Below are positions 1-53,730 of a DNA stretch of 53,730 nucleotides, piece after piece. The position numbers and the translations under genes are program-made. The notes under the pieces were generated by a model that saw only the letters and a program-made list of their open reading frames with translations, was not told the DNA's origin and did no database searches. Within the stretch, counting starts at the first letter, position 1, and every line of letters starts with the position of its first letter. This DNA comes from Arcobacteraceae bacterium (GTDB taxonomy: Bacteria > Campylobacterota > Campylobacteria > Campylobacterales > Arcobacteraceae), in the NCBI GenBank assembly GCA_048268245.1, contig JBLWVX010000016.1, positions 1 through 53,730 of the forward strand, read 5' to 3'.

Positions 1-272
1 TTCAGTGAGATTATGGAAAAATATACTAAGTGATTAAAAAGTAACTGGTGGGTTTACACAGTTTAATTTACAGGGTCGGAAATTACAATGGACATTTCAA
101 TTTTATATACAATGCTTGGTGCAGTTATTAGTTTTGGAGCTATTTCACTTTGTTCAATCTATTATATGGGCTTAAAGAAAAGATTGTAAATTAATATTTT
201 AAAATATAGTAGGTATTGTAGTTAACTTTTTTAAGTTTCCTACAGTGAAGTTTCAAATAATTATTTAATTTT

Positions 273-2249
273 CTAATCCATAGGTAAACTAATATAAAAC
301 TTAGCCCCATTATCTGTATTCTTCACATAAATATCACCATTTAAACTTTTTGTGACTATATTGTAACTCATATACAATCCTAATCCAGTACCTAATGACT
401 CATGCTTAGTTGTAAAATAAGGTTCAAAAATATTTTCTCTAATACCAATAGGTATTCCACCTGCATTATCTTCTATTGTTATTATAATATTTTGTTCTTT
501 TAGAAATAAATCTATTTTTATATATGGAGATTCAATTTGTCTATCTATTAAAGCATCTTTTGCATTGGTAATAATATTTATAATAACTTGAGAAAGTTCT
601 CCTAGTATAATATTTTTATATATTGGTTTATCATAATTAATTTTCTTTACTAATTCTATGTTATTATCTTTTAATGTATTACTTACTATATCCAAAGCCA
701 TATCTATTCTATTTTGAATAATTACTTCTTTTTGTTCTTTCTGTTCTTTTAAAAAATTTCTAAAGGTATTAATCGTTTCTGATAAATAGTTTACATTTTT
801 TACTATAGAATCACAATATACAGGGATATCATTCTCTTCAATAGATTTTAATTCATTTTTCAACTTTAAACCACTAGCAGAAATACTAATAGTTGAAAGA
901 GGCTGTCTCCATTGATGGGCAATATGCCCAATCATTTCACCTAAAGAAGCCATTTTTGACTGATGTATTAGTTTCATTTGTTGTTCTTCTAATATTTTTT
1001 TTGCGGTGATATCTTGCTTTATAGAAAAATACCCTACTTTTTTACCATCTTTATCATATTCTGGTTCAATATTCAATGCAACCCAAAAAACCTTTCCATC
1101 TTTTCTTAAGTTTTTTAATTCACCATTCCATGATTTATTTGACTCCAATAGTTTCCACATATTTTCATAAACTGATTTACTAACTTTAGGATGCCTAACT
1201 ATACTATGAGGCTGTCCTATTAATTCTTCTTTTTTATAGCCAGAAACTTCACAAAATGCTTCACTGACTTCTTTTATTCTACCAGTTAAATCTGTTTTTG
1301 AATATACTATATACTTACTAATTAAATTAACATCTTTTTGTATATATTCTGTTTGTTCTTTAACTTTTATCTCTAATTGTTTATTTATATCTTCAAGCTC
1401 TTTTGGCTTATTTAAAAGTCTGTAAATGAAAAAACCAACCAACAGAGATAAAACAAAATTTAAAATATATAAAGTATTCATAAAAATATTTGAGATATAT
1501 GACCCTGTATATTCAATTTCAAGATACCATTTTGTATTAGGTAAATTTATTTCTTCTGTAAATACTTTTTGAGTGGTAAAGTTTTTTGTTCCAGCAAAGA
1601 TATCTATTTTTTTAGTATCAGGGTGAATTCTTTTTAATCGATAGTTATAGTTTTTATCTTTTAATTTTTCTAAATTTGTTGTTTGTATTAAGTCTTTTAA
1701 ATAAATCAAAGTAGAAGAAAATCCCCAAAATACATCATAATTATTCTTCTTTAAATAAATAGGGTTTCTAGCTATTATTGCAACTCCGCCCTGAATCAAA
1801 GTAAACGGTCCTGCAATTGTAAGTTCTTTTGATTTCTTTGCTATAAAAGCCTCTTTTTTTCTACTATCTGATTTAAATATATCATGTCCCAACGCTTTTT
1901 CATGACCATCTAATGGATATATTCTACTTACTATTCCATTTGGAGCTAATTGTAAGTTTGTTATACCTTGAAGTGAACTAAACAGCACATGAGAAAATTT
2001 TTCAAAGTATTGCATACTTCCATTTACACTCTCTATATGTTTTCCAAGAATTTTTGCACTTGCAGTACTTTTCTTAATACTTCTTTCTAGGACTAATGAT
2101 TGAGAACTAAGAATCTGTTTAGATAGCTTATCAATATTGCTTTCCATTGAATAACTATTATTTTTGAGTAAATAAATACCTGTAATCATTAAAGTAATTG
2201 TAATTAAAGTAGATACTAATAACTCTATTCTAAACATTTTATACCTCAT
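273..2249 (-). CDS. CHASE-PAS sensor histidine kinase (no cognate regulator adjacent in window)
   Basis: N-terminal TM, CHASE-like segment (LQLAPNGIVSRIYP...AGPFTLIQGG...FWGF), second TM, PAS (SKTDLTGRI...FCEVSGY...HP), H-box IAHQWRQPL, HATPase boxes (NAKDA, DNAGGI, GTGLGL). Confidence 0.88.
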   Translation of the reverse strand: MRYKMFRIELLVSTLITITLMITGIYLLKNNSYSMESNIDKLSKQILSSQSLVLERSIKKSTASAKILGKHIESVNGSMQYFEKFSHVLFSSLQGITNLQLAPNGIVSRIYPLDGHEKALGHDIFKSDSRKKEAFIAKKSKELTIAGPFTLIQGGVAIIARNPIYLKKNNYDVFWGFSSTLIYLKDLIQTTNLEKLKDKNYNYRLKRIHPDTKKIDIFAGTKNFTTQKVFTEEINLPNTKWYLEIEYTGSYISNIFMNTLYILNFVLSLLVGFFIYRLLNKPKELEDINKQLEIKVKEQTEYIQKDVNLISKYIVYSKTDLTGRIKEVSEAFCEVSGYKKEELIGQPHSIVRHPKVSKSVYENMWKLLESNKSWNGELKNLRKDGKVFWVALNIEPEYDKDGKKVGYFSIKQDITAKKILEEQQMKLIHQSKMASLGEMIGHIAHQWRQPLSTISISASGLKLKNELKSIEENDIPVYCDSIVKNVNYLSETINTFRNFLKEQKEQKEVIIQNRIDMALDIVSNTLKDNNIELVKKINYDKPIYKNIILGELSQVIINIITNAKDALIDRQIESPYIKIDLFLKEQNIIITIEDNAGGIPIGIRENIFEPYFTTKHESLGTGLGLYMSYNIVTKSLNGDIYVKNTDNGAKFYISLPMD

Positions 2250-2402
2250 TTAATAAAATTACTTTTTTATATAGTACACAAAATAATATAAATTTTACAT
2301 TTTATTTTTTCATTATAAATGAAGTATATTTAACTATATAGTAAGTGAATTAATAAAGTCTTAGTTAATGTTGGATTGGATTATTGTTTAAATTTTATAA
2401 GA

Positions 2403-2433
2403 GGATTGTTTGAAAATAAATGGAGGAGCTAGT
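2403..2433. repeat. att core, tRNA-distal copy (GGATTGTTTGAAAATAAATGGAGGAGCTAGT)
   Basis: 31-bp exact match to 7906-7936; contains the reverse complement of the last 13 nt of tRNA-Cys (ACTAGCTCCTCCA) plus 18 nt of downstream flank. Confidence 0.95.
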
Positions 2434-2810
2434 TTTCCTCTATAAACAACAAACAAAGTCCTATTTTAAGGGGTTTATAAATTTTAACTTCTTAAATATT
2501 CCTTAAATTTAAACAAGTGAAAAGATAGAAACTATTTTTATTTTTGTAAATAATTAGTTCTTTTTCTGTCTAAATCATATACTGTATTTACTTAAAATTT
2601 CATAATATTTTATATTTATCATTCCTACTCTTGAAATACATTAAAAAATTTCTTATATTTTAAATATGAAAGGTTTGTAGTTAAATAAACACAACTAAAA
2701 AAAAGAAAAATACTTAATTTCTGTAAGAGAATATAACTTAATAAATAGAACCTAACTTGAAGACTTACAGTTAATTACCTCCTTTCAATTTTCATACTAA
2801 AAAATGGAGA

Positions 2811-3929
2811 TTGAAATTGTTAATATCATTTTCTAAATCATTACAAAACTCTAAACTTGAAAAAGAGTATAAAGAAATAAAAAAAGATTGTATTTTACAT
2901 AGTTTTAAAAAAGAGAAATCTGTAAATAACTTCACTAAAAAGTTAAATGTATTAAATAAAAAAACTGGTGAATATACTAATTTAGATAATTCATATATGA
3001 ATGGAATAAATAAAAGAAGTCATAATAATTTACAAAAAACATTAACTATTGAAAAAATAGCACTTGAAAAAGGATTAGTTCCTATTTATATAACTTTGAC
3101 TTTACCATCAAAATTTCATCCATTTTCAAGTAAAACTTTAAAAAATAGAATTGTGTTTTTTAGAAATAAAAACTTTGAATATGAAACTATTAAACAATCA
3201 ATAAAAGATGGATATACACTTTTGAATAAGATACATAGACACTACTATAAAAGATTAAAAAAGTTAGATAGTGAATTGTATTATATTAATTCAACTGAAT
3301 ATCATAAAAGTTTTATTCCTCATACTCATTTATTAATATTTGTAAAACCTGAACTTGTTGAAGAAGTTGAAAATATATTTAAACAACTAAAAAAGTTTTA
3401 TAAACTTTCTAAAACAGATTTTCAAATAATAGATAATGAATTTAATGTTGAAATTGTTTCTTCTTATATTAGAAAATATATGTTTAAAAATTTAATTTTA
3501 AATGATGATGATACAAAAACAAAATCTAATAAACTAACAAGAAATAGGATTTATTTAGGTTATTGTTCTATCTTTAAAATAAGACAATTTAAAATGAATA
3601 ATCTAAAACTTTCTCTTGATATATACAGTAAAGTTTATTACTCATTAAATAAAGATTTTAAAGAAAAAATCATTGAAGAAATCACACCATTAAAAAAATG
3701 TTTGTTTCAATTTATTATGGAAAATATAAAAGTTAAAAAAAGAGTTTTTAATGCTGATACTAACAAAAATGTATTTACTCAATTTTCATTAAGTCAGTCA
3801 AAAAAGATATTTGAAGTATTTGTAGAAACTGTTAAAAGTTCAAACACTTCAAAAGTTGTCAATTTTCTAATTTATCAAAATGGAAAATTAATATATAACA
3901 AAAAAGACTTTGAAGTCTTACAAATTTAA
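2811..3929 (+). CDS. HUH rolling-circle replication initiator, P2 gpA (Phage_GPA)-like
   Basis: Motif I YITLTLPSKFHP, motif II EYHKSFIPHTHLLI (HUH), motif III SYIRKY (two Tyr), and downstream IRQFK resembling the IRQFQ motif of P2 A-like proteins. Start uncertain: TTG 2811 or TTG 2817 (better spaced from GGAG). Confidence 0.85.
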   Translation: MKLLISFSKSLQNSKLEKEYKEIKKDCILHSFKKEKSVNNFTKKLNVLNKKTGEYTNLDNSYMNGINKRSHNNLQKTLTIEKIALEKGLVPIYITLTLPSKFHPFSSKTLKNRIVFFRNKNFEYETIKQSIKDGYTLLNKIHRHYYKRLKKLDSELYYINSTEYHKSFIPHTHLLIFVKPELVEEVENIFKQLKKFYKLSKTDFQIIDNEFNVEIVSSYIRKYMFKNLILNDDDTKTKSNKLTRNRIYLGYCSIFKIRQFKMNNLKLSLDIYSKVYYSLNKDFKEKIIEEITPLKKCLFQFIMENIKVKKRVFNADTNKNVFTQFSLSQSKKIFEVFVETVKSSNTSKVVNFLIYQNGKLIYNKKDFEVLQI

Positions 3930-3943
3930 AGGTAAAAAAACAG

Positions 3944-4207
3944 ATGTATTCACAAATTAAAATAGTTGGAAGCGTGCTAAAAGTATTAAAAAAAGAATTT
4001 GAAGGAAAAGAAAGTTATCAAATTCAAATGATGTTAAATTCTCCTAAAAAGGGATTTGAAGTTGTAAGTATAAAAATTGAAAAAGATTTTTATACTTCAG
4101 ATATTAAAGAGTCAATGAATGTTGAAATCCCTATTTCAATATCAACTTATCAAGGTAATCTATTCTTTACTTGTATTGATAAAATTAAAATCATCAATAA
4201 AGGATAA
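3944..4207 (+). CDS. Small beta-rich protein, probable OB-fold ssDNA-binding protein
   Basis: 87 aa, alternating beta-strand pattern with exposed aromatics, AAAGGT RBS, directly after an RCR initiator, where such elements typically encode an SSB. Function inferred. Confidence 0.55.
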   Translation: MYSQIKIVGSVLKVLKKEFEGKESYQIQMMLNSPKKGFEVVSIKIEKDFYTSDIKESMNVEIPISISTYQGNLFFTCIDKIKIINKG

Positions 4208-4210
4208 GAT

Positions 4211-5473
4211 TTGTATTTATTAATAGAATTTCTAAAAAGTTTTCTTTTTAGAAGTTTTATAATTGTTGGTTCTTTTTTATTAGTAGATATTTATTATAAA
4301 AATATAGAGGATAATATTTTATTATTTTTACTTGCTATATTGTTTGTTGAAAGAGTTATATATTTTATAAAGTATTTTAGATATATCAATTTACCATATT
4401 CATTAAGTTTATCTCAATCAGCAAAAGATGATTTAAAATTTAGAAGTTTCTTTGTTGATAAGTTTGTATCAAAAAAACAAAATAGGTTTAAAAGTTTAAT
4501 TGAAAAAGTTGTTTGTAAAGATTTAAATTCATTTCAATTAGAGTATAAAAACTATATATCAATGGAAACAGATAATTATAGAAATAAATTAAATCAAATA
4601 GTTCATTATTTAGGATTGATAAAAGAGAACTATGAAGTTAAAGTTTATGAATATAAAAACAAAAAAGTATTATTGAATTTTTATAAATTACCTGAATTTT
4701 ATGATATTTCATTTGAGTTATTAAAAAAAGATTTTTTCTTTTTAGGGATATATGAAAAAGGTTTATATTATAAAGATATAAATACATTAGACCATTTACT
4801 TTGTATTGGAAAGTCAGGTTCAGGAAAATCTAACTTTTTACAACTAATCATTTTATTCAATTTTAGTAAGTTTAAAAAACTTTATATGATTGATTTAAAA
4901 GGTGGGGTTGAATTAAAATCCTATGAGAATATAGATAAGGAAAAAATTGAATTTATTAGCTCAGTAGAGGAATTGAATAATATATTAGATTTAGTTTTAG
5001 AAGATTTAAAATCTACTCAAAAAGAGATGATTGAAAAAAAGGTTAGAAAACTAACTGATTATAGAATAATTTTATTTGATGAATTTGGAGCCATTTCAAG
5101 TTATCCTGATAAAAAGTTAAGGGACCAGGTATTTAATAAGTTATCTTTAATATCAATGCAGGGAAGAAGTTCAGGGATATTATTGTTTTTATTTGGTCAA
5201 AAGATTGATACTACAATTTTACCCAGTGGAATTACAAACAATTTACAAAGTAGGATATTAGGAAAAACTTCAAATGATTACAATATTAATATTATTGATT
5301 TAAAAGAAAATATTAGGGAAAGAATTACAAGGGTTGAAGTTCAAGATTTTAAAAAAGGAAGATTTATTTTTAAAGATGGATTAACAAGTGAGAAAAATTT
5401 AATTCAAGTTCCATACGTGCCTGATGATTTTTTACACTCATTTTTAAAATCAGAGATTTATTGTTTTTTATAA
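4211..5473 (+). CDS. Membrane-anchored FtsK/SpoIIIE-family ATPase (TcpA/TraB-like DNA translocase or coupling protein)
   Basis: Two N-terminal TM helices; Walker A GKSGSGKS; IDLKGGVEL; Walker B IILFDEF; QGRSSGI...Q (GR motif plus conserved Gln). TTG start with AGGA RBS. Confidence 0.88.
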   Translation: MYLLIEFLKSFLFRSFIIVGSFLLVDIYYKNIEDNILLFLLAILFVERVIYFIKYFRYINLPYSLSLSQSAKDDLKFRSFFVDKFVSKKQNRFKSLIEKVVCKDLNSFQLEYKNYISMETDNYRNKLNQIVHYLGLIKENYEVKVYEYKNKKVLLNFYKLPEFYDISFELLKKDFFFLGIYEKGLYYKDINTLDHLLCIGKSGSGKSNFLQLIILFNFSKFKKLYMIDLKGGVELKSYENIDKEKIEFISSVEELNNILDLVLEDLKSTQKEMIEKKVRKLTDYRIILFDEFGAISSYPDKKLRDQVFNKLSLISMQGRSSGILLFLFGQKIDTTILPSGITNNLQSRILGKTSNDYNINIIDLKENIRERITRVEVQDFKKGRFIFKDGLTSEKNLIQVPYVPDDFLHSFLKSEIYCFL

Positions 5474-5484
5474 ATTAATGAGTG

Positions 5485-5916
5485 TTAGAATTTATCTAAC
5501 AACTCATTTCTTTTTTTATCATATTCATCTTTTGTTATAAGTTTAGACTTATATAATTTATTTAATTCTTCTATTTTTTTAGATAAATTATCACTATCAA
5601 GTACTATAATTTTTTGTTCAGTTGGTATAAGATTATTATTACACTCAAATCTAACTATCCATTTAGGCCAAATTGCAAATCCTGCTGGAATAAAGTCTTT
5701 ACTGATTGGATGATAATTTTTATTCATACTTTTACACTTTTTTTTAGCTTCCTCAACAGCTTTTAAATAAATTGCTTGTGGCTGAGAAAAACCTGTATTT
5801 CCTTCAACTTCAATTTCATATTGATTAGCATAACCAGTAGAAGTTAAAGACTTCACTTTTTGACCACAACCAGTGATAAATATTAAAATTAATACCATTA
5901 GTAATTTTATTTTCAC
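5485..5916 (-). CDS. Lipoprotein with C-terminal SHOCT-like domain
   Basis: Signal peptide with lipobox ITGC; two further Cys; C-terminus IEELNKLYKSKLITKDEYDKKRNELL fits the SHOCT pattern. Confidence 0.75.
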   Translation of the reverse strand: MKIKLLMVLILIFITGCGQKVKSLTSTGYANQYEIEVEGNTGFSQPQAIYLKAVEEAKKKCKSMNKNYHPISKDFIPAGFAIWPKWIVRFECNNNLIPTEQKIIVLDSDNLSKKIEELNKLYKSKLITKDEYDKKRNELLDKF

Positions 5917-5981
5917 AAGAATACCTTTATAATTTATTAAATTAGTCTAACACAATTAAAATTACTTTTTTATTAATATGA

Positions 5982-6010
5982 ATGAAATATAATCTTTGAT
6001 TATATTTCAT
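5982..6010. repeat. Perfect 13-bp inverted repeat downstream of the integrase
   Basis: ATGAAATATAATC-TTT-GATTATATTTCAT; role (terminator, operator or origin hairpin) unknown. Confidence 0.7.
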
Positions 6011-6049
6011 ACTTGTCTTACTTAATAAAAAGTGTCATATTATTTTATA

Positions 6050-7783
6050 CTAATAAATTTTTAAATCTAAAATTCTATTTGATACAACTTTTAAATTATC
6101 CATAATATCTTCAATATATAACTTTTCAATCTCTTTTTGTAATCTCATTAATTCACAAGTTATATATCTCTTATAAGACATTGTATTTTGTTTATGACCT
6201 GATAATCCATTAATTAATGCTTCTTCAACTTCTCCCATATGTAATCTTGTTATAAATGTAGTTCTTAAACTATGAAAATCAATTTTATTTAGTTCTAAAT
6301 CTTCCTCTGTTAAAAACTGTGTTTTTAATCTATTAAATACTTTACTTACAGATGCACCATAACCATTTGACATATGTTTTTTATCCTCTAAATCAGGGAA
6401 CAATAAAGAATTATTAGATAACTTATTAACATAATCTAAAATCTTTAATTCATTGATTAAAAATGAATGAATAGGAACTTTTCTATTTCCTTTTTTACTT
6501 TTAATATTTCTTGAATTATTATCTCTAATACTAAAATAAAATATCCCATTTTCATCTTTAACATCTTCTTTTCTTAAACCACATAATTCATTTAGTCTTG
6601 TTCCAGTAAATAAAGTAATTAAAGGAACTAAAAATATACTTGGTTGATTATGATAAATATCTCTAATTTTAAATATATCACACTCTAAAAACATTCTATT
6701 TAATTGATATGAGGTTATTATAGTTCTCTCTTTTTCTTCAAGAGAGAATTGTCTAATAGTATTATTTCCATACTCTTCTAAATCACTCAAATAATTTGTT
6801 TTTATATACTTCTTTGTAAGACAATAATTAAAGAAAGTTCTTGCTCTACCTACCTTTTCTTCAAGTGTAGAACAAGTTTGAGGAACGTACTTTCCTGATT
6901 TTTTACTTTCCTCAATAATTTTCCTACACTCTAATGGATATTTATTAAAAAAAGATTTGGCTTTTATACCATTTGGAGCTTCTACAATTTGATAAAAAAT
7001 CTCATCAAAATCTTCTTCTGTATAATCCTCAAAATATACTTTATCATTTACATTTTCAATAATGTTTAAAACACTTTCATATTTACTTTTATAATTTTTT
7101 TTATTTCTTTGTTTATTTTTATAATGTTCTTTTCTATTATTTAAAATTTCAACTTTTGTTTTAGTTGTTAAAAGTTTTGGTTCTTCTTCAATTGGAATAT
7201 ATTGAATATTAGATGTTTGATAATCAGAAGAAAATCTCATTCTTGTTCTATTTAAATCCTTTCTTATTATCTCACCCTCTTTTTTAATTAGTTTAGTCAT
7301 AAACTTATAAATATCAGGTTTTGAAGTAAGTGTTTTAAAATAGTCTTGAAGTTCAGGAGTTGTTCTTTTTAATAGTTTTCTGCCTTTATCAATAATCTTA
7401 TCTTGTTGAGTATCAAAAACTAAATCTTGAAATATTTTTAGGTTCTCTTCAATAGTATCAGGATGTCCTCCATCTTTTCCTTTACTTGATAAATCTTTAT
7501 GTCTTTTCTGTTCTAATATATCATCTTCAATTAATGCTAACTTTTGGTAATTATCTAATAATTCATTTACCTTGTGTAAATCTATCAAACTTATGCTCCT
7601 AAAAATATATTCTGTATTCTTTAAAAAACTACTTACAATTTTTTTACCTATTTTACAATTTTTAGTCTTCAATGAAAATTTATATATTCTATTTGTTTGT
7701 CTTATTCTTCTTACAAAATAATAGTATCCATATTCATTTTTTGACATATATTTTGGTAGTTGTTTTTTCTTAATTGTTTCCAT
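6050..7783 (-). CDS. Tyrosine recombinase / site-specific integrase
   Basis: Catalytic set R (TGTRLNEL), K (IKSKKG), HxxR (FHSLR), H (SGH), Y (SYKRY); N-terminal arm-binding-like segment (YYYFVRRI...FSLKTKN). Confidence 0.93.
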   Translation of the reverse strand: METIKKKQLPKYMSKNEYGYYYFVRRIRQTNRIYKFSLKTKNCKIGKKIVSSFLKNTEYIFRSISLIDLHKVNELLDNYQKLALIEDDILEQKRHKDLSSKGKDGGHPDTIEENLKIFQDLVFDTQQDKIIDKGRKLLKRTTPELQDYFKTLTSKPDIYKFMTKLIKKEGEIIRKDLNRTRMRFSSDYQTSNIQYIPIEEEPKLLTTKTKVEILNNRKEHYKNKQRNKKNYKSKYESVLNIIENVNDKVYFEDYTEEDFDEIFYQIVEAPNGIKAKSFFNKYPLECRKIIEESKKSGKYVPQTCSTLEEKVGRARTFFNYCLTKKYIKTNYLSDLEEYGNNTIRQFSLEEKERTIITSYQLNRMFLECDIFKIRDIYHNQPSIFLVPLITLFTGTRLNELCGLRKEDVKDENGIFYFSIRDNNSRNIKSKKGNRKVPIHSFLINELKILDYVNKLSNNSLLFPDLEDKKHMSNGYGASVSKVFNRLKTQFLTEEDLELNKIDFHSLRTTFITRLHMGEVEEALINGLSGHKQNTMSYKRYITCELMRLQKEIEKLYIEDIMDNLKVVSNRILDLKIY

Positions 7784-7905
7784 TTTGTTCCCAGTTTGTT
7801 ATCAAATGAAAAGAACTAATTGTTTTTTAGTTGAGAAATAGTCTATTTTTTAGTTAAATGTTAATATTTTAAGTTTTTTGATTATTTAAGAATACCATAA
7901 AAAGG

Positions 7906-7936
7906 GGATTGTTTGAAAATAAATGGAGGAGCTAGT
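7906..7936. repeat. att core, tRNA-proximal copy
   Basis: Exact copy of 2403-2433, overlapping tRNA-Cys at 7924-7936. Confidence 0.95.
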
Positions 7937-7999
7937 CGGACTCGAACCAACGCATACCGGATTTGCAATCCGGGGCATTACCAGCTTTGCTATAGCTCC
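7924..7999 (-). tRNA. tRNA-Cys(GCA)
   Basis: Acceptor GGAGCTA/TAGCTCC, anticodon arm CCGGA-TTGCAAA-TCCGG, GGTTCGAGTCC T-arm, U discriminator, encoded CCA. Confidence 0.97.
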
Positions 8000-8060
8000 A
8001 ATGTTAGAAAATCATTAACAATGATTAAAGTTAGATGATTTTGCTTGATTAAAAAAGAAG

Positions 8061-8149
8061 TGGCAGAGAGTGGGGGATTCGAACCCCCGGTGCCGTTAAG
8101 CACGCCGGTTTTCAAAACCGGTACTTTCGACCAACTCAGTCAACTCTCT
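8061..8149 (-). tRNA. tRNA-Ser(TGA)
   Basis: Acceptor AGAGAGT/ACTCTCT, anticodon arm CCGGT-TTTGAAA-ACCGG, long variable arm, GGTTCGAATCC, G discriminator, CCA. Confidence 0.96.
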
Positions 8150-8164
8150 ACAATTCTAAAAAAG

Positions 8165-8251
8165 TGGTGCGAATGGTGAGAATCGAACTCACACTCCGAA
8201 ACCGGAATGGGATTTTAAGTCCCACGCGTCTACCTATTCCGCCACACTCGC
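8165..8251 (-). tRNA. tRNA-Leu(TAA)
   Basis: Acceptor GCGAGTG/CATTCGC, anticodon arm TGGGA-CTTAAAA-TCCCA, long variable arm, A discriminator, CCA. Confidence 0.96.
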
Positions 8252-8308
8252 ACTTTTAAATTTAAGTTTTATCGGTTTTTGAAGCCGTTCTTCTTAAATT
8301 GGACTGGA

Positions 8309-8337
8309 ATTATAATAGATTTTTTTTTCTTTGTCAA
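8309..8337 (-). promoter_or_regulatory. Sigma70 promoter of the Leu-Ser-Cys tRNA operon
   Basis: Minus strand TTGACA (8337-8332), 17-nt spacer, TATAAT (8314-8309), then a relatively GC-rich discriminator TCCAGTCC. Confidence 0.88.
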
Positions 8338-8452
8338 GGGTTTTTCAAAAGAATTTCAAAATTTTTCAAAATTTAATGATTTTAATAGAAAATGAAAATC
8401 AATAAATGTATAATATCTACCATAAATATAAGAAGAATTTAAAGGATTATAA

Positions 8453-10141
8453 TTGAGAAGTAATGAGATAAAAAAAGGATATGATAGAACTCCACACAGG
8501 TCTTTATTAAGAGCTACTGGATTACAAGATGAGGATTTTGATAAACCATTTATTGGTGTAGCAAACTCTTTTATTGAACTTATCCCTGGACACTTCTTTT
8601 TAAATAAAGTTGGTGAGATTATAAAAGATGAAATTAAAGCAAATGGTTGTGTTCCATTTGAGTTTAATACAATTGGTGTTGATGATGGTATTGCTATGGG
8701 TCATGATGGTATGTTATTTTCATTACCTTCAAGAGAATTAATTGCAAACTCAATTGAAACTGTAATGAATGCACATAAACTAGATGCAATGATTGCTATT
8801 CCAAACTGTGATAAAATTGTACCAGGTATGATTATGGGTGCATTAAGAGTTGATGTTCCAACTGTATTTGTATCAGGTGGACCAATGGAAAAAGGTTATA
8901 CACAAGATGGTAAACCTATTGACTTAGCTACTGCTTTTGAAGCTGTAGGAAAACACGAATCAGGTGAGATGAGTGATGAAGAGTTAAAAGATATCGAATG
9001 TAATGCCTGTCCAAGTGGTGGTTCATGTTCTGGTATGTTTACAGCAAACTCTATGAATACACTTATGGAAGCTATGGGTATTGCTCTTCCTGGAAATGGA
9101 ACAATCTTAGCTTTAACTCCTGAGAGAGAAGAGTTATATAGACAAGCAGCTAGAAGAATTTGTGAAATTGCAAAAGATGAGAAAGCAAGAGAAGATTACA
9201 AATTAAAAAATATTTTAAATGAAAATGCAGTTAGAAATGCTTTTGCTGTAGATATGGCAATGGGTGGATCTTCTAATACGGTATTACACATGTTAGCAAT
9301 TGCTAAAGAAGCTGGTGTTAACTTTAACTTAGAAGATATTAACTCTATTTCTAAAAGAGTTTCACATATTGCTAAAATCTCTCCATCATTATCTACTGTA
9401 CATATGGAAGACATCAACAAAGCTGGTGGTGTAAATGCAGTAATGAAAGAGATGTCAAAAAGAGGTGATGATATTTTGCTTGACAATCCAACTATTGGTG
9501 GGATTTCTACTTTAGAAAAAATCAAAGACTCTGAAATTAAAGATACAAATATTATTCATACTGTTGATAACCCATATTCAGAAGTTGGTGGATTAGCTAT
9601 TTTATACGGTAACTTAGCGCAGCAAGGTGCTGTTATTAAAACTGCTGGTATTACTGGTGATAGAGTATTTACAGGTAAAGCTGTATGTTTTGATGGACAA
9701 CCAGAAGCAATCGCTGGAATCGTTGGTGGAAAAGTTAAAGCTGGTGATGTTGTTGTTATTAGATACGAAGGTCCTAAAGGTGGTCCTGGTATGCAAGAGA
9801 TGCTAGCTCCTACTTCACTTATCATGGGTATGGGACTTGGTGATAAAGTTGCATTAATTACTGATGGTAGATTCTCAGGTGCTACAAGAGGTGCAAGTAT
9901 TGGTCACGTATCTCCTGAAGCTGCTGAAGGTGGAATGATTGGATTACTAAAAGATGGTGATGAAATTCACATCGATGTTGACCAATATATCTTATCTGTA
10001 AACTTAACAGATGAAGAAATCGCAAAAAGAAAAGCTGAATTTACTCCTCTTAAAAAACCTCTTAACTCTTCTTGGTTAGGACAATATAGAGCACTTGTAA
10101 CAAATGCAAGTTCTGGAGCAGTTTTAAAAACTGACTTATAA
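8453..10141 (+). CDS. ilvD: Dihydroxy-acid dehydratase
   Basis: [52 protein letters not shown] motifs; TTG start with AAGGA RBS. Confidence 0.97.
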
Positions 10142-10145
10142 TCAC

Positions 10146-10172
10146 TAAAACTAGGGCTTTGCCTTAGTTTTA
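10146..10172 (+). terminator. Probable intrinsic terminator after ilvD
   Basis: TAAAACTAGGGC-TTT-GCCTTAGTTTTA stem-loop right after the stop. Confidence 0.7.
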
Positions 10173-10259
10173 AGTATTAACTATTTATTAACTATTTATT
10201 GAAAAATAGTTTACAAACCTACCCTACAATTGTATTATCAAAATTCGAAAGGATGAATT

Positions 10260-11678
10260 GTGAAGAAAAAACTTTTATTCGCCTCAGCAATGATTGCAAG
10301 TCAATTATTTGCCCAATCAATTGACTTTGAAATGATGAATAAAAACCCTCAAAGAGTGGTTCCTAATTCTACTACTGAAATATTCTCATTTAATAAAAAT
10401 ATTGAAAGTTCTATGCATTCAGTAGTAAATATATCAGCAAAAAGACATGTAAGTACAAATGTAAATAATTTACCATTGGAAATGTTCAACGACCCATTCT
10501 TCAAAAGATTTTTTGGAGAGCAGTTTGGGAATCAATTTAGACAAAACAGAATACAGCGTTCTCTTGGTTCTGGTGTAATTGTTTCTAAAGATGGATACAT
10601 AGTAACAAATAACCATGTAATAGAAAATGCAGAAGAAATCACTGTAACAATAGGTGATGACACAACGGAATACAATGCAAAACTAATTGGAAGAGATGCT
10701 GATAGTGACTTAGCAGTTATTAAGATCGAAGGTAAAGATTTAGAACCAATGAAACTTGGAGATTCAACTTCTTTAAAAGTTGGTGATGTAATTTTTGCTA
10801 TGGGTAATCCATTTGGTATAGGAAGTACAGTAACTCAAGGTATCATTTCTGCTCTTAACAAAAATAAAGTTGGTATCAATAGATATGAAAACTATATTCA
10901 AACAGATGCTTCTATAAACCCTGGAAATTCAGGTGGTGCCTTAATAGACTCAAGAGGTGCTTTAATAGGTATTAATACTGCTATTTTATCAAAAAGTGGT
11001 GGTAACAATGGAATTGGTTTTGCTATTCCTGTAAACATGGTGAAAGATGTAGTTAAAAAACTTGTAGCAGATGGTAAGGTAACTAGAGGTTACTTAGGTG
11101 TTGCTATTGGTGATTTAGATAAAGACTTATCTAAAGTTTATAACCATAAAAAAGGTGCTTTAGTTCTTGATGTATCACCAGGAACTCCTGCTGAAAAATA
11201 TGGTATTAAAAGAGGTGACTTAATTTACTCTATTAATGGTAAGAAAATCACAGATAGAACTTCTTTACAAAATGTTGTAGCTTCATTTAAACCTAAACAA
11301 AAAGTTACAATTTCCCTTGAAAGAGATAGAAAAAACTTAGAACTTGATATAGTTTTAGGAAATAGAGAATCACTAATAAAAATCTCTTCAAATAATAGTA
11401 AAGTTCTTGGCGGATTAAGACTGAAAAATATCGATATGAATATTAAAAAGCAATATAGACTTCCATTGAGTGCTCAAGGTATCCTAATCTCAGATGTTGA
11501 ACCAAAATCGAAAGCTGAAAAAACAGGTTTCCAAGCAGGTGATATTATTATCCAAATTGAAGATATTGAAATCAAAGACTTTGGTGATGTGGAAAAAGCT
11601 TTAAGTAAGTATAATAAAAAACACAAAAGAGTTTATGTAAATAGATATGGTCAAACAATTCTATTTGTAATTAAATAA
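10260..11678 (+). CDS. htrA: Periplasmic serine protease HtrA/DegP family
   Basis: Signal peptide; TNNHV, DLAVIK, INPGNSGG catalytic motifs; two PDZ domains; GTG start. Confidence 0.95.
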   Translation: MKKKLLFASAMIASQLFAQSIDFEMMNKNPQRVVPNSTTEIFSFNKNIESSMHSVVNISAKRHVSTNVNNLPLEMFNDPFFKRFFGEQFGNQFRQNRIQRSLGSGVIVSKDGYIVTNNHVIENAEEITVTIGDDTTEYNAKLIGRDADSDLAVIKIEGKDLEPMKLGDSTSLKVGDVIFAMGNPFGIGSTVTQGIISALNKNKVGINRYENYIQTDASINPGNSGGALIDSRGALIGINTAILSKSGGNNGIGFAIPVNMVKDVVKKLVADGKVTRGYLGVAIGDLDKDLSKVYNHKKGALVLDVSPGTPAEKYGIKRGDLIYSINGKKITDRTSLQNVVASFKPKQKVTISLERDRKNLELDIVLGNRESLIKISSNNSKVLGGLRLKNIDMNIKKQYRLPLSAQGILISDVEPKSKAEKTGFQAGDIIIQIEDIEIKDFGDVEKALSKYNKKHKRVYVNRYGQTILFVIK

Positions 11679-11690
11679 AAAGGATTCGTC

Positions 11691-12377
11691 ATAATTAAAG
11701 TACTAATGATAGAAGATGATTTAGAGTTAGCTCAAATCATCACTGATTATCTAGCCTCATTTGATATAGAAGTGACAAATACAGATAGCCCTTACAATGG
11801 GCTATCAATGTTAAGTATAGATAAGGATTATAAACTCCTTATCTTAGACTTGACACTTCCTGAAATTGATGGTTTAGAATTAATCCCTAAAATCAGAGAA
11901 AAGAGTGAAATACCTATTATTATCTCAAGCGCAAGAGATGATATTTTAGACAAAGTTATGGGATTAGAAAGAGGTGCAGATGATTATCTTCCAAAACCAT
12001 ATAACCCAAGAGAACTTCAAGCTAGGATCAAAACTATTTTAAAAAGAGTTGACACAAATACAGCTGATGTGAGAAGTGATGTAAAAGCAACAAACTCTGT
12101 ATTTGAAATAAAAGAAGATGATATGCAAATCAACTTTAAAAACAATGCTTTGACTTTAACTCTAGCAGAGTATGACATCTTAAAACTTCTTATTCAAAGA
12201 AATGGTGGTGTTGTATCAAGAGAAGATTTTATTTATGCTAGTGACCATATTGAAGATGATTCATCACTAAAAAATATTGATGTAATTATTTCAAGAATTA
12301 GAACAAAATTAGCAAAACTAGATGATACTCAAACATATATCAAATCAGTAAGAGGTATTGGGTATAAGTTAATATGA
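11691..12377 (+). CDS. cprR: OmpR-family response regulator, CprR-like (probable ATA start at 11691; first ATG at 11706)
   Basis: KVLMIEDD, LILDLTLP, ADDYLPKPY, C-terminal wHTH (SVRGIGY); the htrA-RR-HK order matches C. jejuni htrA-cprR-cprS. Confidence 0.82.
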   Translation: MIKVLMIEDDLELAQIITDYLASFDIEVTNTDSPYNGLSMLSIDKDYKLLILDLTLPEIDGLELIPKIREKSEIPIIISSARDDILDKVMGLERGADDYLPKPYNPRELQARIKTILKRVDTNTADVRSDVKATNSVFEIKEDDMQINFKNNALTLTLAEYDILKLLIQRNGGVVSREDFIYASDHIEDDSSLKNIDVIISRIRTKLAKLDDTQTYIKSVRGIGYKLI

Positions 12378-13606
12378 CAAAAAATATCTCTATTTCTGCA
12401 TTTATAAATATCATTTTTTCTTTAGCTTTTATAGCTGTTATGATTACCTTTGCGTTATTTGTTAGATTTGATCAGCAAAGACATGAAATAACACTACAAA
12501 ACAGATATGAACTAATTGCAGAGAACTTTTTAAGTGCCTTTCAAAACCAACCAACAGTTGAAACACTTGAAAATCTTTTTAAAAAATTTAAAGTAGAACC
12601 AATAAAAAAAAGAGATGCCAAGCTTGAAATCATCAAACAAGCACAAGAACTTACAATCACACAAAACTATTTAGGAACATATAGAGTTTATAAGTACGAT
12701 GAGAATTATTATATTTATGTACAGCAGTATGGATATAATATCATGCTAAAAGACATAAGAAATCATAACTATAATGTAGCTATTATAATCCTAGCTATGG
12801 TTTTATCTTTAGTAACTTTACTATTTTTATATGTAACTTTGAAAAGAAAGCTACTTCCTTTAAAACTTTTAAATAAACAAATCATAGAGTTTTCAAATGG
12901 CAAAAAAGATGTGAAAATCAAAAGTGTAAGTAATGATGAAATAGGAACTATTGCAAAAAGCTTTAATGAAGCCGTAACAATCATAAGTAATCAAACAAAA
13001 TCAAAAGATTTATTTATGAGAAATATGATGCATGAACTTAAAACTCCTATTACAAAGGCTATGTTTATTGCTGAGACCTTAGAAGATGATAAAGCAAGAC
13101 AAAACTTGCAAAAAGCATTTAAAAGAATGGATGATATTATCAAAGAACTTGCAACAGTTGAGAAAATCACTTCTCAAAATAGAGTTGTGTATAAAGAACT
13201 AACATCTTTCTTTAATATCTACAATAAAACTTTAGAAATCATGATGATAAACCCTGAAAACATTACTTCAAAGATTAGAGACTTTAAATTTGAGGTTGAT
13301 ACATATATGTTTTCTATCGTCTTAAAAAATCTTATAGATAATGCTATAAAATTCTCTCCAAATAAAAAAGCAATAATAAATGCTTCAAAAGAGCAAATCA
13401 TAGTAAGCTCAAAAGGTGAGCCTTTAAAACATGAACTTGAGTACTACACAGAAGCTTTTTGTCAAGAAGAAAAAAGAAGTGATGGATTTGGTCTGGGACT
13501 TTATATAGTTAAAACTATTGTAAATCTACATGGATATAAATTGAAATATTTCTACAAAGATGAAAAAAATCACTTTGTAATAGACATGAAAAAAGAGAAG
13601 AGTTAA
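12374..13606 (+). CDS. cprS: Sensor histidine kinase, CprS/ArsS-like
   Basis: Two TMs, HAMP, MHELKTP H-box, NLIDNAIK, GFGLGL; 4-nt overlap with the regulator. Confidence 0.8.
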   Translation: MTKNISISAFINIIFSLAFIAVMITFALFVRFDQQRHEITLQNRYELIAENFLSAFQNQPTVETLENLFKKFKVEPIKKRDAKLEIIKQAQELTITQNYLGTYRVYKYDENYYIYVQQYGYNIMLKDIRNHNYNVAIIILAMVLSLVTLLFLYVTLKRKLLPLKLLNKQIIEFSNGKKDVKIKSVSNDEIGTIAKSFNEAVTIISNQTKSKDLFMRNMMHELKTPITKAMFIAETLEDDKARQNLQKAFKRMDDIIKELATVEKITSQNRVVYKELTSFFNIYNKTLEIMMINPENITSKIRDFKFEVDTYMFSIVLKNLIDNAIKFSPNKKAIINASKEQIIVSSKGEPLKHELEYYTEAFCQEEKRSDGFGLGLYIVKTIVNLHGYKLKYFYKDEKNHFVIDMKKEKS

Positions 13607-14031
13607 TCCTCTTCTCTTACATCTTTCATAACTTCAAACCAATCTCTTGAAAACTTGTTTTTAATATACTTTTCCCTATGAGGAACTATACATCCTGAAC
13701 AATTTTGATGAATATAATCTTCACCAATATACTGAGCCCCATCTTTTGAGTTAATACCACATTTTGAGAAAAGTGTCTTCCCATCAACTTTCTCAAAACC
13801 ATCCATTTTAAATCTAAAATTAGGACAGGCACATAAATAACAGTTTAAATCTTCATAATCATGGCATTTCTTATTGTCTTTATATAAAGGACAAAAGTCT
13901 GGTTCATTTTTAACCATGTTATCAAATCTAAAGTACTCTATTACCTCATCTATTGATTTATCTTCTAATTTTTTCATTACATTTGCGTGTAGTTTACCTT
14001 GTTGGTTAAACCACTCTTCATAAGTCATCAT
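13603..14031 (-). CDS. Cysteine-rich small-domain protein (zf-like family seen in cobalamin clusters)
   Basis: FCPLY..KCH...LNCYLCACP...NCSGCIVPH; translationally coupled to cbiB. Confidence 0.65.
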   Translation of the reverse strand: MMTYEEWFNQQGKLHANVMKKLEDKSIDEVIEYFRFDNMVKNEPDFCPLYKDNKKCHDYEDLNCYLCACPNFRFKMDGFEKVDGKTLFSKCGINSKDGAQYIGEDYIHQNCSGCIVPHREKYIKNKFSRDWFEVMKDVREED

Positions 14032-14915
14032 AATACTCCTAAAATTAATACGCTTATTACTAATATATCTAATCTAGTTTTTATTGAAATAGCTTTTATT
14101 ACATCACTATTTTCTATTTGTTCTCTACCTCTTCCAAAAAATGGTTTATCTTTTATTTTTCCAAAGTAAGAAGTAGAACCTCCAAGTTTAACACCTAAAC
14201 CTAAAGCAATAGCTGAGATAGGAAGTCCAGCATTTAAACTATCATGTTTTTTACCATATTTCCCAAACTCCAACAAAGCCTCTTTTGAGAAGAAAAAAAG
14301 TGCTATTAACACAGCTGTAATACGAGAGGGAATATAGTTTACTATATCATCTACTATAGCACTTACTTTACCAAATTTTTCATACTTTTCATTTCTATAC
14401 CCAACCATAGAATCAAGAGTATTTATAGCCTTATATACAAAAGCTCCTGCTATTCCAAAACATAAAAGATAAAAAAGTGGTGCAATTACTCCATCACTTA
14501 GATTTTCGCCATATGTCTCAATAGCTGCTTTATTTACATCACTATTATTCATACTACTTGTATCACGACTAACAAGATAAGATATTTTTTGTTTTTTTAC
14601 TTCAAGGTCATCTGAACTTACTATATCTTTTACACTATCATATAACATTTTAGATGCTAAGGTAAAAGAAGCTAAAAAACCTTGAACAAAGATATTATCA
14701 ATCATTGCTAAAATAGATGTGATTATAAATACAACAGTTACTAAAGAGATAGTTAAAAGCCCTCCTCTTAAAACTGAGTCTTTATAAAATCTCTTTTCAA
14801 ACCACTTGATATAATCTCCCATAAAAATAATAGGATGTTTTAAAAACTTTAGCTTTTCAAACTCTCCAAAAACTAAATCAAGAACATAGGCTATTAAAGC
14901 GATACTATAAAACAC
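14028..14915 (-). CDS. cbiB: Adenosylcobinamide-phosphate synthase CbiB
   Basis: Membrane protein with DLVFGE...HP, LVSRDT, ENLSDGVIAP, YKAINTLDSMVGY. Confidence 0.93.
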   Translation of the reverse strand: MFYSIALIAYVLDLVFGEFEKLKFLKHPIIFMGDYIKWFEKRFYKDSVLRGGLLTISLVTVVFIITSILAMIDNIFVQGFLASFTLASKMLYDSVKDIVSSDDLEVKKQKISYLVSRDTSSMNNSDVNKAAIETYGENLSDGVIAPLFYLLCFGIAGAFVYKAINTLDSMVGYRNEKYEKFGKVSAIVDDIVNYIPSRITAVLIALFFFSKEALLEFGKYGKKHDSLNAGLPISAIALGLGVKLGGSTSYFGKIKDKPFFGRGREQIENSDVIKAISIKTRLDILVISVLILGVL

Positions 14916-16296
14916 TCTGCTCTATCCTCTTTACATCAAGTCTACTTTTCATCTCACCTATAAAAGCATCTAAAGTATCTTTTTTATACTTATCAAACGA
15001 GTAGCCTATATATTGGCTATTTATACTCTTGAAGTATTTAGTTCTAAAAGCATCATTATCAAAAATACCATGAACAAATGTACCTTTAAAATTATCTTTT
15101 TCATAAGATAAAGGATATTTATCACTCATACCATGATGTATCTCAAAACCTTTGATACTCTCTCCAAAAAGCTCATAACTTTGTTTCTTTAAAACTTTTT
15201 TCTTTTCAAAAACTATATTTGAAGGTATTACACCAAAACCCTCTTCCACTAAAGGTTCACTATTTTCTAAAGCATACTTATCATCAAGTGTTTCAAACAT
15301 CATTTCATATCCACCACATATGGCACAAATATGACCTTTGTAGTTTTGTATTTGCTCATATAAGCCCATATCTTTTAACCACTTTAAATCTTTGATTACA
15401 AGCTTAGAACCAGGTAATACAACTAAATCAAACTTTTCTAGTGAGATATTATGGTTTACAAACTCTACAAATACCTCATCATCTGCTATTAAAGGCTCTA
15501 TGTCATTGTAGTTACTCATATATGGATATGATATAACTGCTATATCTAGTTTTTTGTTTTTTGGCTTTTGAATGAAGTTTTGTAAAGATGCACTATCTTC
15601 AAAACCTAAATTAAATGGAATATAAGGTAATACTCCTAAAACTGGTATTTTAAACTCTTCTTTGATGATTCTAACACCCTCATCAAATAAAGTTAAATCT
15701 CCCCTAAATTTATTTACAATAACCCCTACTACATTCTCTCTTAGTTTAGGAGGTAATAAGTGATAAACTCCATAAATAGAAGCAAAAACACCACCCTTTT
15801 CTATATCTGCTACTAGTATAATCTTTGTATTGTATTCATCTGCAATAAAAATATTTGATAAGTCTTTATCCATAAGATTTAGTTCCACAGGACTTCCAGC
15901 ACCCTCACTTACAACAACATCATACTTTTCATCTAAATACTCATAACATCTCTTAACAGCAGGCTTTAAAAGGTCTAAATCTCTATAATACTCTCTTACA
16001 TCTTTGTTTGTAACTACTTGACCTTCTACTATAAGTGAAGCAGAGTTTCCCCTACCTGATTTTAAAAGAACAGGGTTTAGATGATAAGAAGTTTCAACTT
16101 CTAAAACTTCACTTTGAAAGTATTGAGCTATTGCTATTTCACTTCCATCATCACATACATGTGAGTTATTTGAGACATTTTGAGCTTTAAAAGGAGCTAC
16201 ACTATAACCTAAGTCTTGAAGTATTTTTGCTATTACAAAAGTGATAGTTGATTTACCAGCATCTGAGCTAGTTCCGAAGATAGAGATATTTTTCAT
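14905..16296 (-). CDS. cobQ: Cobyric acid synthase (CobQ/CbiP)
   Basis: GTSSDAGKS, PFKAQNVS, EGAGSPVELNL, GATase motifs ICGGY and GFEIH. Confidence 0.95.
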   Translation of the reverse strand: MKNISIFGTSSDAGKSTITFVIAKILQDLGYSVAPFKAQNVSNNSHVCDDGSEIAIAQYFQSEVLEVETSYHLNPVLLKSGRGNSASLIVEGQVVTNKDVREYYRDLDLLKPAVKRCYEYLDEKYDVVVSEGAGSPVELNLMDKDLSNIFIADEYNTKIILVADIEKGGVFASIYGVYHLLPPKLRENVVGVIVNKFRGDLTLFDEGVRIIKEEFKIPVLGVLPYIPFNLGFEDSASLQNFIQKPKNKKLDIAVISYPYMSNYNDIEPLIADDEVFVEFVNHNISLEKFDLVVLPGSKLVIKDLKWLKDMGLYEQIQNYKGHICAICGGYEMMFETLDDKYALENSEPLVEEGFGVIPSNIVFEKKKVLKKQSYELFGESIKGFEIHHGMSDKYPLSYEKDNFKGTFVHGIFDNDAFRTKYFKSINSQYIGYSFDKYKKDTLDAFIGEMKSRLDVKRIEQSVL

Positions 16297-16422
16297 TTTA
16301 TTCCTGCGATTATATTTTGTGACATTATAGTAAAAATAAAATTAGAGTAATCGAGGAATAAAAAGAAGTATATCAAAACATAAAAACATTTTGGTTACGC
16401 AGTTTGTATAATAAATAGTTTT

Positions 16423-17652
16423 TTAATCTTCTAATATTCCTGTTTCTATGAAATTGTTGATTTGGGTAATAATATCATACTTTTCAAAACTATTTATTTC
16501 TAATAGTTCTTCTAAGCCATAGTTATATAAAGCATATATACTTTTAACTAAAAATTTATTTTCTTCTATATATTTTAATAAAGAAGTTTTATTAATCTTT
16601 GAACCATAATCATTATAATTTCTAACTATAGATTTAAGACCTTCAATATAATCAACATTTTCATATTTTCTAGAACTTTGTATACAGCTAATCAATCCCT
16701 CTTCTTCTAACTCAAAATCAACTATAAAAAATCTCGTATTAAAATCTTTATCTTTTTCAAAAATTTTTAACTTGAAAATATAATGGTTCAAAATAAAATT
16801 TATATTTACAAAAATAAAATATTTAATAAACTTATCATCTGTTTTTCTTATTCTATCTATCCATTCATCTAAATTGTCTAAAACCTGAATATATATTCTT
16901 GCATTAAGTTCTTCTGTTTTTTCTAATGTTTTTAAAATTGTTTTCGCATATTTTCTTAATCTTGAATATTTAAACTTTTCATTATCTTTTTCAAGAAATA
17001 TAGATTTAAACAACTCTCTAATACTTGGCTCATATTTTAGATACTTAGACACTGTTTTCTCTTTTACATTTGAAAAAATATCTTTTTCTTCACCTTCAAA
17101 TACATCATCATTTAAAATAATCACTACTTTACATTTGAAGTTTATAGTTAGCTGAGTTATAAAACCAAAAAGCTCATTTAAATCTATATCTTTTGATTTT
17201 CTCTCAAAGTCATCAAAACATATAATTCCACCATTTTCAAGTCTTTTTAATGCTGTTCTTTCAATATTATCTCTTTGTTCTTCTTTTAATCCAATCGCAA
17301 CTTTTTTAGAACCAAATCGTTGCATTCTTTTTGTGAACGTAGAAAAGCCTTTTGTTACAAAATTTTCTCCACCAATAGCAGAATAATAAGCTTGTGAAAA
17401 GATGTCATTTTCTATCTCTTCAATAGAGCTTTTTCCATATAAACTTATATATGAATAGACTTGTCCTTTTTCTTTTAACTCTATTTTAAATTCATCACTT
17501 GCAATAATATTCTGCCAAAAATGAGTCTTACCACTTCCCCACTTTCCAGATAGCATAATGACTTTACCATTTGAGATTTCACTTTTTAAATAGCCATCTT
17601 TATTTTTATTGCCTAATAATAAATAGTTTTTTAGTTTTTCTTGATTTGACAT
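16423..17652 (-). CDS. KAP-family P-loop NTPase
   Basis: Walker A LSGKWGSGKT, YISLYG, Walker B ICFDDFER, KEK motif; no TM helices evident. Confidence 0.78.
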   Translation of the reverse strand: MSNQEKLKNYLLLGNKNKDGYLKSEISNGKVIMLSGKWGSGKTHFWQNIIASDEFKIELKEKGQVYSYISLYGKSSIEEIENDIFSQAYYSAIGGENFVTKGFSTFTKRMQRFGSKKVAIGLKEEQRDNIERTALKRLENGGIICFDDFERKSKDIDLNELFGFITQLTINFKCKVVIILNDDVFEGEEKDIFSNVKEKTVSKYLKYEPSIRELFKSIFLEKDNEKFKYSRLRKYAKTILKTLEKTEELNARIYIQVLDNLDEWIDRIRKTDDKFIKYFIFVNINFILNHYIFKLKIFEKDKDFNTRFFIVDFELEEEGLISCIQSSRKYENVDYIEGLKSIVRNYNDYGSKINKTSLLKYIEENKFLVKSIYALYNYGLEELLEINSFEKYDIITQINNFIETGILED

Positions 17653-17808
17653 TTTTTCACTTATGTTTTATTTTTTATACTTTATCAAAAAATATTAAAA
17701 AACGTATTTAAATATATAAAAATACAATTTCTTTATTTTATATACACATAAAACTATTATATTTAAAAAATATTTGCTAGAATAGAGTACTAATGATAGG
17801 ATTTTATT

Positions 17809-19197
17809 ATGTTTTTAAAAATAAAAAAGCTATTTGATATGAAGATCATTTATACTATTGTTTTTATAACTCTTGTCTTCTGGGCTTTTTTTGCCTACTA
17901 CACAATGAGTACCCTAATAAAAGAGCAAAAAGTATATGCTAAGATAATCAATCTTAGTGGTAAACAAAGAATGCTTTCTCAAAAAACAACTTTGATTGCT
18001 AAAAGATTTTACGAATCAAACGATACAGAACTAAAGAAACATCTTGAAAACCTAATAAAACTTATGGAAAAAGAACACAAGTTCATAATAAATAATCTCA
18101 CCTCAAAAAATAGCAATAAGATATATTTTGATAAACCTCATAATCTTAATGAAAAAGTAACTCACTATATCTCCATGCTTAAAAGTTTTTATAAACAAAA
18201 TGATATAAAAACCCTTGAAGAAATACAAAATTATTCTTTCTCTTTATTGCCTCTTTTAAATGATGCAGTTTATCAGTTTGAAAAAGAGAGTGATAAACTA
18301 ACAAAAGATTTACTAGGAAGAGAAATATTTATACTTATAGGTACACTTTTAACACTTTTCTTAGAGGCTATTTTTATTGTTATTCCATCAATCAGACTAA
18401 CAGAGAAAAAACAAAAAGAGCTTAAAGAATTAAATTCAAAGCTTAAAGAAAAAGTTCAAAAAGCTATAGAAGAAAACAACCAAAGAGAAAATATTCTAAA
18501 ACACCAATTTAGACTTGCTCAAATGGGAGAAATGGTCAAAAATATAGCACATCATTGGAGACAACCCTTATCTATTATTTCAACTTTAGCTAGCTGTATG
18601 AAACTTGAAAAAGAGATGAATACTCTAGAAGATAAAAACCTTCTAAAAAATCTTGATGATATAGTAAGTCATACTCAAAAACTATCAAATATAATAGATG
18701 ATTTTAGTTTATATACAGAGGAATCAGAAGATTTTATATATTTTAATATCACAAAATCAGTAAACCTAACTGTAAATCTTCTTGAAGCCTCACTTCAACA
18801 TGAAAACATAAAGTTAATAAAAGAGTACGAAGATAAAGAGCTTAAAATAGAGGGGAATAACATAAAATTTAGACAAGTAATTTTAAATATATTAAATAAT
18901 GCAAAAGACTCTCTTCAAAAGTCTAACAAAAAAAATAAATACATAAAAATAAACATTAAAGAAAAGAAGAAATCAATTATTTTAGAAATTAAAAACAATG
19001 GAGAAAAAATTGATGAAAGTATTATTGATAAAATCTTTGATATCTACTTTACAACAAAACATAATTCACAAGGAACTGGATTAGGACTATTCTTATGCCA
19101 TGAAATAGTTACAAGATACTTCAAAGGAACTATTCATGCAAAAAACACTAAAGATGATGTTTGTTTTAAAATAGTCCTTCCAAAAGTTCATGCCTAA
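17809..19197 (+). CDS. Histidine kinase with NarX/PilJ-type periplasmic sensor
   Basis: P-box-like INLSGKQRMLSQK after TM1; second TM; IAHHWRQPL H-box; HATPase GTGLGL. Confidence 0.85.
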   Translation: MFLKIKKLFDMKIIYTIVFITLVFWAFFAYYTMSTLIKEQKVYAKIINLSGKQRMLSQKTTLIAKRFYESNDTELKKHLENLIKLMEKEHKFIINNLTSKNSNKIYFDKPHNLNEKVTHYISMLKSFYKQNDIKTLEEIQNYSFSLLPLLNDAVYQFEKESDKLTKDLLGREIFILIGTLLTLFLEAIFIVIPSIRLTEKKQKELKELNSKLKEKVQKAIEENNQRENILKHQFRLAQMGEMVKNIAHHWRQPLSIISTLASCMKLEKEMNTLEDKNLLKNLDDIVSHTQKLSNIIDDFSLYTEESEDFIYFNITKSVNLTVNLLEASLQHENIKLIKEYEDKELKIEGNNIKFRQVILNILNNAKDSLQKSNKKNKYIKINIKEKKKSIILEIKNNGEKIDESIIDKIFDIYFTTKHNSQGTGLGLFLCHEIVTRYFKGTIHAKNTKDDVCFKIVLPKVHA

Positions 19198-19643
19198 TTT
19201 AACTCATTGCTATCTATTATAAAAGTTACGGGACCATCATTATGAATATACACATCCATATAAGCTCCAAACTCTCCTGTTTGAGTGTGAACTTCTAAAG
19301 ACTCAAACTCCTTTACAAACTGTTCATACATAGCCTTTGCAATATCAGGTTTTTCACTACTATCAAAACTAGGTCGTCTTCCTTTTTTCACATTTCCTGC
19401 AAGAGTAAATTGAGAGATAATCAAAGCTTCACCTTTTACATCTAAAAGAGATAAATTCATCTTTCCTTCATCATCAGAAAAAATTCTAAGGTTTACTATT
19501 TTATTTACAAGCTTACTTATATCTTCTTGTTTATCGCCTTTTTTTACACCAAGTAAAATATTTAAACCCTGCCCTATTTCTCCAACAACTTTTCCTTCAA
19601 CAGTTACACTTGATGAACTAACTCTTTGAATTACTGCTATCAT
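19194..19643 (-). CDS. dtd: D-aminoacyl-tRNA deacylase
   Basis: AVIQRVS, SQFTL, GRRPSF, NDGPVT. Confidence 0.97.
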   Translation of the reverse strand: MIAVIQRVSSSSVTVEGKVVGEIGQGLNILLGVKKGDKQEDISKLVNKIVNLRIFSDDEGKMNLSLLDVKGEALIISQFTLAGNVKKGRRPSFDSSEKPDIAKAMYEQFVKEFESLEVHTQTGEFGAYMDVYIHNDGPVTFIIDSNELN

Positions 19644-20248
19644 TTATACTCCAACTTTTCAATTACTAACTTTTTATTCTCAAAAGGATCTATTATCGCT
19701 TCTATTTCTTCAAACTTATATTTTAATCTAAAGCCTATTTTAGAACCTGTTGCTGTACTTTCTAGGATGTAAAATCTTTTGTCATTTACATATAAAGCTT
19801 TCTTATTTGCTATTTTTTCTTTTAGATTTACTATTACAAATATGTGTTTTGGTACTAGTACAAAATAAGCTTCATAACCACTTACTTTAAGAAGGGAAAT
19901 TAAAAGATTTGATTTATCATCACAATCCCCAAAGTTTTGTTTTACTACTTGTTTTGCACTTCTTGCTACTGATTCATTTATCTTATATGGTATTGCTGTT
20001 GTGAAATCAAGCATTGCTTGAACTTCACACTTTTCATCACCTTTGATACAATCTTTTGTTAAATATGAAGCTAGTCTTTTTGTGTAGTCATCTACTCTTA
20101 CTTGATTTACATATGTACTATCACCTATATCTATAAACTGGTTTTTTACTATAAAAAATGAAGTGATTATCATATAAATCACATAAACTATAAATATAAA
20201 AGATAAAATAAAAGAGAAGTATTTTAAAAATTTATTATCTATTAACAT
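19640..20248 (-). CDS. Membrane-anchored transglutaminase-like protein
   Basis: N-terminal TM; GDCDD nucleophile motif followed by PKHIF and ILEST. Confidence 0.72.
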   Translation of the reverse strand: MLIDNKFLKYFSFILSFIFIVYVIYMIITSFFIVKNQFIDIGDSTYVNQVRVDDYTKRLASYLTKDCIKGDEKCEVQAMLDFTTAIPYKINESVARSAKQVVKQNFGDCDDKSNLLISLLKVSGYEAYFVLVPKHIFVIVNLKEKIANKKALYVNDKRFYILESTATGSKIGFRLKYKFEEIEAIIDPFENKKLVIEKLEYK

Positions 20249-21255
20249 ATCTTATCTAGTGCCTCTTTAAACACTTCATTACTATGTGAAGACTTTACAG
20301 CAATTCTTGCATAAGTACCATCTAAAAAGTCAAAGTTACTACAATCTCTTATCATGATTTTATAAGGCTTTAGTTTTTGTTGGAACTGTTTTGCTGTTAT
20401 GTTTTTTAGCTTTACAAGAACATAGTTTGCACTACTTTGATAGATATGTTCTATTAGATTACAAGATTGTAGTATCTTTTCTAATTGGATTCTATTTTTT
20501 ACATTTATTGCTTTTGCAATTCTTTTAAAAGTATAATCTTCTAAAGCAGCTTGCAAATAGTTTGAATCAAACTGTGATAGTTTCCACATAGGCTCAAATC
20601 TTCTTAAACTATCTATATTTTGCTCATTTGAAACAATAGTTCCTACTCTAATACCTGCACTTGAATAGAATTTTGTCATTGATTTTAAGATATAAAGTTT
20701 GTCATATTTTTTGATATATTTTGTAGCTGATTTACCATCACAAAAATCTAAAAAACTCTCATCTATTAGAATAGTACAATGCCTTTTCATCCAGTACTCA
20801 ATAAGCTTGTCTATATCATAATAAGTTCCATCAGGAGTTGATGGATTTACAAAAACCACTAAACTTCCTTCTTTTACAGGTAAAAAAACATTTTCAAATC
20901 TGTTTATAGTTCGAAGTTCATAGCCAAAGTTTATACAAGCTTTTTTATACTCCAAATAAGCCGGACTATAAATAGTACAATGTGTTAAATCAAGATGTCT
21001 AAATAAAGCAAAAATAGCACTACTTCCACCATTGAAAAGCTCAATCTCATTTGGCTTTACACTATAGTTTAAAGCTATTTTTTCATATAAACTGTCATAG
21101 GTTGGATAAGCTGAAATATCTAGTGAATTAAAATCCAAATTGATATTTGGTTTTATAAAGTTGATATTTGAAGATAAATCAATTATATCTTTTACTTCAC
21201 ACTTAAGCTCTTTTGCAAAAGCTTCCACTTGCCCACCATGTTCAAAAGTATTCAT
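20242..21255 (-). CDS. cobD: PLP-dependent threonine(serine)-phosphate decarboxylase CobD
   Basis: EHGG, DLSSNIN, NPSTPDG, DESFLDF, SMTKFY...GIRVG, IRDCSNF; lies in the cob operon. Confidence 0.85.
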   Translation of the reverse strand: MNTFEHGGQVEAFAKELKCEVKDIIDLSSNINFIKPNINLDFNSLDISAYPTYDSLYEKIALNYSVKPNEIELFNGGSSAIFALFRHLDLTHCTIYSPAYLEYKKACINFGYELRTINRFENVFLPVKEGSLVVFVNPSTPDGTYYDIDKLIEYWMKRHCTILIDESFLDFCDGKSATKYIKKYDKLYILKSMTKFYSSAGIRVGTIVSNEQNIDSLRRFEPMWKLSQFDSNYLQAALEDYTFKRIAKAINVKNRIQLEKILQSCNLIEHIYQSSANYVLVKLKNITAKQFQQKLKPYKIMIRDCSNFDFLDGTYARIAVKSSHSNEVFKEALDKIC

Positions 21256-21998
21256 ACGACTAAAGCCAATGCCACATTAAGTAAGATTAGTTCTACATGC
21301 TCTAAAGTAAAGCCTAAACAATCCCCATTTACAAAAACAAACTGTTTATCTAACTTCTTTAAAATCAAATAAAAACTAAGTAGTGAAACAAATAAAAGTA
21401 CTAAAACATATGAGCCAATAAATAAAGCAAAAACTATATATAAAAGACTGAAAAGTTTAACTTTTCCTACCCCTGCGTCTTGAAAAGCAAGAGATAAAAA
21501 ACTATCTTTAGCAAACTTAAAATAGCCAAGTAAATAAATAAAATTTAGCCTTGAAAACATACAAATTATAAAAAACAATACATACTGTTCTTCATAAAGT
21601 AAATATGTAATAGCTGCAACTTTTAATAATACAAAACTAAAAGTATATAAAGCACCAATAGCACCAATAGTTGGCTCTTTCATGATTTTATAAGCATCTT
21701 TTCCACCATGTGAAGCAAACCAAGCATCAACCACATCACAAACAGCTTCAAGATGTAAAAAACCATATAAAGCAAGATATATAACAGCACTTATGAAAGA
21801 AGCATATAAAGGATTAAATAGCTCATTTAATCCTAGATTTAAAACTATCACAAGTGTTGAGATAATAGCTCCAACTAAAGGTAAAAGAGCTAGTGTGTAT
21901 TTATAAGTTTCGTTGTTTATTTCCATCTTTTTAACAAAAACTGGAATAGTTGAGAAATATGAAAGTGCAAAATAAAAGGCATTTAAAACTGTTTTCAT
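21252..21998 (-). CDS. cobS: Adenosylcobinamide-GDP ribazoletransferase (cobamide synthase)
   Basis: Polytopic membrane protein; GFLHLEAVCDVVD, IMKEP.IGA.G, NGDCLG. Confidence 0.9.
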   Translation of the reverse strand: MKTVLNAFYFALSYFSTIPVFVKKMEINNETYKYTLALLPLVGAIISTLVIVLNLGLNELFNPLYASFISAVIYLALYGFLHLEAVCDVVDAWFASHGGKDAYKIMKEPTIGAIGALYTFSFVLLKVAAITYLLYEEQYVLFFIICMFSRLNFIYLLGYFKFAKDSFLSLAFQDAGVGKVKLFSLLYIVFALFIGSYVLVLLFVSLLSFYLILKKLDKQFVFVNGDCLGFTLEHVELILLNVALALVV

Positions 21999-22489
21999 TT
22001 TAGTCTTTTCTCCAAGCTATATTTCACTTCATAAACCTCATCACATTTTTGAGCTAAATATTGTCCTAAAAGACCTGAGATATCCACAAAATCTCTGCTG
22101 TATTTTTCCATAGGAATTATGCCATTTCCAATATCATTTAAAATAAAAATCACATTACAATCAAGTTCAAAAATCTTATTTAGTTGTATTTTCATATGAT
22201 TTAAACCATTGTCCATATTATTTAAAATAAACATTGTCATACAATCAATCAAGTAAGTTTCACCCTCTTTTACAACTTTAACTAAATCCTTTGGCTCTTC
22301 AATAGATAAAAAGTCATCTTTTCTCTCTTTAATATGTCTTGAAATTCTCTCAGCCATAGCCTCATCATTATATGAATTATCATAAGTTGCCACATAATAT
22401 GGTTTTTTATCTTTTGATAACTCTAAAGCTTTAGAACTAGCTTTTGATGTTTTTCCTGACTTTTGACCACCAAAGTAAAATATTTTCAT
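21995..22489 (-). CDS. cobU: Adenosylcobinamide kinase / cobinamide-phosphate guanylyltransferase
   Basis: GGQKSGKT, YVAT, ERISRHIKER, LIDC, G.GIIP...SR.F.D..G. Confidence 0.9.
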   Translation of the reverse strand: MKIFYFGGQKSGKTSKASSKALELSKDKKPYYVATYDNSYNDEAMAERISRHIKERKDDFLSIEEPKDLVKVVKEGETYLIDCMTMFILNNMDNGLNHMKIQLNKIFELDCNVIFILNDIGNGIIPMEKYSRDFVDISGLLGQYLAQKCDEVYEVKYSLEKRLK

Positions 22490-23088
22490 TATAATCCTAA
22501 AAAGTTTTTAATACCTGTAAATACAATCTGAGCAGATAGTGCAGCCAAAAATAAACCTGTGATTTTTGAGATTACAAGAAGTCCTTGTTTTCCAACTACT
22601 TTTTCAATTATATTTGACATATAAAGCATAAGACCTATTACTACAACAGCACAAACCAATGCTAAACTTCCCATTAACATAGAAGAAGTATTATCAAAAG
22701 TAGCACCCATTACAAGCAAGATACCAATTGTACCAGGGCCTATTGTAATAGGAATAGCTAAAGGTACTACTGCTAAATCACTTACATTATCAACGCTTTT
22801 TTTGCTACCCTCTTTATTTCCTTTGATTAGATCAACAGCAGATAAAAATAGTAATGCCCCAGCTCCAATTCTAAAAGCATCCAAGGTAATTCCAAAAACT
22901 TCAAAAATATGTTTCCCAAAAAACACAAGAATTAAACTGATAATTACAACAGAAATAGTAACTTTTATAGCTAAAGCTTTCTTTTCTCTAACTGTTGCTT
23001 CATTTGTTACTGTTAAAAATACTGACAACACAAAAAATGGTGTCATAATAAAGAACATTTTTAAAAATGTTGAAATAAATACTTCCAT
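22489..23088 (-). CDS. MarC-family membrane protein
   Basis: Six TMs; FGITLDAFRIGAG, VPLAIPITIGPG, SKITGLFLAA. Confidence 0.9.
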   Translation of the reverse strand: MEVFISTFLKMFFIMTPFFVLSVFLTVTNEATVREKKALAIKVTISVVIISLILVFFGKHIFEVFGITLDAFRIGAGALLFLSAVDLIKGNKEGSKKSVDNVSDLAVVPLAIPITIGPGTIGILLVMGATFDNTSSMLMGSLALVCAVVVIGLMLYMSNIIEKVVGKQGLLVISKITGLFLAALSAQIVFTGIKNFLGL

Positions 23089-23092
23089 TCTG

Positions 23093-24160
23093 TTATCCTA
23101 ATAAACTTTCAATTTTATTTGTTAAAGCTTGTTTATCAACTCCATTTATAGAAGCATAACAAAGCGCACCGCCACAACCAACACCCTCTTTTGCTTCACC
23201 TTCATCATAAAGCTTTAATGCAGGATGTGAAGATAAACTAAAGTCAAAATCACTTGAGTAAGCATTTATTGAAAAACTTAACTGTTCTAGTAAAGCTTTG
23301 ATATCTGAATTTTCATCTTCATGTATCCATTTTGTTGTACATAAAGCAATATTTTTAGTATCAACAACTCCACCCATTGCCTCAACAATTGAGTTTGCTA
23401 TAAGTAAAGCACTTGCCATTTGAGTACCACCTGCAAGAACTACTTTTAAGTCATCTCTTCCAGTTGAACCTAGTATAAATCCTGCTGTAAAAATCAACAT
23501 ATTATCAGATACTTTTGATAATCTAGCAAAAACATCATCTTCTTCATTTATTAAAGCCATAGCTTCATTGATAGTTTTTGTTTTTATATCCTCAGGTGAG
23601 TTTTTAAATGAACTTGAAAAAAGTTTATCTGCTTCATATCCTAAAGCTTTAGCTGTAGCATGTGCTGTTGTTGTACCACTAGGAACTGATTCAGCTAAAA
23701 TCACATAATCACTTCTAAGCTCTAAATTCTGAGCAAACTCCACACCTTTTTGGAAAACATCCATAGCATTTATATTTGCATTTTTATTTATAGCTTCACT
23801 TGGTTTTAAATCAAAGTCATGAACTTTAAAATACTCTAATTTAGGAAGTTCTTGTAAGCCTAAATTTAAAATCTCAATATTATTATAAGGTTTTAATTCA
23901 TGAACTGCTCTTGTAATAAGTGCAGGTGTTGGAACACCTTTTGGTGTTTGAGCTATATTCTCTAAAGACCTTACTTGTTTTACACATAAAAACTCACTAT
24001 CAAGAGTAGGAGTAAGGTATAGTTTTCCAGGGATTCCAGCTTGGGAAATATTTGGTATCTCACAAGTTTTTGTAACACTTGTATTTAATAAAAAAGAAGC
24101 TGTTTTTCCCCTAAGAGATTCAAGAAAGTCTACACTTCCTAAAATTGTATTAAAGTTCAT
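23093..24160 (-). CDS. cobT: Nicotinate-nucleotide:base phosphoribosyltransferase CobT, archaeal/cyanobacterial type
   Basis: GVPTPALIT, ESVPSGTTTA, LAGGTQM, TTKW, YDEGEAKEGVGCGG. Confidence 0.85.
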   Translation of the reverse strand: MNFNTILGSVDFLESLRGKTASFLLNTSVTKTCEIPNISQAGIPGKLYLTPTLDSEFLCVKQVRSLENIAQTPKGVPTPALITRAVHELKPYNNIEILNLGLQELPKLEYFKVHDFDLKPSEAINKNANINAMDVFQKGVEFAQNLELRSDYVILAESVPSGTTTAHATAKALGYEADKLFSSSFKNSPEDIKTKTINEAMALINEEDDVFARLSKVSDNMLIFTAGFILGSTGRDDLKVVLAGGTQMASALLIANSIVEAMGGVVDTKNIALCTTKWIHEDENSDIKALLEQLSFSINAYSSDFDFSLSSHPALKLYDEGEAKEGVGCGGALCYASINGVDKQALTNKIESLLG

Positions 24161-24221
24161 AAAAAACCTTTATTTAAATTTTTAGGAAGTATAACAAATA
24201 TTAGTTTTAAAGTGGTTTTTC

Positions 24222-25991
24222 TTAGAAATTCTTATTTACAATTTCTAAGAAATCTTTAGGGTTTTTATATCCTACAATCTGAGATGATTTAACCTCTTTA
24301 TTGTTTTCATCCCAAAAGATAAGTGCAGGAGGACCTACAACTCCAAATTTTGCTTGTAGAGCTTTATCTTCATCTGTATTTTTTGTAACATCTGCTTTTA
24401 GTAAAGTAAACTCATTTAACTTTGCAATTACAGCAGGATCTTTAAATGTAATCTCTTCTAACTCTTTACAAGATACACACCAATCAGCATAAAAATCTAA
24501 CATTACAGGTTTTGAAGAAGCTTCTATTGCTTCTTCTAACTCTTTTAAATTTTTCACATATTTAAATTTAATACCCTCTTCTACAGCTACACCTTTTGCT
24601 GATGTAAATTTAGAGTATGGTTGTAGTGGATTTGTAGCACCACTTAAAGCCCCTATCATTAAAGAAACACCATAGATAAAAATCACAACTGTAATAAGTT
24701 GAGCTAAAATATGCTGATATATTTTTAAATAAATAGCAGTTCCTAGGAATAATAAAGCCCATAACCACATTACATAAATAGGATCAAGTACTCTATCCAG
24801 CATCCAAATAGCAACTGCAAGCATTACGATACCAAATATTTTCGATACTGAATCCATCCAGCCACCTGGTTTTGGCATATATTTACCTGCACCTAATCCT
24901 ATTAAAAGTAAAGGTACACCCATACCAATACTCATTACAAATAGTGCTGCTCCACCAAGTACAGCATCACCAGTTTGACCGATATAAACTAAAGCTCCGG
25001 TAAGAGGTGCTGCTACACAAGGACCCACTATTAAAGCTGATAAGAATCCCATGATAGCAATTCCTGATATTCCTTGCTTCCCATCCGTACTTCTTGTAAT
25101 CTTATTTTGAAGACTTTGAGGTAGTTCTAATTTATAGTAGCCAAACATAGAGAATGCAAGTGCGACAAAAATACCTGCAAACACTGTTAACACATATGGG
25201 TTTTGAAGTGCTACTTGAATATTTGCTCCAAATATTGCTGCTACAACACCTGCAATTGTATATGCTATTGACATTGAAACTACATATACAAGTGACAATA
25301 AGAAACCTTTTGCAGGAGTTATTTCACTTTGATTCCCTGCTTTTACAATAATAGAAGATAAAATAGGAATCATAGGGAAAATACAAGGTGTTAATGAAAG
25401 TCCAAGACCTGCTAAAAAGAAAAAACCTAAGATAACAAAAAAGCTTCCATCTTTTAAAATATTTGCTATTTGATCTGTTTCATTTAAAGCTTGTGCTTCT
25501 TCTTTTGGTTCACTAGAAGTTTGTTTTTCAACATTTTGTGATGAACTTTTGGTACTTGATTCTCCAAATCCAACTAAGTCTAAAGTAAATTTTTCACTCA
25601 TTGGAGCATAACAAAGACCTGCTTTTGAACATCCTTGAAACTGTACTTCTAACTCATAAACTTGTGAATCAATCTTTGAGCTTAAAAGTGAAATAGGAAT
25701 ATTTACATCTATGTTATTAAATTGAACTATCCATTCTTCATAAGGTACTGGTTTTGGAAGATTTAACTCTTTAGTAATTTCTATTTTTGATGGTTTTGTA
25801 ATAAAAAACTTTAACTTATCATCATAAAGATAAATATCTTGACCTAATGCTAATTTAAAGTTAACATTCTCTTGTGTTTTAGTAAAACTTGTTTTAAAGG
25901 CTTCATCTGGTTCTAATATCACTCTTTTTTCAATAGCAAAAATTGATTGAAAAAGTAAGGCTAATAAAACTATGCTTCTTAATATATACAT
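24222..25991 (-). CDS. dsbD: Thiol:disulfide interchange protein DsbD
   Basis: Alpha domain QGCSKAGLCY, membrane domain TPCIFPMIP and GPCVAAP, thioredoxin domain WCVSC. Confidence 0.95.
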   Translation of the reverse strand: MYILRSIVLLALLFQSIFAIEKRVILEPDEAFKTSFTKTQENVNFKLALGQDIYLYDDKLKFFITKPSKIEITKELNLPKPVPYEEWIVQFNNIDVNIPISLLSSKIDSQVYELEVQFQGCSKAGLCYAPMSEKFTLDLVGFGESSTKSSSQNVEKQTSSEPKEEAQALNETDQIANILKDGSFFVILGFFFLAGLGLSLTPCIFPMIPILSSIIVKAGNQSEITPAKGFLLSLVYVVSMSIAYTIAGVVAAIFGANIQVALQNPYVLTVFAGIFVALAFSMFGYYKLELPQSLQNKITRSTDGKQGISGIAIMGFLSALIVGPCVAAPLTGALVYIGQTGDAVLGGAALFVMSIGMGVPLLLIGLGAGKYMPKPGGWMDSVSKIFGIVMLAVAIWMLDRVLDPIYVMWLWALLFLGTAIYLKIYQHILAQLITVVIFIYGVSLMIGALSGATNPLQPYSKFTSAKGVAVEEGIKFKYVKNLKELEEAIEASSKPVMLDFYADWCVSCKELEEITFKDPAVIAKLNEFTLLKADVTKNTDEDKALQAKFGVVGPPALIFWDENNKEVKSSQIVGYKNPKDFLEIVNKNF

Positions 25992-26004
25992 TTTATTGTA
26001 CTCC

Positions 26005-26373
26005 TTATTTTAACTCAAATATTTTTCTTGAACTTTTTAAAAGTTCATCTGCAGATTGTATGCCAACTATAGTTTTTAAAGGTTTTCCATCTTTAAAATA
26101 TACTAATGATGGAAGTTTTGTAATCTTATACTTTTTTGCAAGTGCTAATTGCTCATCAATATTTACTTTAAAAATCTCTACATTATCAGGTTTTATTATC
26201 TCAAACTCTTGAAGTTTTCTATTCAAAACTTTACAAGGAGGACACCAAACTGCATAAAAATCGATAATAGCATTTTTATCTTTTATCTTTGTTTCAAAAT
26301 TATCAGTATTCAACTCTTCAAATGCAAAAAGTGAAACTACTGTAAAAAGAAATAAAATTAATATTTTATTCAT
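26005..26373 (-). CDS. Exported thioredoxin-family protein
   Basis: Signal peptide (SLFA), DFYAVWCPPC, cis-Pro loop LPSL; directly upstream of dsbD. Confidence 0.85.
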   Translation of the reverse strand: MNKILILFLFTVVSLFAFEELNTDNFETKIKDKNAIIDFYAVWCPPCKVLNRKLQEFEIIKPDNVEIFKVNIDEQLALAKKYKITKLPSLVYFKDGKPLKTIVGIQSADELLKSSRKIFELK

Positions 26374-26512
26374 ATTATTTGCCTTTAAATAAATTCTTAT
26401 TATATTAATGACATTATATATAATATTTATAAAGAGTTTGTTAATTTGCTTAACTTATATTATATTTATATTTTATTATAATTTTTTATTATATAACTAA
26501 AGGGATTTTTTA

Positions 26513-26875
26513 ATGGATGAATTAGTTAATTTACAACCTAAAACTGTAGAAAAAATGATAGATGATTCAAGTGTTGTAATGATTGATGTAAGAAGAGAAG
26601 ATGAATGGTTACGAACAGGGGTTATCAAAAATGCTCATAAAATGACTTTTTTTGATATGTATGGTAATCATAATGTAAAAAAATGGATGGAAGATTTTAA
26701 AAAAATAGTCCCAAACAAAAACACTACAATAGTTCTCATTTGTGCCCATGCAAATAGAACAAGAACTATAGGAAACTTCTTAATTGATCAAGGTTATAAA
26801 AATACTGCCCACTTGTTTGGGGGAATAGCTTTATGGCAACAAGAATTAAGAGAAACTATTAAGCATGAAGCTTAA
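26513..26875 (+). CDS. Rhodanese-like domain protein
   Basis: IDVRREDEW..G.I, active-site loop CAHANRT, HLFGGI..W. Confidence 0.88.
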   Translation: MDELVNLQPKTVEKMIDDSSVVMIDVRREDEWLRTGVIKNAHKMTFFDMYGNHNVKKWMEDFKKIVPNKNTTIVLICAHANRTRTIGNFLIDQGYKNTAHLFGGIALWQQELRETIKHEA

Positions 26876-26890
26876 TAGTCTACAAAAATA

Positions 26891-27127
26891 TTAAGCTTCT
26901 GATGCTTTTCTATCAGCACTTGCTTTTTGTAAAATTTCAATTACGTCATCTAAATTTTCATAAGGAATGTGTGCTTTCCACTGAACATCTTGACCATTTA
27001 ATGAAATACCAATACTTACGATATCTGCTGTATCTTTTCCGTATGGCTCTGTTACATTTGAAACAGAAATTTGTCCTTTTTTTGTTCCCGCTAAAGGAAG
27101 TGAACCTAACTGTGTAATAGTTGACAT
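26891..27127 (-). CDS. Small hypothetical protein
   Basis: AAGGA RBS before ATG, globular-looking 78-aa product, fills the intergenic space. Confidence 0.7.
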   Translation of the reverse strand: MSTITQLGSLPLAGTKKGQISVSNVTEPYGKDTADIVSIGISLNGQDVQWKAHIPYENLDDVIEILQKASADRKASEA

Positions 27128-27195
27128 TTTTAATCCTTAGTATTTAAATTTATCTTTGATTTATTTTACATAAATAAACTTTTGTTTAATTAAAA

Positions 27196-29235
27196 TTAAA
27201 CTAAATTTTCAGATGGTTCTCCTAAATAATAACCTTGGAATTCATTTACACCCATTTCAAGTACAGCCTCATATACTTCTTGACTATGAATAAACTCAGC
27301 AATTACTTTAATATTTAAAGCCTTAGAGAATTCAACAATTGACTTTACAATCTCATAAGAGTTTTTATCATCTGTTATGCTTTTTATTAAAGAACCATCA
27401 ATTTTTATATAATCTGGTCTCGTCTTTAAAATATGAGCAAAATTTGAATAACCTGTTCCAAAATCATCAATTGCTATTTTTATTCCTTGTGCTCTGTATT
27501 TTTTTATAAACTCATCTAAAAGTTCGTAATCAGAAATATAATCACACTCTAATAGCTCAAAAACTAATCTTTGTTTATGAATAGTATCAATATGGTTTAA
27601 ATAGTTATCTAACATCTCAATAAAATTTCTATCTTGAATATCTTTAAAACTCAAATTCAAACTTATTTGTTTATCACAGTTTTTTAAAATTTCAAAAGCC
27701 TTACCAAAAAGTTGATTTGCGAGATTTATATACTGTTTTGTTTTAATAGCAACATCTAAAAATTTATAAGGAAGGATATACTCTTCTTCATTATTTTTAT
27801 TTATATCTTTTATTCTCATTAGAGTTTCATATTTAACAATCTCTTTTTTATTATTACAAATAGGTTGAAAAAATGGAACTATATTATCAGTCTCAATTGC
27901 ATGCTTGATTTTATCTCGCCAGTATATAGCTTTTTTAATAATCTCTTTTGTATCAAATTCACTAGTATAAGAAACTGATTTGAGATTATTGCTTTTAGCC
28001 TTTTTTAAAGCAATTCCAGCAGTTTTTAAAGGTTCTGATTGTCCTAAAGAAATACCAATAGTAATATCAATAACAATCTCTAAATCTGTTTCTTCTATAT
28101 AGATTGGGTTTTCTTTAAATAAAACACTAAGACCAGTTATAAAATTTTGGAAGTTAACTGTATCAATCATGTTATTTTTTACAATTGCAAATTCATTTCC
28201 ATATATTCTATATGCAGTTGATTCATACTTAGTTGCAAAACTTTTTAATATTTTAGAGGTTTCAATCAATACTTGATTACCTACATTAAATCCATATAAT
28301 TCATTTATGTCATTAAATGAATCAATATCAATCACTACTATAGAAACAAACTCTTCTTCCTTAATGCTCTCTTCTAAAGAATATCTATTCTCTAAACCTG
28401 TCAATTCATCAAAATAAAGCTTTTCTTGAATCTCTTTTGTCTTAGCTTTTACTTGAACTTCCATCTCTTCTTTATTGTTTTGTATTTGATGAACCATGCT
28501 ATTAAACTGATTTGATAGAAAACCTATTTCATCATTTGCTTTTTTATTTGTATAAAGCTCTTTTAACTTTACATCTTTAAATTCGTTTAACATCTTATTT
28601 AAAGGAACAATAACCTTGATAGTAATAAATATCCCAATTATTGTTAGTACTGAAAAAAGAAGTAATGAAATATTTAGAAGTAATGAATTTATACCTGCTA
28701 GGAAGATTGAAAACTCTTCTTTGTATATAGAAGATACGATAAACCAATCATACTTTTTATTGTAGCTCATCCAAGAAATCTTTTCATAAGAATAGTTATT
28801 TGGATCATAAACTCTATTCCAGTTATATGTAAAAACTTTGTTCTTTGAGAAAGCTTCCATAGCCTTATCATACATAGATTTATTCTCATCAAACAATATA
28901 ACTTGTTTTAGATTATTTGAACTAAAATCAGATGAAGGGTTTACTATTAATTTACCAGTTTTATCAAAAATATAAACATACCCATTTTTACCTAAATTGA
29001 TAGTTCTTAATAAAAACTCTATATCACTTGTAAAGTTTTCTAAATTATTAGATTTTTTTGACTTCTCATTTATAGTTGATACAATTTTTTCAAATTTATC
29101 TTTAATTTGAATTTTTTGAGTGTTTGCAAGATATTCATTTATTTTAGGAGATAAGAAAAAAACCACAAAAAATAAATATGCAAGAAGTAGCAATATTAGC
29201 ATCCATGCCACTTTAAAAAATATTCTATTAGCCAT
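27196..29235 (-). CDS. Cache-HAMP-GGDEF(degenerate)-EAL protein, probable c-di-GMP phosphodiesterase
   Basis: TM-Cache (GYVYIFD)-TM-HAMP; DELTGL.NR with YGNEF in place of GGDEF; EAL domain with ETL, DDFGTGYS, IKIDG, QGY. Confidence 0.88.
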   Translation of the reverse strand: MANRIFFKVAWMLILLLLAYLFFVVFFLSPKINEYLANTQKIQIKDKFEKIVSTINEKSKKSNNLENFTSDIEFLLRTINLGKNGYVYIFDKTGKLIVNPSSDFSSNNLKQVILFDENKSMYDKAMEAFSKNKVFTYNWNRVYDPNNYSYEKISWMSYNKKYDWFIVSSIYKEEFSIFLAGINSLLLNISLLLFSVLTIIGIFITIKVIVPLNKMLNEFKDVKLKELYTNKKANDEIGFLSNQFNSMVHQIQNNKEEMEVQVKAKTKEIQEKLYFDELTGLENRYSLEESIKEEEFVSIVVIDIDSFNDINELYGFNVGNQVLIETSKILKSFATKYESTAYRIYGNEFAIVKNNMIDTVNFQNFITGLSVLFKENPIYIEETDLEIVIDITIGISLGQSEPLKTAGIALKKAKSNNLKSVSYTSEFDTKEIIKKAIYWRDKIKHAIETDNIVPFFQPICNNKKEIVKYETLMRIKDINKNNEEEYILPYKFLDVAIKTKQYINLANQLFGKAFEILKNCDKQISLNLSFKDIQDRNFIEMLDNYLNHIDTIHKQRLVFELLECDYISDYELLDEFIKKYRAQGIKIAIDDFGTGYSNFAHILKTRPDYIKIDGSLIKSITDDKNSYEIVKSIVEFSKALNIKVIAEFIHSQEVYEAVLEMGVNEFQGYYLGEPSENLV

Positions 29236-29305
29236 AACTTCCCTAATTATTTATAAGTTAAGGAAATTATATCTAAAGTTTTTTACATTTTAATAAAGGC
29301 TAAGC

Positions 29306-30112
29306 TTATTTGCTACTCGCTATTTTATCTGTATATTTTATATCTTGGTCTAAAAGATCTTCAAGTTGAACAAAATTCTTTTCCCAAAGCATCACAACTG
29401 TTGAACCCATTTTAAAATATCCCAAGCAATCAGCTTTATTTATTTCAATATTTTCGTATTCATATACTTTGATTTCTGATGTATCAATATTTGTTTCTAC
29501 CCTTGGTTCAAATTCAAATACCATTTGACCAACATTAAGTGCACCTACAAAAACCATATAGAAATTTTTTCCATTTGCTTCACACTCTAAAATTACTCTT
29601 TCATTTTGTACAAAAAGCTCTAACTCTTTATTTAAGTATTTTAAATTTACAGGATATAGTTTTCCTGGTACATGAATAAGTTTTTTTAACTCAAAATCAA
29701 AAGGGGAATGGTATCTATGATAATCTTTTGGAGATAAATAAAAGTTCATAAAATCTCCATCTTTTAACTTATCAAAGTTATCTTTACAGTAAAAAGTTAG
29801 TAAATCTTCATAAGAATATTCCATTCCTTTTATTTGTAAGGCTAAATCTCCTTGAATCTTTCCACACTGTGTTACTAAACTATCAGTTGGTGAAATAAAC
29901 TCATTTTGGGCACTTTTAACTTCTCTTGGTATTTCTAACTCTCTTGTAAATAAAGCATTTAAAGATTTGTAATGTTTTGGATGTTTAAACTCACTCATAT
30001 TTAAGCCTAAAAACTTAACATATCCTGCGTTAATCACACTTTGAATAGGTGATGGGAATTGAGTTTTTGCAAACTTTCCAAAGTACTGAGAAATTACATT
30101 TGTAATGTGCAT
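29306..30112 (-). CDS. psd: Phosphatidylserine decarboxylase
   Basis: FTR, SPTD, YLSPKDYHRYHSP, NER, GALNVG, self-cleavage motif FKMGST. Confidence 0.95.
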   Translation of the reverse strand: MHITNVISQYFGKFAKTQFPSPIQSVINAGYVKFLGLNMSEFKHPKHYKSLNALFTRELEIPREVKSAQNEFISPTDSLVTQCGKIQGDLALQIKGMEYSYEDLLTFYCKDNFDKLKDGDFMNFYLSPKDYHRYHSPFDFELKKLIHVPGKLYPVNLKYLNKELELFVQNERVILECEANGKNFYMVFVGALNVGQMVFEFEPRVETNIDTSEIKVYEYENIEINKADCLGYFKMGSTVVMLWEKNFVQLEDLLDQDIKYTDKIASSK

Positions 30113-30275
30113 GATTTTCCTTTTGTAAATTAATAGGCGAATTTTATCAAGATTTACTTCTTAAACTGCTTTAATTAAGTATAATTAGTTAATGAAACTA
30201 TTATTAGATAAACTTTTTCTTTGAAAAGTTTTGATAAAGTTTCATTTCACTTAACAAATATTAAGGATTATATTA

Positions 30276-30515
30276 ATGTACAAAATTATAGTAGCCAATC
30301 AATGTGGTTGCTTTAAAAGAAGCGATTTACAAAATAATTTAACTTTTCCATCGAAAGATGAAGCTCTTTTAAAAGCAATAGAAATGAAAAATCATATGAA
30401 TGAGAAATTCTGTAATAAACATGAATTTGAAGTTCAAGAGATGTACAATAACTTTGTAATCTCATTTTACAGTGATGCAAGAGATAATTGCTGTGGAAAT
30501 GGATGTTGTTCGTAA
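30276..30515 (+). CDS. Small Cys-rich hypothetical protein
   Basis: AAGGA RBS; CGC, FCNKH and terminal CCGNGCCS. Confidence 0.75.
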   Translation: MYKIIVANQCGCFKRSDLQNNLTFPSKDEALLKAIEMKNHMNEKFCNKHEFEVQEMYNNFVISFYSDARDNCCGNGCCS

Positions 30516-30524
30516 GAGCAACAT

Positions 30525-31595
30525 CTATATCTTAGGAACTAAAATAAAAAGTCTTCCTTTCTCTTTCATAAGTCCTGCTAGCTCCTCAGCACTATTACCA
30601 TAACCAAAGAAAAAATCAGCCCTAATTTCACCTTTTATAGCACCACCTGTATCAGCAGCAACAACTAATCTATTTATAGGTTCTTTAGTTTTTGGATTTT
30701 TTGTTTGAATAAATACTGGCATTCCTAAAGGAATATGTCTTTTATCAACTGCAATATTTCTTTTTGCTAGAAGTGGAACCCCTAAGCTTCCTGTTGCTGT
30801 TTGCTCTTTTTTTGTAAAAAATATATAGCTTGGATTTGAGTTTAAAATCTCATCTATTTTATTTGGATTTTCATCTAAAAACTTTTTTATTGTTTGTAAA
30901 GATATATTTTCTTTTTCTAAGTAACCTTTTTCAAGCATAGTCTTACCAATAGCCACATATTTTCTTCCATTTTGATTTGCATAACCTATATTTAAAATTT
31001 CACCATTTTCTAATTGAACTCTTCCTGAACCTTGAATATGTAAGAAAAATAAATCAACTTTATTATCTACATAAACTATTGGCTCTAAATCATCTCTTTT
31101 CTCAATCTCTTCTCTTGAATCATAAGGATATAGAAGTCCATCTTTTACTTTTGCTTTATATTTAAATCTCTTAAAATTCATATACTTTTGATTATCTTTT
31201 AATGTGACTAAATCTTTTGGCGTTTTATAAATTGGATATTTGTATTTTTCACTTTTTTCTAAACTACCATAAAGTAATGGTTCATAATATCCTGTAATTA
31301 ATCCTATATCACCTTTATTTGAAACTAATATCCTGGGAGTAAAGTACTTTGTAAAAAACTCTTTACCATTTTCATAATATAAAGAGTTTTCACATACATT
31401 TTTAAATATCTCTTTTTTTGATGCATTTATACAAGCTTTTTTAAAAACTACTAATGCTTCATCTAAATCATCATCAAAAAACCCATGCATATAATCATAA
31501 GTTGACTGTTTTAAAGTAGCAGTTATTTTTTCCTGCTTTGAAGAACAACCTGTAAATATAAAAATAAAAGCTGTGATTAATACAATATATTTCAT
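30525..31595 (-). CDS. mltA: Membrane-bound lytic murein transglycosylase A (lipoprotein)
   Basis: Lipobox FTGC if started at ATG 31595; TGYYEP, QGSG, NPSYIFF, AVD, DTGGAIKG..RADFFFG. Confidence 0.93.
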   Translation of the reverse strand: MKYIVLITAFIFIFTGCSSKQEKITATLKQSTYDYMHGFFDDDLDEALVVFKKACINASKKEIFKNVCENSLYYENGKEFFTKYFTPRILVSNKGDIGLITGYYEPLLYGSLEKSEKYKYPIYKTPKDLVTLKDNQKYMNFKRFKYKAKVKDGLLYPYDSREEIEKRDDLEPIVYVDNKVDLFFLHIQGSGRVQLENGEILNIGYANQNGRKYVAIGKTMLEKGYLEKENISLQTIKKFLDENPNKIDEILNSNPSYIFFTKKEQTATGSLGVPLLAKRNIAVDKRHIPLGMPVFIQTKNPKTKEPINRLVVAADTGGAIKGEIRADFFFGYGNSAEELAGLMKEKGRLFILVPKI

Positions 31596-31659
31596 TATAT
31601 ACCTATATTTTTTATTTGTTTTTGATTCTAACATTTTTGTGTTTTTATTTTATTTATTT

Positions 31660-32288
31660 TTATAAAACAAGCCATAAAAACCACAAAACAATAGTTATAC
31701 CAATTGCAGCTATTAACGCTGGCATTGAATTATCAAGATTACTAATTGAACCTGCATAAGTTATCACACTTAAATAAAGAATTGTTCCTATACTCCATGC
31801 AATAAAAAACTTTTTAAAAGACATTTTACAAGTCTCTGCCAAACAAAAAGAGATTTCAGGAAGTAAAGAAACAGCCCTTGATAAAACAATAACTAAAACT
31901 CCATGGTTATTAAACAACTCTTTGATTTCAAGTTTTTGTGTTTCATTTGATGAAAGTTTATCTAAAACCTTCTCTCCATATTTTTTGATAAAAAATATCC
32001 CGTAAAAAAAATCACAAAAAAGACCAATAAAAGTATAAAATACAGCAAGTTCAAAACTATGAAATACCCTGCTAGAATAATAACAGTCATTATAGGAACT
32101 CCAATAAATAAATCAATAAATAAAAGTAAAACAATCAATAAACCTAAAATATAAGAGGGTTGAGATTTTAAATTTACAAATATTTCTTTTATATCTTCAA
32201 CAGTTAATAAACTGCTAAACTTTATAATAAGTAACATACTAGTAAAAATAACAAATAGAATTAGTACTGATTTAATTAACAGTTTCAT
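31660..32288 (-). pseudogene. Frameshifted DedA/VTT (TVP38)-family membrane protein
   Basis: Two ORF-track fragments join into one DedA-like protein (DLFIGVP...AGYF...GYFLSKKYG...LSRAV.LLPE) with about three single-base shifts near 32057, 32004-32011 and 31981-31986. Confidence 0.75.
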
Positions 32289-32351
32289 TTTATAATCTTT
32301 ATTTTTTTGTGATTATAAACATAAAAGGTTAATGGTTTGTAATAAAAGTTT

Positions 32352-32633
32352 TTAAGCTTGAGAATAAACCTCTTTTAATCCACACTCTTTACATTTATAC
32401 TCTATATCATTTACGCCAGAGCATCCTCCGCTTTTAAGTATTCTAGCACTAATTGCTTCCGATTTGAATGTAGTTTTTGTATTTTCATCATAAAAAGTTT
32501 TTGTACTTGCTTTGCAATCTGGACAAATACCTTGTTTTAGCTTATCAACACGAGAGTGCTTATTTTTGAAGTATAGTAAAACTGAGAATATTACTATTAA
32601 AAAGACTAATAGTAGAAAGATTAAAGTTTGCAT
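32352..32633 (-). CDS. Membrane-anchored Zn-ribbon-like hypothetical protein
   Basis: N-terminal TM, CPDC...CKECG; 10 bp downstream of dnaK, same strand. Confidence 0.7.
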   Translation of the reverse strand: MQTLIFLLLVFLIVIFSVLLYFKNKHSRVDKLKQGICPDCKASTKTFYDENTKTTFKSEAISARILKSGGCSGVNDIEYKCKECGLKEVYSQA

Positions 32634-32643
32634 GAAGTAGAGA

Positions 32644-34536
32644 TTACTCTACTTCTGCATCGATAACATCGTCATCGTCTTTTTTAGCTTTTTGGTTTGG
32701 TTGTGCACCTTGTGCTCCACCTGCTTGTTGCTCTTTAGCATACATAGCTTCAGCTAATTTGTGAGAAGCTTCAGTTAAAGCTTTTACTTTTTCCTCAATT
32801 TGCTCTTTTGTTGCATTTTCATCTTTTAGAACTTCTTCTAATTCAGCTGCTGCATCAATAATTTTCTTTTTCTCTTCTTCAGAAACAGCACTTTCGTTCT
32901 CTTCTAAAGTTTTCTTAGTTGAGTGAAGTAAAGCATCAGCTTGGTTTCTAACTTCAATTACTTCTTTTCTTTTCTCATCAGCTTCTTTATTTGCTTCTGC
33001 TTCGTTTACCATTTTTTCAATTTCTTCATCAGATAATCCAGATGAACCAGAAATAGTAATTTTATTCTCTTTACCAGTTCCTTTATCTTTAGCAGATACA
33101 TTTAAAACACCATTTGCATCAATATCAAATGTTACTTCAATTTGAGGAACACCTCTTGGAGCTGCTGGGATATCAGATAATTCGAACATACCTAAAGATT
33201 TGTTATCTTTAGCGAACTCTCTTTCACCTTGACCAACATGAATTGATACTGCTGGTTGATTATCTTCAGCAGTAGAGAATACTTGAGATTTTTTAACAGG
33301 GATAGTTGTACCTTTTTCAATTAACTTAGTCATAACTCCACCTAAAGTCTCAATACCTAAAGATAATGGTGTTACGTCTAATAATAATACATCTTTAACA
33401 TCACCTTTTAATACACCAGCTTGAACAGCAGCACCAGCAGCAACTACTTCATCAGGGTTAACACCTTTATTTAAATCTTTTCCAAAGTACTCTTTAACTA
33501 CTTGGTTAGCTTTTGGTAATCTAGTAGATCCACCAACCATAATTACTTCTTCAATTTCATTTTTATCTAATCCAGCATCATCAAGTGCTACTTTGATATG
33601 ATCTAAAGTTTCATTGATTAAGTGCTCAGTCATAGACTCAAATTTAGCTCTTGTTAAAGATTTAACTAAGTGAACTGGTCCTGCATTACCCATAGAGATA
33701 AATGGTAAGTTAATTTCTGTTGAATCAGCAGAAGATAACTCTTTCTTAGCATTTTCAGCTGCATCTTTTAATCTTTGTAATGCCATTTTGTCATTTTTAA
33801 TATCAAAACCATTTTCAGCTTCAAATTCACTTGCTAACCAATCAATAATCGCATTATCAAAGTCATCTCCACCTAAGAAAGCATTACCATCAGTTGATAA
33901 TACTTCAAAAGTACCATCACCAATTTCTAATACAGTAACGTCAAAAGTACCACCACCTAAATCATATACTAATACTTTTTCTTCACCTTTTTTATCTAAA
34001 CCATAAGCTAATGAAGCAGCTGTTGGCTCATTGATAATTCTTAATACATTTAAACCAGCAATAGTACCAGCTTCTTGTGTTGCTTTTCTTTGTGCATCAT
34101 TGAAGTATGCAGGAACTGTAATAACTGCATCAGTTACAGGTGCCCCTAAATATTCTTCTGCATCAGCTTTTAATTTTCCTAAAATTTTTGCAGAAATTTC
34201 TTGTGGAGTATATACTTTATCAGCAATTTCAACAGCTGCTGCACCATTTCTATCAACGATTTTATATCCAACTTTTGATTGTGCTTCTTTAGCATTTTCT
34301 TCATCCATCATAAGACCCATAATTCTTTTAATAGAATAAATAGTTTTTTCAGGATTTGTAATAGCTTGTCTTTTTGCTGGATCACCAACTAATACTTCAC
34401 CTTTGTCAGTGAATGCAACAATTGATGGAGTAGTGTTTTTACCCTCTTTATTAGAGATAACTTTTGCTTCTCCATTTTCATAAACTGCCATACAAGAGTT
34501 TGTTGTACCTAAGTCAATTCCAATTACTTTACTCAT
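32644..34536 (-). CDS. dnaK: Chaperone DnaK
   Basis: [26 protein letters not shown]-terminal DAEVE. Confidence 0.99.
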
Positions 34537-34624
34537 TTTTTTTCCTTATCAAATTTTTATTTTTGTTTTCAAATATACATTTTAAAATCTATTAGTTTTA
34601 TGACATTCCGGTCATAGTTTTCCT

Positions 34625-34747
34625 GAAATAGCATATTTTAGGCTAGTTCAAGGCAGACAAGAAATCTAAAGGAGGAGCTTACTTCAAGTAAGTGAGTCTT
34701 TTAGATTTCGTAGTCGAACGCAGAAATAGTCAAAATATGTCTATTTC
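34625..34747. repeat. ERIC-like palindromic intergenic element
   Basis: ~123-bp nested inverted repeat with core GGAGCTTAC-TTC-AAGTAAGTGA flanked by AAGGC and AACGCAG, as in the ERIC consensus. Confidence 0.75.
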
Positions 34748-35307
34748 TTACAGATACTTACCATCGCTGGTCTTAGCAATCTTTCTTTTAATTTATAACC
34801 TTTTTGAAGCTGTTGAACTATTTGTCCATCTTCATGATCAGGGCTATCAATTTGCATTACTGCATCATGGAAGTTTGGATCAAACTCACCATCTGTTTCT
34901 ACTACTGAAATATCATGTTTTTCAAATGCTGTATAGAAGTTTTTGATTGTTAATTCAACACCTTCTTTTAACTTTCCAAGTAACTCTTCAGCTGGCATAT
35001 CTTTACCTGCTTCCTCAGCAGCTAAAGCCATTTCTAAAGTATCAATTGGAGCTAATAAATCTTTTGCAAACTTCTCACTTGCATAATCAATAGCTGCATA
35101 TTTTTCTCTCTCAAGTCTTTTCTTGATATTTTCAAAATCTGCATGTACTCTTAAGTACTTGTCTTCTGATTCTTTTAACATAGCTTCTAATTGAGCTATT
35201 TTTTCTTCAGAACTTAACTCTTTTTCTTCACATGACTCTTCACAAGTCTCTTGAGTTTCTTGCTCAGTAACTTCTTCGTTTACAACTTCGTCTTTTTTTT
35301 CACTCAA
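34741..35307 (-). CDS. grpE: Nucleotide exchange factor GrpE
   Basis: [26 protein letters not shown]...[11 protein letters not shown] start with AGGAG RBS. Confidence 0.97.
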
Positions 35308-35322
35308 TTTTTTCTCCTATTA

Positions 35323-36114
35323 TTAAAAGCTTCTAATTTTTTCATAAAAGAACTCATAATCTTTTGCAAGCTCTCCAATTACTAATATTTTTGCATCATT
35401 TCCTTCGATGCTACAACTATGGCATATTCCCATATAATCTTGAGGTAAAAGATTTTCAAAATAAAGTCCTTCTTCTACTTTATTTAAAATCTCACCTTTT
35501 AAAAAACTATCAATTGTTATTTCATCAAAGTTATAGCTTAATGCCAAGTTTAAAAACTCTTTGTAATTGAAAACCTCAAAGTTAGAGTTTTGCAATGTAT
35601 AAATAATTACATTATATACTTCATATGCGCCTACATCTTTTGAGATTTTTAAAATATCTTTTAATGATAAGCTTATCATATCACTTAAAAATCTATAAAG
35701 TGCATTAGAATATTTTACATTTATTGCAAATGAAGTAAACTCTAATATCATATATTTATCTTCAACATTAATTATGTTTTGCAGTAAATCAGAGTCCTCT
35801 TTTTTTAAGAATACTGTAACTCCTACTTGAGATGCATAATATTGTAAAGCTTTTAAGTTAATCTCATTTAATTTAAAATTTAACTTACCTTTCCAATATT
35901 GTTTTAAAGCTTCAATAGTTGGTGTTCTACCACTACTGATATGCTCTTGAGCTAAAAAACCTTCATCTCCTAACTTTTTAAAGTATCCTCTAATAGTTGC
36001 AGGAGAATAAGTAATATCATACATTGATTTTAGCTGTGTAGAACCTATTGGCTCTAAATGCTCAATATATGCTTTTATAATAGACTGTAATAAAAACTCT
36101 TTTTTATCAATCAT
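35323..36114 (-). CDS. hrcA: Heat-inducible transcription repressor HrcA (short Campylobacterota type)
   Basis: YI...EPIGS..L, SPATIR, QEHISSGRTPT; first gene of hrcA-grpE-dnaK. Confidence 0.92.
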   Translation of the reverse strand: MIDKKEFLLQSIIKAYIEHLEPIGSTQLKSMYDITYSPATIRGYFKKLGDEGFLAQEHISSGRTPTIEALKQYWKGKLNFKLNEINLKALQYYASQVGVTVFLKKEDSDLLQNIINVEDKYMILEFTSFAINVKYSNALYRFLSDMISLSLKDILKISKDVGAYEVYNVIIYTLQNSNFEVFNYKEFLNLALSYNFDEITIDSFLKGEILNKVEEGLYFENLLPQDYMGICHSCSIEGNDAKILVIGELAKDYEFFYEKIRSF

Positions 36115-36137
36115 ATCTCTTTACCATTTTTTGATTT

Positions 36138-36164
36138 TTAGCACTCGTTCTCTCAAACTGCTAA
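36138..36164. promoter_or_regulatory. CIRCE operator (HrcA site)
   Basis: TTAGCACTC-N9-AACTGCTAA versus consensus TTAGCACTC-N9-GAGTGCTAA (2 mismatches), just downstream of the -10. Confidence 0.88.
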
Positions 36165-36167
36165 AGA

Positions 36168-36197
36168 ATTATAACTTATTGAGTGCACCTTTGTCAA
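36168..36197 (-). promoter_or_regulatory. Sigma70 promoter of hrcA-grpE-dnaK
   Basis: Minus strand TTGACA (36197-36192), 18-nt spacer, TATAAT (36173-36168). Confidence 0.85.
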
Positions 36198-36198
36198 G
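36178..36198. promoter_or_regulatory. HAIR-like operator (putative HspR site)
   Basis: ATTGAGT-N7-TGTCAAG versus consensus CTTGAGT-N7-ACTCAAG (3 mismatches), overlapping the -35. Confidence 0.6.
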
Positions 36199-36472
36199 TG
36201 GTATTTAAAATAAATTTAGAAATTTCTAGAAAATATACAATCTACTATATTTGTATAAATTTTATGATAGGACACTTTTTATACACAATAGTAAGCATTT
36301 TTAAGAATAGTTTCAATTTTTATATGATAAATTTAACATTAATTGTAATTTATATGCAATTTTTGCGCGATTAAATGTAATTGGTACCACTTGATTATTT
36401 TGTTATATGTGATATAATTATTGTGTGTACTTAAAATACATCTAATTTACATAAAAAATCAAAGGAGAAGAA

Positions 36473-37420
36473 ATGAAAAAAATTGCTACAGCTGCTTTAT
36501 TAGGAGCACTTACGATTCCAGCATTCGCTGCTGAATTTATTACTATTGGTACTGGTGGAGTAACTGGAACTTACTATCCAACAGGTGGTGCTGTTTGTAG
36601 ATTAGTTAATAAATATAAAAAAGAGACTAAAATAAGATGTTCTGTTGAATCAACTGGTGGTTCTGTTTACAATATTAATACTATTAAAAATGGTGAGTTA
36701 GACTTTGGTATTGCTCAATCAGATGTTGTTTATCAAGCAGCACAAGGAACTAAAAAATTTGATGGAAAACCTGTTAAAAAATTAAGATCTGTTATGGCTA
36801 TTTACCCTGAATTATTTACATTAGTAACTAGAAAAGATGCTAATATCAATGGTATCATGGATGTAAAAGGTAAAAGAATTAACTTAGGAAACCCAGGATC
36901 AGGTAATGAAGCTACAGCTTTAGCACTATTTAAAGCAGTAGGAATTAAAAAAGATGATTTAGCATTTGCAGGTGCTTTAAAAGCAGCAGAAATGCCAGAT
37001 GCATTAAGAGATAACAAAATTGATGGTTACTTCTACATGGTAGGACACCCAACTGCAAATATTAAAGATGCTTCAAACTCTGTTGATGTAAAAATTACTC
37101 CAATTGTTGGAGATAAAGTTGATGCATTAGTTAAAGCAAACCCATATTTTGCACAAGCTGACGTTCCAGGTGGAATTTACAAAGGAAACCCAGAAGGTAC
37201 TCCAACATTTGGTGTTAAAGCTGTATTAGTTTCTAGTACTGATGTAAGTGATAAAGCAGTATATACAGTAGTTAAAGCTATTTTAGAAAACTTTGAGACA
37301 TTCAAAAAATTACACCCAGCATATGCTAATATTACTAAAGAGTCATTATTAGACGGTCTTTCTGCTCCAATGCATGAAGGTGCTAAAAAATACTTCAAAG
37401 AAGCAGGAATTTTAAAATAA
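36473..37420 (+). CDS. TAXI-family TRAP transporter solute-binding subunit
   Basis: Signal peptide; ITIGTGGVTGTYYP.GG, STGGSV.N, AQSD, G.PGSG, HEGAKKYFKE. Confidence 0.93.
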   Translation: MKKIATAALLGALTIPAFAAEFITIGTGGVTGTYYPTGGAVCRLVNKYKKETKIRCSVESTGGSVYNINTIKNGELDFGIAQSDVVYQAAQGTKKFDGKPVKKLRSVMAIYPELFTLVTRKDANINGIMDVKGKRINLGNPGSGNEATALALFKAVGIKKDDLAFAGALKAAEMPDALRDNKIDGYFYMVGHPTANIKDASNSVDVKITPIVGDKVDALVKANPYFAQADVPGGIYKGNPEGTPTFGVKAVLVSSTDVSDKAVYTVVKAILENFETFKKLHPAYANITKESLLDGLSAPMHEGAKKYFKEAGILK

Positions 37421-37432
37421 TTGTTTCTTTCT

Positions 37433-37490
37433 TAAGAGCTAATGCTCTTAGAAACTTCACATTTAGATAAGCACTTAGTGCTTATCTAAA
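37433..37490. repeat. Two intercistronic hairpins between the TAXI and permease genes
   Basis: TAAGAGC-TAAT-GCTCTTA (37433-37450) and TTTAGATAAGCAC-TTA-GTGCTTATCTAAA (37462-37490). Confidence 0.75.
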
Positions 37491-37512
37491 AATCTCACAC
37501 AAAGGATTTACT

Positions 37513-39636
37513 ATGGCTATTTATGAAGAAAAACCTCATAAACTTAGTGAATTAGAAGAAGAACAAGCTAATGAAACTGAAGCTGTTGTTAATGAACTAG
37601 AAGGTCAAAGAGTTTTCGGAAGAGAACACTATGAGTTTTGGCTGATTTCATCAATTGCATTAGCTTGGTCTTTATTTCAGCTTTATATAGTAATTGAACC
37701 TGTTAATTCAACAATTACAAGATCTGTTCACTTAAGTTTTGCCATGATTTTAGCTTTTTTAATCTATCCAATGTTTAAAAAAGAATATTTTTTAAGAAAA
37801 ATTAGATGGTTTGGTTATATGTTTGCAGCACTTGGTCTTATAAGTGCTGGATATATAGCTTTTATGTATAAAGAGCTTGCTTTAAGACCAGGTGATTACA
37901 CTTCACTTGATATTTTTATTGCATTATTTGCAATTGTAATTTTAATAGAAGCAGGAAGAAGAGTTTTAGGTTTTGCCTTAAGTTTAATCGCAATTGTCTT
38001 TATTGCATATGACTTATTAGGTCCTTATATGCCTGAACTTATTATTCACAAAGGTGCAAGTTTAAATAAACTAGCTGGACATATGTACTTAACAACTGAA
38101 GGTATTTTTGGTGTTCCCCTTGGAGTATCAGCTGGATTTGTATTCTTATTCGTACTTTTTGGTTCACTTTTAGATAAAGCAGGAGCTGGTGAATATTTTA
38201 TTAATTTAGCCTTTGCAATGCTAGGTAAATATAGAGGTGGTCCTGCAAAAGCTTCTGTTGTTGCTTCTGGATTTACAGGTATTATGTCTGGTTCTTCTAT
38301 TGCAAATACAGTTACAACTGGTACATTTACAATTCCATTAATGAAAAAAACTGGATTTAGACCTGAACAAGCGGGTGCAGTTGAAGTTGCTTCCTCTACA
38401 AATGGTCAGTTAATGCCTCCTGTTATGGGTGCTGCTGCATTTATTATTGCAGAGTTCTTAGGTATGGCATATACAGATGTAATTTTTGCTGCGTTTATTC
38501 CTGCATTTGTTTCATACTTTGCACTATTTTATATTGTTCACTTAGAAGCATTAAAATTAGGTTTAAAAGGTATGGATGATGAGGACTTACCTCCAAAATG
38601 GAAAACATTTGTGCAAGGTATTCACTATTTAGTTCCTATTTTCTTCTTACTATATACTCTTATGGTATTAAGAGAATCAGCTGCAAGTGCTGCATTTAAT
38701 GCAATTATGTTATTAATGATGTTAATGGTTGTTCAACACCCACTAAAAGCTATCATTACAGGTCAAAAATTAACTAGAGAAATTTGGTTATCAGGATTTA
38801 TAGATATTTTAGCAGGTATGATTAGTGGTGCTAAAAACATGGTTCCTATTGCAATTGCGACAGCTTTAGCTGGTATTGTAGTTGGATCTATTACATTAAC
38901 AGGACTTGGTCAAGTATTATTAGAAGTTATTGAGACATTATCAGGTGGAAACATCTTCTTAATTCTTATTTTAGCAGCTGTTATCTCACTTATTTTAGGT
39001 ATGGGATTACCAACAACTGCTAACTATATTGTAATGGCTTCATTAACTGCACCAGTTATTTTAGTGTTAGCTCAAGATAATGGATTCTTAATTCCAGCAA
39101 TCGCAGCACACTTATTTGTATTCTACTTTGGTATCTTAGCAGATGACACCCCACCTGTTGGTCTGGCCGCCTATGCAGCTGCAGGTATTGCAAAGGCTGA
39201 TCCAATTAAAACGGGTATTCAAGGGTTTAAATACGATATTAGAACAGCTATATTACCGTTTATGTTCTTCTTTAACCCAGAATTACTATTAATTGCTGAA
39301 GTAGATGAATTAAACCCTGCAAACCCTGCTGGTTGGATATGGATTACAAACCCTATTGATATTATTGTAATATTCTCAACATCGCTTATTGGTATGTTGG
39401 CATTCTCATGTTTCTCTCAAGGATACTTTATTACAAAAGCAAATGTAATTGAGAGATTTATCTTTTTAAGTATAGTTCCATTTATGTTCTTACCTAAGAT
39501 AGTTGAATCATTCTTAAATTTACCAACACACTATATCTCTTATGTTATAGGTATTGGAATTTTTGCTATTCTTTATGTTTTACAAAAAGCAAAAGATAAA
39601 GCTTCTAAAGTTTCAGTTCACGAATCGGAACTTTAA
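37513..39636 (+). CDS. TRAP transporter fused (4TM/12TM) permease
   Basis: EGIFGVP, GGPAK, SGSSIAN, STNGQLMPPVMGAAAF, GMGLPTTANY, TPPV.LAAYAAA. Confidence 0.94.
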   Translation: MAIYEEKPHKLSELEEEQANETEAVVNELEGQRVFGREHYEFWLISSIALAWSLFQLYIVIEPVNSTITRSVHLSFAMILAFLIYPMFKKEYFLRKIRWFGYMFAALGLISAGYIAFMYKELALRPGDYTSLDIFIALFAIVILIEAGRRVLGFALSLIAIVFIAYDLLGPYMPELIIHKGASLNKLAGHMYLTTEGIFGVPLGVSAGFVFLFVLFGSLLDKAGAGEYFINLAFAMLGKYRGGPAKASVVASGFTGIMSGSSIANTVTTGTFTIPLMKKTGFRPEQAGAVEVASSTNGQLMPPVMGAAAFIIAEFLGMAYTDVIFAAFIPAFVSYFALFYIVHLEALKLGLKGMDDEDLPPKWKTFVQGIHYLVPIFFLLYTLMVLRESAASAAFNAIMLLMMLMVVQHPLKAIITGQKLTREIWLSGFIDILAGMISGAKNMVPIAIATALAGIVVGSITLTGLGQVLLEVIETLSGGNIFLILILAAVISLILGMGLPTTANYIVMASLTAPVILVLAQDNGFLIPAIAAHLFVFYFGILADDTPPVGLAAYAAAGIAKADPIKTGIQGFKYDIRTAILPFMFFFNPELLLIAEVDELNPANPAGWIWITNPIDIIVIFSTSLIGMLAFSCFSQGYFITKANVIERFIFLSIVPFMFLPKIVESFLNLPTHYISYVIGIGIFAILYVLQKAKDKASKVSVHESEL

Positions 39637-39643
39637 AAACTAT

Positions 39644-39680
39644 AAAAAAAGGGGAAAGAGCTTTGCTCTTTCCCCTTTTT
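39644..39680. terminator. Bidirectional intrinsic terminator
   Basis: A7-GGGGAAAGAGC-TTT-GCTCTTTCCCC-T5 between convergent genes. Confidence 0.9.
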
Positions 39681-39701
39681 AATTCTAATATAAAAAACAG
39701 A

Positions 39702-40421
39702 CTATTTAATAAATGGCTTTTCTATAATATATCCGTAACCTTTATGAGATATAACAAAGTCATCTTCAATAATCTTATCTTTTAATCTTTTCATTACCGT
39801 TCTAAATGCAGAATCATTTGTATCAATATCTCCCCAAACTTGTTCTTTGAAAGTCTCGACTGATACAACTTCTCCTAGGTTCTTAATTAACACACCTAAA
39901 ATATCAGACTCTTTTTTAGAAAGCTTAACTATATTTTCTTGATTGTATAGTTTGTCATTTGCAAGATTATATGTATATGTTTTATTTAGTTCAATTAAAT
40001 CACTATTTTTAGAACTATCTTTTTTATCTTCTAATACTTCTTTTTTAGCTTTTTGAAGCATTTCCATCATATTATCAATATTTAATGGTTTTACAAAATA
40101 TCCTAAAACTCTAAGGTTAATTAATTTTAGTAAATCCTCTTCATTTTTATGGGCACTTACTATAATAAATCTTTGTTCTGGCACAAGTTTTAAAATCTCT
40201 TCAATCATATCCATACCATTTTTATTTGGCATTTTAAGATCTGTTAGAACTAAATCGAACTCTTTATTGTTTTGTAGATTCTCTTTAATAATAGAAAAAC
40301 CTTCATCTCCATCATTTGCAACAACTACTTCATCAAATATAGTATTTAAATAAAAAGCAAGAGTTTTTCTTGCAACATCTTCATCTTCTACTAATAATAC
40401 TCTTGTTTTATATTCACTCAT
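39702..40421 (-). CDS. OmpR-family response regulator
   Basis: VLLVEDE, LTDLKMP, VKP, C-terminal wHTH (KGYGY). Confidence 0.92.
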   Translation of the reverse strand: MSEYKTRVLLVEDEDVARKTLAFYLNTIFDEVVVANDGDEGFSIIKENLQNNKEFDLVLTDLKMPNKNGMDMIEEILKLVPEQRFIIVSAHKNEEDLLKLINLRVLGYFVKPLNIDNMMEMLQKAKKEVLEDKKDSSKNSDLIELNKTYTYNLANDKLYNQENIVKLSKKESDILGVLIKNLGEVVSVETFKEQVWGDIDTNDSAFRTVMKRLKDKIIEDDFVISHKGYGYIIEKPFIK

Positions 40422-40480
40422 ATTTCTTCTTTCAAACTTCCCTAATATTATAAATAACTAGTATTATATCAAATTTTTCA

Positions 40481-43015
40481 TTAAGCTGATAGTTTTATTA
40501 TAAACTCTACACCATCATCTTTATTGAATGCTTCTATTTTACCTTTCATATTCTTTTCAATGATTATTTTTGCCATATAAAGACCTATTCCAGTACCTTG
40601 GTTTTCAAACTTTGTTGTAAAGTATGGCTCAAACATTCTATCTAATACCTCTTTTTGAACATTACCACAGTTATTAGAAATAGAAATAATGATATCCTCA
40701 TTTTTTCTAATATCAATTAAGACTTTTGGATTAAACTTTTCTTCTTTCTTTTTTATAATTGCAGCATCAACTGCATTATTTAAAATATTTACAATAACTT
40801 GTTCAAACTCATTTTCGTAATTTTCAATTTCTACTTTATCCCCAAGTATTTCTAAATCAACACCATTTTGCTCAAAAGAAGTAGCAACAATCTTAGAGCT
40901 TTGAACTAAAGACTGTTTTATATCAAATATCTTTTTATCTTTTGTTGGTTGATAAAAGTTTCTAAAATCATCAATAGTTTGACTCATATAATCAATCTGA
41001 AGCTTAGCACTAGCAACAGATTCATGTAAATCTTCTTTAGTAAAGTTTTTAAAATTATCTCTTATAAAATGAAGTAAAAGGTTAATATTATTTAAAGGCT
41101 GTCTCCATTGGTGTGCAATATTACCAAGCATTTCACCCATTGAAGCCATTTTATTTTGTTGAATCAACATCCTATCTTTCTCTATATTCTTTTCAACTTC
41201 TTCTTTTACTCTTACTTTTAAATCTTCTTCATTCATTTTTATTTTAGTAATATCATTTAAATAACCATATAAAGAGGTAACTTGTCCATAATCATCTTTG
41301 ACTAAAATTGTTCTATTATAAACCCATTTTATATTTTTTTGTTTGTCAATTACTCTATGAATACTCGTAAATGAAGATTCATCATTATTAATAGCTTTAC
41401 TAATTCTATTTTGTAGTTTTAACACATCTTTTTCATATACGAAAGAGAAGAAAGCATTATTTGTATCAATAAATTCTAAAGGAGAATATCCATAAGTTTC
41501 AATACTTTTTGATACAAATTTAACTGTTAGATCATCATTATTTTGCCATCTAAAAATTACAATTCGCCCAAATTCTGTTAGAAGTTCTACATCTCTTAAC
41601 TCTTTAGTTAAATTCATTCTATCATCAATATCCATTGACATCATAAGCATTCTGCTTTCATTTTCATCAATAAAAGCTTTTCCTCTAACTAAAACCCACT
41701 TGTAATCACCTCTTTTATCTCTTAACCTATATTCACATATAAAGTGTTCACTTTGACCTTCTACATGCTTACTAAACTTCTTTAAAACTTCTGGTTTATC
41801 ATCTTCATGAACTAAAGTAAGCCATTCTTTAAAGTTTTGAATTTCATCACGTTTATAACCAAACATATTAAGCCATTTATTTGAAAAGAAGATTTTATTT
41901 GTTTTAAGATTTACATCCCATAATCCATCATTTGAGGCAATAATTGCAAGTTCATATCTATCTTTCCATTTAGTTAATAAAAGATTTTTTCTCTCTAGCC
42001 TTTTGTTATATCTATTGAAAATAGAATTAATAAACCTACCAAAAATATTGGCTGTTGTAATAAGTAAAATAGCTACAAAAAGAATTAAAAAAATACCAAT
42101 TAACATTCTATTTTCTTGATCTAGTTTTATCTCTTTTTTTCTTTTTTCTATATAATTATTTTTAACTATTATCTTATAATTATATTTAGGAAAGGTATAT
42201 ACAAAGTTATTATTATCAAGTAAATCGAATCTATTTATATCTTTTACTAAAATTCTTTTATTTTTACCATTATAATTATAAACAACCTTCTCATTTATGT
42301 CATAGAAAACAAAATGCGCTTTTTTTTCTAACTTACTTGAACTTGATAATGAACTTAAAATAGCTTGCTTAGTAAGTGCTTTTAAATCATCTACTTTTGA
42401 GAAAACTCCAAGCATTAAACCATTTGGATTAATAAAATTAAAATAAGACAATCTAACTTCTCTTTTTTGATTATCTATCCAATAAGTCATATTATCATTA
42501 CTGTTATATTGGATATTTCTAAGCATAAAATGATTAAACTTTTTTGATACAATCTTTGAGTTAGTTTGTTTTCTTAAATATTCTAAGATTGAGCGTCCAT
42601 AAAGAACATTATATTTTATTGCATCAAAAAGAATAAACTCAACATTTTGAGTCTGCTCTAAATTATAGATATAATTTTCTAATATCTCATAATCAATTGC
42701 TTTATTACTTAAAAGAAAAGACCTTGTATAACCTTTTACTTCATAGACATATTTTATAAGATTGTTTTCTTGAGAGTCAATTTTTTCACTTCTTTTGATA
42801 TTTATAAGACTTATATATTCACTTAAAATATTTTGATTATAAAAATTTTCTCTTTGTTCTAAAAGTTTTACTTTATTTATTTCTTGATATTTATAAAAAA
42901 AGAATACTACAAAAGATGAAAATATGGCAAGGATTATTACGAAAAGTAAAGGAGTATAAACTATTTGGTTTTTAATATCTGAGAGTGTATAAAACTTCTT
43001 TTTTTTAAAAACCAT
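40481..43015 (-). CDS. Sensor histidine kinase (large periplasmic sensor, two PAS/PAC domains)
   Basis: Two TMs around a ~270-aa periplasmic region, PAS (DGLWD...YKWVLVRG), second PAS, IAHQWRQPL, GTGIGL. Confidence 0.9.
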   Translation of the reverse strand: MVFKKKKFYTLSDIKNQIVYTPLLFVIILAIFSSFVVFFFYKYQEINKVKLLEQRENFYNQNILSEYISLINIKRSEKIDSQENNLIKYVYEVKGYTRSFLLSNKAIDYEILENYIYNLEQTQNVEFILFDAIKYNVLYGRSILEYLRKQTNSKIVSKKFNHFMLRNIQYNSNDNMTYWIDNQKREVRLSYFNFINPNGLMLGVFSKVDDLKALTKQAILSSLSSSSKLEKKAHFVFYDINEKVVYNYNGKNKRILVKDINRFDLLDNNNFVYTFPKYNYKIIVKNNYIEKRKKEIKLDQENRMLIGIFLILFVAILLITTANIFGRFINSIFNRYNKRLERKNLLLTKWKDRYELAIIASNDGLWDVNLKTNKIFFSNKWLNMFGYKRDEIQNFKEWLTLVHEDDKPEVLKKFSKHVEGQSEHFICEYRLRDKRGDYKWVLVRGKAFIDENESRMLMMSMDIDDRMNLTKELRDVELLTEFGRIVIFRWQNNDDLTVKFVSKSIETYGYSPLEFIDTNNAFFSFVYEKDVLKLQNRISKAINNDESSFTSIHRVIDKQKNIKWVYNRTILVKDDYGQVTSLYGYLNDITKIKMNEEDLKVRVKEEVEKNIEKDRMLIQQNKMASMGEMLGNIAHQWRQPLNNINLLLHFIRDNFKNFTKEDLHESVASAKLQIDYMSQTIDDFRNFYQPTKDKKIFDIKQSLVQSSKIVATSFEQNGVDLEILGDKVEIENYENEFEQVIVNILNNAVDAAIIKKKEEKFNPKVLIDIRKNEDIIISISNNCGNVQKEVLDRMFEPYFTTKFENQGTGIGLYMAKIIIEKNMKGKIEAFNKDDGVEFIIKLSA

Positions 43016-43027
43016 AAATTATCCTTC

Positions 43028-43750
43028 CTAATATTTTATTTTTGCCAAGTACAAGCCATTTGGTAAAGCTGGTACTTTGTATATATGCTTTTTTAAATTT
43101 AATTGTTCTATTAAATCTTCTTTTGTAAGTTTTTTTCTTGAAATTTGTAATAAAAAACCTACCATTAGTCTTATTTGTGAACGTAAATAAGAGTTTGCTT
43201 CAAACCTAAAAACATAAACTCCCTTATATTTATAAAAAGAAGCATTAAAAACTTCTCTTACTGTTATATCTTTATCACTTCCCATTTTATGGAAATATCT
43301 AAAGTCATGTTCACCTATAAACTCTTTTATAGCATCACTAATAAGCTCTTCATTTATATTTTCTTCATAAGTTACAAATTTATTATTAAAAGGAGTTGTT
43401 GGTTTAGTGGTTACTAAATATCTATAAACTCTTTTTTTAGCATGAAATCTAGAATGAAAATTTTCATTAACTTTCATAAGACTGTTTATTTTAATAGAAC
43501 TTGGTAACTGCCTATTTAAAACATCTTTTAACTTAACAAAGTCACTCCAAAACTCAGGAATCTGACAATTAAAAACCTGCCCTGTTGCATGAACTTCTTT
43601 ATCAGTTCGTCCGCTTAAAACTATTTTTGTTTCAATATTTATTCTTTTAAATACTTTTAGAAGTTCATCTTCTACAGTTCCACCCTCAGGTTGGCGTTGT
43701 GAGCCTTTATAAAGGGACCCATCATAGGAAATATTAAATTTTACATTCAT
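43028..43750 (-). CDS. truA: tRNA pseudouridine(38-40) synthase
   Basis: YDGS.Y.G.Q.Q, SGRTD..VHA.GQ, FHSRF, YLRSQIR, GLYL. Confidence 0.95.
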   Translation of the reverse strand: MNVKFNISYDGSLYKGSQRQPEGGTVEDELLKVFKRINIETKIVLSGRTDKEVHATGQVFNCQIPEFWSDFVKLKDVLNRQLPSSIKINSLMKVNENFHSRFHAKKRVYRYLVTTKPTTPFNNKFVTYEENINEELISDAIKEFIGEHDFRYFHKMGSDKDITVREVFNASFYKYKGVYVFRFEANSYLRSQIRLMVGFLLQISRKKLTKEDLIEQLNLKKHIYKVPALPNGLYLAKIKY

Positions 43751-43753
43751 TTA

Positions 43754-44770
43754 TTAATACTCTTTTTTAACAGTTCTAGTAAAAATAAAATATCCAAGAG
43801 AAATCCATACTAAAGGTAATACATATAAACTATGTAATAATAGATTTTTACCTAAAGATTTTGCTACTATATAATAAATAACAGCTGCCATTATAGAATA
43901 CATAACTGCTCTATTTTTTTCATATCTTGGATTAAAGTAGCCAAAAGAAACAACTAAAAATAGAGATAATAAAGGAAACATTGATGCTAAGATAAAGAAG
44001 GTAAAGTCATCAATATCCTCACCTTTTTTTATCTTATTATTCCAATAATTAATAGTAGTTGTAAACTGACCCATTCTACTGTTTGCAATAGAGTCATTAA
44101 TTAGCATTGATTTAAAATTGATTTGATTTATCTCTTTTTCATCAATAAAAAAGGCTTTTCCTTCATCTAACTTGAAAGTTAAATCACCTTTATCATTTTT
44201 TAAAACGGCTGAATCACTTATTATAAATTGATCTTTGTTATATTGTGTTTTAAATAGTTTGATTTGATTATATGTTTTATCATCTTTGTCTTGAATATAA
44301 ATCAACCAATCTCCAAACTTTTGACCAAATTCAGATGCTTTGATATTAAAATTAGCTTCTTTCTTTTTCACGTCTAAAAACTGCTTTGTTAAAAACTTTG
44401 TTTTCGGAATAAGACCAACAGATACAACGACTAATGCAATTGATAAAAGTAGTGTTAAAGGTAAAAATATCTTCATTACTTTTAATGGATTTAAACCAAA
44501 TGAAGTAATAACTGTAAGTTCATATTCACTTGCTAATTTAGATAAAGTAATAACTAGTGAAATAAAAAATGAAATAGGCATTGTGTAAAATACAATTTGA
44601 GGTATAACATAACTATATAATTGAAATAACTCTAAAAAATTAATTGTGATAATTGATGTTAAAGAAGCAATTTTTACTAAAAATACAACTGATGTTATAA
44701 AATATAATCCAAAGAATATTGGGAAAAATGTAATTGCTAACTGAGAATATAAATATTGTTTTAATTTCAA
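43754..44770 (-). CDS. LptF/LptG-family LPS export permease
   Basis: Three TMs, periplasmic beta domain, three TMs; L...ELTV..SFGL.P motif. Confidence 0.82.
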   Translation of the reverse strand: MKLKQYLYSQLAITFFPIFFGLYFITSVVFLVKIASLTSIITINFLELFQLYSYVIPQIVFYTMPISFFISLVITLSKLASEYELTVITSFGLNPLKVMKIFLPLTLLLSIALVVVSVGLIPKTKFLTKQFLDVKKKEANFNIKASEFGQKFGDWLIYIQDKDDKTYNQIKLFKTQYNKDQFIISDSAVLKNDKGDLTFKLDEGKAFFIDEKEINQINFKSMLINDSIANSRMGQFTTTINYWNNKIKKGEDIDDFTFFILASMFPLLSLFLVVSFGYFNPRYEKNRAVMYSIMAAVIYYIVAKSLGKNLLLHSLYVLPLVWISLGYFIFTRTVKKEY

Positions 44771-45537
44771 ATACTAACCTTTAAAAAATCTTCTATTATA
44801 AAAAAATATTCAACATAAAAACCTAAAACTAAATATGGAATAAAGGGAGTTTGAACATCTTTTTTTATAAAACTTGAATAAATTGATGGTATTATAGCAA
44901 AAATTGAGGCTAAAAATACAGCTATTACGGCTGCTTTTACTCCAAGAACTACTGCAATTAATGCTAAGATTGGGATATCCCCTTCACCTAAGGCTTCTTG
45001 AGTTCTTAAACTTTCATTTTTTGTAAGCCTTGATTTTATATTTTGTACATAAAATGTTAATACAAAATTTAATAAAACAAAAGCTCCTGAAAAAATAAAA
45101 GCACTTTTAAAAGCTTCCAATATAGGTTGAGTTGTTACAAAAAAAGATAGAACTAAAGCAATAAGTAAAAGATAATCAGGAACTGCTTTATATTTAAAAT
45201 CTATAAAACTAAGAGTTAAAAGTATATAAAAAAGTATTATTGAAATAAAAAACTCATAAGAAAGTTGGAACTTTATAAAAAAAACTAAGGTAAGACAAGC
45301 ACTCAATAGCTCAACTATAAAATAACTTGCAGGTATTTTTTCTTTACAAAACCCACATTTTGCTTTTAAAAAAATATAAGAGAGTAAAGGTATATTATAA
45401 TACCAAGGAATCATACTCTTACATGAAGGACAAAAACTTCTAGGAGTAACTATTGACAAACCTTGGGGCAATCTTGAAATTAGTACATTTAAAAATGAAC
45501 CAATAACTGCCCCAAATATAAAGCTAAACAGCTCCAA
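44767..45537 (-). CDS. Prepilin peptidase (A24 family)
   Basis: GSFLNV..RLP, CPSC/CGFC Zn pairs, catalytic FID...PD and LGEGD; likely TTG start at 45537 rather than 45564. Confidence 0.9.
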   Translation of the reverse strand: MELFSFIFGAVIGSFLNVLISRLPQGLSIVTPRSFCPSCKSMIPWYYNIPLLSYIFLKAKCGFCKEKIPASYFIVELLSACLTLVFFIKFQLSYEFFISIILFYILLTLSFIDFKYKAVPDYLLLIALVLSFFVTTQPILEAFKSAFIFSGAFVLLNFVLTFYVQNIKSRLTKNESLRTQEALGEGDIPILALIAVVLGVKAAVIAVFLASIFAIIPSIYSSFIKKDVQTPFIPYLVLGFYVEYFFIIEDFLKVSI

Positions 45538-46213
45538 ATCTTCGCTCTCTTGAATTAAAATCACTTATAATATCATCTAATTCATGACTATTAAAATCAG
45601 GCCAGTAAGTTTGAGTGAAAAACATCTCAGAATAGGCATTTTGCCATAATAAATAATTTGAAAGTCTAACTTCACCACTTGTTCTAATCATAATATCTAC
45701 ATCAGGAATACCTGCTGTATCCAAACAAGACTCTAAGTTTTCTTCAGTTACTTCTAAACCTTTATCATTTAACTTTTTAACTGCTCTTACAATTTCATCT
45801 TTTGAACCATAGTTTAATGCTAGAACTTGAGTTAAACCATCACATTTTGATGTTTTTTCTTCTGTTTGGCTAATAGTTTCTTGAAGTTTCTTAGAAAACT
45901 TACTTAAATCACCAATAGCCTTAAAACGAATATTATTTTTTAAATATACTTCAAGTTCATTTTTAAGATACTTATCTAAAAGTTTCATCAAAAATTCTAC
46001 TTCAAGTTTTGGTCTTTTCCAATTTTCAGTTGAAAAGGCATATAAAGTAAGATATTTTACACCTATACTCATACAATACTTTGTGATATTTCTTACCACT
46101 TTAGCACCCTCTTCATGTCCTGCTGTTCTTTTTAAACCTCGCTCTTTAGCCCATCTTCCATTTCCATCCATTATCATGGCTATATGAGTTGGGATTCTTT
46201 GTTCATTATTCAT
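45524..46213 (-). CDS. uppS: Undecaprenyl diphosphate synthase
   Basis: HIAMIMDGNGRWA, AFSTENWKRP, RTSGE.RLSNYLLWQ, RRFG. Confidence 0.97.
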   Translation of the reverse strand: MNNEQRIPTHIAMIMDGNGRWAKERGLKRTAGHEEGAKVVRNITKYCMSIGVKYLTLYAFSTENWKRPKLEVEFLMKLLDKYLKNELEVYLKNNIRFKAIGDLSKFSKKLQETISQTEEKTSKCDGLTQVLALNYGSKDEIVRAVKKLNDKGLEVTEENLESCLDTAGIPDVDIMIRTSGEVRLSNYLLWQNAYSEMFFTQTYWPDFNSHELDDIISDFNSRERRFGAV

Positions 46214-47477
46214 TATCTACAAACTCATTTTGTAGTCTATTTAAAATTCCCATTGATATATTTAACTTCTCTCCTTTAAAAGAAAAAGAGTTATTCTTTA
46301 AGATAAGTTCTATTTCATTTGTATTAGAACCAAAACTATTCTCATCATTTAAAATATTTAAACAAACTGCATCAAGATTTTTATTTTCTAACATTGAAGA
46401 AGCAGAATTTAAAGCTGTTACTTCATCCATTTCAGCTTTAAAACCAATACTAATCATTTCACTTTTATCAAGAGAACTTAAAATATCAATATTCTTTTTA
46501 AGTTCTAAGTTCCAAGACTCTCCAATCATCTCTTTTTTCATTTTCCCTTCTTGTGGGAATTTAGGAATATAATCACTAATGGCAGCAACCATAAATAAAA
46601 ATGGAGTTTTTTGAATAAGTTCAGGTCTTGAATCATCCATTAAAGTTGTTTTTGTTAAAACACCTTTTTTAGCAACTCTTACTGAATCAACTAAATACTC
46701 ATACATTTCTTGTGAGCTTTGTACCGAAATCACATGAATATCACTTGGTAAATCTTCATGTCCTCTTGAACTAACTAAACATACCTCTGCACCTTTTAAG
46801 TAAAGTGCCATTGCTAAAGATGAAGCCATTTTTCCAGAAGAGAAGTTTGATAGATATCTTACATCATCAATCTTCTCAACTGTACCACCACCACTTAGCA
46901 CAACTTTTCTATTTACCCAATACTCATCTTTTAGAAGTTCTCTTGCAGTTGCATAAAATATAGCTTCAGGATCAGCCATCGCTCCATCCCCAACATCCTT
47001 ACAAACAAGCTCTTTTGTTTGTGTTTGAATAATTTCAAAATTACAAAGTTTAAGCATTTTCATACTTGCTTGTGTTATTGGATTTCTAAGCATATTTGTA
47101 TTAGCAGCAGGTGCTAAAAGCTTCATTCTTGGATAGGCAAGAGCTACTTGTGTAAGTAAGTTATCTGCAATTCCATTTGAAAGTTTATTTATAGTATTTG
47201 CACTACATGGAGCTATTACAAAAATATCTGACCATTTTCCTATATCAATATGATTATAGTCTTGATTTTTGTCCCAACTCTCATTTGATTCTTCTAAAAC
47301 TTTACTTTGAGAAATAGCTTCAAAAGTAATAGGTGAAATAAACTTTTTTGCACCTTCTGTCATTATAACTCTAACTTTTGCACCTGCTTTTATATAAAGT
47401 CTAATTAAATCAAGTGTTTTATAAATTGCAATAGAACCTGTTACTGCAACTAAAATTTTTTTATCTTTTAATAACAT
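46206..47477 (-). CDS. coaBC: Phosphopantothenoylcysteine decarboxylase/ligase
   Basis: VTGSIA.YK, APCSAN, PAANTNM, IDDVRYLSNFSSGKM, AAISDY, GFKAE. Confidence 0.95.
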   Translation of the reverse strand: MLLKDKKILVAVTGSIAIYKTLDLIRLYIKAGAKVRVIMTEGAKKFISPITFEAISQSKVLEESNESWDKNQDYNHIDIGKWSDIFVIAPCSANTINKLSNGIADNLLTQVALAYPRMKLLAPAANTNMLRNPITQASMKMLKLCNFEIIQTQTKELVCKDVGDGAMADPEAIFYATARELLKDEYWVNRKVVLSGGGTVEKIDDVRYLSNFSSGKMASSLAMALYLKGAEVCLVSSRGHEDLPSDIHVISVQSSQEMYEYLVDSVRVAKKGVLTKTTLMDDSRPELIQKTPFLFMVAAISDYIPKFPQEGKMKKEMIGESWNLELKKNIDILSSLDKSEMISIGFKAEMDEVTALNSASSMLENKNLDAVCLNILNDENSFGSNTNEIELILKNNSFSFKGEKLNISMGILNRLQNEFVDNE

Positions 47478-47486
47478 CTATCTTCT

Positions 47487-48782
47487 TTACTTATTGTTTT
47501 CAAAATGTTTATAAAAGTAGCCCTCTACTGCTCTTTTCTTAGCTCTTGTTGTGTAAAGTTGTCCACTTTTTACATCTTGTGTTACAGTTGAACCTGCACC
47601 AATCATCGTATTATCTTCAAGTGTTACAGGAGCGATTAATTGTGTATCTGAACCTACGAATACATTTTTACCTATAATTGTTTTGTATTTAGAGATACCA
47701 TCATAATTACAAGTAATTGTACCACAACCAATATTTGTACCCTCATCAATTTCACAATCTCCAAGGTATGTTAAATGTCCTGCTTTAACACCATTTAGTT
47801 TTGCTTTTTTAGTCTCTACAAAATTGCCTATGTGTGTAGATTTCAGTTCACTTCCTGGTCTAATTCTAGCCATTGGTCCTGCATCACTATCAATTAAAAT
47901 AGAGTCTTCAACTACTGTGTTTGTTTTAATATGAGAGTTTACAATTTTTGTATTTCCTAAAAGTGTAACTCCATTCTCAATTACAGATTCACCTTCAATC
48001 TCAACACCCTCTTGGATATAAATTGTATCTGGTAATCTCATAATAACACCAGCTTTTAAAAACTCTTTTTTTATTCTATTTTGATGAATAACTTCTGCAT
48101 CTGCTAACTCAACCTTTGAGTTAACTCCTTTGAAATTCTCTTCATTTACAGCTAATGGTTTTAAAGTTTTACCTTCATTTATTGCCATTTCAATTAAATC
48201 AGTAATATAGTACTCTTTTTGAGCATTATCATTTGAAAGTTTTGGAAGATTTTCTAATAAAAATTTTGTTTCAAACTGATAAATTCCTGCATTTGCAGTT
48301 GTAACAGCTAATTCAGCTTCAGAAGCATCTTTTTGCTCAACTATTTTTTTAACATTTCCATTTTCAACAATAACTCTTCCATAACCATCTGCACTATCAA
48401 GTTCTAATACAGACATTACAATAGTTGCATCAATATCAAATTTTTTTAACTCTTCTGATTGAATTAATGGCATATCACCATTTAAAACTAATGTTTGCTC
48501 ATATTTAGGAGTTATCCCCATAACAGCCCCACCAGTTCCTGGATAATTTTCATGATCTTGTATTACATAATTTATATTTTCAAAGTATTTTTCCATTTCA
48601 CTTTGAACTCTTGAAGCTTGATGATATAAAACAACAGTTATATCATCACTTAATTTTAATGCCTCTTTTATAGAGTAGTATAACATTGGCTTTCCAGAAA
48701 TCTCATGTAAAACCTTTGGTTTTTCTGATTTCATTCTTGTGCCTGCACCTGCAGCTAAAATAATGATTGACTTATTGTTCAT
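47487..48782 (-). CDS. glmU: UDP-GlcNAc pyrophosphorylase / glucosamine-1-P acetyltransferase
   Basis: LAAGAGTRMKS..PK, GYGR, EYYITD, GNFVETK, HLTYLGD, TCNYDG. Confidence 0.98.
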   Translation of the reverse strand: MNNKSIIILAAGAGTRMKSEKPKVLHEISGKPMLYYSIKEALKLSDDITVVLYHQASRVQSEMEKYFENINYVIQDHENYPGTGGAVMGITPKYEQTLVLNGDMPLIQSEELKKFDIDATIVMSVLELDSADGYGRVIVENGNVKKIVEQKDASEAELAVTTANAGIYQFETKFLLENLPKLSNDNAQKEYYITDLIEMAINEGKTLKPLAVNEENFKGVNSKVELADAEVIHQNRIKKEFLKAGVIMRLPDTIYIQEGVEIEGESVIENGVTLLGNTKIVNSHIKTNTVVEDSILIDSDAGPMARIRPGSELKSTHIGNFVETKKAKLNGVKAGHLTYLGDCEIDEGTNIGCGTITCNYDGISKYKTIIGKNVFVGSDTQLIAPVTLEDNTMIGAGSTVTQDVKSGQLYTTRAKKRAVEGYFYKHFENNK

Positions 48783-48787
48783 ATTTA

Positions 48788-50713
48788 TTATCCTTCTAAA
48801 ACTTCGTTTACTTCTTTGATTAAATTTTCAGCAACTTCTCTTAATGAATGTCGCATTTTATCATCACTAATATTGCTTTTTAATAATTTGAGAAGATTTT
48901 TTTCTTTATCTTTGAAAAATTGTGCAACTTTTTTACTTTTTGGGTTTCTGTTATACATTAAAACCCCTGAAGCAACAAGAGCAATTACAAGTTTTGCATG
49001 TCCAAAAATAGCTGCATAGTTTAGAAGAGTAAATCCTGCATTATCAGGTTCATTCATATTTGCACCTGCTGCTATTAACCATCTTGCAATTTTATAGTTG
49101 CCAGTCCATTGAGTATGATGTAGAGCTGTTCTTCCTTGTTTATCTTTAATATCTAAATCCACTTTTTTTGTAAGTAATTTTTCAACAAGCTCTAAATCAT
49201 CAGCAATTACAGCTTTATGATAAACAGTTCGTCCATCTTTATCTTGTGCTTCAAGGTTTACTCTAAATTTTAAAAAGAAAACAAGTCTTTCTAAAAATCT
49301 CTCTCTAGATTCTTTGATTTTTATTTTCACACCTGCATCAATCATTACAGATAAAGGAGTATTTCCCTCTTTATCTTTTATATTTGGATTCATACCATAA
49401 TTTAAAAGAGTTTTTATTAATTCAAAATGATTATATTTAACCACATCAAATAATACATTTCTCCCATCACTTCTTATATCATCAAGTTTTGGCTTTAAAG
49501 GTAATAGTTTTTTGAATAAAATCAAATAACCTTTTGGTTCTGCTTCTTCATTTTGAATAAGGTTTTCTGTTCTATAAATTTTTTCTATTAAATAATCAAA
49601 TGCAGTTTTTTCTTCATGGTCTTTGATATTTACATCTACACCGTGTTTAACCAAATAAGAAATCATTTTAAAGTTAGGATAGCCTTTTAATACTTCTTTG
49701 AAGAAAATAGTTTGACCTTTTTCATCTTTGGTATTTATATTTGCACCACTTTTTAATAAAAATTCTATATTTTCATAGTTTTGCTTTTGTATTTCTTTCC
49801 ATAAAGTAGTATTTCCTTCATCATCAAATCTATCAACTAGTAGACCATTTTTGATTAATAAAGAAGCCAAATTTAAGTAGTTTTTATCACCTTTGATAGT
49901 TATATATTTTCCATCTAATTCCGTAGATTTTAGTTTCTGAAGCTCTAAAACATATAAAATTTCATCAAGTATAGTTCTGTTATTTTTATCAACAGTATTT
50001 AGGTTTACTCCTTTTTTTACTAAAAGAAGTATTAAATCAATACTATTTTCACCTTGTAAAATAGCATTAAATAAAATAGTTTGCCCATAAATATCTTTTT
50101 TATTAATATCAATCCCATTTAAAATAAGTGTTTTTGCAATTTCTGTATCTTCTTTTAATACAGCTGGGAATAATACTGTTTGCTCATTTTCATCCAAAAG
50201 GTTAATATCATCAATATTGTTAATTACCTCTTTTACAATATTTACATTTCCACCCTCAACAGCGTCATATAAAACTGTTTTATTATAGTTGTCTTTTAGA
50301 TTGTATTCAGGATTATAGTTCATTAAAACTCTAAAGGTTTTATAATCACCCTCTAGTGCCACATCTTGTAGAATTGTTCTATTTGAAGAGTTTTTGTCAT
50401 TTACATTACAGCCATTATCAAGAAGAAATCGAATCATCATTCCATCTCCTCTAAAAACAGCTTCAGCTAAAGCATTTCTTCCATACTCATCTTCAATAGA
50501 TAAATCTATATTATTTTCAAGAAGAATTTTTATTGCATCAATTTTTCTTTTTGCAATTAGAGAAAAAAGAATTGTTCTTCCTTTTTCATCTACTTGATTT
50601 ATATCTATGCCATTATCGATTAATTTTTGAATTTTACTATTATCAATATTGCTTTTAAGTAGCTCTTTTTGAAAAGAATCATAATCACTACTTTTAAACA
50701 ACTTATTAATCAT
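48788..50713 (-). CDS. Ankyrin-repeat protein
   Basis: Many ~33-aa repeats of the form D..G.T.L..A.....(I/V)..LL..G.d.N. Confidence 0.92.
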   Translation of the reverse strand: MINKLFKSSDYDSFQKELLKSNIDNSKIQKLIDNGIDINQVDEKGRTILFSLIAKRKIDAIKILLENNIDLSIEDEYGRNALAEAVFRGDGMMIRFLLDNGCNVNDKNSSNRTILQDVALEGDYKTFRVLMNYNPEYNLKDNYNKTVLYDAVEGGNVNIVKEVINNIDDINLLDENEQTVLFPAVLKEDTEIAKTLILNGIDINKKDIYGQTILFNAILQGENSIDLILLLVKKGVNLNTVDKNNRTILDEILYVLELQKLKSTELDGKYITIKGDKNYLNLASLLIKNGLLVDRFDDEGNTTLWKEIQKQNYENIEFLLKSGANINTKDEKGQTIFFKEVLKGYPNFKMISYLVKHGVDVNIKDHEEKTAFDYLIEKIYRTENLIQNEEAEPKGYLILFKKLLPLKPKLDDIRSDGRNVLFDVVKYNHFELIKTLLNYGMNPNIKDKEGNTPLSVMIDAGVKIKIKESRERFLERLVFFLKFRVNLEAQDKDGRTVYHKAVIADDLELVEKLLTKKVDLDIKDKQGRTALHHTQWTGNYKIARWLIAAGANMNEPDNAGFTLLNYAAIFGHAKLVIALVASGVLMYNRNPKSKKVAQFFKDKEKNLLKLLKSNISDDKMRHSLREVAENLIKEVNEVLEG

Positions 50714-50782
50714 GGCATATTTTCCTTTTAATTTAAAATACTTTTGTTTTTAGTAAATATTTTATCTAAATTTGTATTTTTT

Positions 50783-52360
50783 CTACTTAAAACTATCTTT
50801 ATTTCGTCTTCTACCATATACTCTTTTTTTATTATTATTTTTTTCACTGTAGTCTCTGCTTGTAGCTCTTTTAAAATTATTTGATCTATCTTGAACAAGA
50901 TTAGATTTTAGAGTTTGTTCAATAAACAAGTTAAAAGAGTTCCTTAAAATAAAAGCCTTATCATGATCTGGAAAAATATCTGGCATTTTATATGAAAGCC
51001 ATAAATATAAAGATATTTTTTTAACTTCATCTTCTACTAAAAGTAAATCTCTTTGTGTTATTTCATTCTTTTTAGGAAGAGTAATAGATGGTCTATATCT
51101 ACAAACTTTTTTTCTTATAACTGCAGCGATATATGCTTGATAAGCTTGTAGGATGATTGGTGACTTAGTCGTAATAGGAGCTTGTGCTAATAAATATTTA
51201 TCCTCAAGTTTTAAATTATGTTTTGAATCTACAATTTTTGATGCTTCAAGCATTGAAGAAATATTTGAAGCAATAAAAGGTCCGCTAAAATACATATTCT
51301 TAGCAAAATAGATTAAAGTTTTTGTTAAAGACTTTGTTTTTATATGACTTGCTAATCCTTCTAATTGAGCAGCATTGATTTTTACTTTAAAAGGTGGTTT
51401 TATAGTTTTTATAGGTTTTTTATATTCACTTTGAATATGCTTTAAAACATCTCTTCTTGTTGCTCCAAAAAGTCCTGCTTCAAAATGACCATACCTTCCT
51501 GCTCGACCTACTATTTGAACTATTTCATTTACAGTTAATTTTCTTCTGCTTACTCCATCAAATTTAGTATCTGTTGTAAAAAGAATTGTATGTATAGGAA
51601 GATTTAATCCCATAGCGATTGCATCAGTTGCTATTAAAATATCACTTTGCCCTTCTCTGAATCTTTTTGCTTCATCACGTCTTACTTCAGGAGATAAATT
51701 TCCATAAATCACTGAAACTCTATACTTTTTTTGAAGCTTTTGTTTTAATTTTAAAACATCTGCTCTTGAAAATGCAATAAGTGCTGTTCCGCTACTTAGA
51801 TTATCCAAGGAGGTATGTTTTTGCATAACTTCTAAAGGTGTTTTTCTTTTATGTTTTACAACTTTTAATTCCTCACCTAAATAAGAAGCTATTTTTTTTA
51901 CTGCTTCTAGGGCATTTACACTTCCTGTCATAATTACTTTTTTTGAAGGTACACCTATAATAGCGTTTACCCATGCCCAACCTCTGTCATTGTCATCCAA
52001 CATTTGAACTTCATCAATAACTGCAACATCAACATCTAAATCAAAATCCAGCATCTCTATAGTTGAACAAACATGAGCGGCATCTTCATTAAAAATTTGT
52101 TCTTCACCTGTTACTAAACTTGCATCAATTTTTGATGCTTTTAAATCCTCATATCCTTCTAAAGCCAAAAGCCTTAATGGAGCTAAGTATAAACCTGAAT
52201 TTGCTTGCTTTAACTGATTCATAGCATTGTAAGTTTTTCCTGAGTTTGTAGGTCCTACGTAAAACTCTAATTTTCTGTTTAAACTTCTTGCTAGAGGGTA
52301 AAGCTCTTTTAAATCACAATTTAATAGTGTGTGTAGTTGTTCTTGCCAATTTTCTTTCAT
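50783..52360 (-). CDS. SUV3-like superfamily-2 helicase
   Basis: GPTNSGKT, APLRLLA.E, DEVQ...DRGWAW, ATDAIAMGLNL, QIVGRAGR; start placed at ATG 52360 (MKENWQ) to avoid overlap with trmA. Confidence 0.9.
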   Translation of the reverse strand: MKENWQEQLHTLLNCDLKELYPLARSLNRKLEFYVGPTNSGKTYNAMNQLKQANSGLYLAPLRLLALEGYEDLKASKIDASLVTGEEQIFNEDAAHVCSTIEMLDFDLDVDVAVIDEVQMLDDNDRGWAWVNAIIGVPSKKVIMTGSVNALEAVKKIASYLGEELKVVKHKRKTPLEVMQKHTSLDNLSSGTALIAFSRADVLKLKQKLQKKYRVSVIYGNLSPEVRRDEAKRFREGQSDILIATDAIAMGLNLPIHTILFTTDTKFDGVSRRKLTVNEIVQIVGRAGRYGHFEAGLFGATRRDVLKHIQSEYKKPIKTIKPPFKVKINAAQLEGLASHIKTKSLTKTLIYFAKNMYFSGPFIASNISSMLEASKIVDSKHNLKLEDKYLLAQAPITTKSPIILQAYQAYIAAVIRKKVCRYRPSITLPKKNEITQRDLLLVEDEVKKISLYLWLSYKMPDIFPDHDKAFILRNSFNLFIEQTLKSNLVQDRSNNFKRATSRDYSEKNNNKKRVYGRRRNKDSFK

Positions 52361-52416
52361 GGACGTATTATAGTTAATACTATATAATATCGTATTAAAT
52401 ACATACAGGATTATAA

Positions 52417-53538
52417 ATGAATTGTAAATATTTTGGGCAATGTGGCTCATGTACTTTATTTGACAAAAATTATGAAGAACAACTTGAAGTAAAAATACTA
52501 AGAGAAAAAGAAAGATTCTCAAACTTTACAACTAAAGAGTTTGATATTATCAAAAGTGATGAAGAAAACTTTAGATATAGAGCCGAATTTAGAATTTGGA
52601 AAAACTTTGATAAAAATGACAATCCAACCCTATCTTATGCAATGACAAGTTTTGATAAATCAGCTTTAGAAATAGATTCATGTCAAATAGTAAGTTTACA
52701 AATAAAAGAGCTTATGCCCAAACTTTTAGAAGAGATACAATCTTCAAATACCATGTCTTTTAAAATTTATGCAATAGAGTTCTTAGGTTCAACAACAAAT
52801 GATATGCTTGTAACTATAATCTATCATAGAAAACTTGATGAACAATGGAATGAAAAAGCAAAAGAACTTCAAGAAAAACTTAATATAAAGATTATTGGAA
52901 GAAGTAGAAAACAAAAAGTTACACTAAGTAATGATTATATAGATGAAACTTTAAATATAAACAATCAAAACTTTTACTTCCAATATAAAGAAGGTGGGTT
53001 TACTCAACCTAATACAAAAGTAAATATTAAAATGATTGAATGGGTATTAAATAACATCAATCGAAATGAAAGTGATTTATGTGAATTATATTGTGGTGGT
53101 GGAAATTTTACAATCCCTTTATCTACAAAATTCAGAAAGGTTTTAGCAACTGAGATTTCAAAAACATCAATAAATTCAGCCTTAAAAAACTGTGAATTAA
53201 ACAGTACTTCAAATATCGATTTTATAAGGATGAGTGCAGAAGAGTTCGTAGAAGCACTTGAAGAAAAAAGAGAGTTCAATAGATTAAAAAATATTGACTT
53301 GAAAAGCTACAATTTCTCAACTATTTTTGTTGATCCTCCAAGAGCAGGACTTGATGATTTAACAAGAGAACTAGTTACAAATTATAATCAAATAGTTTAT
53401 ATTTCATGTAATCCCGAAACTCTTCATAGAGATTTAGAAGTACTTACAAAGACTCATAGCATAGAAAACTTTGCATTATTTGACCAGTTTGCATATACAA
53501 AACATATTGAATCTGGCGTTATTTTAAACAAAATTTAA
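52417..53538 (+). CDS. trmA: tRNA (uridine(54)-C5)-methyltransferase
   Basis: RYRAEFRIW, FTQPN, ELYCGGGNFT, VDPPRAG, YISCNP, DQF.YT.H.E. Confidence 0.93.
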   Translation: MNCKYFGQCGSCTLFDKNYEEQLEVKILREKERFSNFTTKEFDIIKSDEENFRYRAEFRIWKNFDKNDNPTLSYAMTSFDKSALEIDSCQIVSLQIKELMPKLLEEIQSSNTMSFKIYAIEFLGSTTNDMLVTIIYHRKLDEQWNEKAKELQEKLNIKIIGRSRKQKVTLSNDYIDETLNINNQNFYFQYKEGGFTQPNTKVNIKMIEWVLNNINRNESDLCELYCGGGNFTIPLSTKFRKVLATEISKTSINSALKNCELNSTSNIDFIRMSAEEFVEALEEKREFNRLKNIDLKSYNFSTIFVDPPRAGLDDLTRELVTNYNQIVYISCNPETLHRDLEVLTKTHSIENFALFDQFAYTKHIESGVILNKI

Positions 53539-53601
53539 ACTTAGCTTAGCTAATATATATTCATATATAATGTAATGGAATCCTAAAAAGGGAATAATAA
53601 A

Positions 53602-53730
53602 ATGAGAATCAATACAAACATAGCTTCTTTACAAGCAAGAGAAGCAAATGCAAATACAAATAAAACTTTAAACTCTTCATTAGAGAAATTAAGTTCAGGT
53701 CTTAGAATCAATAAAGCAAGTGATGATGCT
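53602..53730 (+). CDS. Flagellin, N-terminal part (runs off window; absent from ORF track)
   Basis: [12 protein letters not shown]...[18 protein letters not shown], the canonical flagellin N-terminus; AAGGGA RBS. Confidence 0.95.

Follow-up and report, generated by a model that had tools for sequence, protein, structure and literature searches.

A five-gene element at a tRNA-Cys gene

The window analysed here, a 53,730-nucleotide stretch of Arcobacteraceae DNA (contig JBLWVX010000016.1), contains a perfect 31-bp direct repeat (2403–2433 and 7906–7936) whose copies lie 5503 bp apart and bracket five intact genes by a tRNA-Cys gene. A longer version of the repeat (2399–2433 and 7902–7936) forms a 35-nt pair with one mismatch at the 5' edge, and this was the sole long near-perfect direct pair among the repeat families listed for 1500–9500. 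The integration target is tRNA-Cys(gca), predicted by ARAGORN at 7924–7999 on the minus strand, and it follows from this position that the repeat comprises the 13 nt at the tRNA 3' terminus, CCA among them, and the next 18 nt beyond the gene. The left copy is read as attL and the right copy, which overlaps the tRNA 3' end, as attR; the tRNA is left whole after integration, its 3' end being supplied by the att repeat. The element measures about 5.5 kb, and its G+C content is 0.18–0.24, compared with 0.23–0.28 in the left flank and 0.31–0.37 on the tRNA/ilvD side.

Five ORFs lie between the repeats, and every other ORF of at least 20 aa is nested or short. Adjoining the tRNA is the gene for a tyrosine recombinase (integrase) of 577 aa (6050–7783, minus strand), which matches Pfam Phage_integrase (5.5e-13) and phrog_1 (4.4e-23) and has homologues of 605–623 aa in four related elements (L027, L028, L029 and L031). 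Between it and the ATPase gene lies an ORF of 143 aa (5485–5916, minus strand), a putative lipoprotein carried as cargo, whose start, MKIKLLMVLILIFITGC, is read as a signal peptide with a lipobox and whose weak C-terminal SHOCT-like match (3.1e-5) falls below the cut-off. No homologue of the lipoprotein occurs in 10 related elements, and in one metagenome run the segment 5462–6011 is swapped for 1882 other bases.

Pfam and PHROGs profile searches found no T4SS or capsid families in the element, and no excisionase or regulator gene was recognisable in this copy. A first-pass annotation had described the locus as a five-gene tRNA-Cys element with perfect att repeats, an apparently intact integrase, one lipoprotein and neither T4SS nor capsid genes, a description that these results bear out, with the lipoprotein as a putative assignment.

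The Rep, OB-fold and ATPase genes

Upstream of the plus-strand genes lies a non-coding leader of 377 bp (2434–2810, plus strand) with no ORF of at least 30 aa, a putative regulatory or origin region. At 2457–2466 it holds AGTCCTATTT, which differs at a single position from a motif that one subclade of the relatives shares in the region upstream of Rep. The leader has no significant fold (z = 0.92), there are no direct-repeat families in 2400–2830, and the motif, repeat and fold searches of the leader identified no origin or nick site.

The first gene (2811–3929, plus strand) encodes a rolling-circle initiator of 372 aa, a two-tyrosine HUH endonuclease of the P2 gpA/phiX174 A superfamily without a helicase domain. 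Its translation may begin at TTG 2811 or, two codons further on, at TTG 2817, of which the latter has the better spacing from GGAG at 2806–2809. Rep matches Pfam Phage_GPA (3.7e-14) and phrog_91, “nicking at origin of replication” (1.6e-16), and its match to REP_ORF2-G2P (7e-6, 26.7 bits) lies just under the cut-off of 27.8. The catalytic residues T95/T97 (FxTxT), H171xH173 and Y219xxK222Y223 are invariant in 11/11 aligned sequences, in agreement with the HUH initiator proposed earlier. Gene A of P2 and phiX174 shares the Phage_GPA family and the two-tyrosine YxxKY motif with the element Rep (26% identity to P2-type gpA over residues 41–287), but the element Rep is half the length of the matching PHROG profiles (372 aa versus ~850 positions) and is located in a non-viral integrative element.

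The second gene (3944–4207, plus strand) encodes an 87-aa protein, part of the core of the module, with no family assignment in Pfam, PHROG or NCBIfam. Its AlphaFold2 model is all-beta (pLDDT 90.7), and the best Foldseek matches were PriB, SSB and Rim1 (TM 0.60–0.79). The nearest named ESM-Atlas cluster is “Putative_G5P” (score 0.90, 166 shared features), which serves as a lead only, and the fold resembles SSB/PriB rather than any gene V structure among the listed matches. The small beta-rich protein, suggested to be an SSB in the first-pass annotation, is predicted to be an SSB/PriB-like OB domain with putative ssDNA-binding activity.

The third gene (4211–5473, plus strand) encodes a TcpA-like ATPase of the FtsK/SpoIIIE family (420 aa). 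It matches Pfam FtsK_SpoIIIE (2e-10) and phrog_1358 (4.7e-36), and PDB profiles of FtsK (1.1e-13) and pCW3 TcpA (4e-13, query residues 164–409). Walker A (G200–N208) and Walker B (D290–E291) are invariant in 15/15 sequences. The predicted structure (pLDDT 84.6) has TcpA as its best Foldseek match (5.2e-22, TM 0.63/0.72 to 6o1z), followed by FtsK (4e-17), as anticipated for an FtsK/TcpA-like protein, and the TcpA alignment spans ~390 columns and includes the domain before the ATPase core. No C-terminal DNA-recognition domain is present, the model stopping ~20 residues past the ATPase core. At the N-terminus are two hydrophobic helices, at about residues 2–29 and 34–54, an arrangement shared by TcpA; together with the TcpA-like fold of the model, they point to a membrane translocase. 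Identity to pCW3 TcpA of Clostridium perfringens (PDB 6o1w–6o1z) is 18–19%, and the partner of this protein is the Tcp MPF-FA apparatus encoded by a Gram-positive plasmid, whereas such partners were not found in the genome of the element's host.

Relatives, cargo and host genomes

The search for syntenic relatives, which the first-pass annotation had named as a test of its reading, recovered the Rep–OB–ATPase order, with the OB gene between the other two, in 10/10 family loci (nine genomes) and in 30/34 other loci that were eligible, the sources being Arcobacteraceae, Sulfurimonas and related MAGs, and left that reading in place. Five relatives (L024, L026, L027, L030 and L032) could be delimited by 18–22-bp repeats overlapping tRNA genes, in four cases at the tRNA 3' end. 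They are complete, tRNA-bounded elements of 5.8–9.8 kb rather than truncated pieces of a prophage, plasmid or ICE, and the element described here is likewise a whole element and not a fragment. A full-text literature search found no paper on the module in Arcobacter or Campylobacterota, consistent with the first-pass annotation, which was aware of no characterisation in this phylum.

The sites occupied by the relatives are at tRNA-Arg, tRNA-Met, tRNA-Leu and beside tmRNA. Their integrases are exchangeable, and nothing in their content is constant except the four conserved genes. Cargo consists mostly of defence and toxin-antitoxin (TA) genes, including TIR, AbiEii, AbiTii (twice), GmrSD, a BsuBI/PstI restriction-modification (R-M) pair and SocA/Panacea, and extends to metal resistance (MerT-HMA with ArsR), OMP barrels and Sel1. 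There were no T4SS, capsid or coat families among the 56 accessory ORFs of the relatives.

The trio is patchily distributed, being present in 18/184 family genomes and in 9/401 sampled genomes of the phylum, which belong to four families. ATPase identity among trio carriers of the four families is 33–63%, and all named sources of homologues are Campylobacterota. In one genome the trio occurs twice, the copies being 90.5% identical over the 2864-bp trio alone while the surrounding integrases and cargo differ. The trio is thus intact and syntenic across four families, with differing tRNAs and integrases and twice in one genome, which implies repeated horizontal movement. Three genomes of the same genus have the tRNA-Cys/Ser/Leu cluster at 95–98% identity with no element beside it, and metagenome runs of other studies contain a near-identical integrase–attR junction as well as a form of the element whose cargo differs.

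No attP or attB junction was seen in the contigs of four runs, contigs being a poor probe for rare forms, and no circular or extrachromosomal contig was found, with no terminal overlap in the 65 contigs checked. PLSDB plasmids hold no close ATPase homologue (148 records, all below 60% identity and none reaching 80% query coverage), and IMG/VR viral contigs hold no close relative (8 weak partial matches, at most 30% identity except for 31-residue Walker A stretches). The host genome (99.3% complete, 57 contigs) contains no VirB4 (PF03135), VirD4 (PF02534), AAA_10 VirB4 (PF12846) or MobP relaxase (PF03432). The one relaxase candidate is the element Rep, whose HUH family is of the RCR-initiator kind. 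VirB4 (PF03135) occurs in only 2/10 trio-bearing family genomes, and PF12846 exceeds the cut-off in 6/184 family genomes, among trio carriers in G161 alone and there as a 68-residue stretch.

Known systems and possible routes of transfer

Streptococcal IMEs, in the portions of Coluzzi 2017 (PMC5357655) and Guedon 2017 (PMC5704250) drawn on here, pair a putative relaxase of RCR-initiator type (Rep_trans/MobT, Rep_2, PHA00330 or Viral-Rep) with TcpA and a tyrosine integrase. Like the element, they are compact, integrated at tRNA genes or gene ends and equipped with a tyrosine integrase, an HUH Rep-type protein and a TcpA-like ATPase, and also lack mating-pore genes and have swappable modules (PMC5357655, PMC5704250). 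The element differs in its Gram-negative host phylum, in its dedicated OB-fold protein as a fixed third member, in the absence of an excisionase and in its Phage_GPA-type Rep, which falls outside the families listed in that part of PMC5357655. Mobilisation is putative for both alike. The parallels that the first-pass annotation drew with Firmicutes IMEs and with AICEs are borne out. The known partners of TcpA are MPF-FA systems of Firmicutes, not found in Gram-negatives according to the same portion of PMC5357655, and no compatible MPF-FA helper was found in the element's own genome, which is without PF03135, PF02534 and PF12846.

AICEs such as pSAM2, SLP1 and pMEA300 are ~10 kb in size, occupy tRNA genes and combine integration and rolling-circle modules with a single FtsK-like ATPase, as outlined in PMC2440964. 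Integration at a tRNA, a Rep and a single FtsK-like Tra protein without a T4SS are thus shared with the element, but the AICE hosts so described are mycelial Gram-positive actinomycetes and the Rep family differs. Spd spread genes and Pif/Kor regulators are further AICE features, and no Spd, Pif or Kor-like genes were found among the element's five genes or the relatives' accessory ORFs. The AICE protein TraB has a C-terminal motif that recognises clt (PMC5365140, in part), whereas the element ATPase lacks such a domain and 2400–2830 offers no direct-repeat family for a clt of repeated 8-mers.

ICETh1 of Thermus thermophilus, in the same portion of PMC5365140, is a tRNA-integrated element of 14.9 kb with direct repeats and no T4SS that is reported not to replicate after excision; donation of its DNA requires TdtA, a membrane-bound ATPase that forms hexamers, and the recipient uses its competence system. 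It resembles the element in its tRNA integration and in a membrane-bound ATPase of the FtsK/HerA superfamily without a T4SS, with which the ICETh1 donor pushes DNA out. TdtA, however, is HerA-like and described there as sharing its operon with genes for NurA, a methylase and a restriction enzyme, none of which occurs in the element, and ICETh1 is without a Rep or an OB protein.

The explanation we favour, and as a whole consider probable, is that the element belongs, as a complete and minimal member, to a family of small (5.5–10 kb) integrative mobile elements of environmental Campylobacterota, IME/AICE-like and replicating by rolling circle, whose ATPase exports DNA. Going by the protein families, the integrase would excise the element as a circle, the two-tyrosine HUH Rep would nick the origin and drive rolling-circle replication, and the element-encoded OB-fold protein would coat the displaced single strand. 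The membrane-anchored ATPase would form a ring and give the element a coupling or export motor of its own, pumping DNA primed by Rep out of the cytoplasm, a role suggested by its likeness to TcpA and FtsK and by the strict linkage of the three genes. Rep may also serve as relaxase, in line with what has been proposed for the streptococcal IMEs in which RCR-type relaxases are paired with TcpA. Exit through the outer membrane and entry into the recipient might use a channel lent by a visiting conjugative element or a T4SS-independent route. Cargo occupies the position between the ATPase gene and the integrase gene, a putative lipoprotein here and defence, TA or metal-resistance genes in relatives.

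A filamentous-phage derivative or satellite that kept an inovirus-type Rep and a gene-V-like ssDNA-binding protein, and depends on a resident inovirus for packaging and extrusion, appears very improbable to us. The same genome does carry an inovirus-like prophage on contig C44, with a Zot ATPase, one secretin-like and one pIII-like ORF and four hydrophobic ORFs of 39–48 aa, and its Rep is 28% identical to the element Rep, with all catalytic motifs common to both. Ff phages have the Rep-then-SSB order of the element, RS1 and TLC are coat-less satellites, and the sub-threshold REP_ORF2-G2P match and the “Putative_G5P” lead fit such an origin. Against this, neither the element nor 10 relatives encode a coat-like protein or Zot, the ATPase is of TcpA/FtsK type with N-terminal hydrophobic helices, convincing Zot (E < 1e-8) was found in only 2/10 trio-bearing family genomes (G000 and G032), close relatives are absent from IMG/VR viral contigs, and an evident need for a DNA translocase is missing. 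Quite improbable, too, is a genomic island no longer, or never, transferred by its own motor, in which Rep and the OB protein do no more than raise the copy number of the excised circle, for instance under stress or when phages attack, and the ATPase serves maintenance, segregation or defence rather than export. The largely defensive and TA cargo of the relatives, the lack of a known exit channel, of a recovered circular or extrachromosomal contig and of a close ATPase homologue on PLSDB plasmids would suit such an island, but the syntenic trio at different tRNAs with different integrases in four families, and twice in one genome, argues against it, as do the helices and fold that point to a membrane translocase.

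A rather unlikely alternative is T4SS-free self-transfer, as in AICEs or in the “transjugation” of Thermus, in which the FtsK-like ring would by itself expel element DNA from the donor and the uptake machinery of a competent recipient, or cell-cell contact, would do the rest. Campylobacterota are often naturally transformable, and the host has a ComEC homologue, although ComEC is near-universal (a control search matched 10/14 genomes). The host is without a T4SS marker, 8/10 trio-bearing family genomes lack PF03135 VirB4, and the four conserved genes are the sole constant content across relatives. Precedents are ICETh1 with TdtA and the AICEs, which need only TraB (PMC5365140 and PMC2440964, in the parts cited). 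A pump in the cytoplasmic membrane, however, leaves passage through the outer membrane unexplained, the ATPase lacks the C-terminal DNA-recognition domain of TraB, and TdtA is HerA-like and accompanied by NurA and restriction genes absent from the element (PMC5365140, same portion). It is doubtful that the trio is a self-sufficient Gram-negative machine for DNA donation, with Rep nicking and piloting a single strand, the OB protein coating it, the membrane ring exporting it without a T4SS and competent neighbours taking it up. If it were, this would be “push-pull” conjugation, of which Thermus is the only case demonstrated to date, and a third mode of conjugation in diderm bacteria, and elements of 5–10 kb would carry defence genes from one to another of the Campylobacterota of marine and sediment habitats.

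On the preferred reading of an IME/AICE-like rolling-circle element with an exporting ATPase, these Campylobacterota would harbour an element that itself encodes an enzyme to copy its DNA, a protein to coat it and a membrane pump to move it but no known exit channel, which makes its movement between cells a testable question.

Boundaries and gene content at the tRNA-Cys gene

An integrative element occupies 2403..7936 of the window, as the first-pass annotation had proposed, and its att repeats, tRNA-Cys gene and five substantial ORFs were all recovered. The repeat search returned a direct-repeat pair of 35 nt (2399-2433 and 7902-7936) with one mismatch, which leaves a perfect core of 31 bp at 2403-2433 and 7906-7936. 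A tRNA-Cys(gca) gene was identified by ARAGORN on the minus strand at 7924-7999, with tRNA-Ser and tRNA-Leu after it, and the right repeat thus holds the last 13 nt of this tRNA, including CCA, together with 18 nt beyond. The G+C content of the element is 0.18-0.24, compared with 0.31-0.37 on the tRNA/ilvD side.

Five substantial ORFs, and no more, are enclosed by the repeats, three on the plus strand and two on the minus strand. The plus-strand genes encode a Phage_GPA-type Rep of 372 aa (2811-3929), an 87-aa protein with a predicted OB fold (3944-4207), which begins after a gap of 14 nt, and, after a further 3 nt, an FtsK_SpoIIIE-type ATPase of 420 aa (4211-5473). The start of Rep is ambiguous, GGAG at 2806-2809 being 1 nt from TTG 2811 and 7 nt from the in-frame TTG 2817. 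The minus strand carries a putative lipoprotein of 143 aa (5485-5916), with an N-terminal signal peptide, an ITGC lipobox and a weakly SHOCT-like tail, and a tyrosine recombinase of 577 aa (6050-7783; Phage_integrase 5.5e-13 in Pfam, phrog_1 4.4e-23 in PHROGs). This integrase is intact and is found with perfect att repeats at its tRNA target.

Circular forms were sought as terminal overlaps of 15-300 nt, which were found in none of 65 loci (L023, L038-L053, L125-L172). Contigs from four runs, searched over 1500-8800, contained neither a 7905-to-2434 nor a 2402-to-7937 joint; the joints listed had sides of 20-27 nt or represented replaced cargo. Since assembled contigs rather than raw reads were examined, the missing attP and attB joints are no evidence against excision. 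Three genomes of the same genus contain the tRNA-Cys/Ser/Leu cluster (95-98% identity) with no element adjoining it, one of them with a histidine-kinase homologue less than 1.5 kb from the tRNA. The left flank, which carries the histidine-kinase gene, is not conserved as DNA in 30 relatives, and the intergenic DNA of the same-genus genomes does not align. The element-free clusters are an insertion polymorphism between species and not a precise, conspecific attB.

The Rep, OB-fold and ATPase module

Rep matches Phage_GPA in Pfam (3.7e-14), with REP_ORF2-G2P just below the cut-off, as well as phrog_91 ("nicking at origin of replication") in PHROGs, and its residues 41-287 share 26% identity with gene A of P2-type phages. 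FxTxT, H171-x-H173 and Y219-x-x-K222-Y223 are invariant across 11 aligned Rep sequences, one from the window, nine from relatives and one from an inovirus-like prophage that the host genome also carries. The catalytic motifs are intact, and by these sequence features Rep is an HUH initiator of the two-tyrosine type that has no helicase domain.

Of 10 loci from the host family, 8 have a GTCCGATT motif 44-55 nt ahead of the start of Rep, as do 10 of another 31 loci, a set that partly duplicates the first. In one subclade (L023-L031, together with 10 further loci) the motif has the form (A/C)GTCCGATT, which contains G+C, and keeps a constant spacing from the Rep start downstream of it; a short hairpin with compensatory changes in its arms often comes next. 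The copy in the window has one mismatch and is located at 2457-2466, beside attL and 354 nt upstream of Rep; over the whole window, 3 matches were counted against 2.04 expected. In appearance the motif is closer to a promoter or operator than to an origin. The 377-nt leader upstream of Rep contained no significant fold and no direct-repeat family, and motif, repeat and fold searches upstream of Rep found no origin. A promoter and terminator scan of this A+T-rich DNA gave results near chance level (53 found, 50.2 expected).

Pfam, PHROGs and NCBIfam gave no family for the 87-aa protein. Its model, built from a 27-row alignment, is a small all-beta domain (pLDDT 90.7), and its closest PDB folds are PriB, bacterial and mitochondrial SSBs and the OB domains of RPA (Foldseek, TM 0.60-0.79, E from 4.9e-4). 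The label "SSB" in the first-pass annotation therefore holds for the predicted fold, which these matches identify as an OB fold, and does not extend to function. When 1.84 billion representatives were searched with a profile, 122 relatives were returned, mostly of 70-110 aa and none of them named. No Pfam match recurred meaningfully across 27 members of the family at E up to 10, and none of 57 scanned distant relatives had a Pfam family. The nearest named ESM-Atlas cluster is "Putative_G5P" (0.90), which is a lead only. The predicted complex of the OB-fold protein with ATPase residues 66-420 scored 0.01, which speaks neither for nor against binding.

The ATPase matches FtsK_SpoIIIE (Pfam, 2e-10) and phrog_1358 (PHROGs, 4.7e-36), and its catalytic motifs are likewise intact, with Walker A (G200..GKSN208) and D290-E291 unchanged in all 15 sequences compared. 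The model (pLDDT 84.6) begins with two long N-terminal helices of hydrophobic sequence (residues 2-29 and 34-54). Its top structural match is TcpA, the conjugation coupling protein of pCW3 (E 5.2e-22, about 390 aligned columns), ranking above the FtsK motor (4e-17), EssC/EccC, HerA and the STIV2 packaging ATPase, while sequence profiles give FtsK at 1.1e-13 and TcpA at 4e-13 over query 164-409. The ATPase has no C-terminal extension that could be a DNA-recognition domain of the TraB or FtsK-gamma kind.

An FtsK-like gene was also observed in many genomes of Helicobacter pylori and other gastric Helicobacter (L056-L117). It is 25-28% identical to the ATPase over residues 191-412, a longer stretch than the Neisseria/Kingella match (190-332) from the same search.

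Relatives, cargo and hosts

Among 184 genomes of the host's family, 18 have homologues of the ATPase. The order and orientation of Rep, the small ORF and the ATPase are the same in each of the 10 family loci with full-length homologues that were retrieved, which come from nine genomes. From GTDB genomes and JGI metagenomes, another 34 loci were eligible, with an ATPase at least 30% identical and at least 1.6 kb of DNA upstream of it. Rep and the small ORF lie upstream of the ATPase in 30 of these, Rep only in 2 (by threshold) and neither in 2, one of which has Rep downstream. The linkage of the three genes is strict.

This downstream placement is a second arrangement, seen at three loci (L033:8566-11238, L146 and L153), where a related ATPase (34-37% identity) is followed by a Rep homologue and the small OB ORF was undetected between them.

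The element is no truncated piece, a possibility that the first-pass annotation had raised, as it has syntenic relatives and five of them are delimited by direct repeats of 18-22 bp overlapping a tRNA gene, with lengths of 5.8-9.8 kb. Their targets are tRNA-Arg (L024, L030, L032), tRNA-Met (L026) and tRNA-Leu (L027), and two other relatives adjoin tmRNA. The integrases of the relatives fall into two size classes, of about 387 aa with an HTH_17 excisionase-like neighbor or of 577-623 aa, and small HTH_3 regulators also occur. Cargo of the relatives consists of a TIR-domain protein, AbiEii, AbiTii (in two elements), GmrSD, SocA/Panacea, a BsuBI/PstI restriction-methylase pair, MerT-HMA with ArsR and an IS, OMP beta-barrels and Sel1 repeats. 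At L028:11072-13982, the cargo comprises an ArsR-type regulator, a MerT-HMA fusion, a CopZ-like zinc-binding protein and a Mutator-family transposase.

One genome carries the three-gene module at two sites (L025 and L026), and the copies are 90.5% identical over just 2864 bp, with different integrases, tRNA targets and cargo (AbiEii/AbiTii versus an OMP barrel and HTH_3). By sequence comparison, this pair points to module shuffling about a constant core. A contig from a metagenome run of another study (X5) is a close variant of the window element in which 5462-6011, including the lipoprotein gene, is replaced by 1882 other bases, which marks the gap between ATPase and integrase as a cargo slot. 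A contig of a third study spans the junction from integrase to tRNA-Cys at about 95% identity. Compared with its relatives, the window element is a minimal form with four core genes and one cargo gene.

The source names on 129 protein matches are all Campylobacterota, the named genera being Arcobacter, Aliarcobacter, Malaciobacter, Halarcobacter, Sulfurospirillum and Sulfurimonas; Malaciobacter canalis, Arcobacter defluvii and a Sulfurospirillum sp. are among the relatives so named. The best genome loci are also from this phylum, the one exception being a 4.9-kb contig that was binned as Bacteroidales. When the phylum was sampled evenly (E <= 1e-30), the ATPase was found in 9 of 401 genomes from four families and was not found in the two largest sampled families (0/118 and 0/158). 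The distribution is modular, patchy and spread over several targets, and it requires repeated horizontal movement.

A viral origin was rejected, with no close relative in IMG/VR or among GenBank phages, where the ATPase matches FtsK-like genes of Bacillus and Staphylococcus phages at no more than 30% identity. A plasmid origin was rejected likewise, with no close relative in PLSDB and no Campylobacterota plasmid match for the ATPase or Rep; the plasmid matches of the ATPase are dominated by Firmicutes, with at most 28% identity among the matches listed.

Movement of the element and its meaning

From the named families, a path can be drawn in which the integrase would excise the element as a circle, the two-tyrosine Rep would start rolling-circle replication (RCR), the displaced strand would be coated by the OB-fold protein and a TcpA-like ring in the inner membrane would pump the Rep-bound DNA outward. 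The same logic has been proposed for streptococcal integrative mobilisable elements (IMEs) with an RCR-type relaxase and TcpA, and reviewers of these elements point out that all known mobilizations by RCR-type relaxases involved a TcpA coupling protein (PMC5704250, PMC5357655). We regard it as probable, though by no means certain, that the element is integrative, replicates by RCR and uses its ATPase as the motor of DNA export or coupling, with the crossing route left unspecified. Within this reading, export through a helper is somewhat likelier than helper-independent export. The data allow, as the boldest compatible reading and by analogy, a push-pull process like that of Thermus (PMC5365140).

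A less likely reading takes the element as an inovirus satellite. The host genome does contain an inovirus-like prophage on contig C44 (L037:6724-17022), with an integrase (6724-7770), an excisionase-like ORF, a ParB-like ORF, an HUH Rep of 435 aa (9479-10786) that is 28% identical to the element Rep, a secretin-like ORF of 417 aa (11434-12687), a Zot ATPase (12608-13678), a 136-aa membrane ORF, a 556-aa pIII-like ORF and four hydrophobic ORFs of 39-48 aa (15778-16384), and another Zot is encoded at C31:4669-5166. Convincing Zot genes occur in only 2 of 10 carriers of the three-gene module, and none of 56 scanned accessory ORFs of the relatives belongs to a T4SS, capsid, tail or coat family.

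The host genome (99.3% complete) has no VirB4 (PF03135), VirD4 (PF02534) or MobP relaxase (PF03432), nor a match to the VirB4 of Firmicutes/Bacteroidetes type (PF12846), and PF03135 is present in 12 of 184 family genomes and in only 2 of 10 carriers (G010, G041). The module regularly has neither a T4SS nor an inovirus as its companion. That the module would serve only to maintain the element is also less likely; the hydrophobic N-terminal helices and TcpA-like fold of the ATPase point to a membrane translocase, and the occurrence of the intact module at different tRNA genes with different integrases, and twice in one genome, implies that it has moved horizontally more than once.

The combination of integrase, RCR Rep and a single FtsK-like ATPase is shared with actinomycete elements of the pSAM2 type (AICEs) and with streptococcal IMEs carrying TcpA, all Gram-positive, and the design principle is already known from them. 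New here, by comparison, are diderm hosts whose genomes are mostly T4SS-free, a Rep of gpA type and a constant OB-fold partner. The first-pass annotation knew of no such characterized element in Campylobacterota, and full-text searches of open literature found no paper that joins this gene set with Arcobacter or Campylobacterota, the organism term being absent from every paper listed.

A logic known from Gram-positives is now seen in the Gram-negative Campylobacterota, where the module is both conserved and widespread, which poses the question of what a TcpA-like pump would couple with where no MPF-FA channel exists and most host genomes are without a detectable T4SS. Either answer would be useful, whether an unrecognized helper or T4SS-independent DNA donation in diderm cells, and the elements, with four core genes, are small enough for clean genetics. 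As vehicles for anti-phage, toxin-antitoxin and metal-resistance genes among bacteria of the Arcobacter group, these elements also bear on gene flow in marine, shellfish and wastewater settings.
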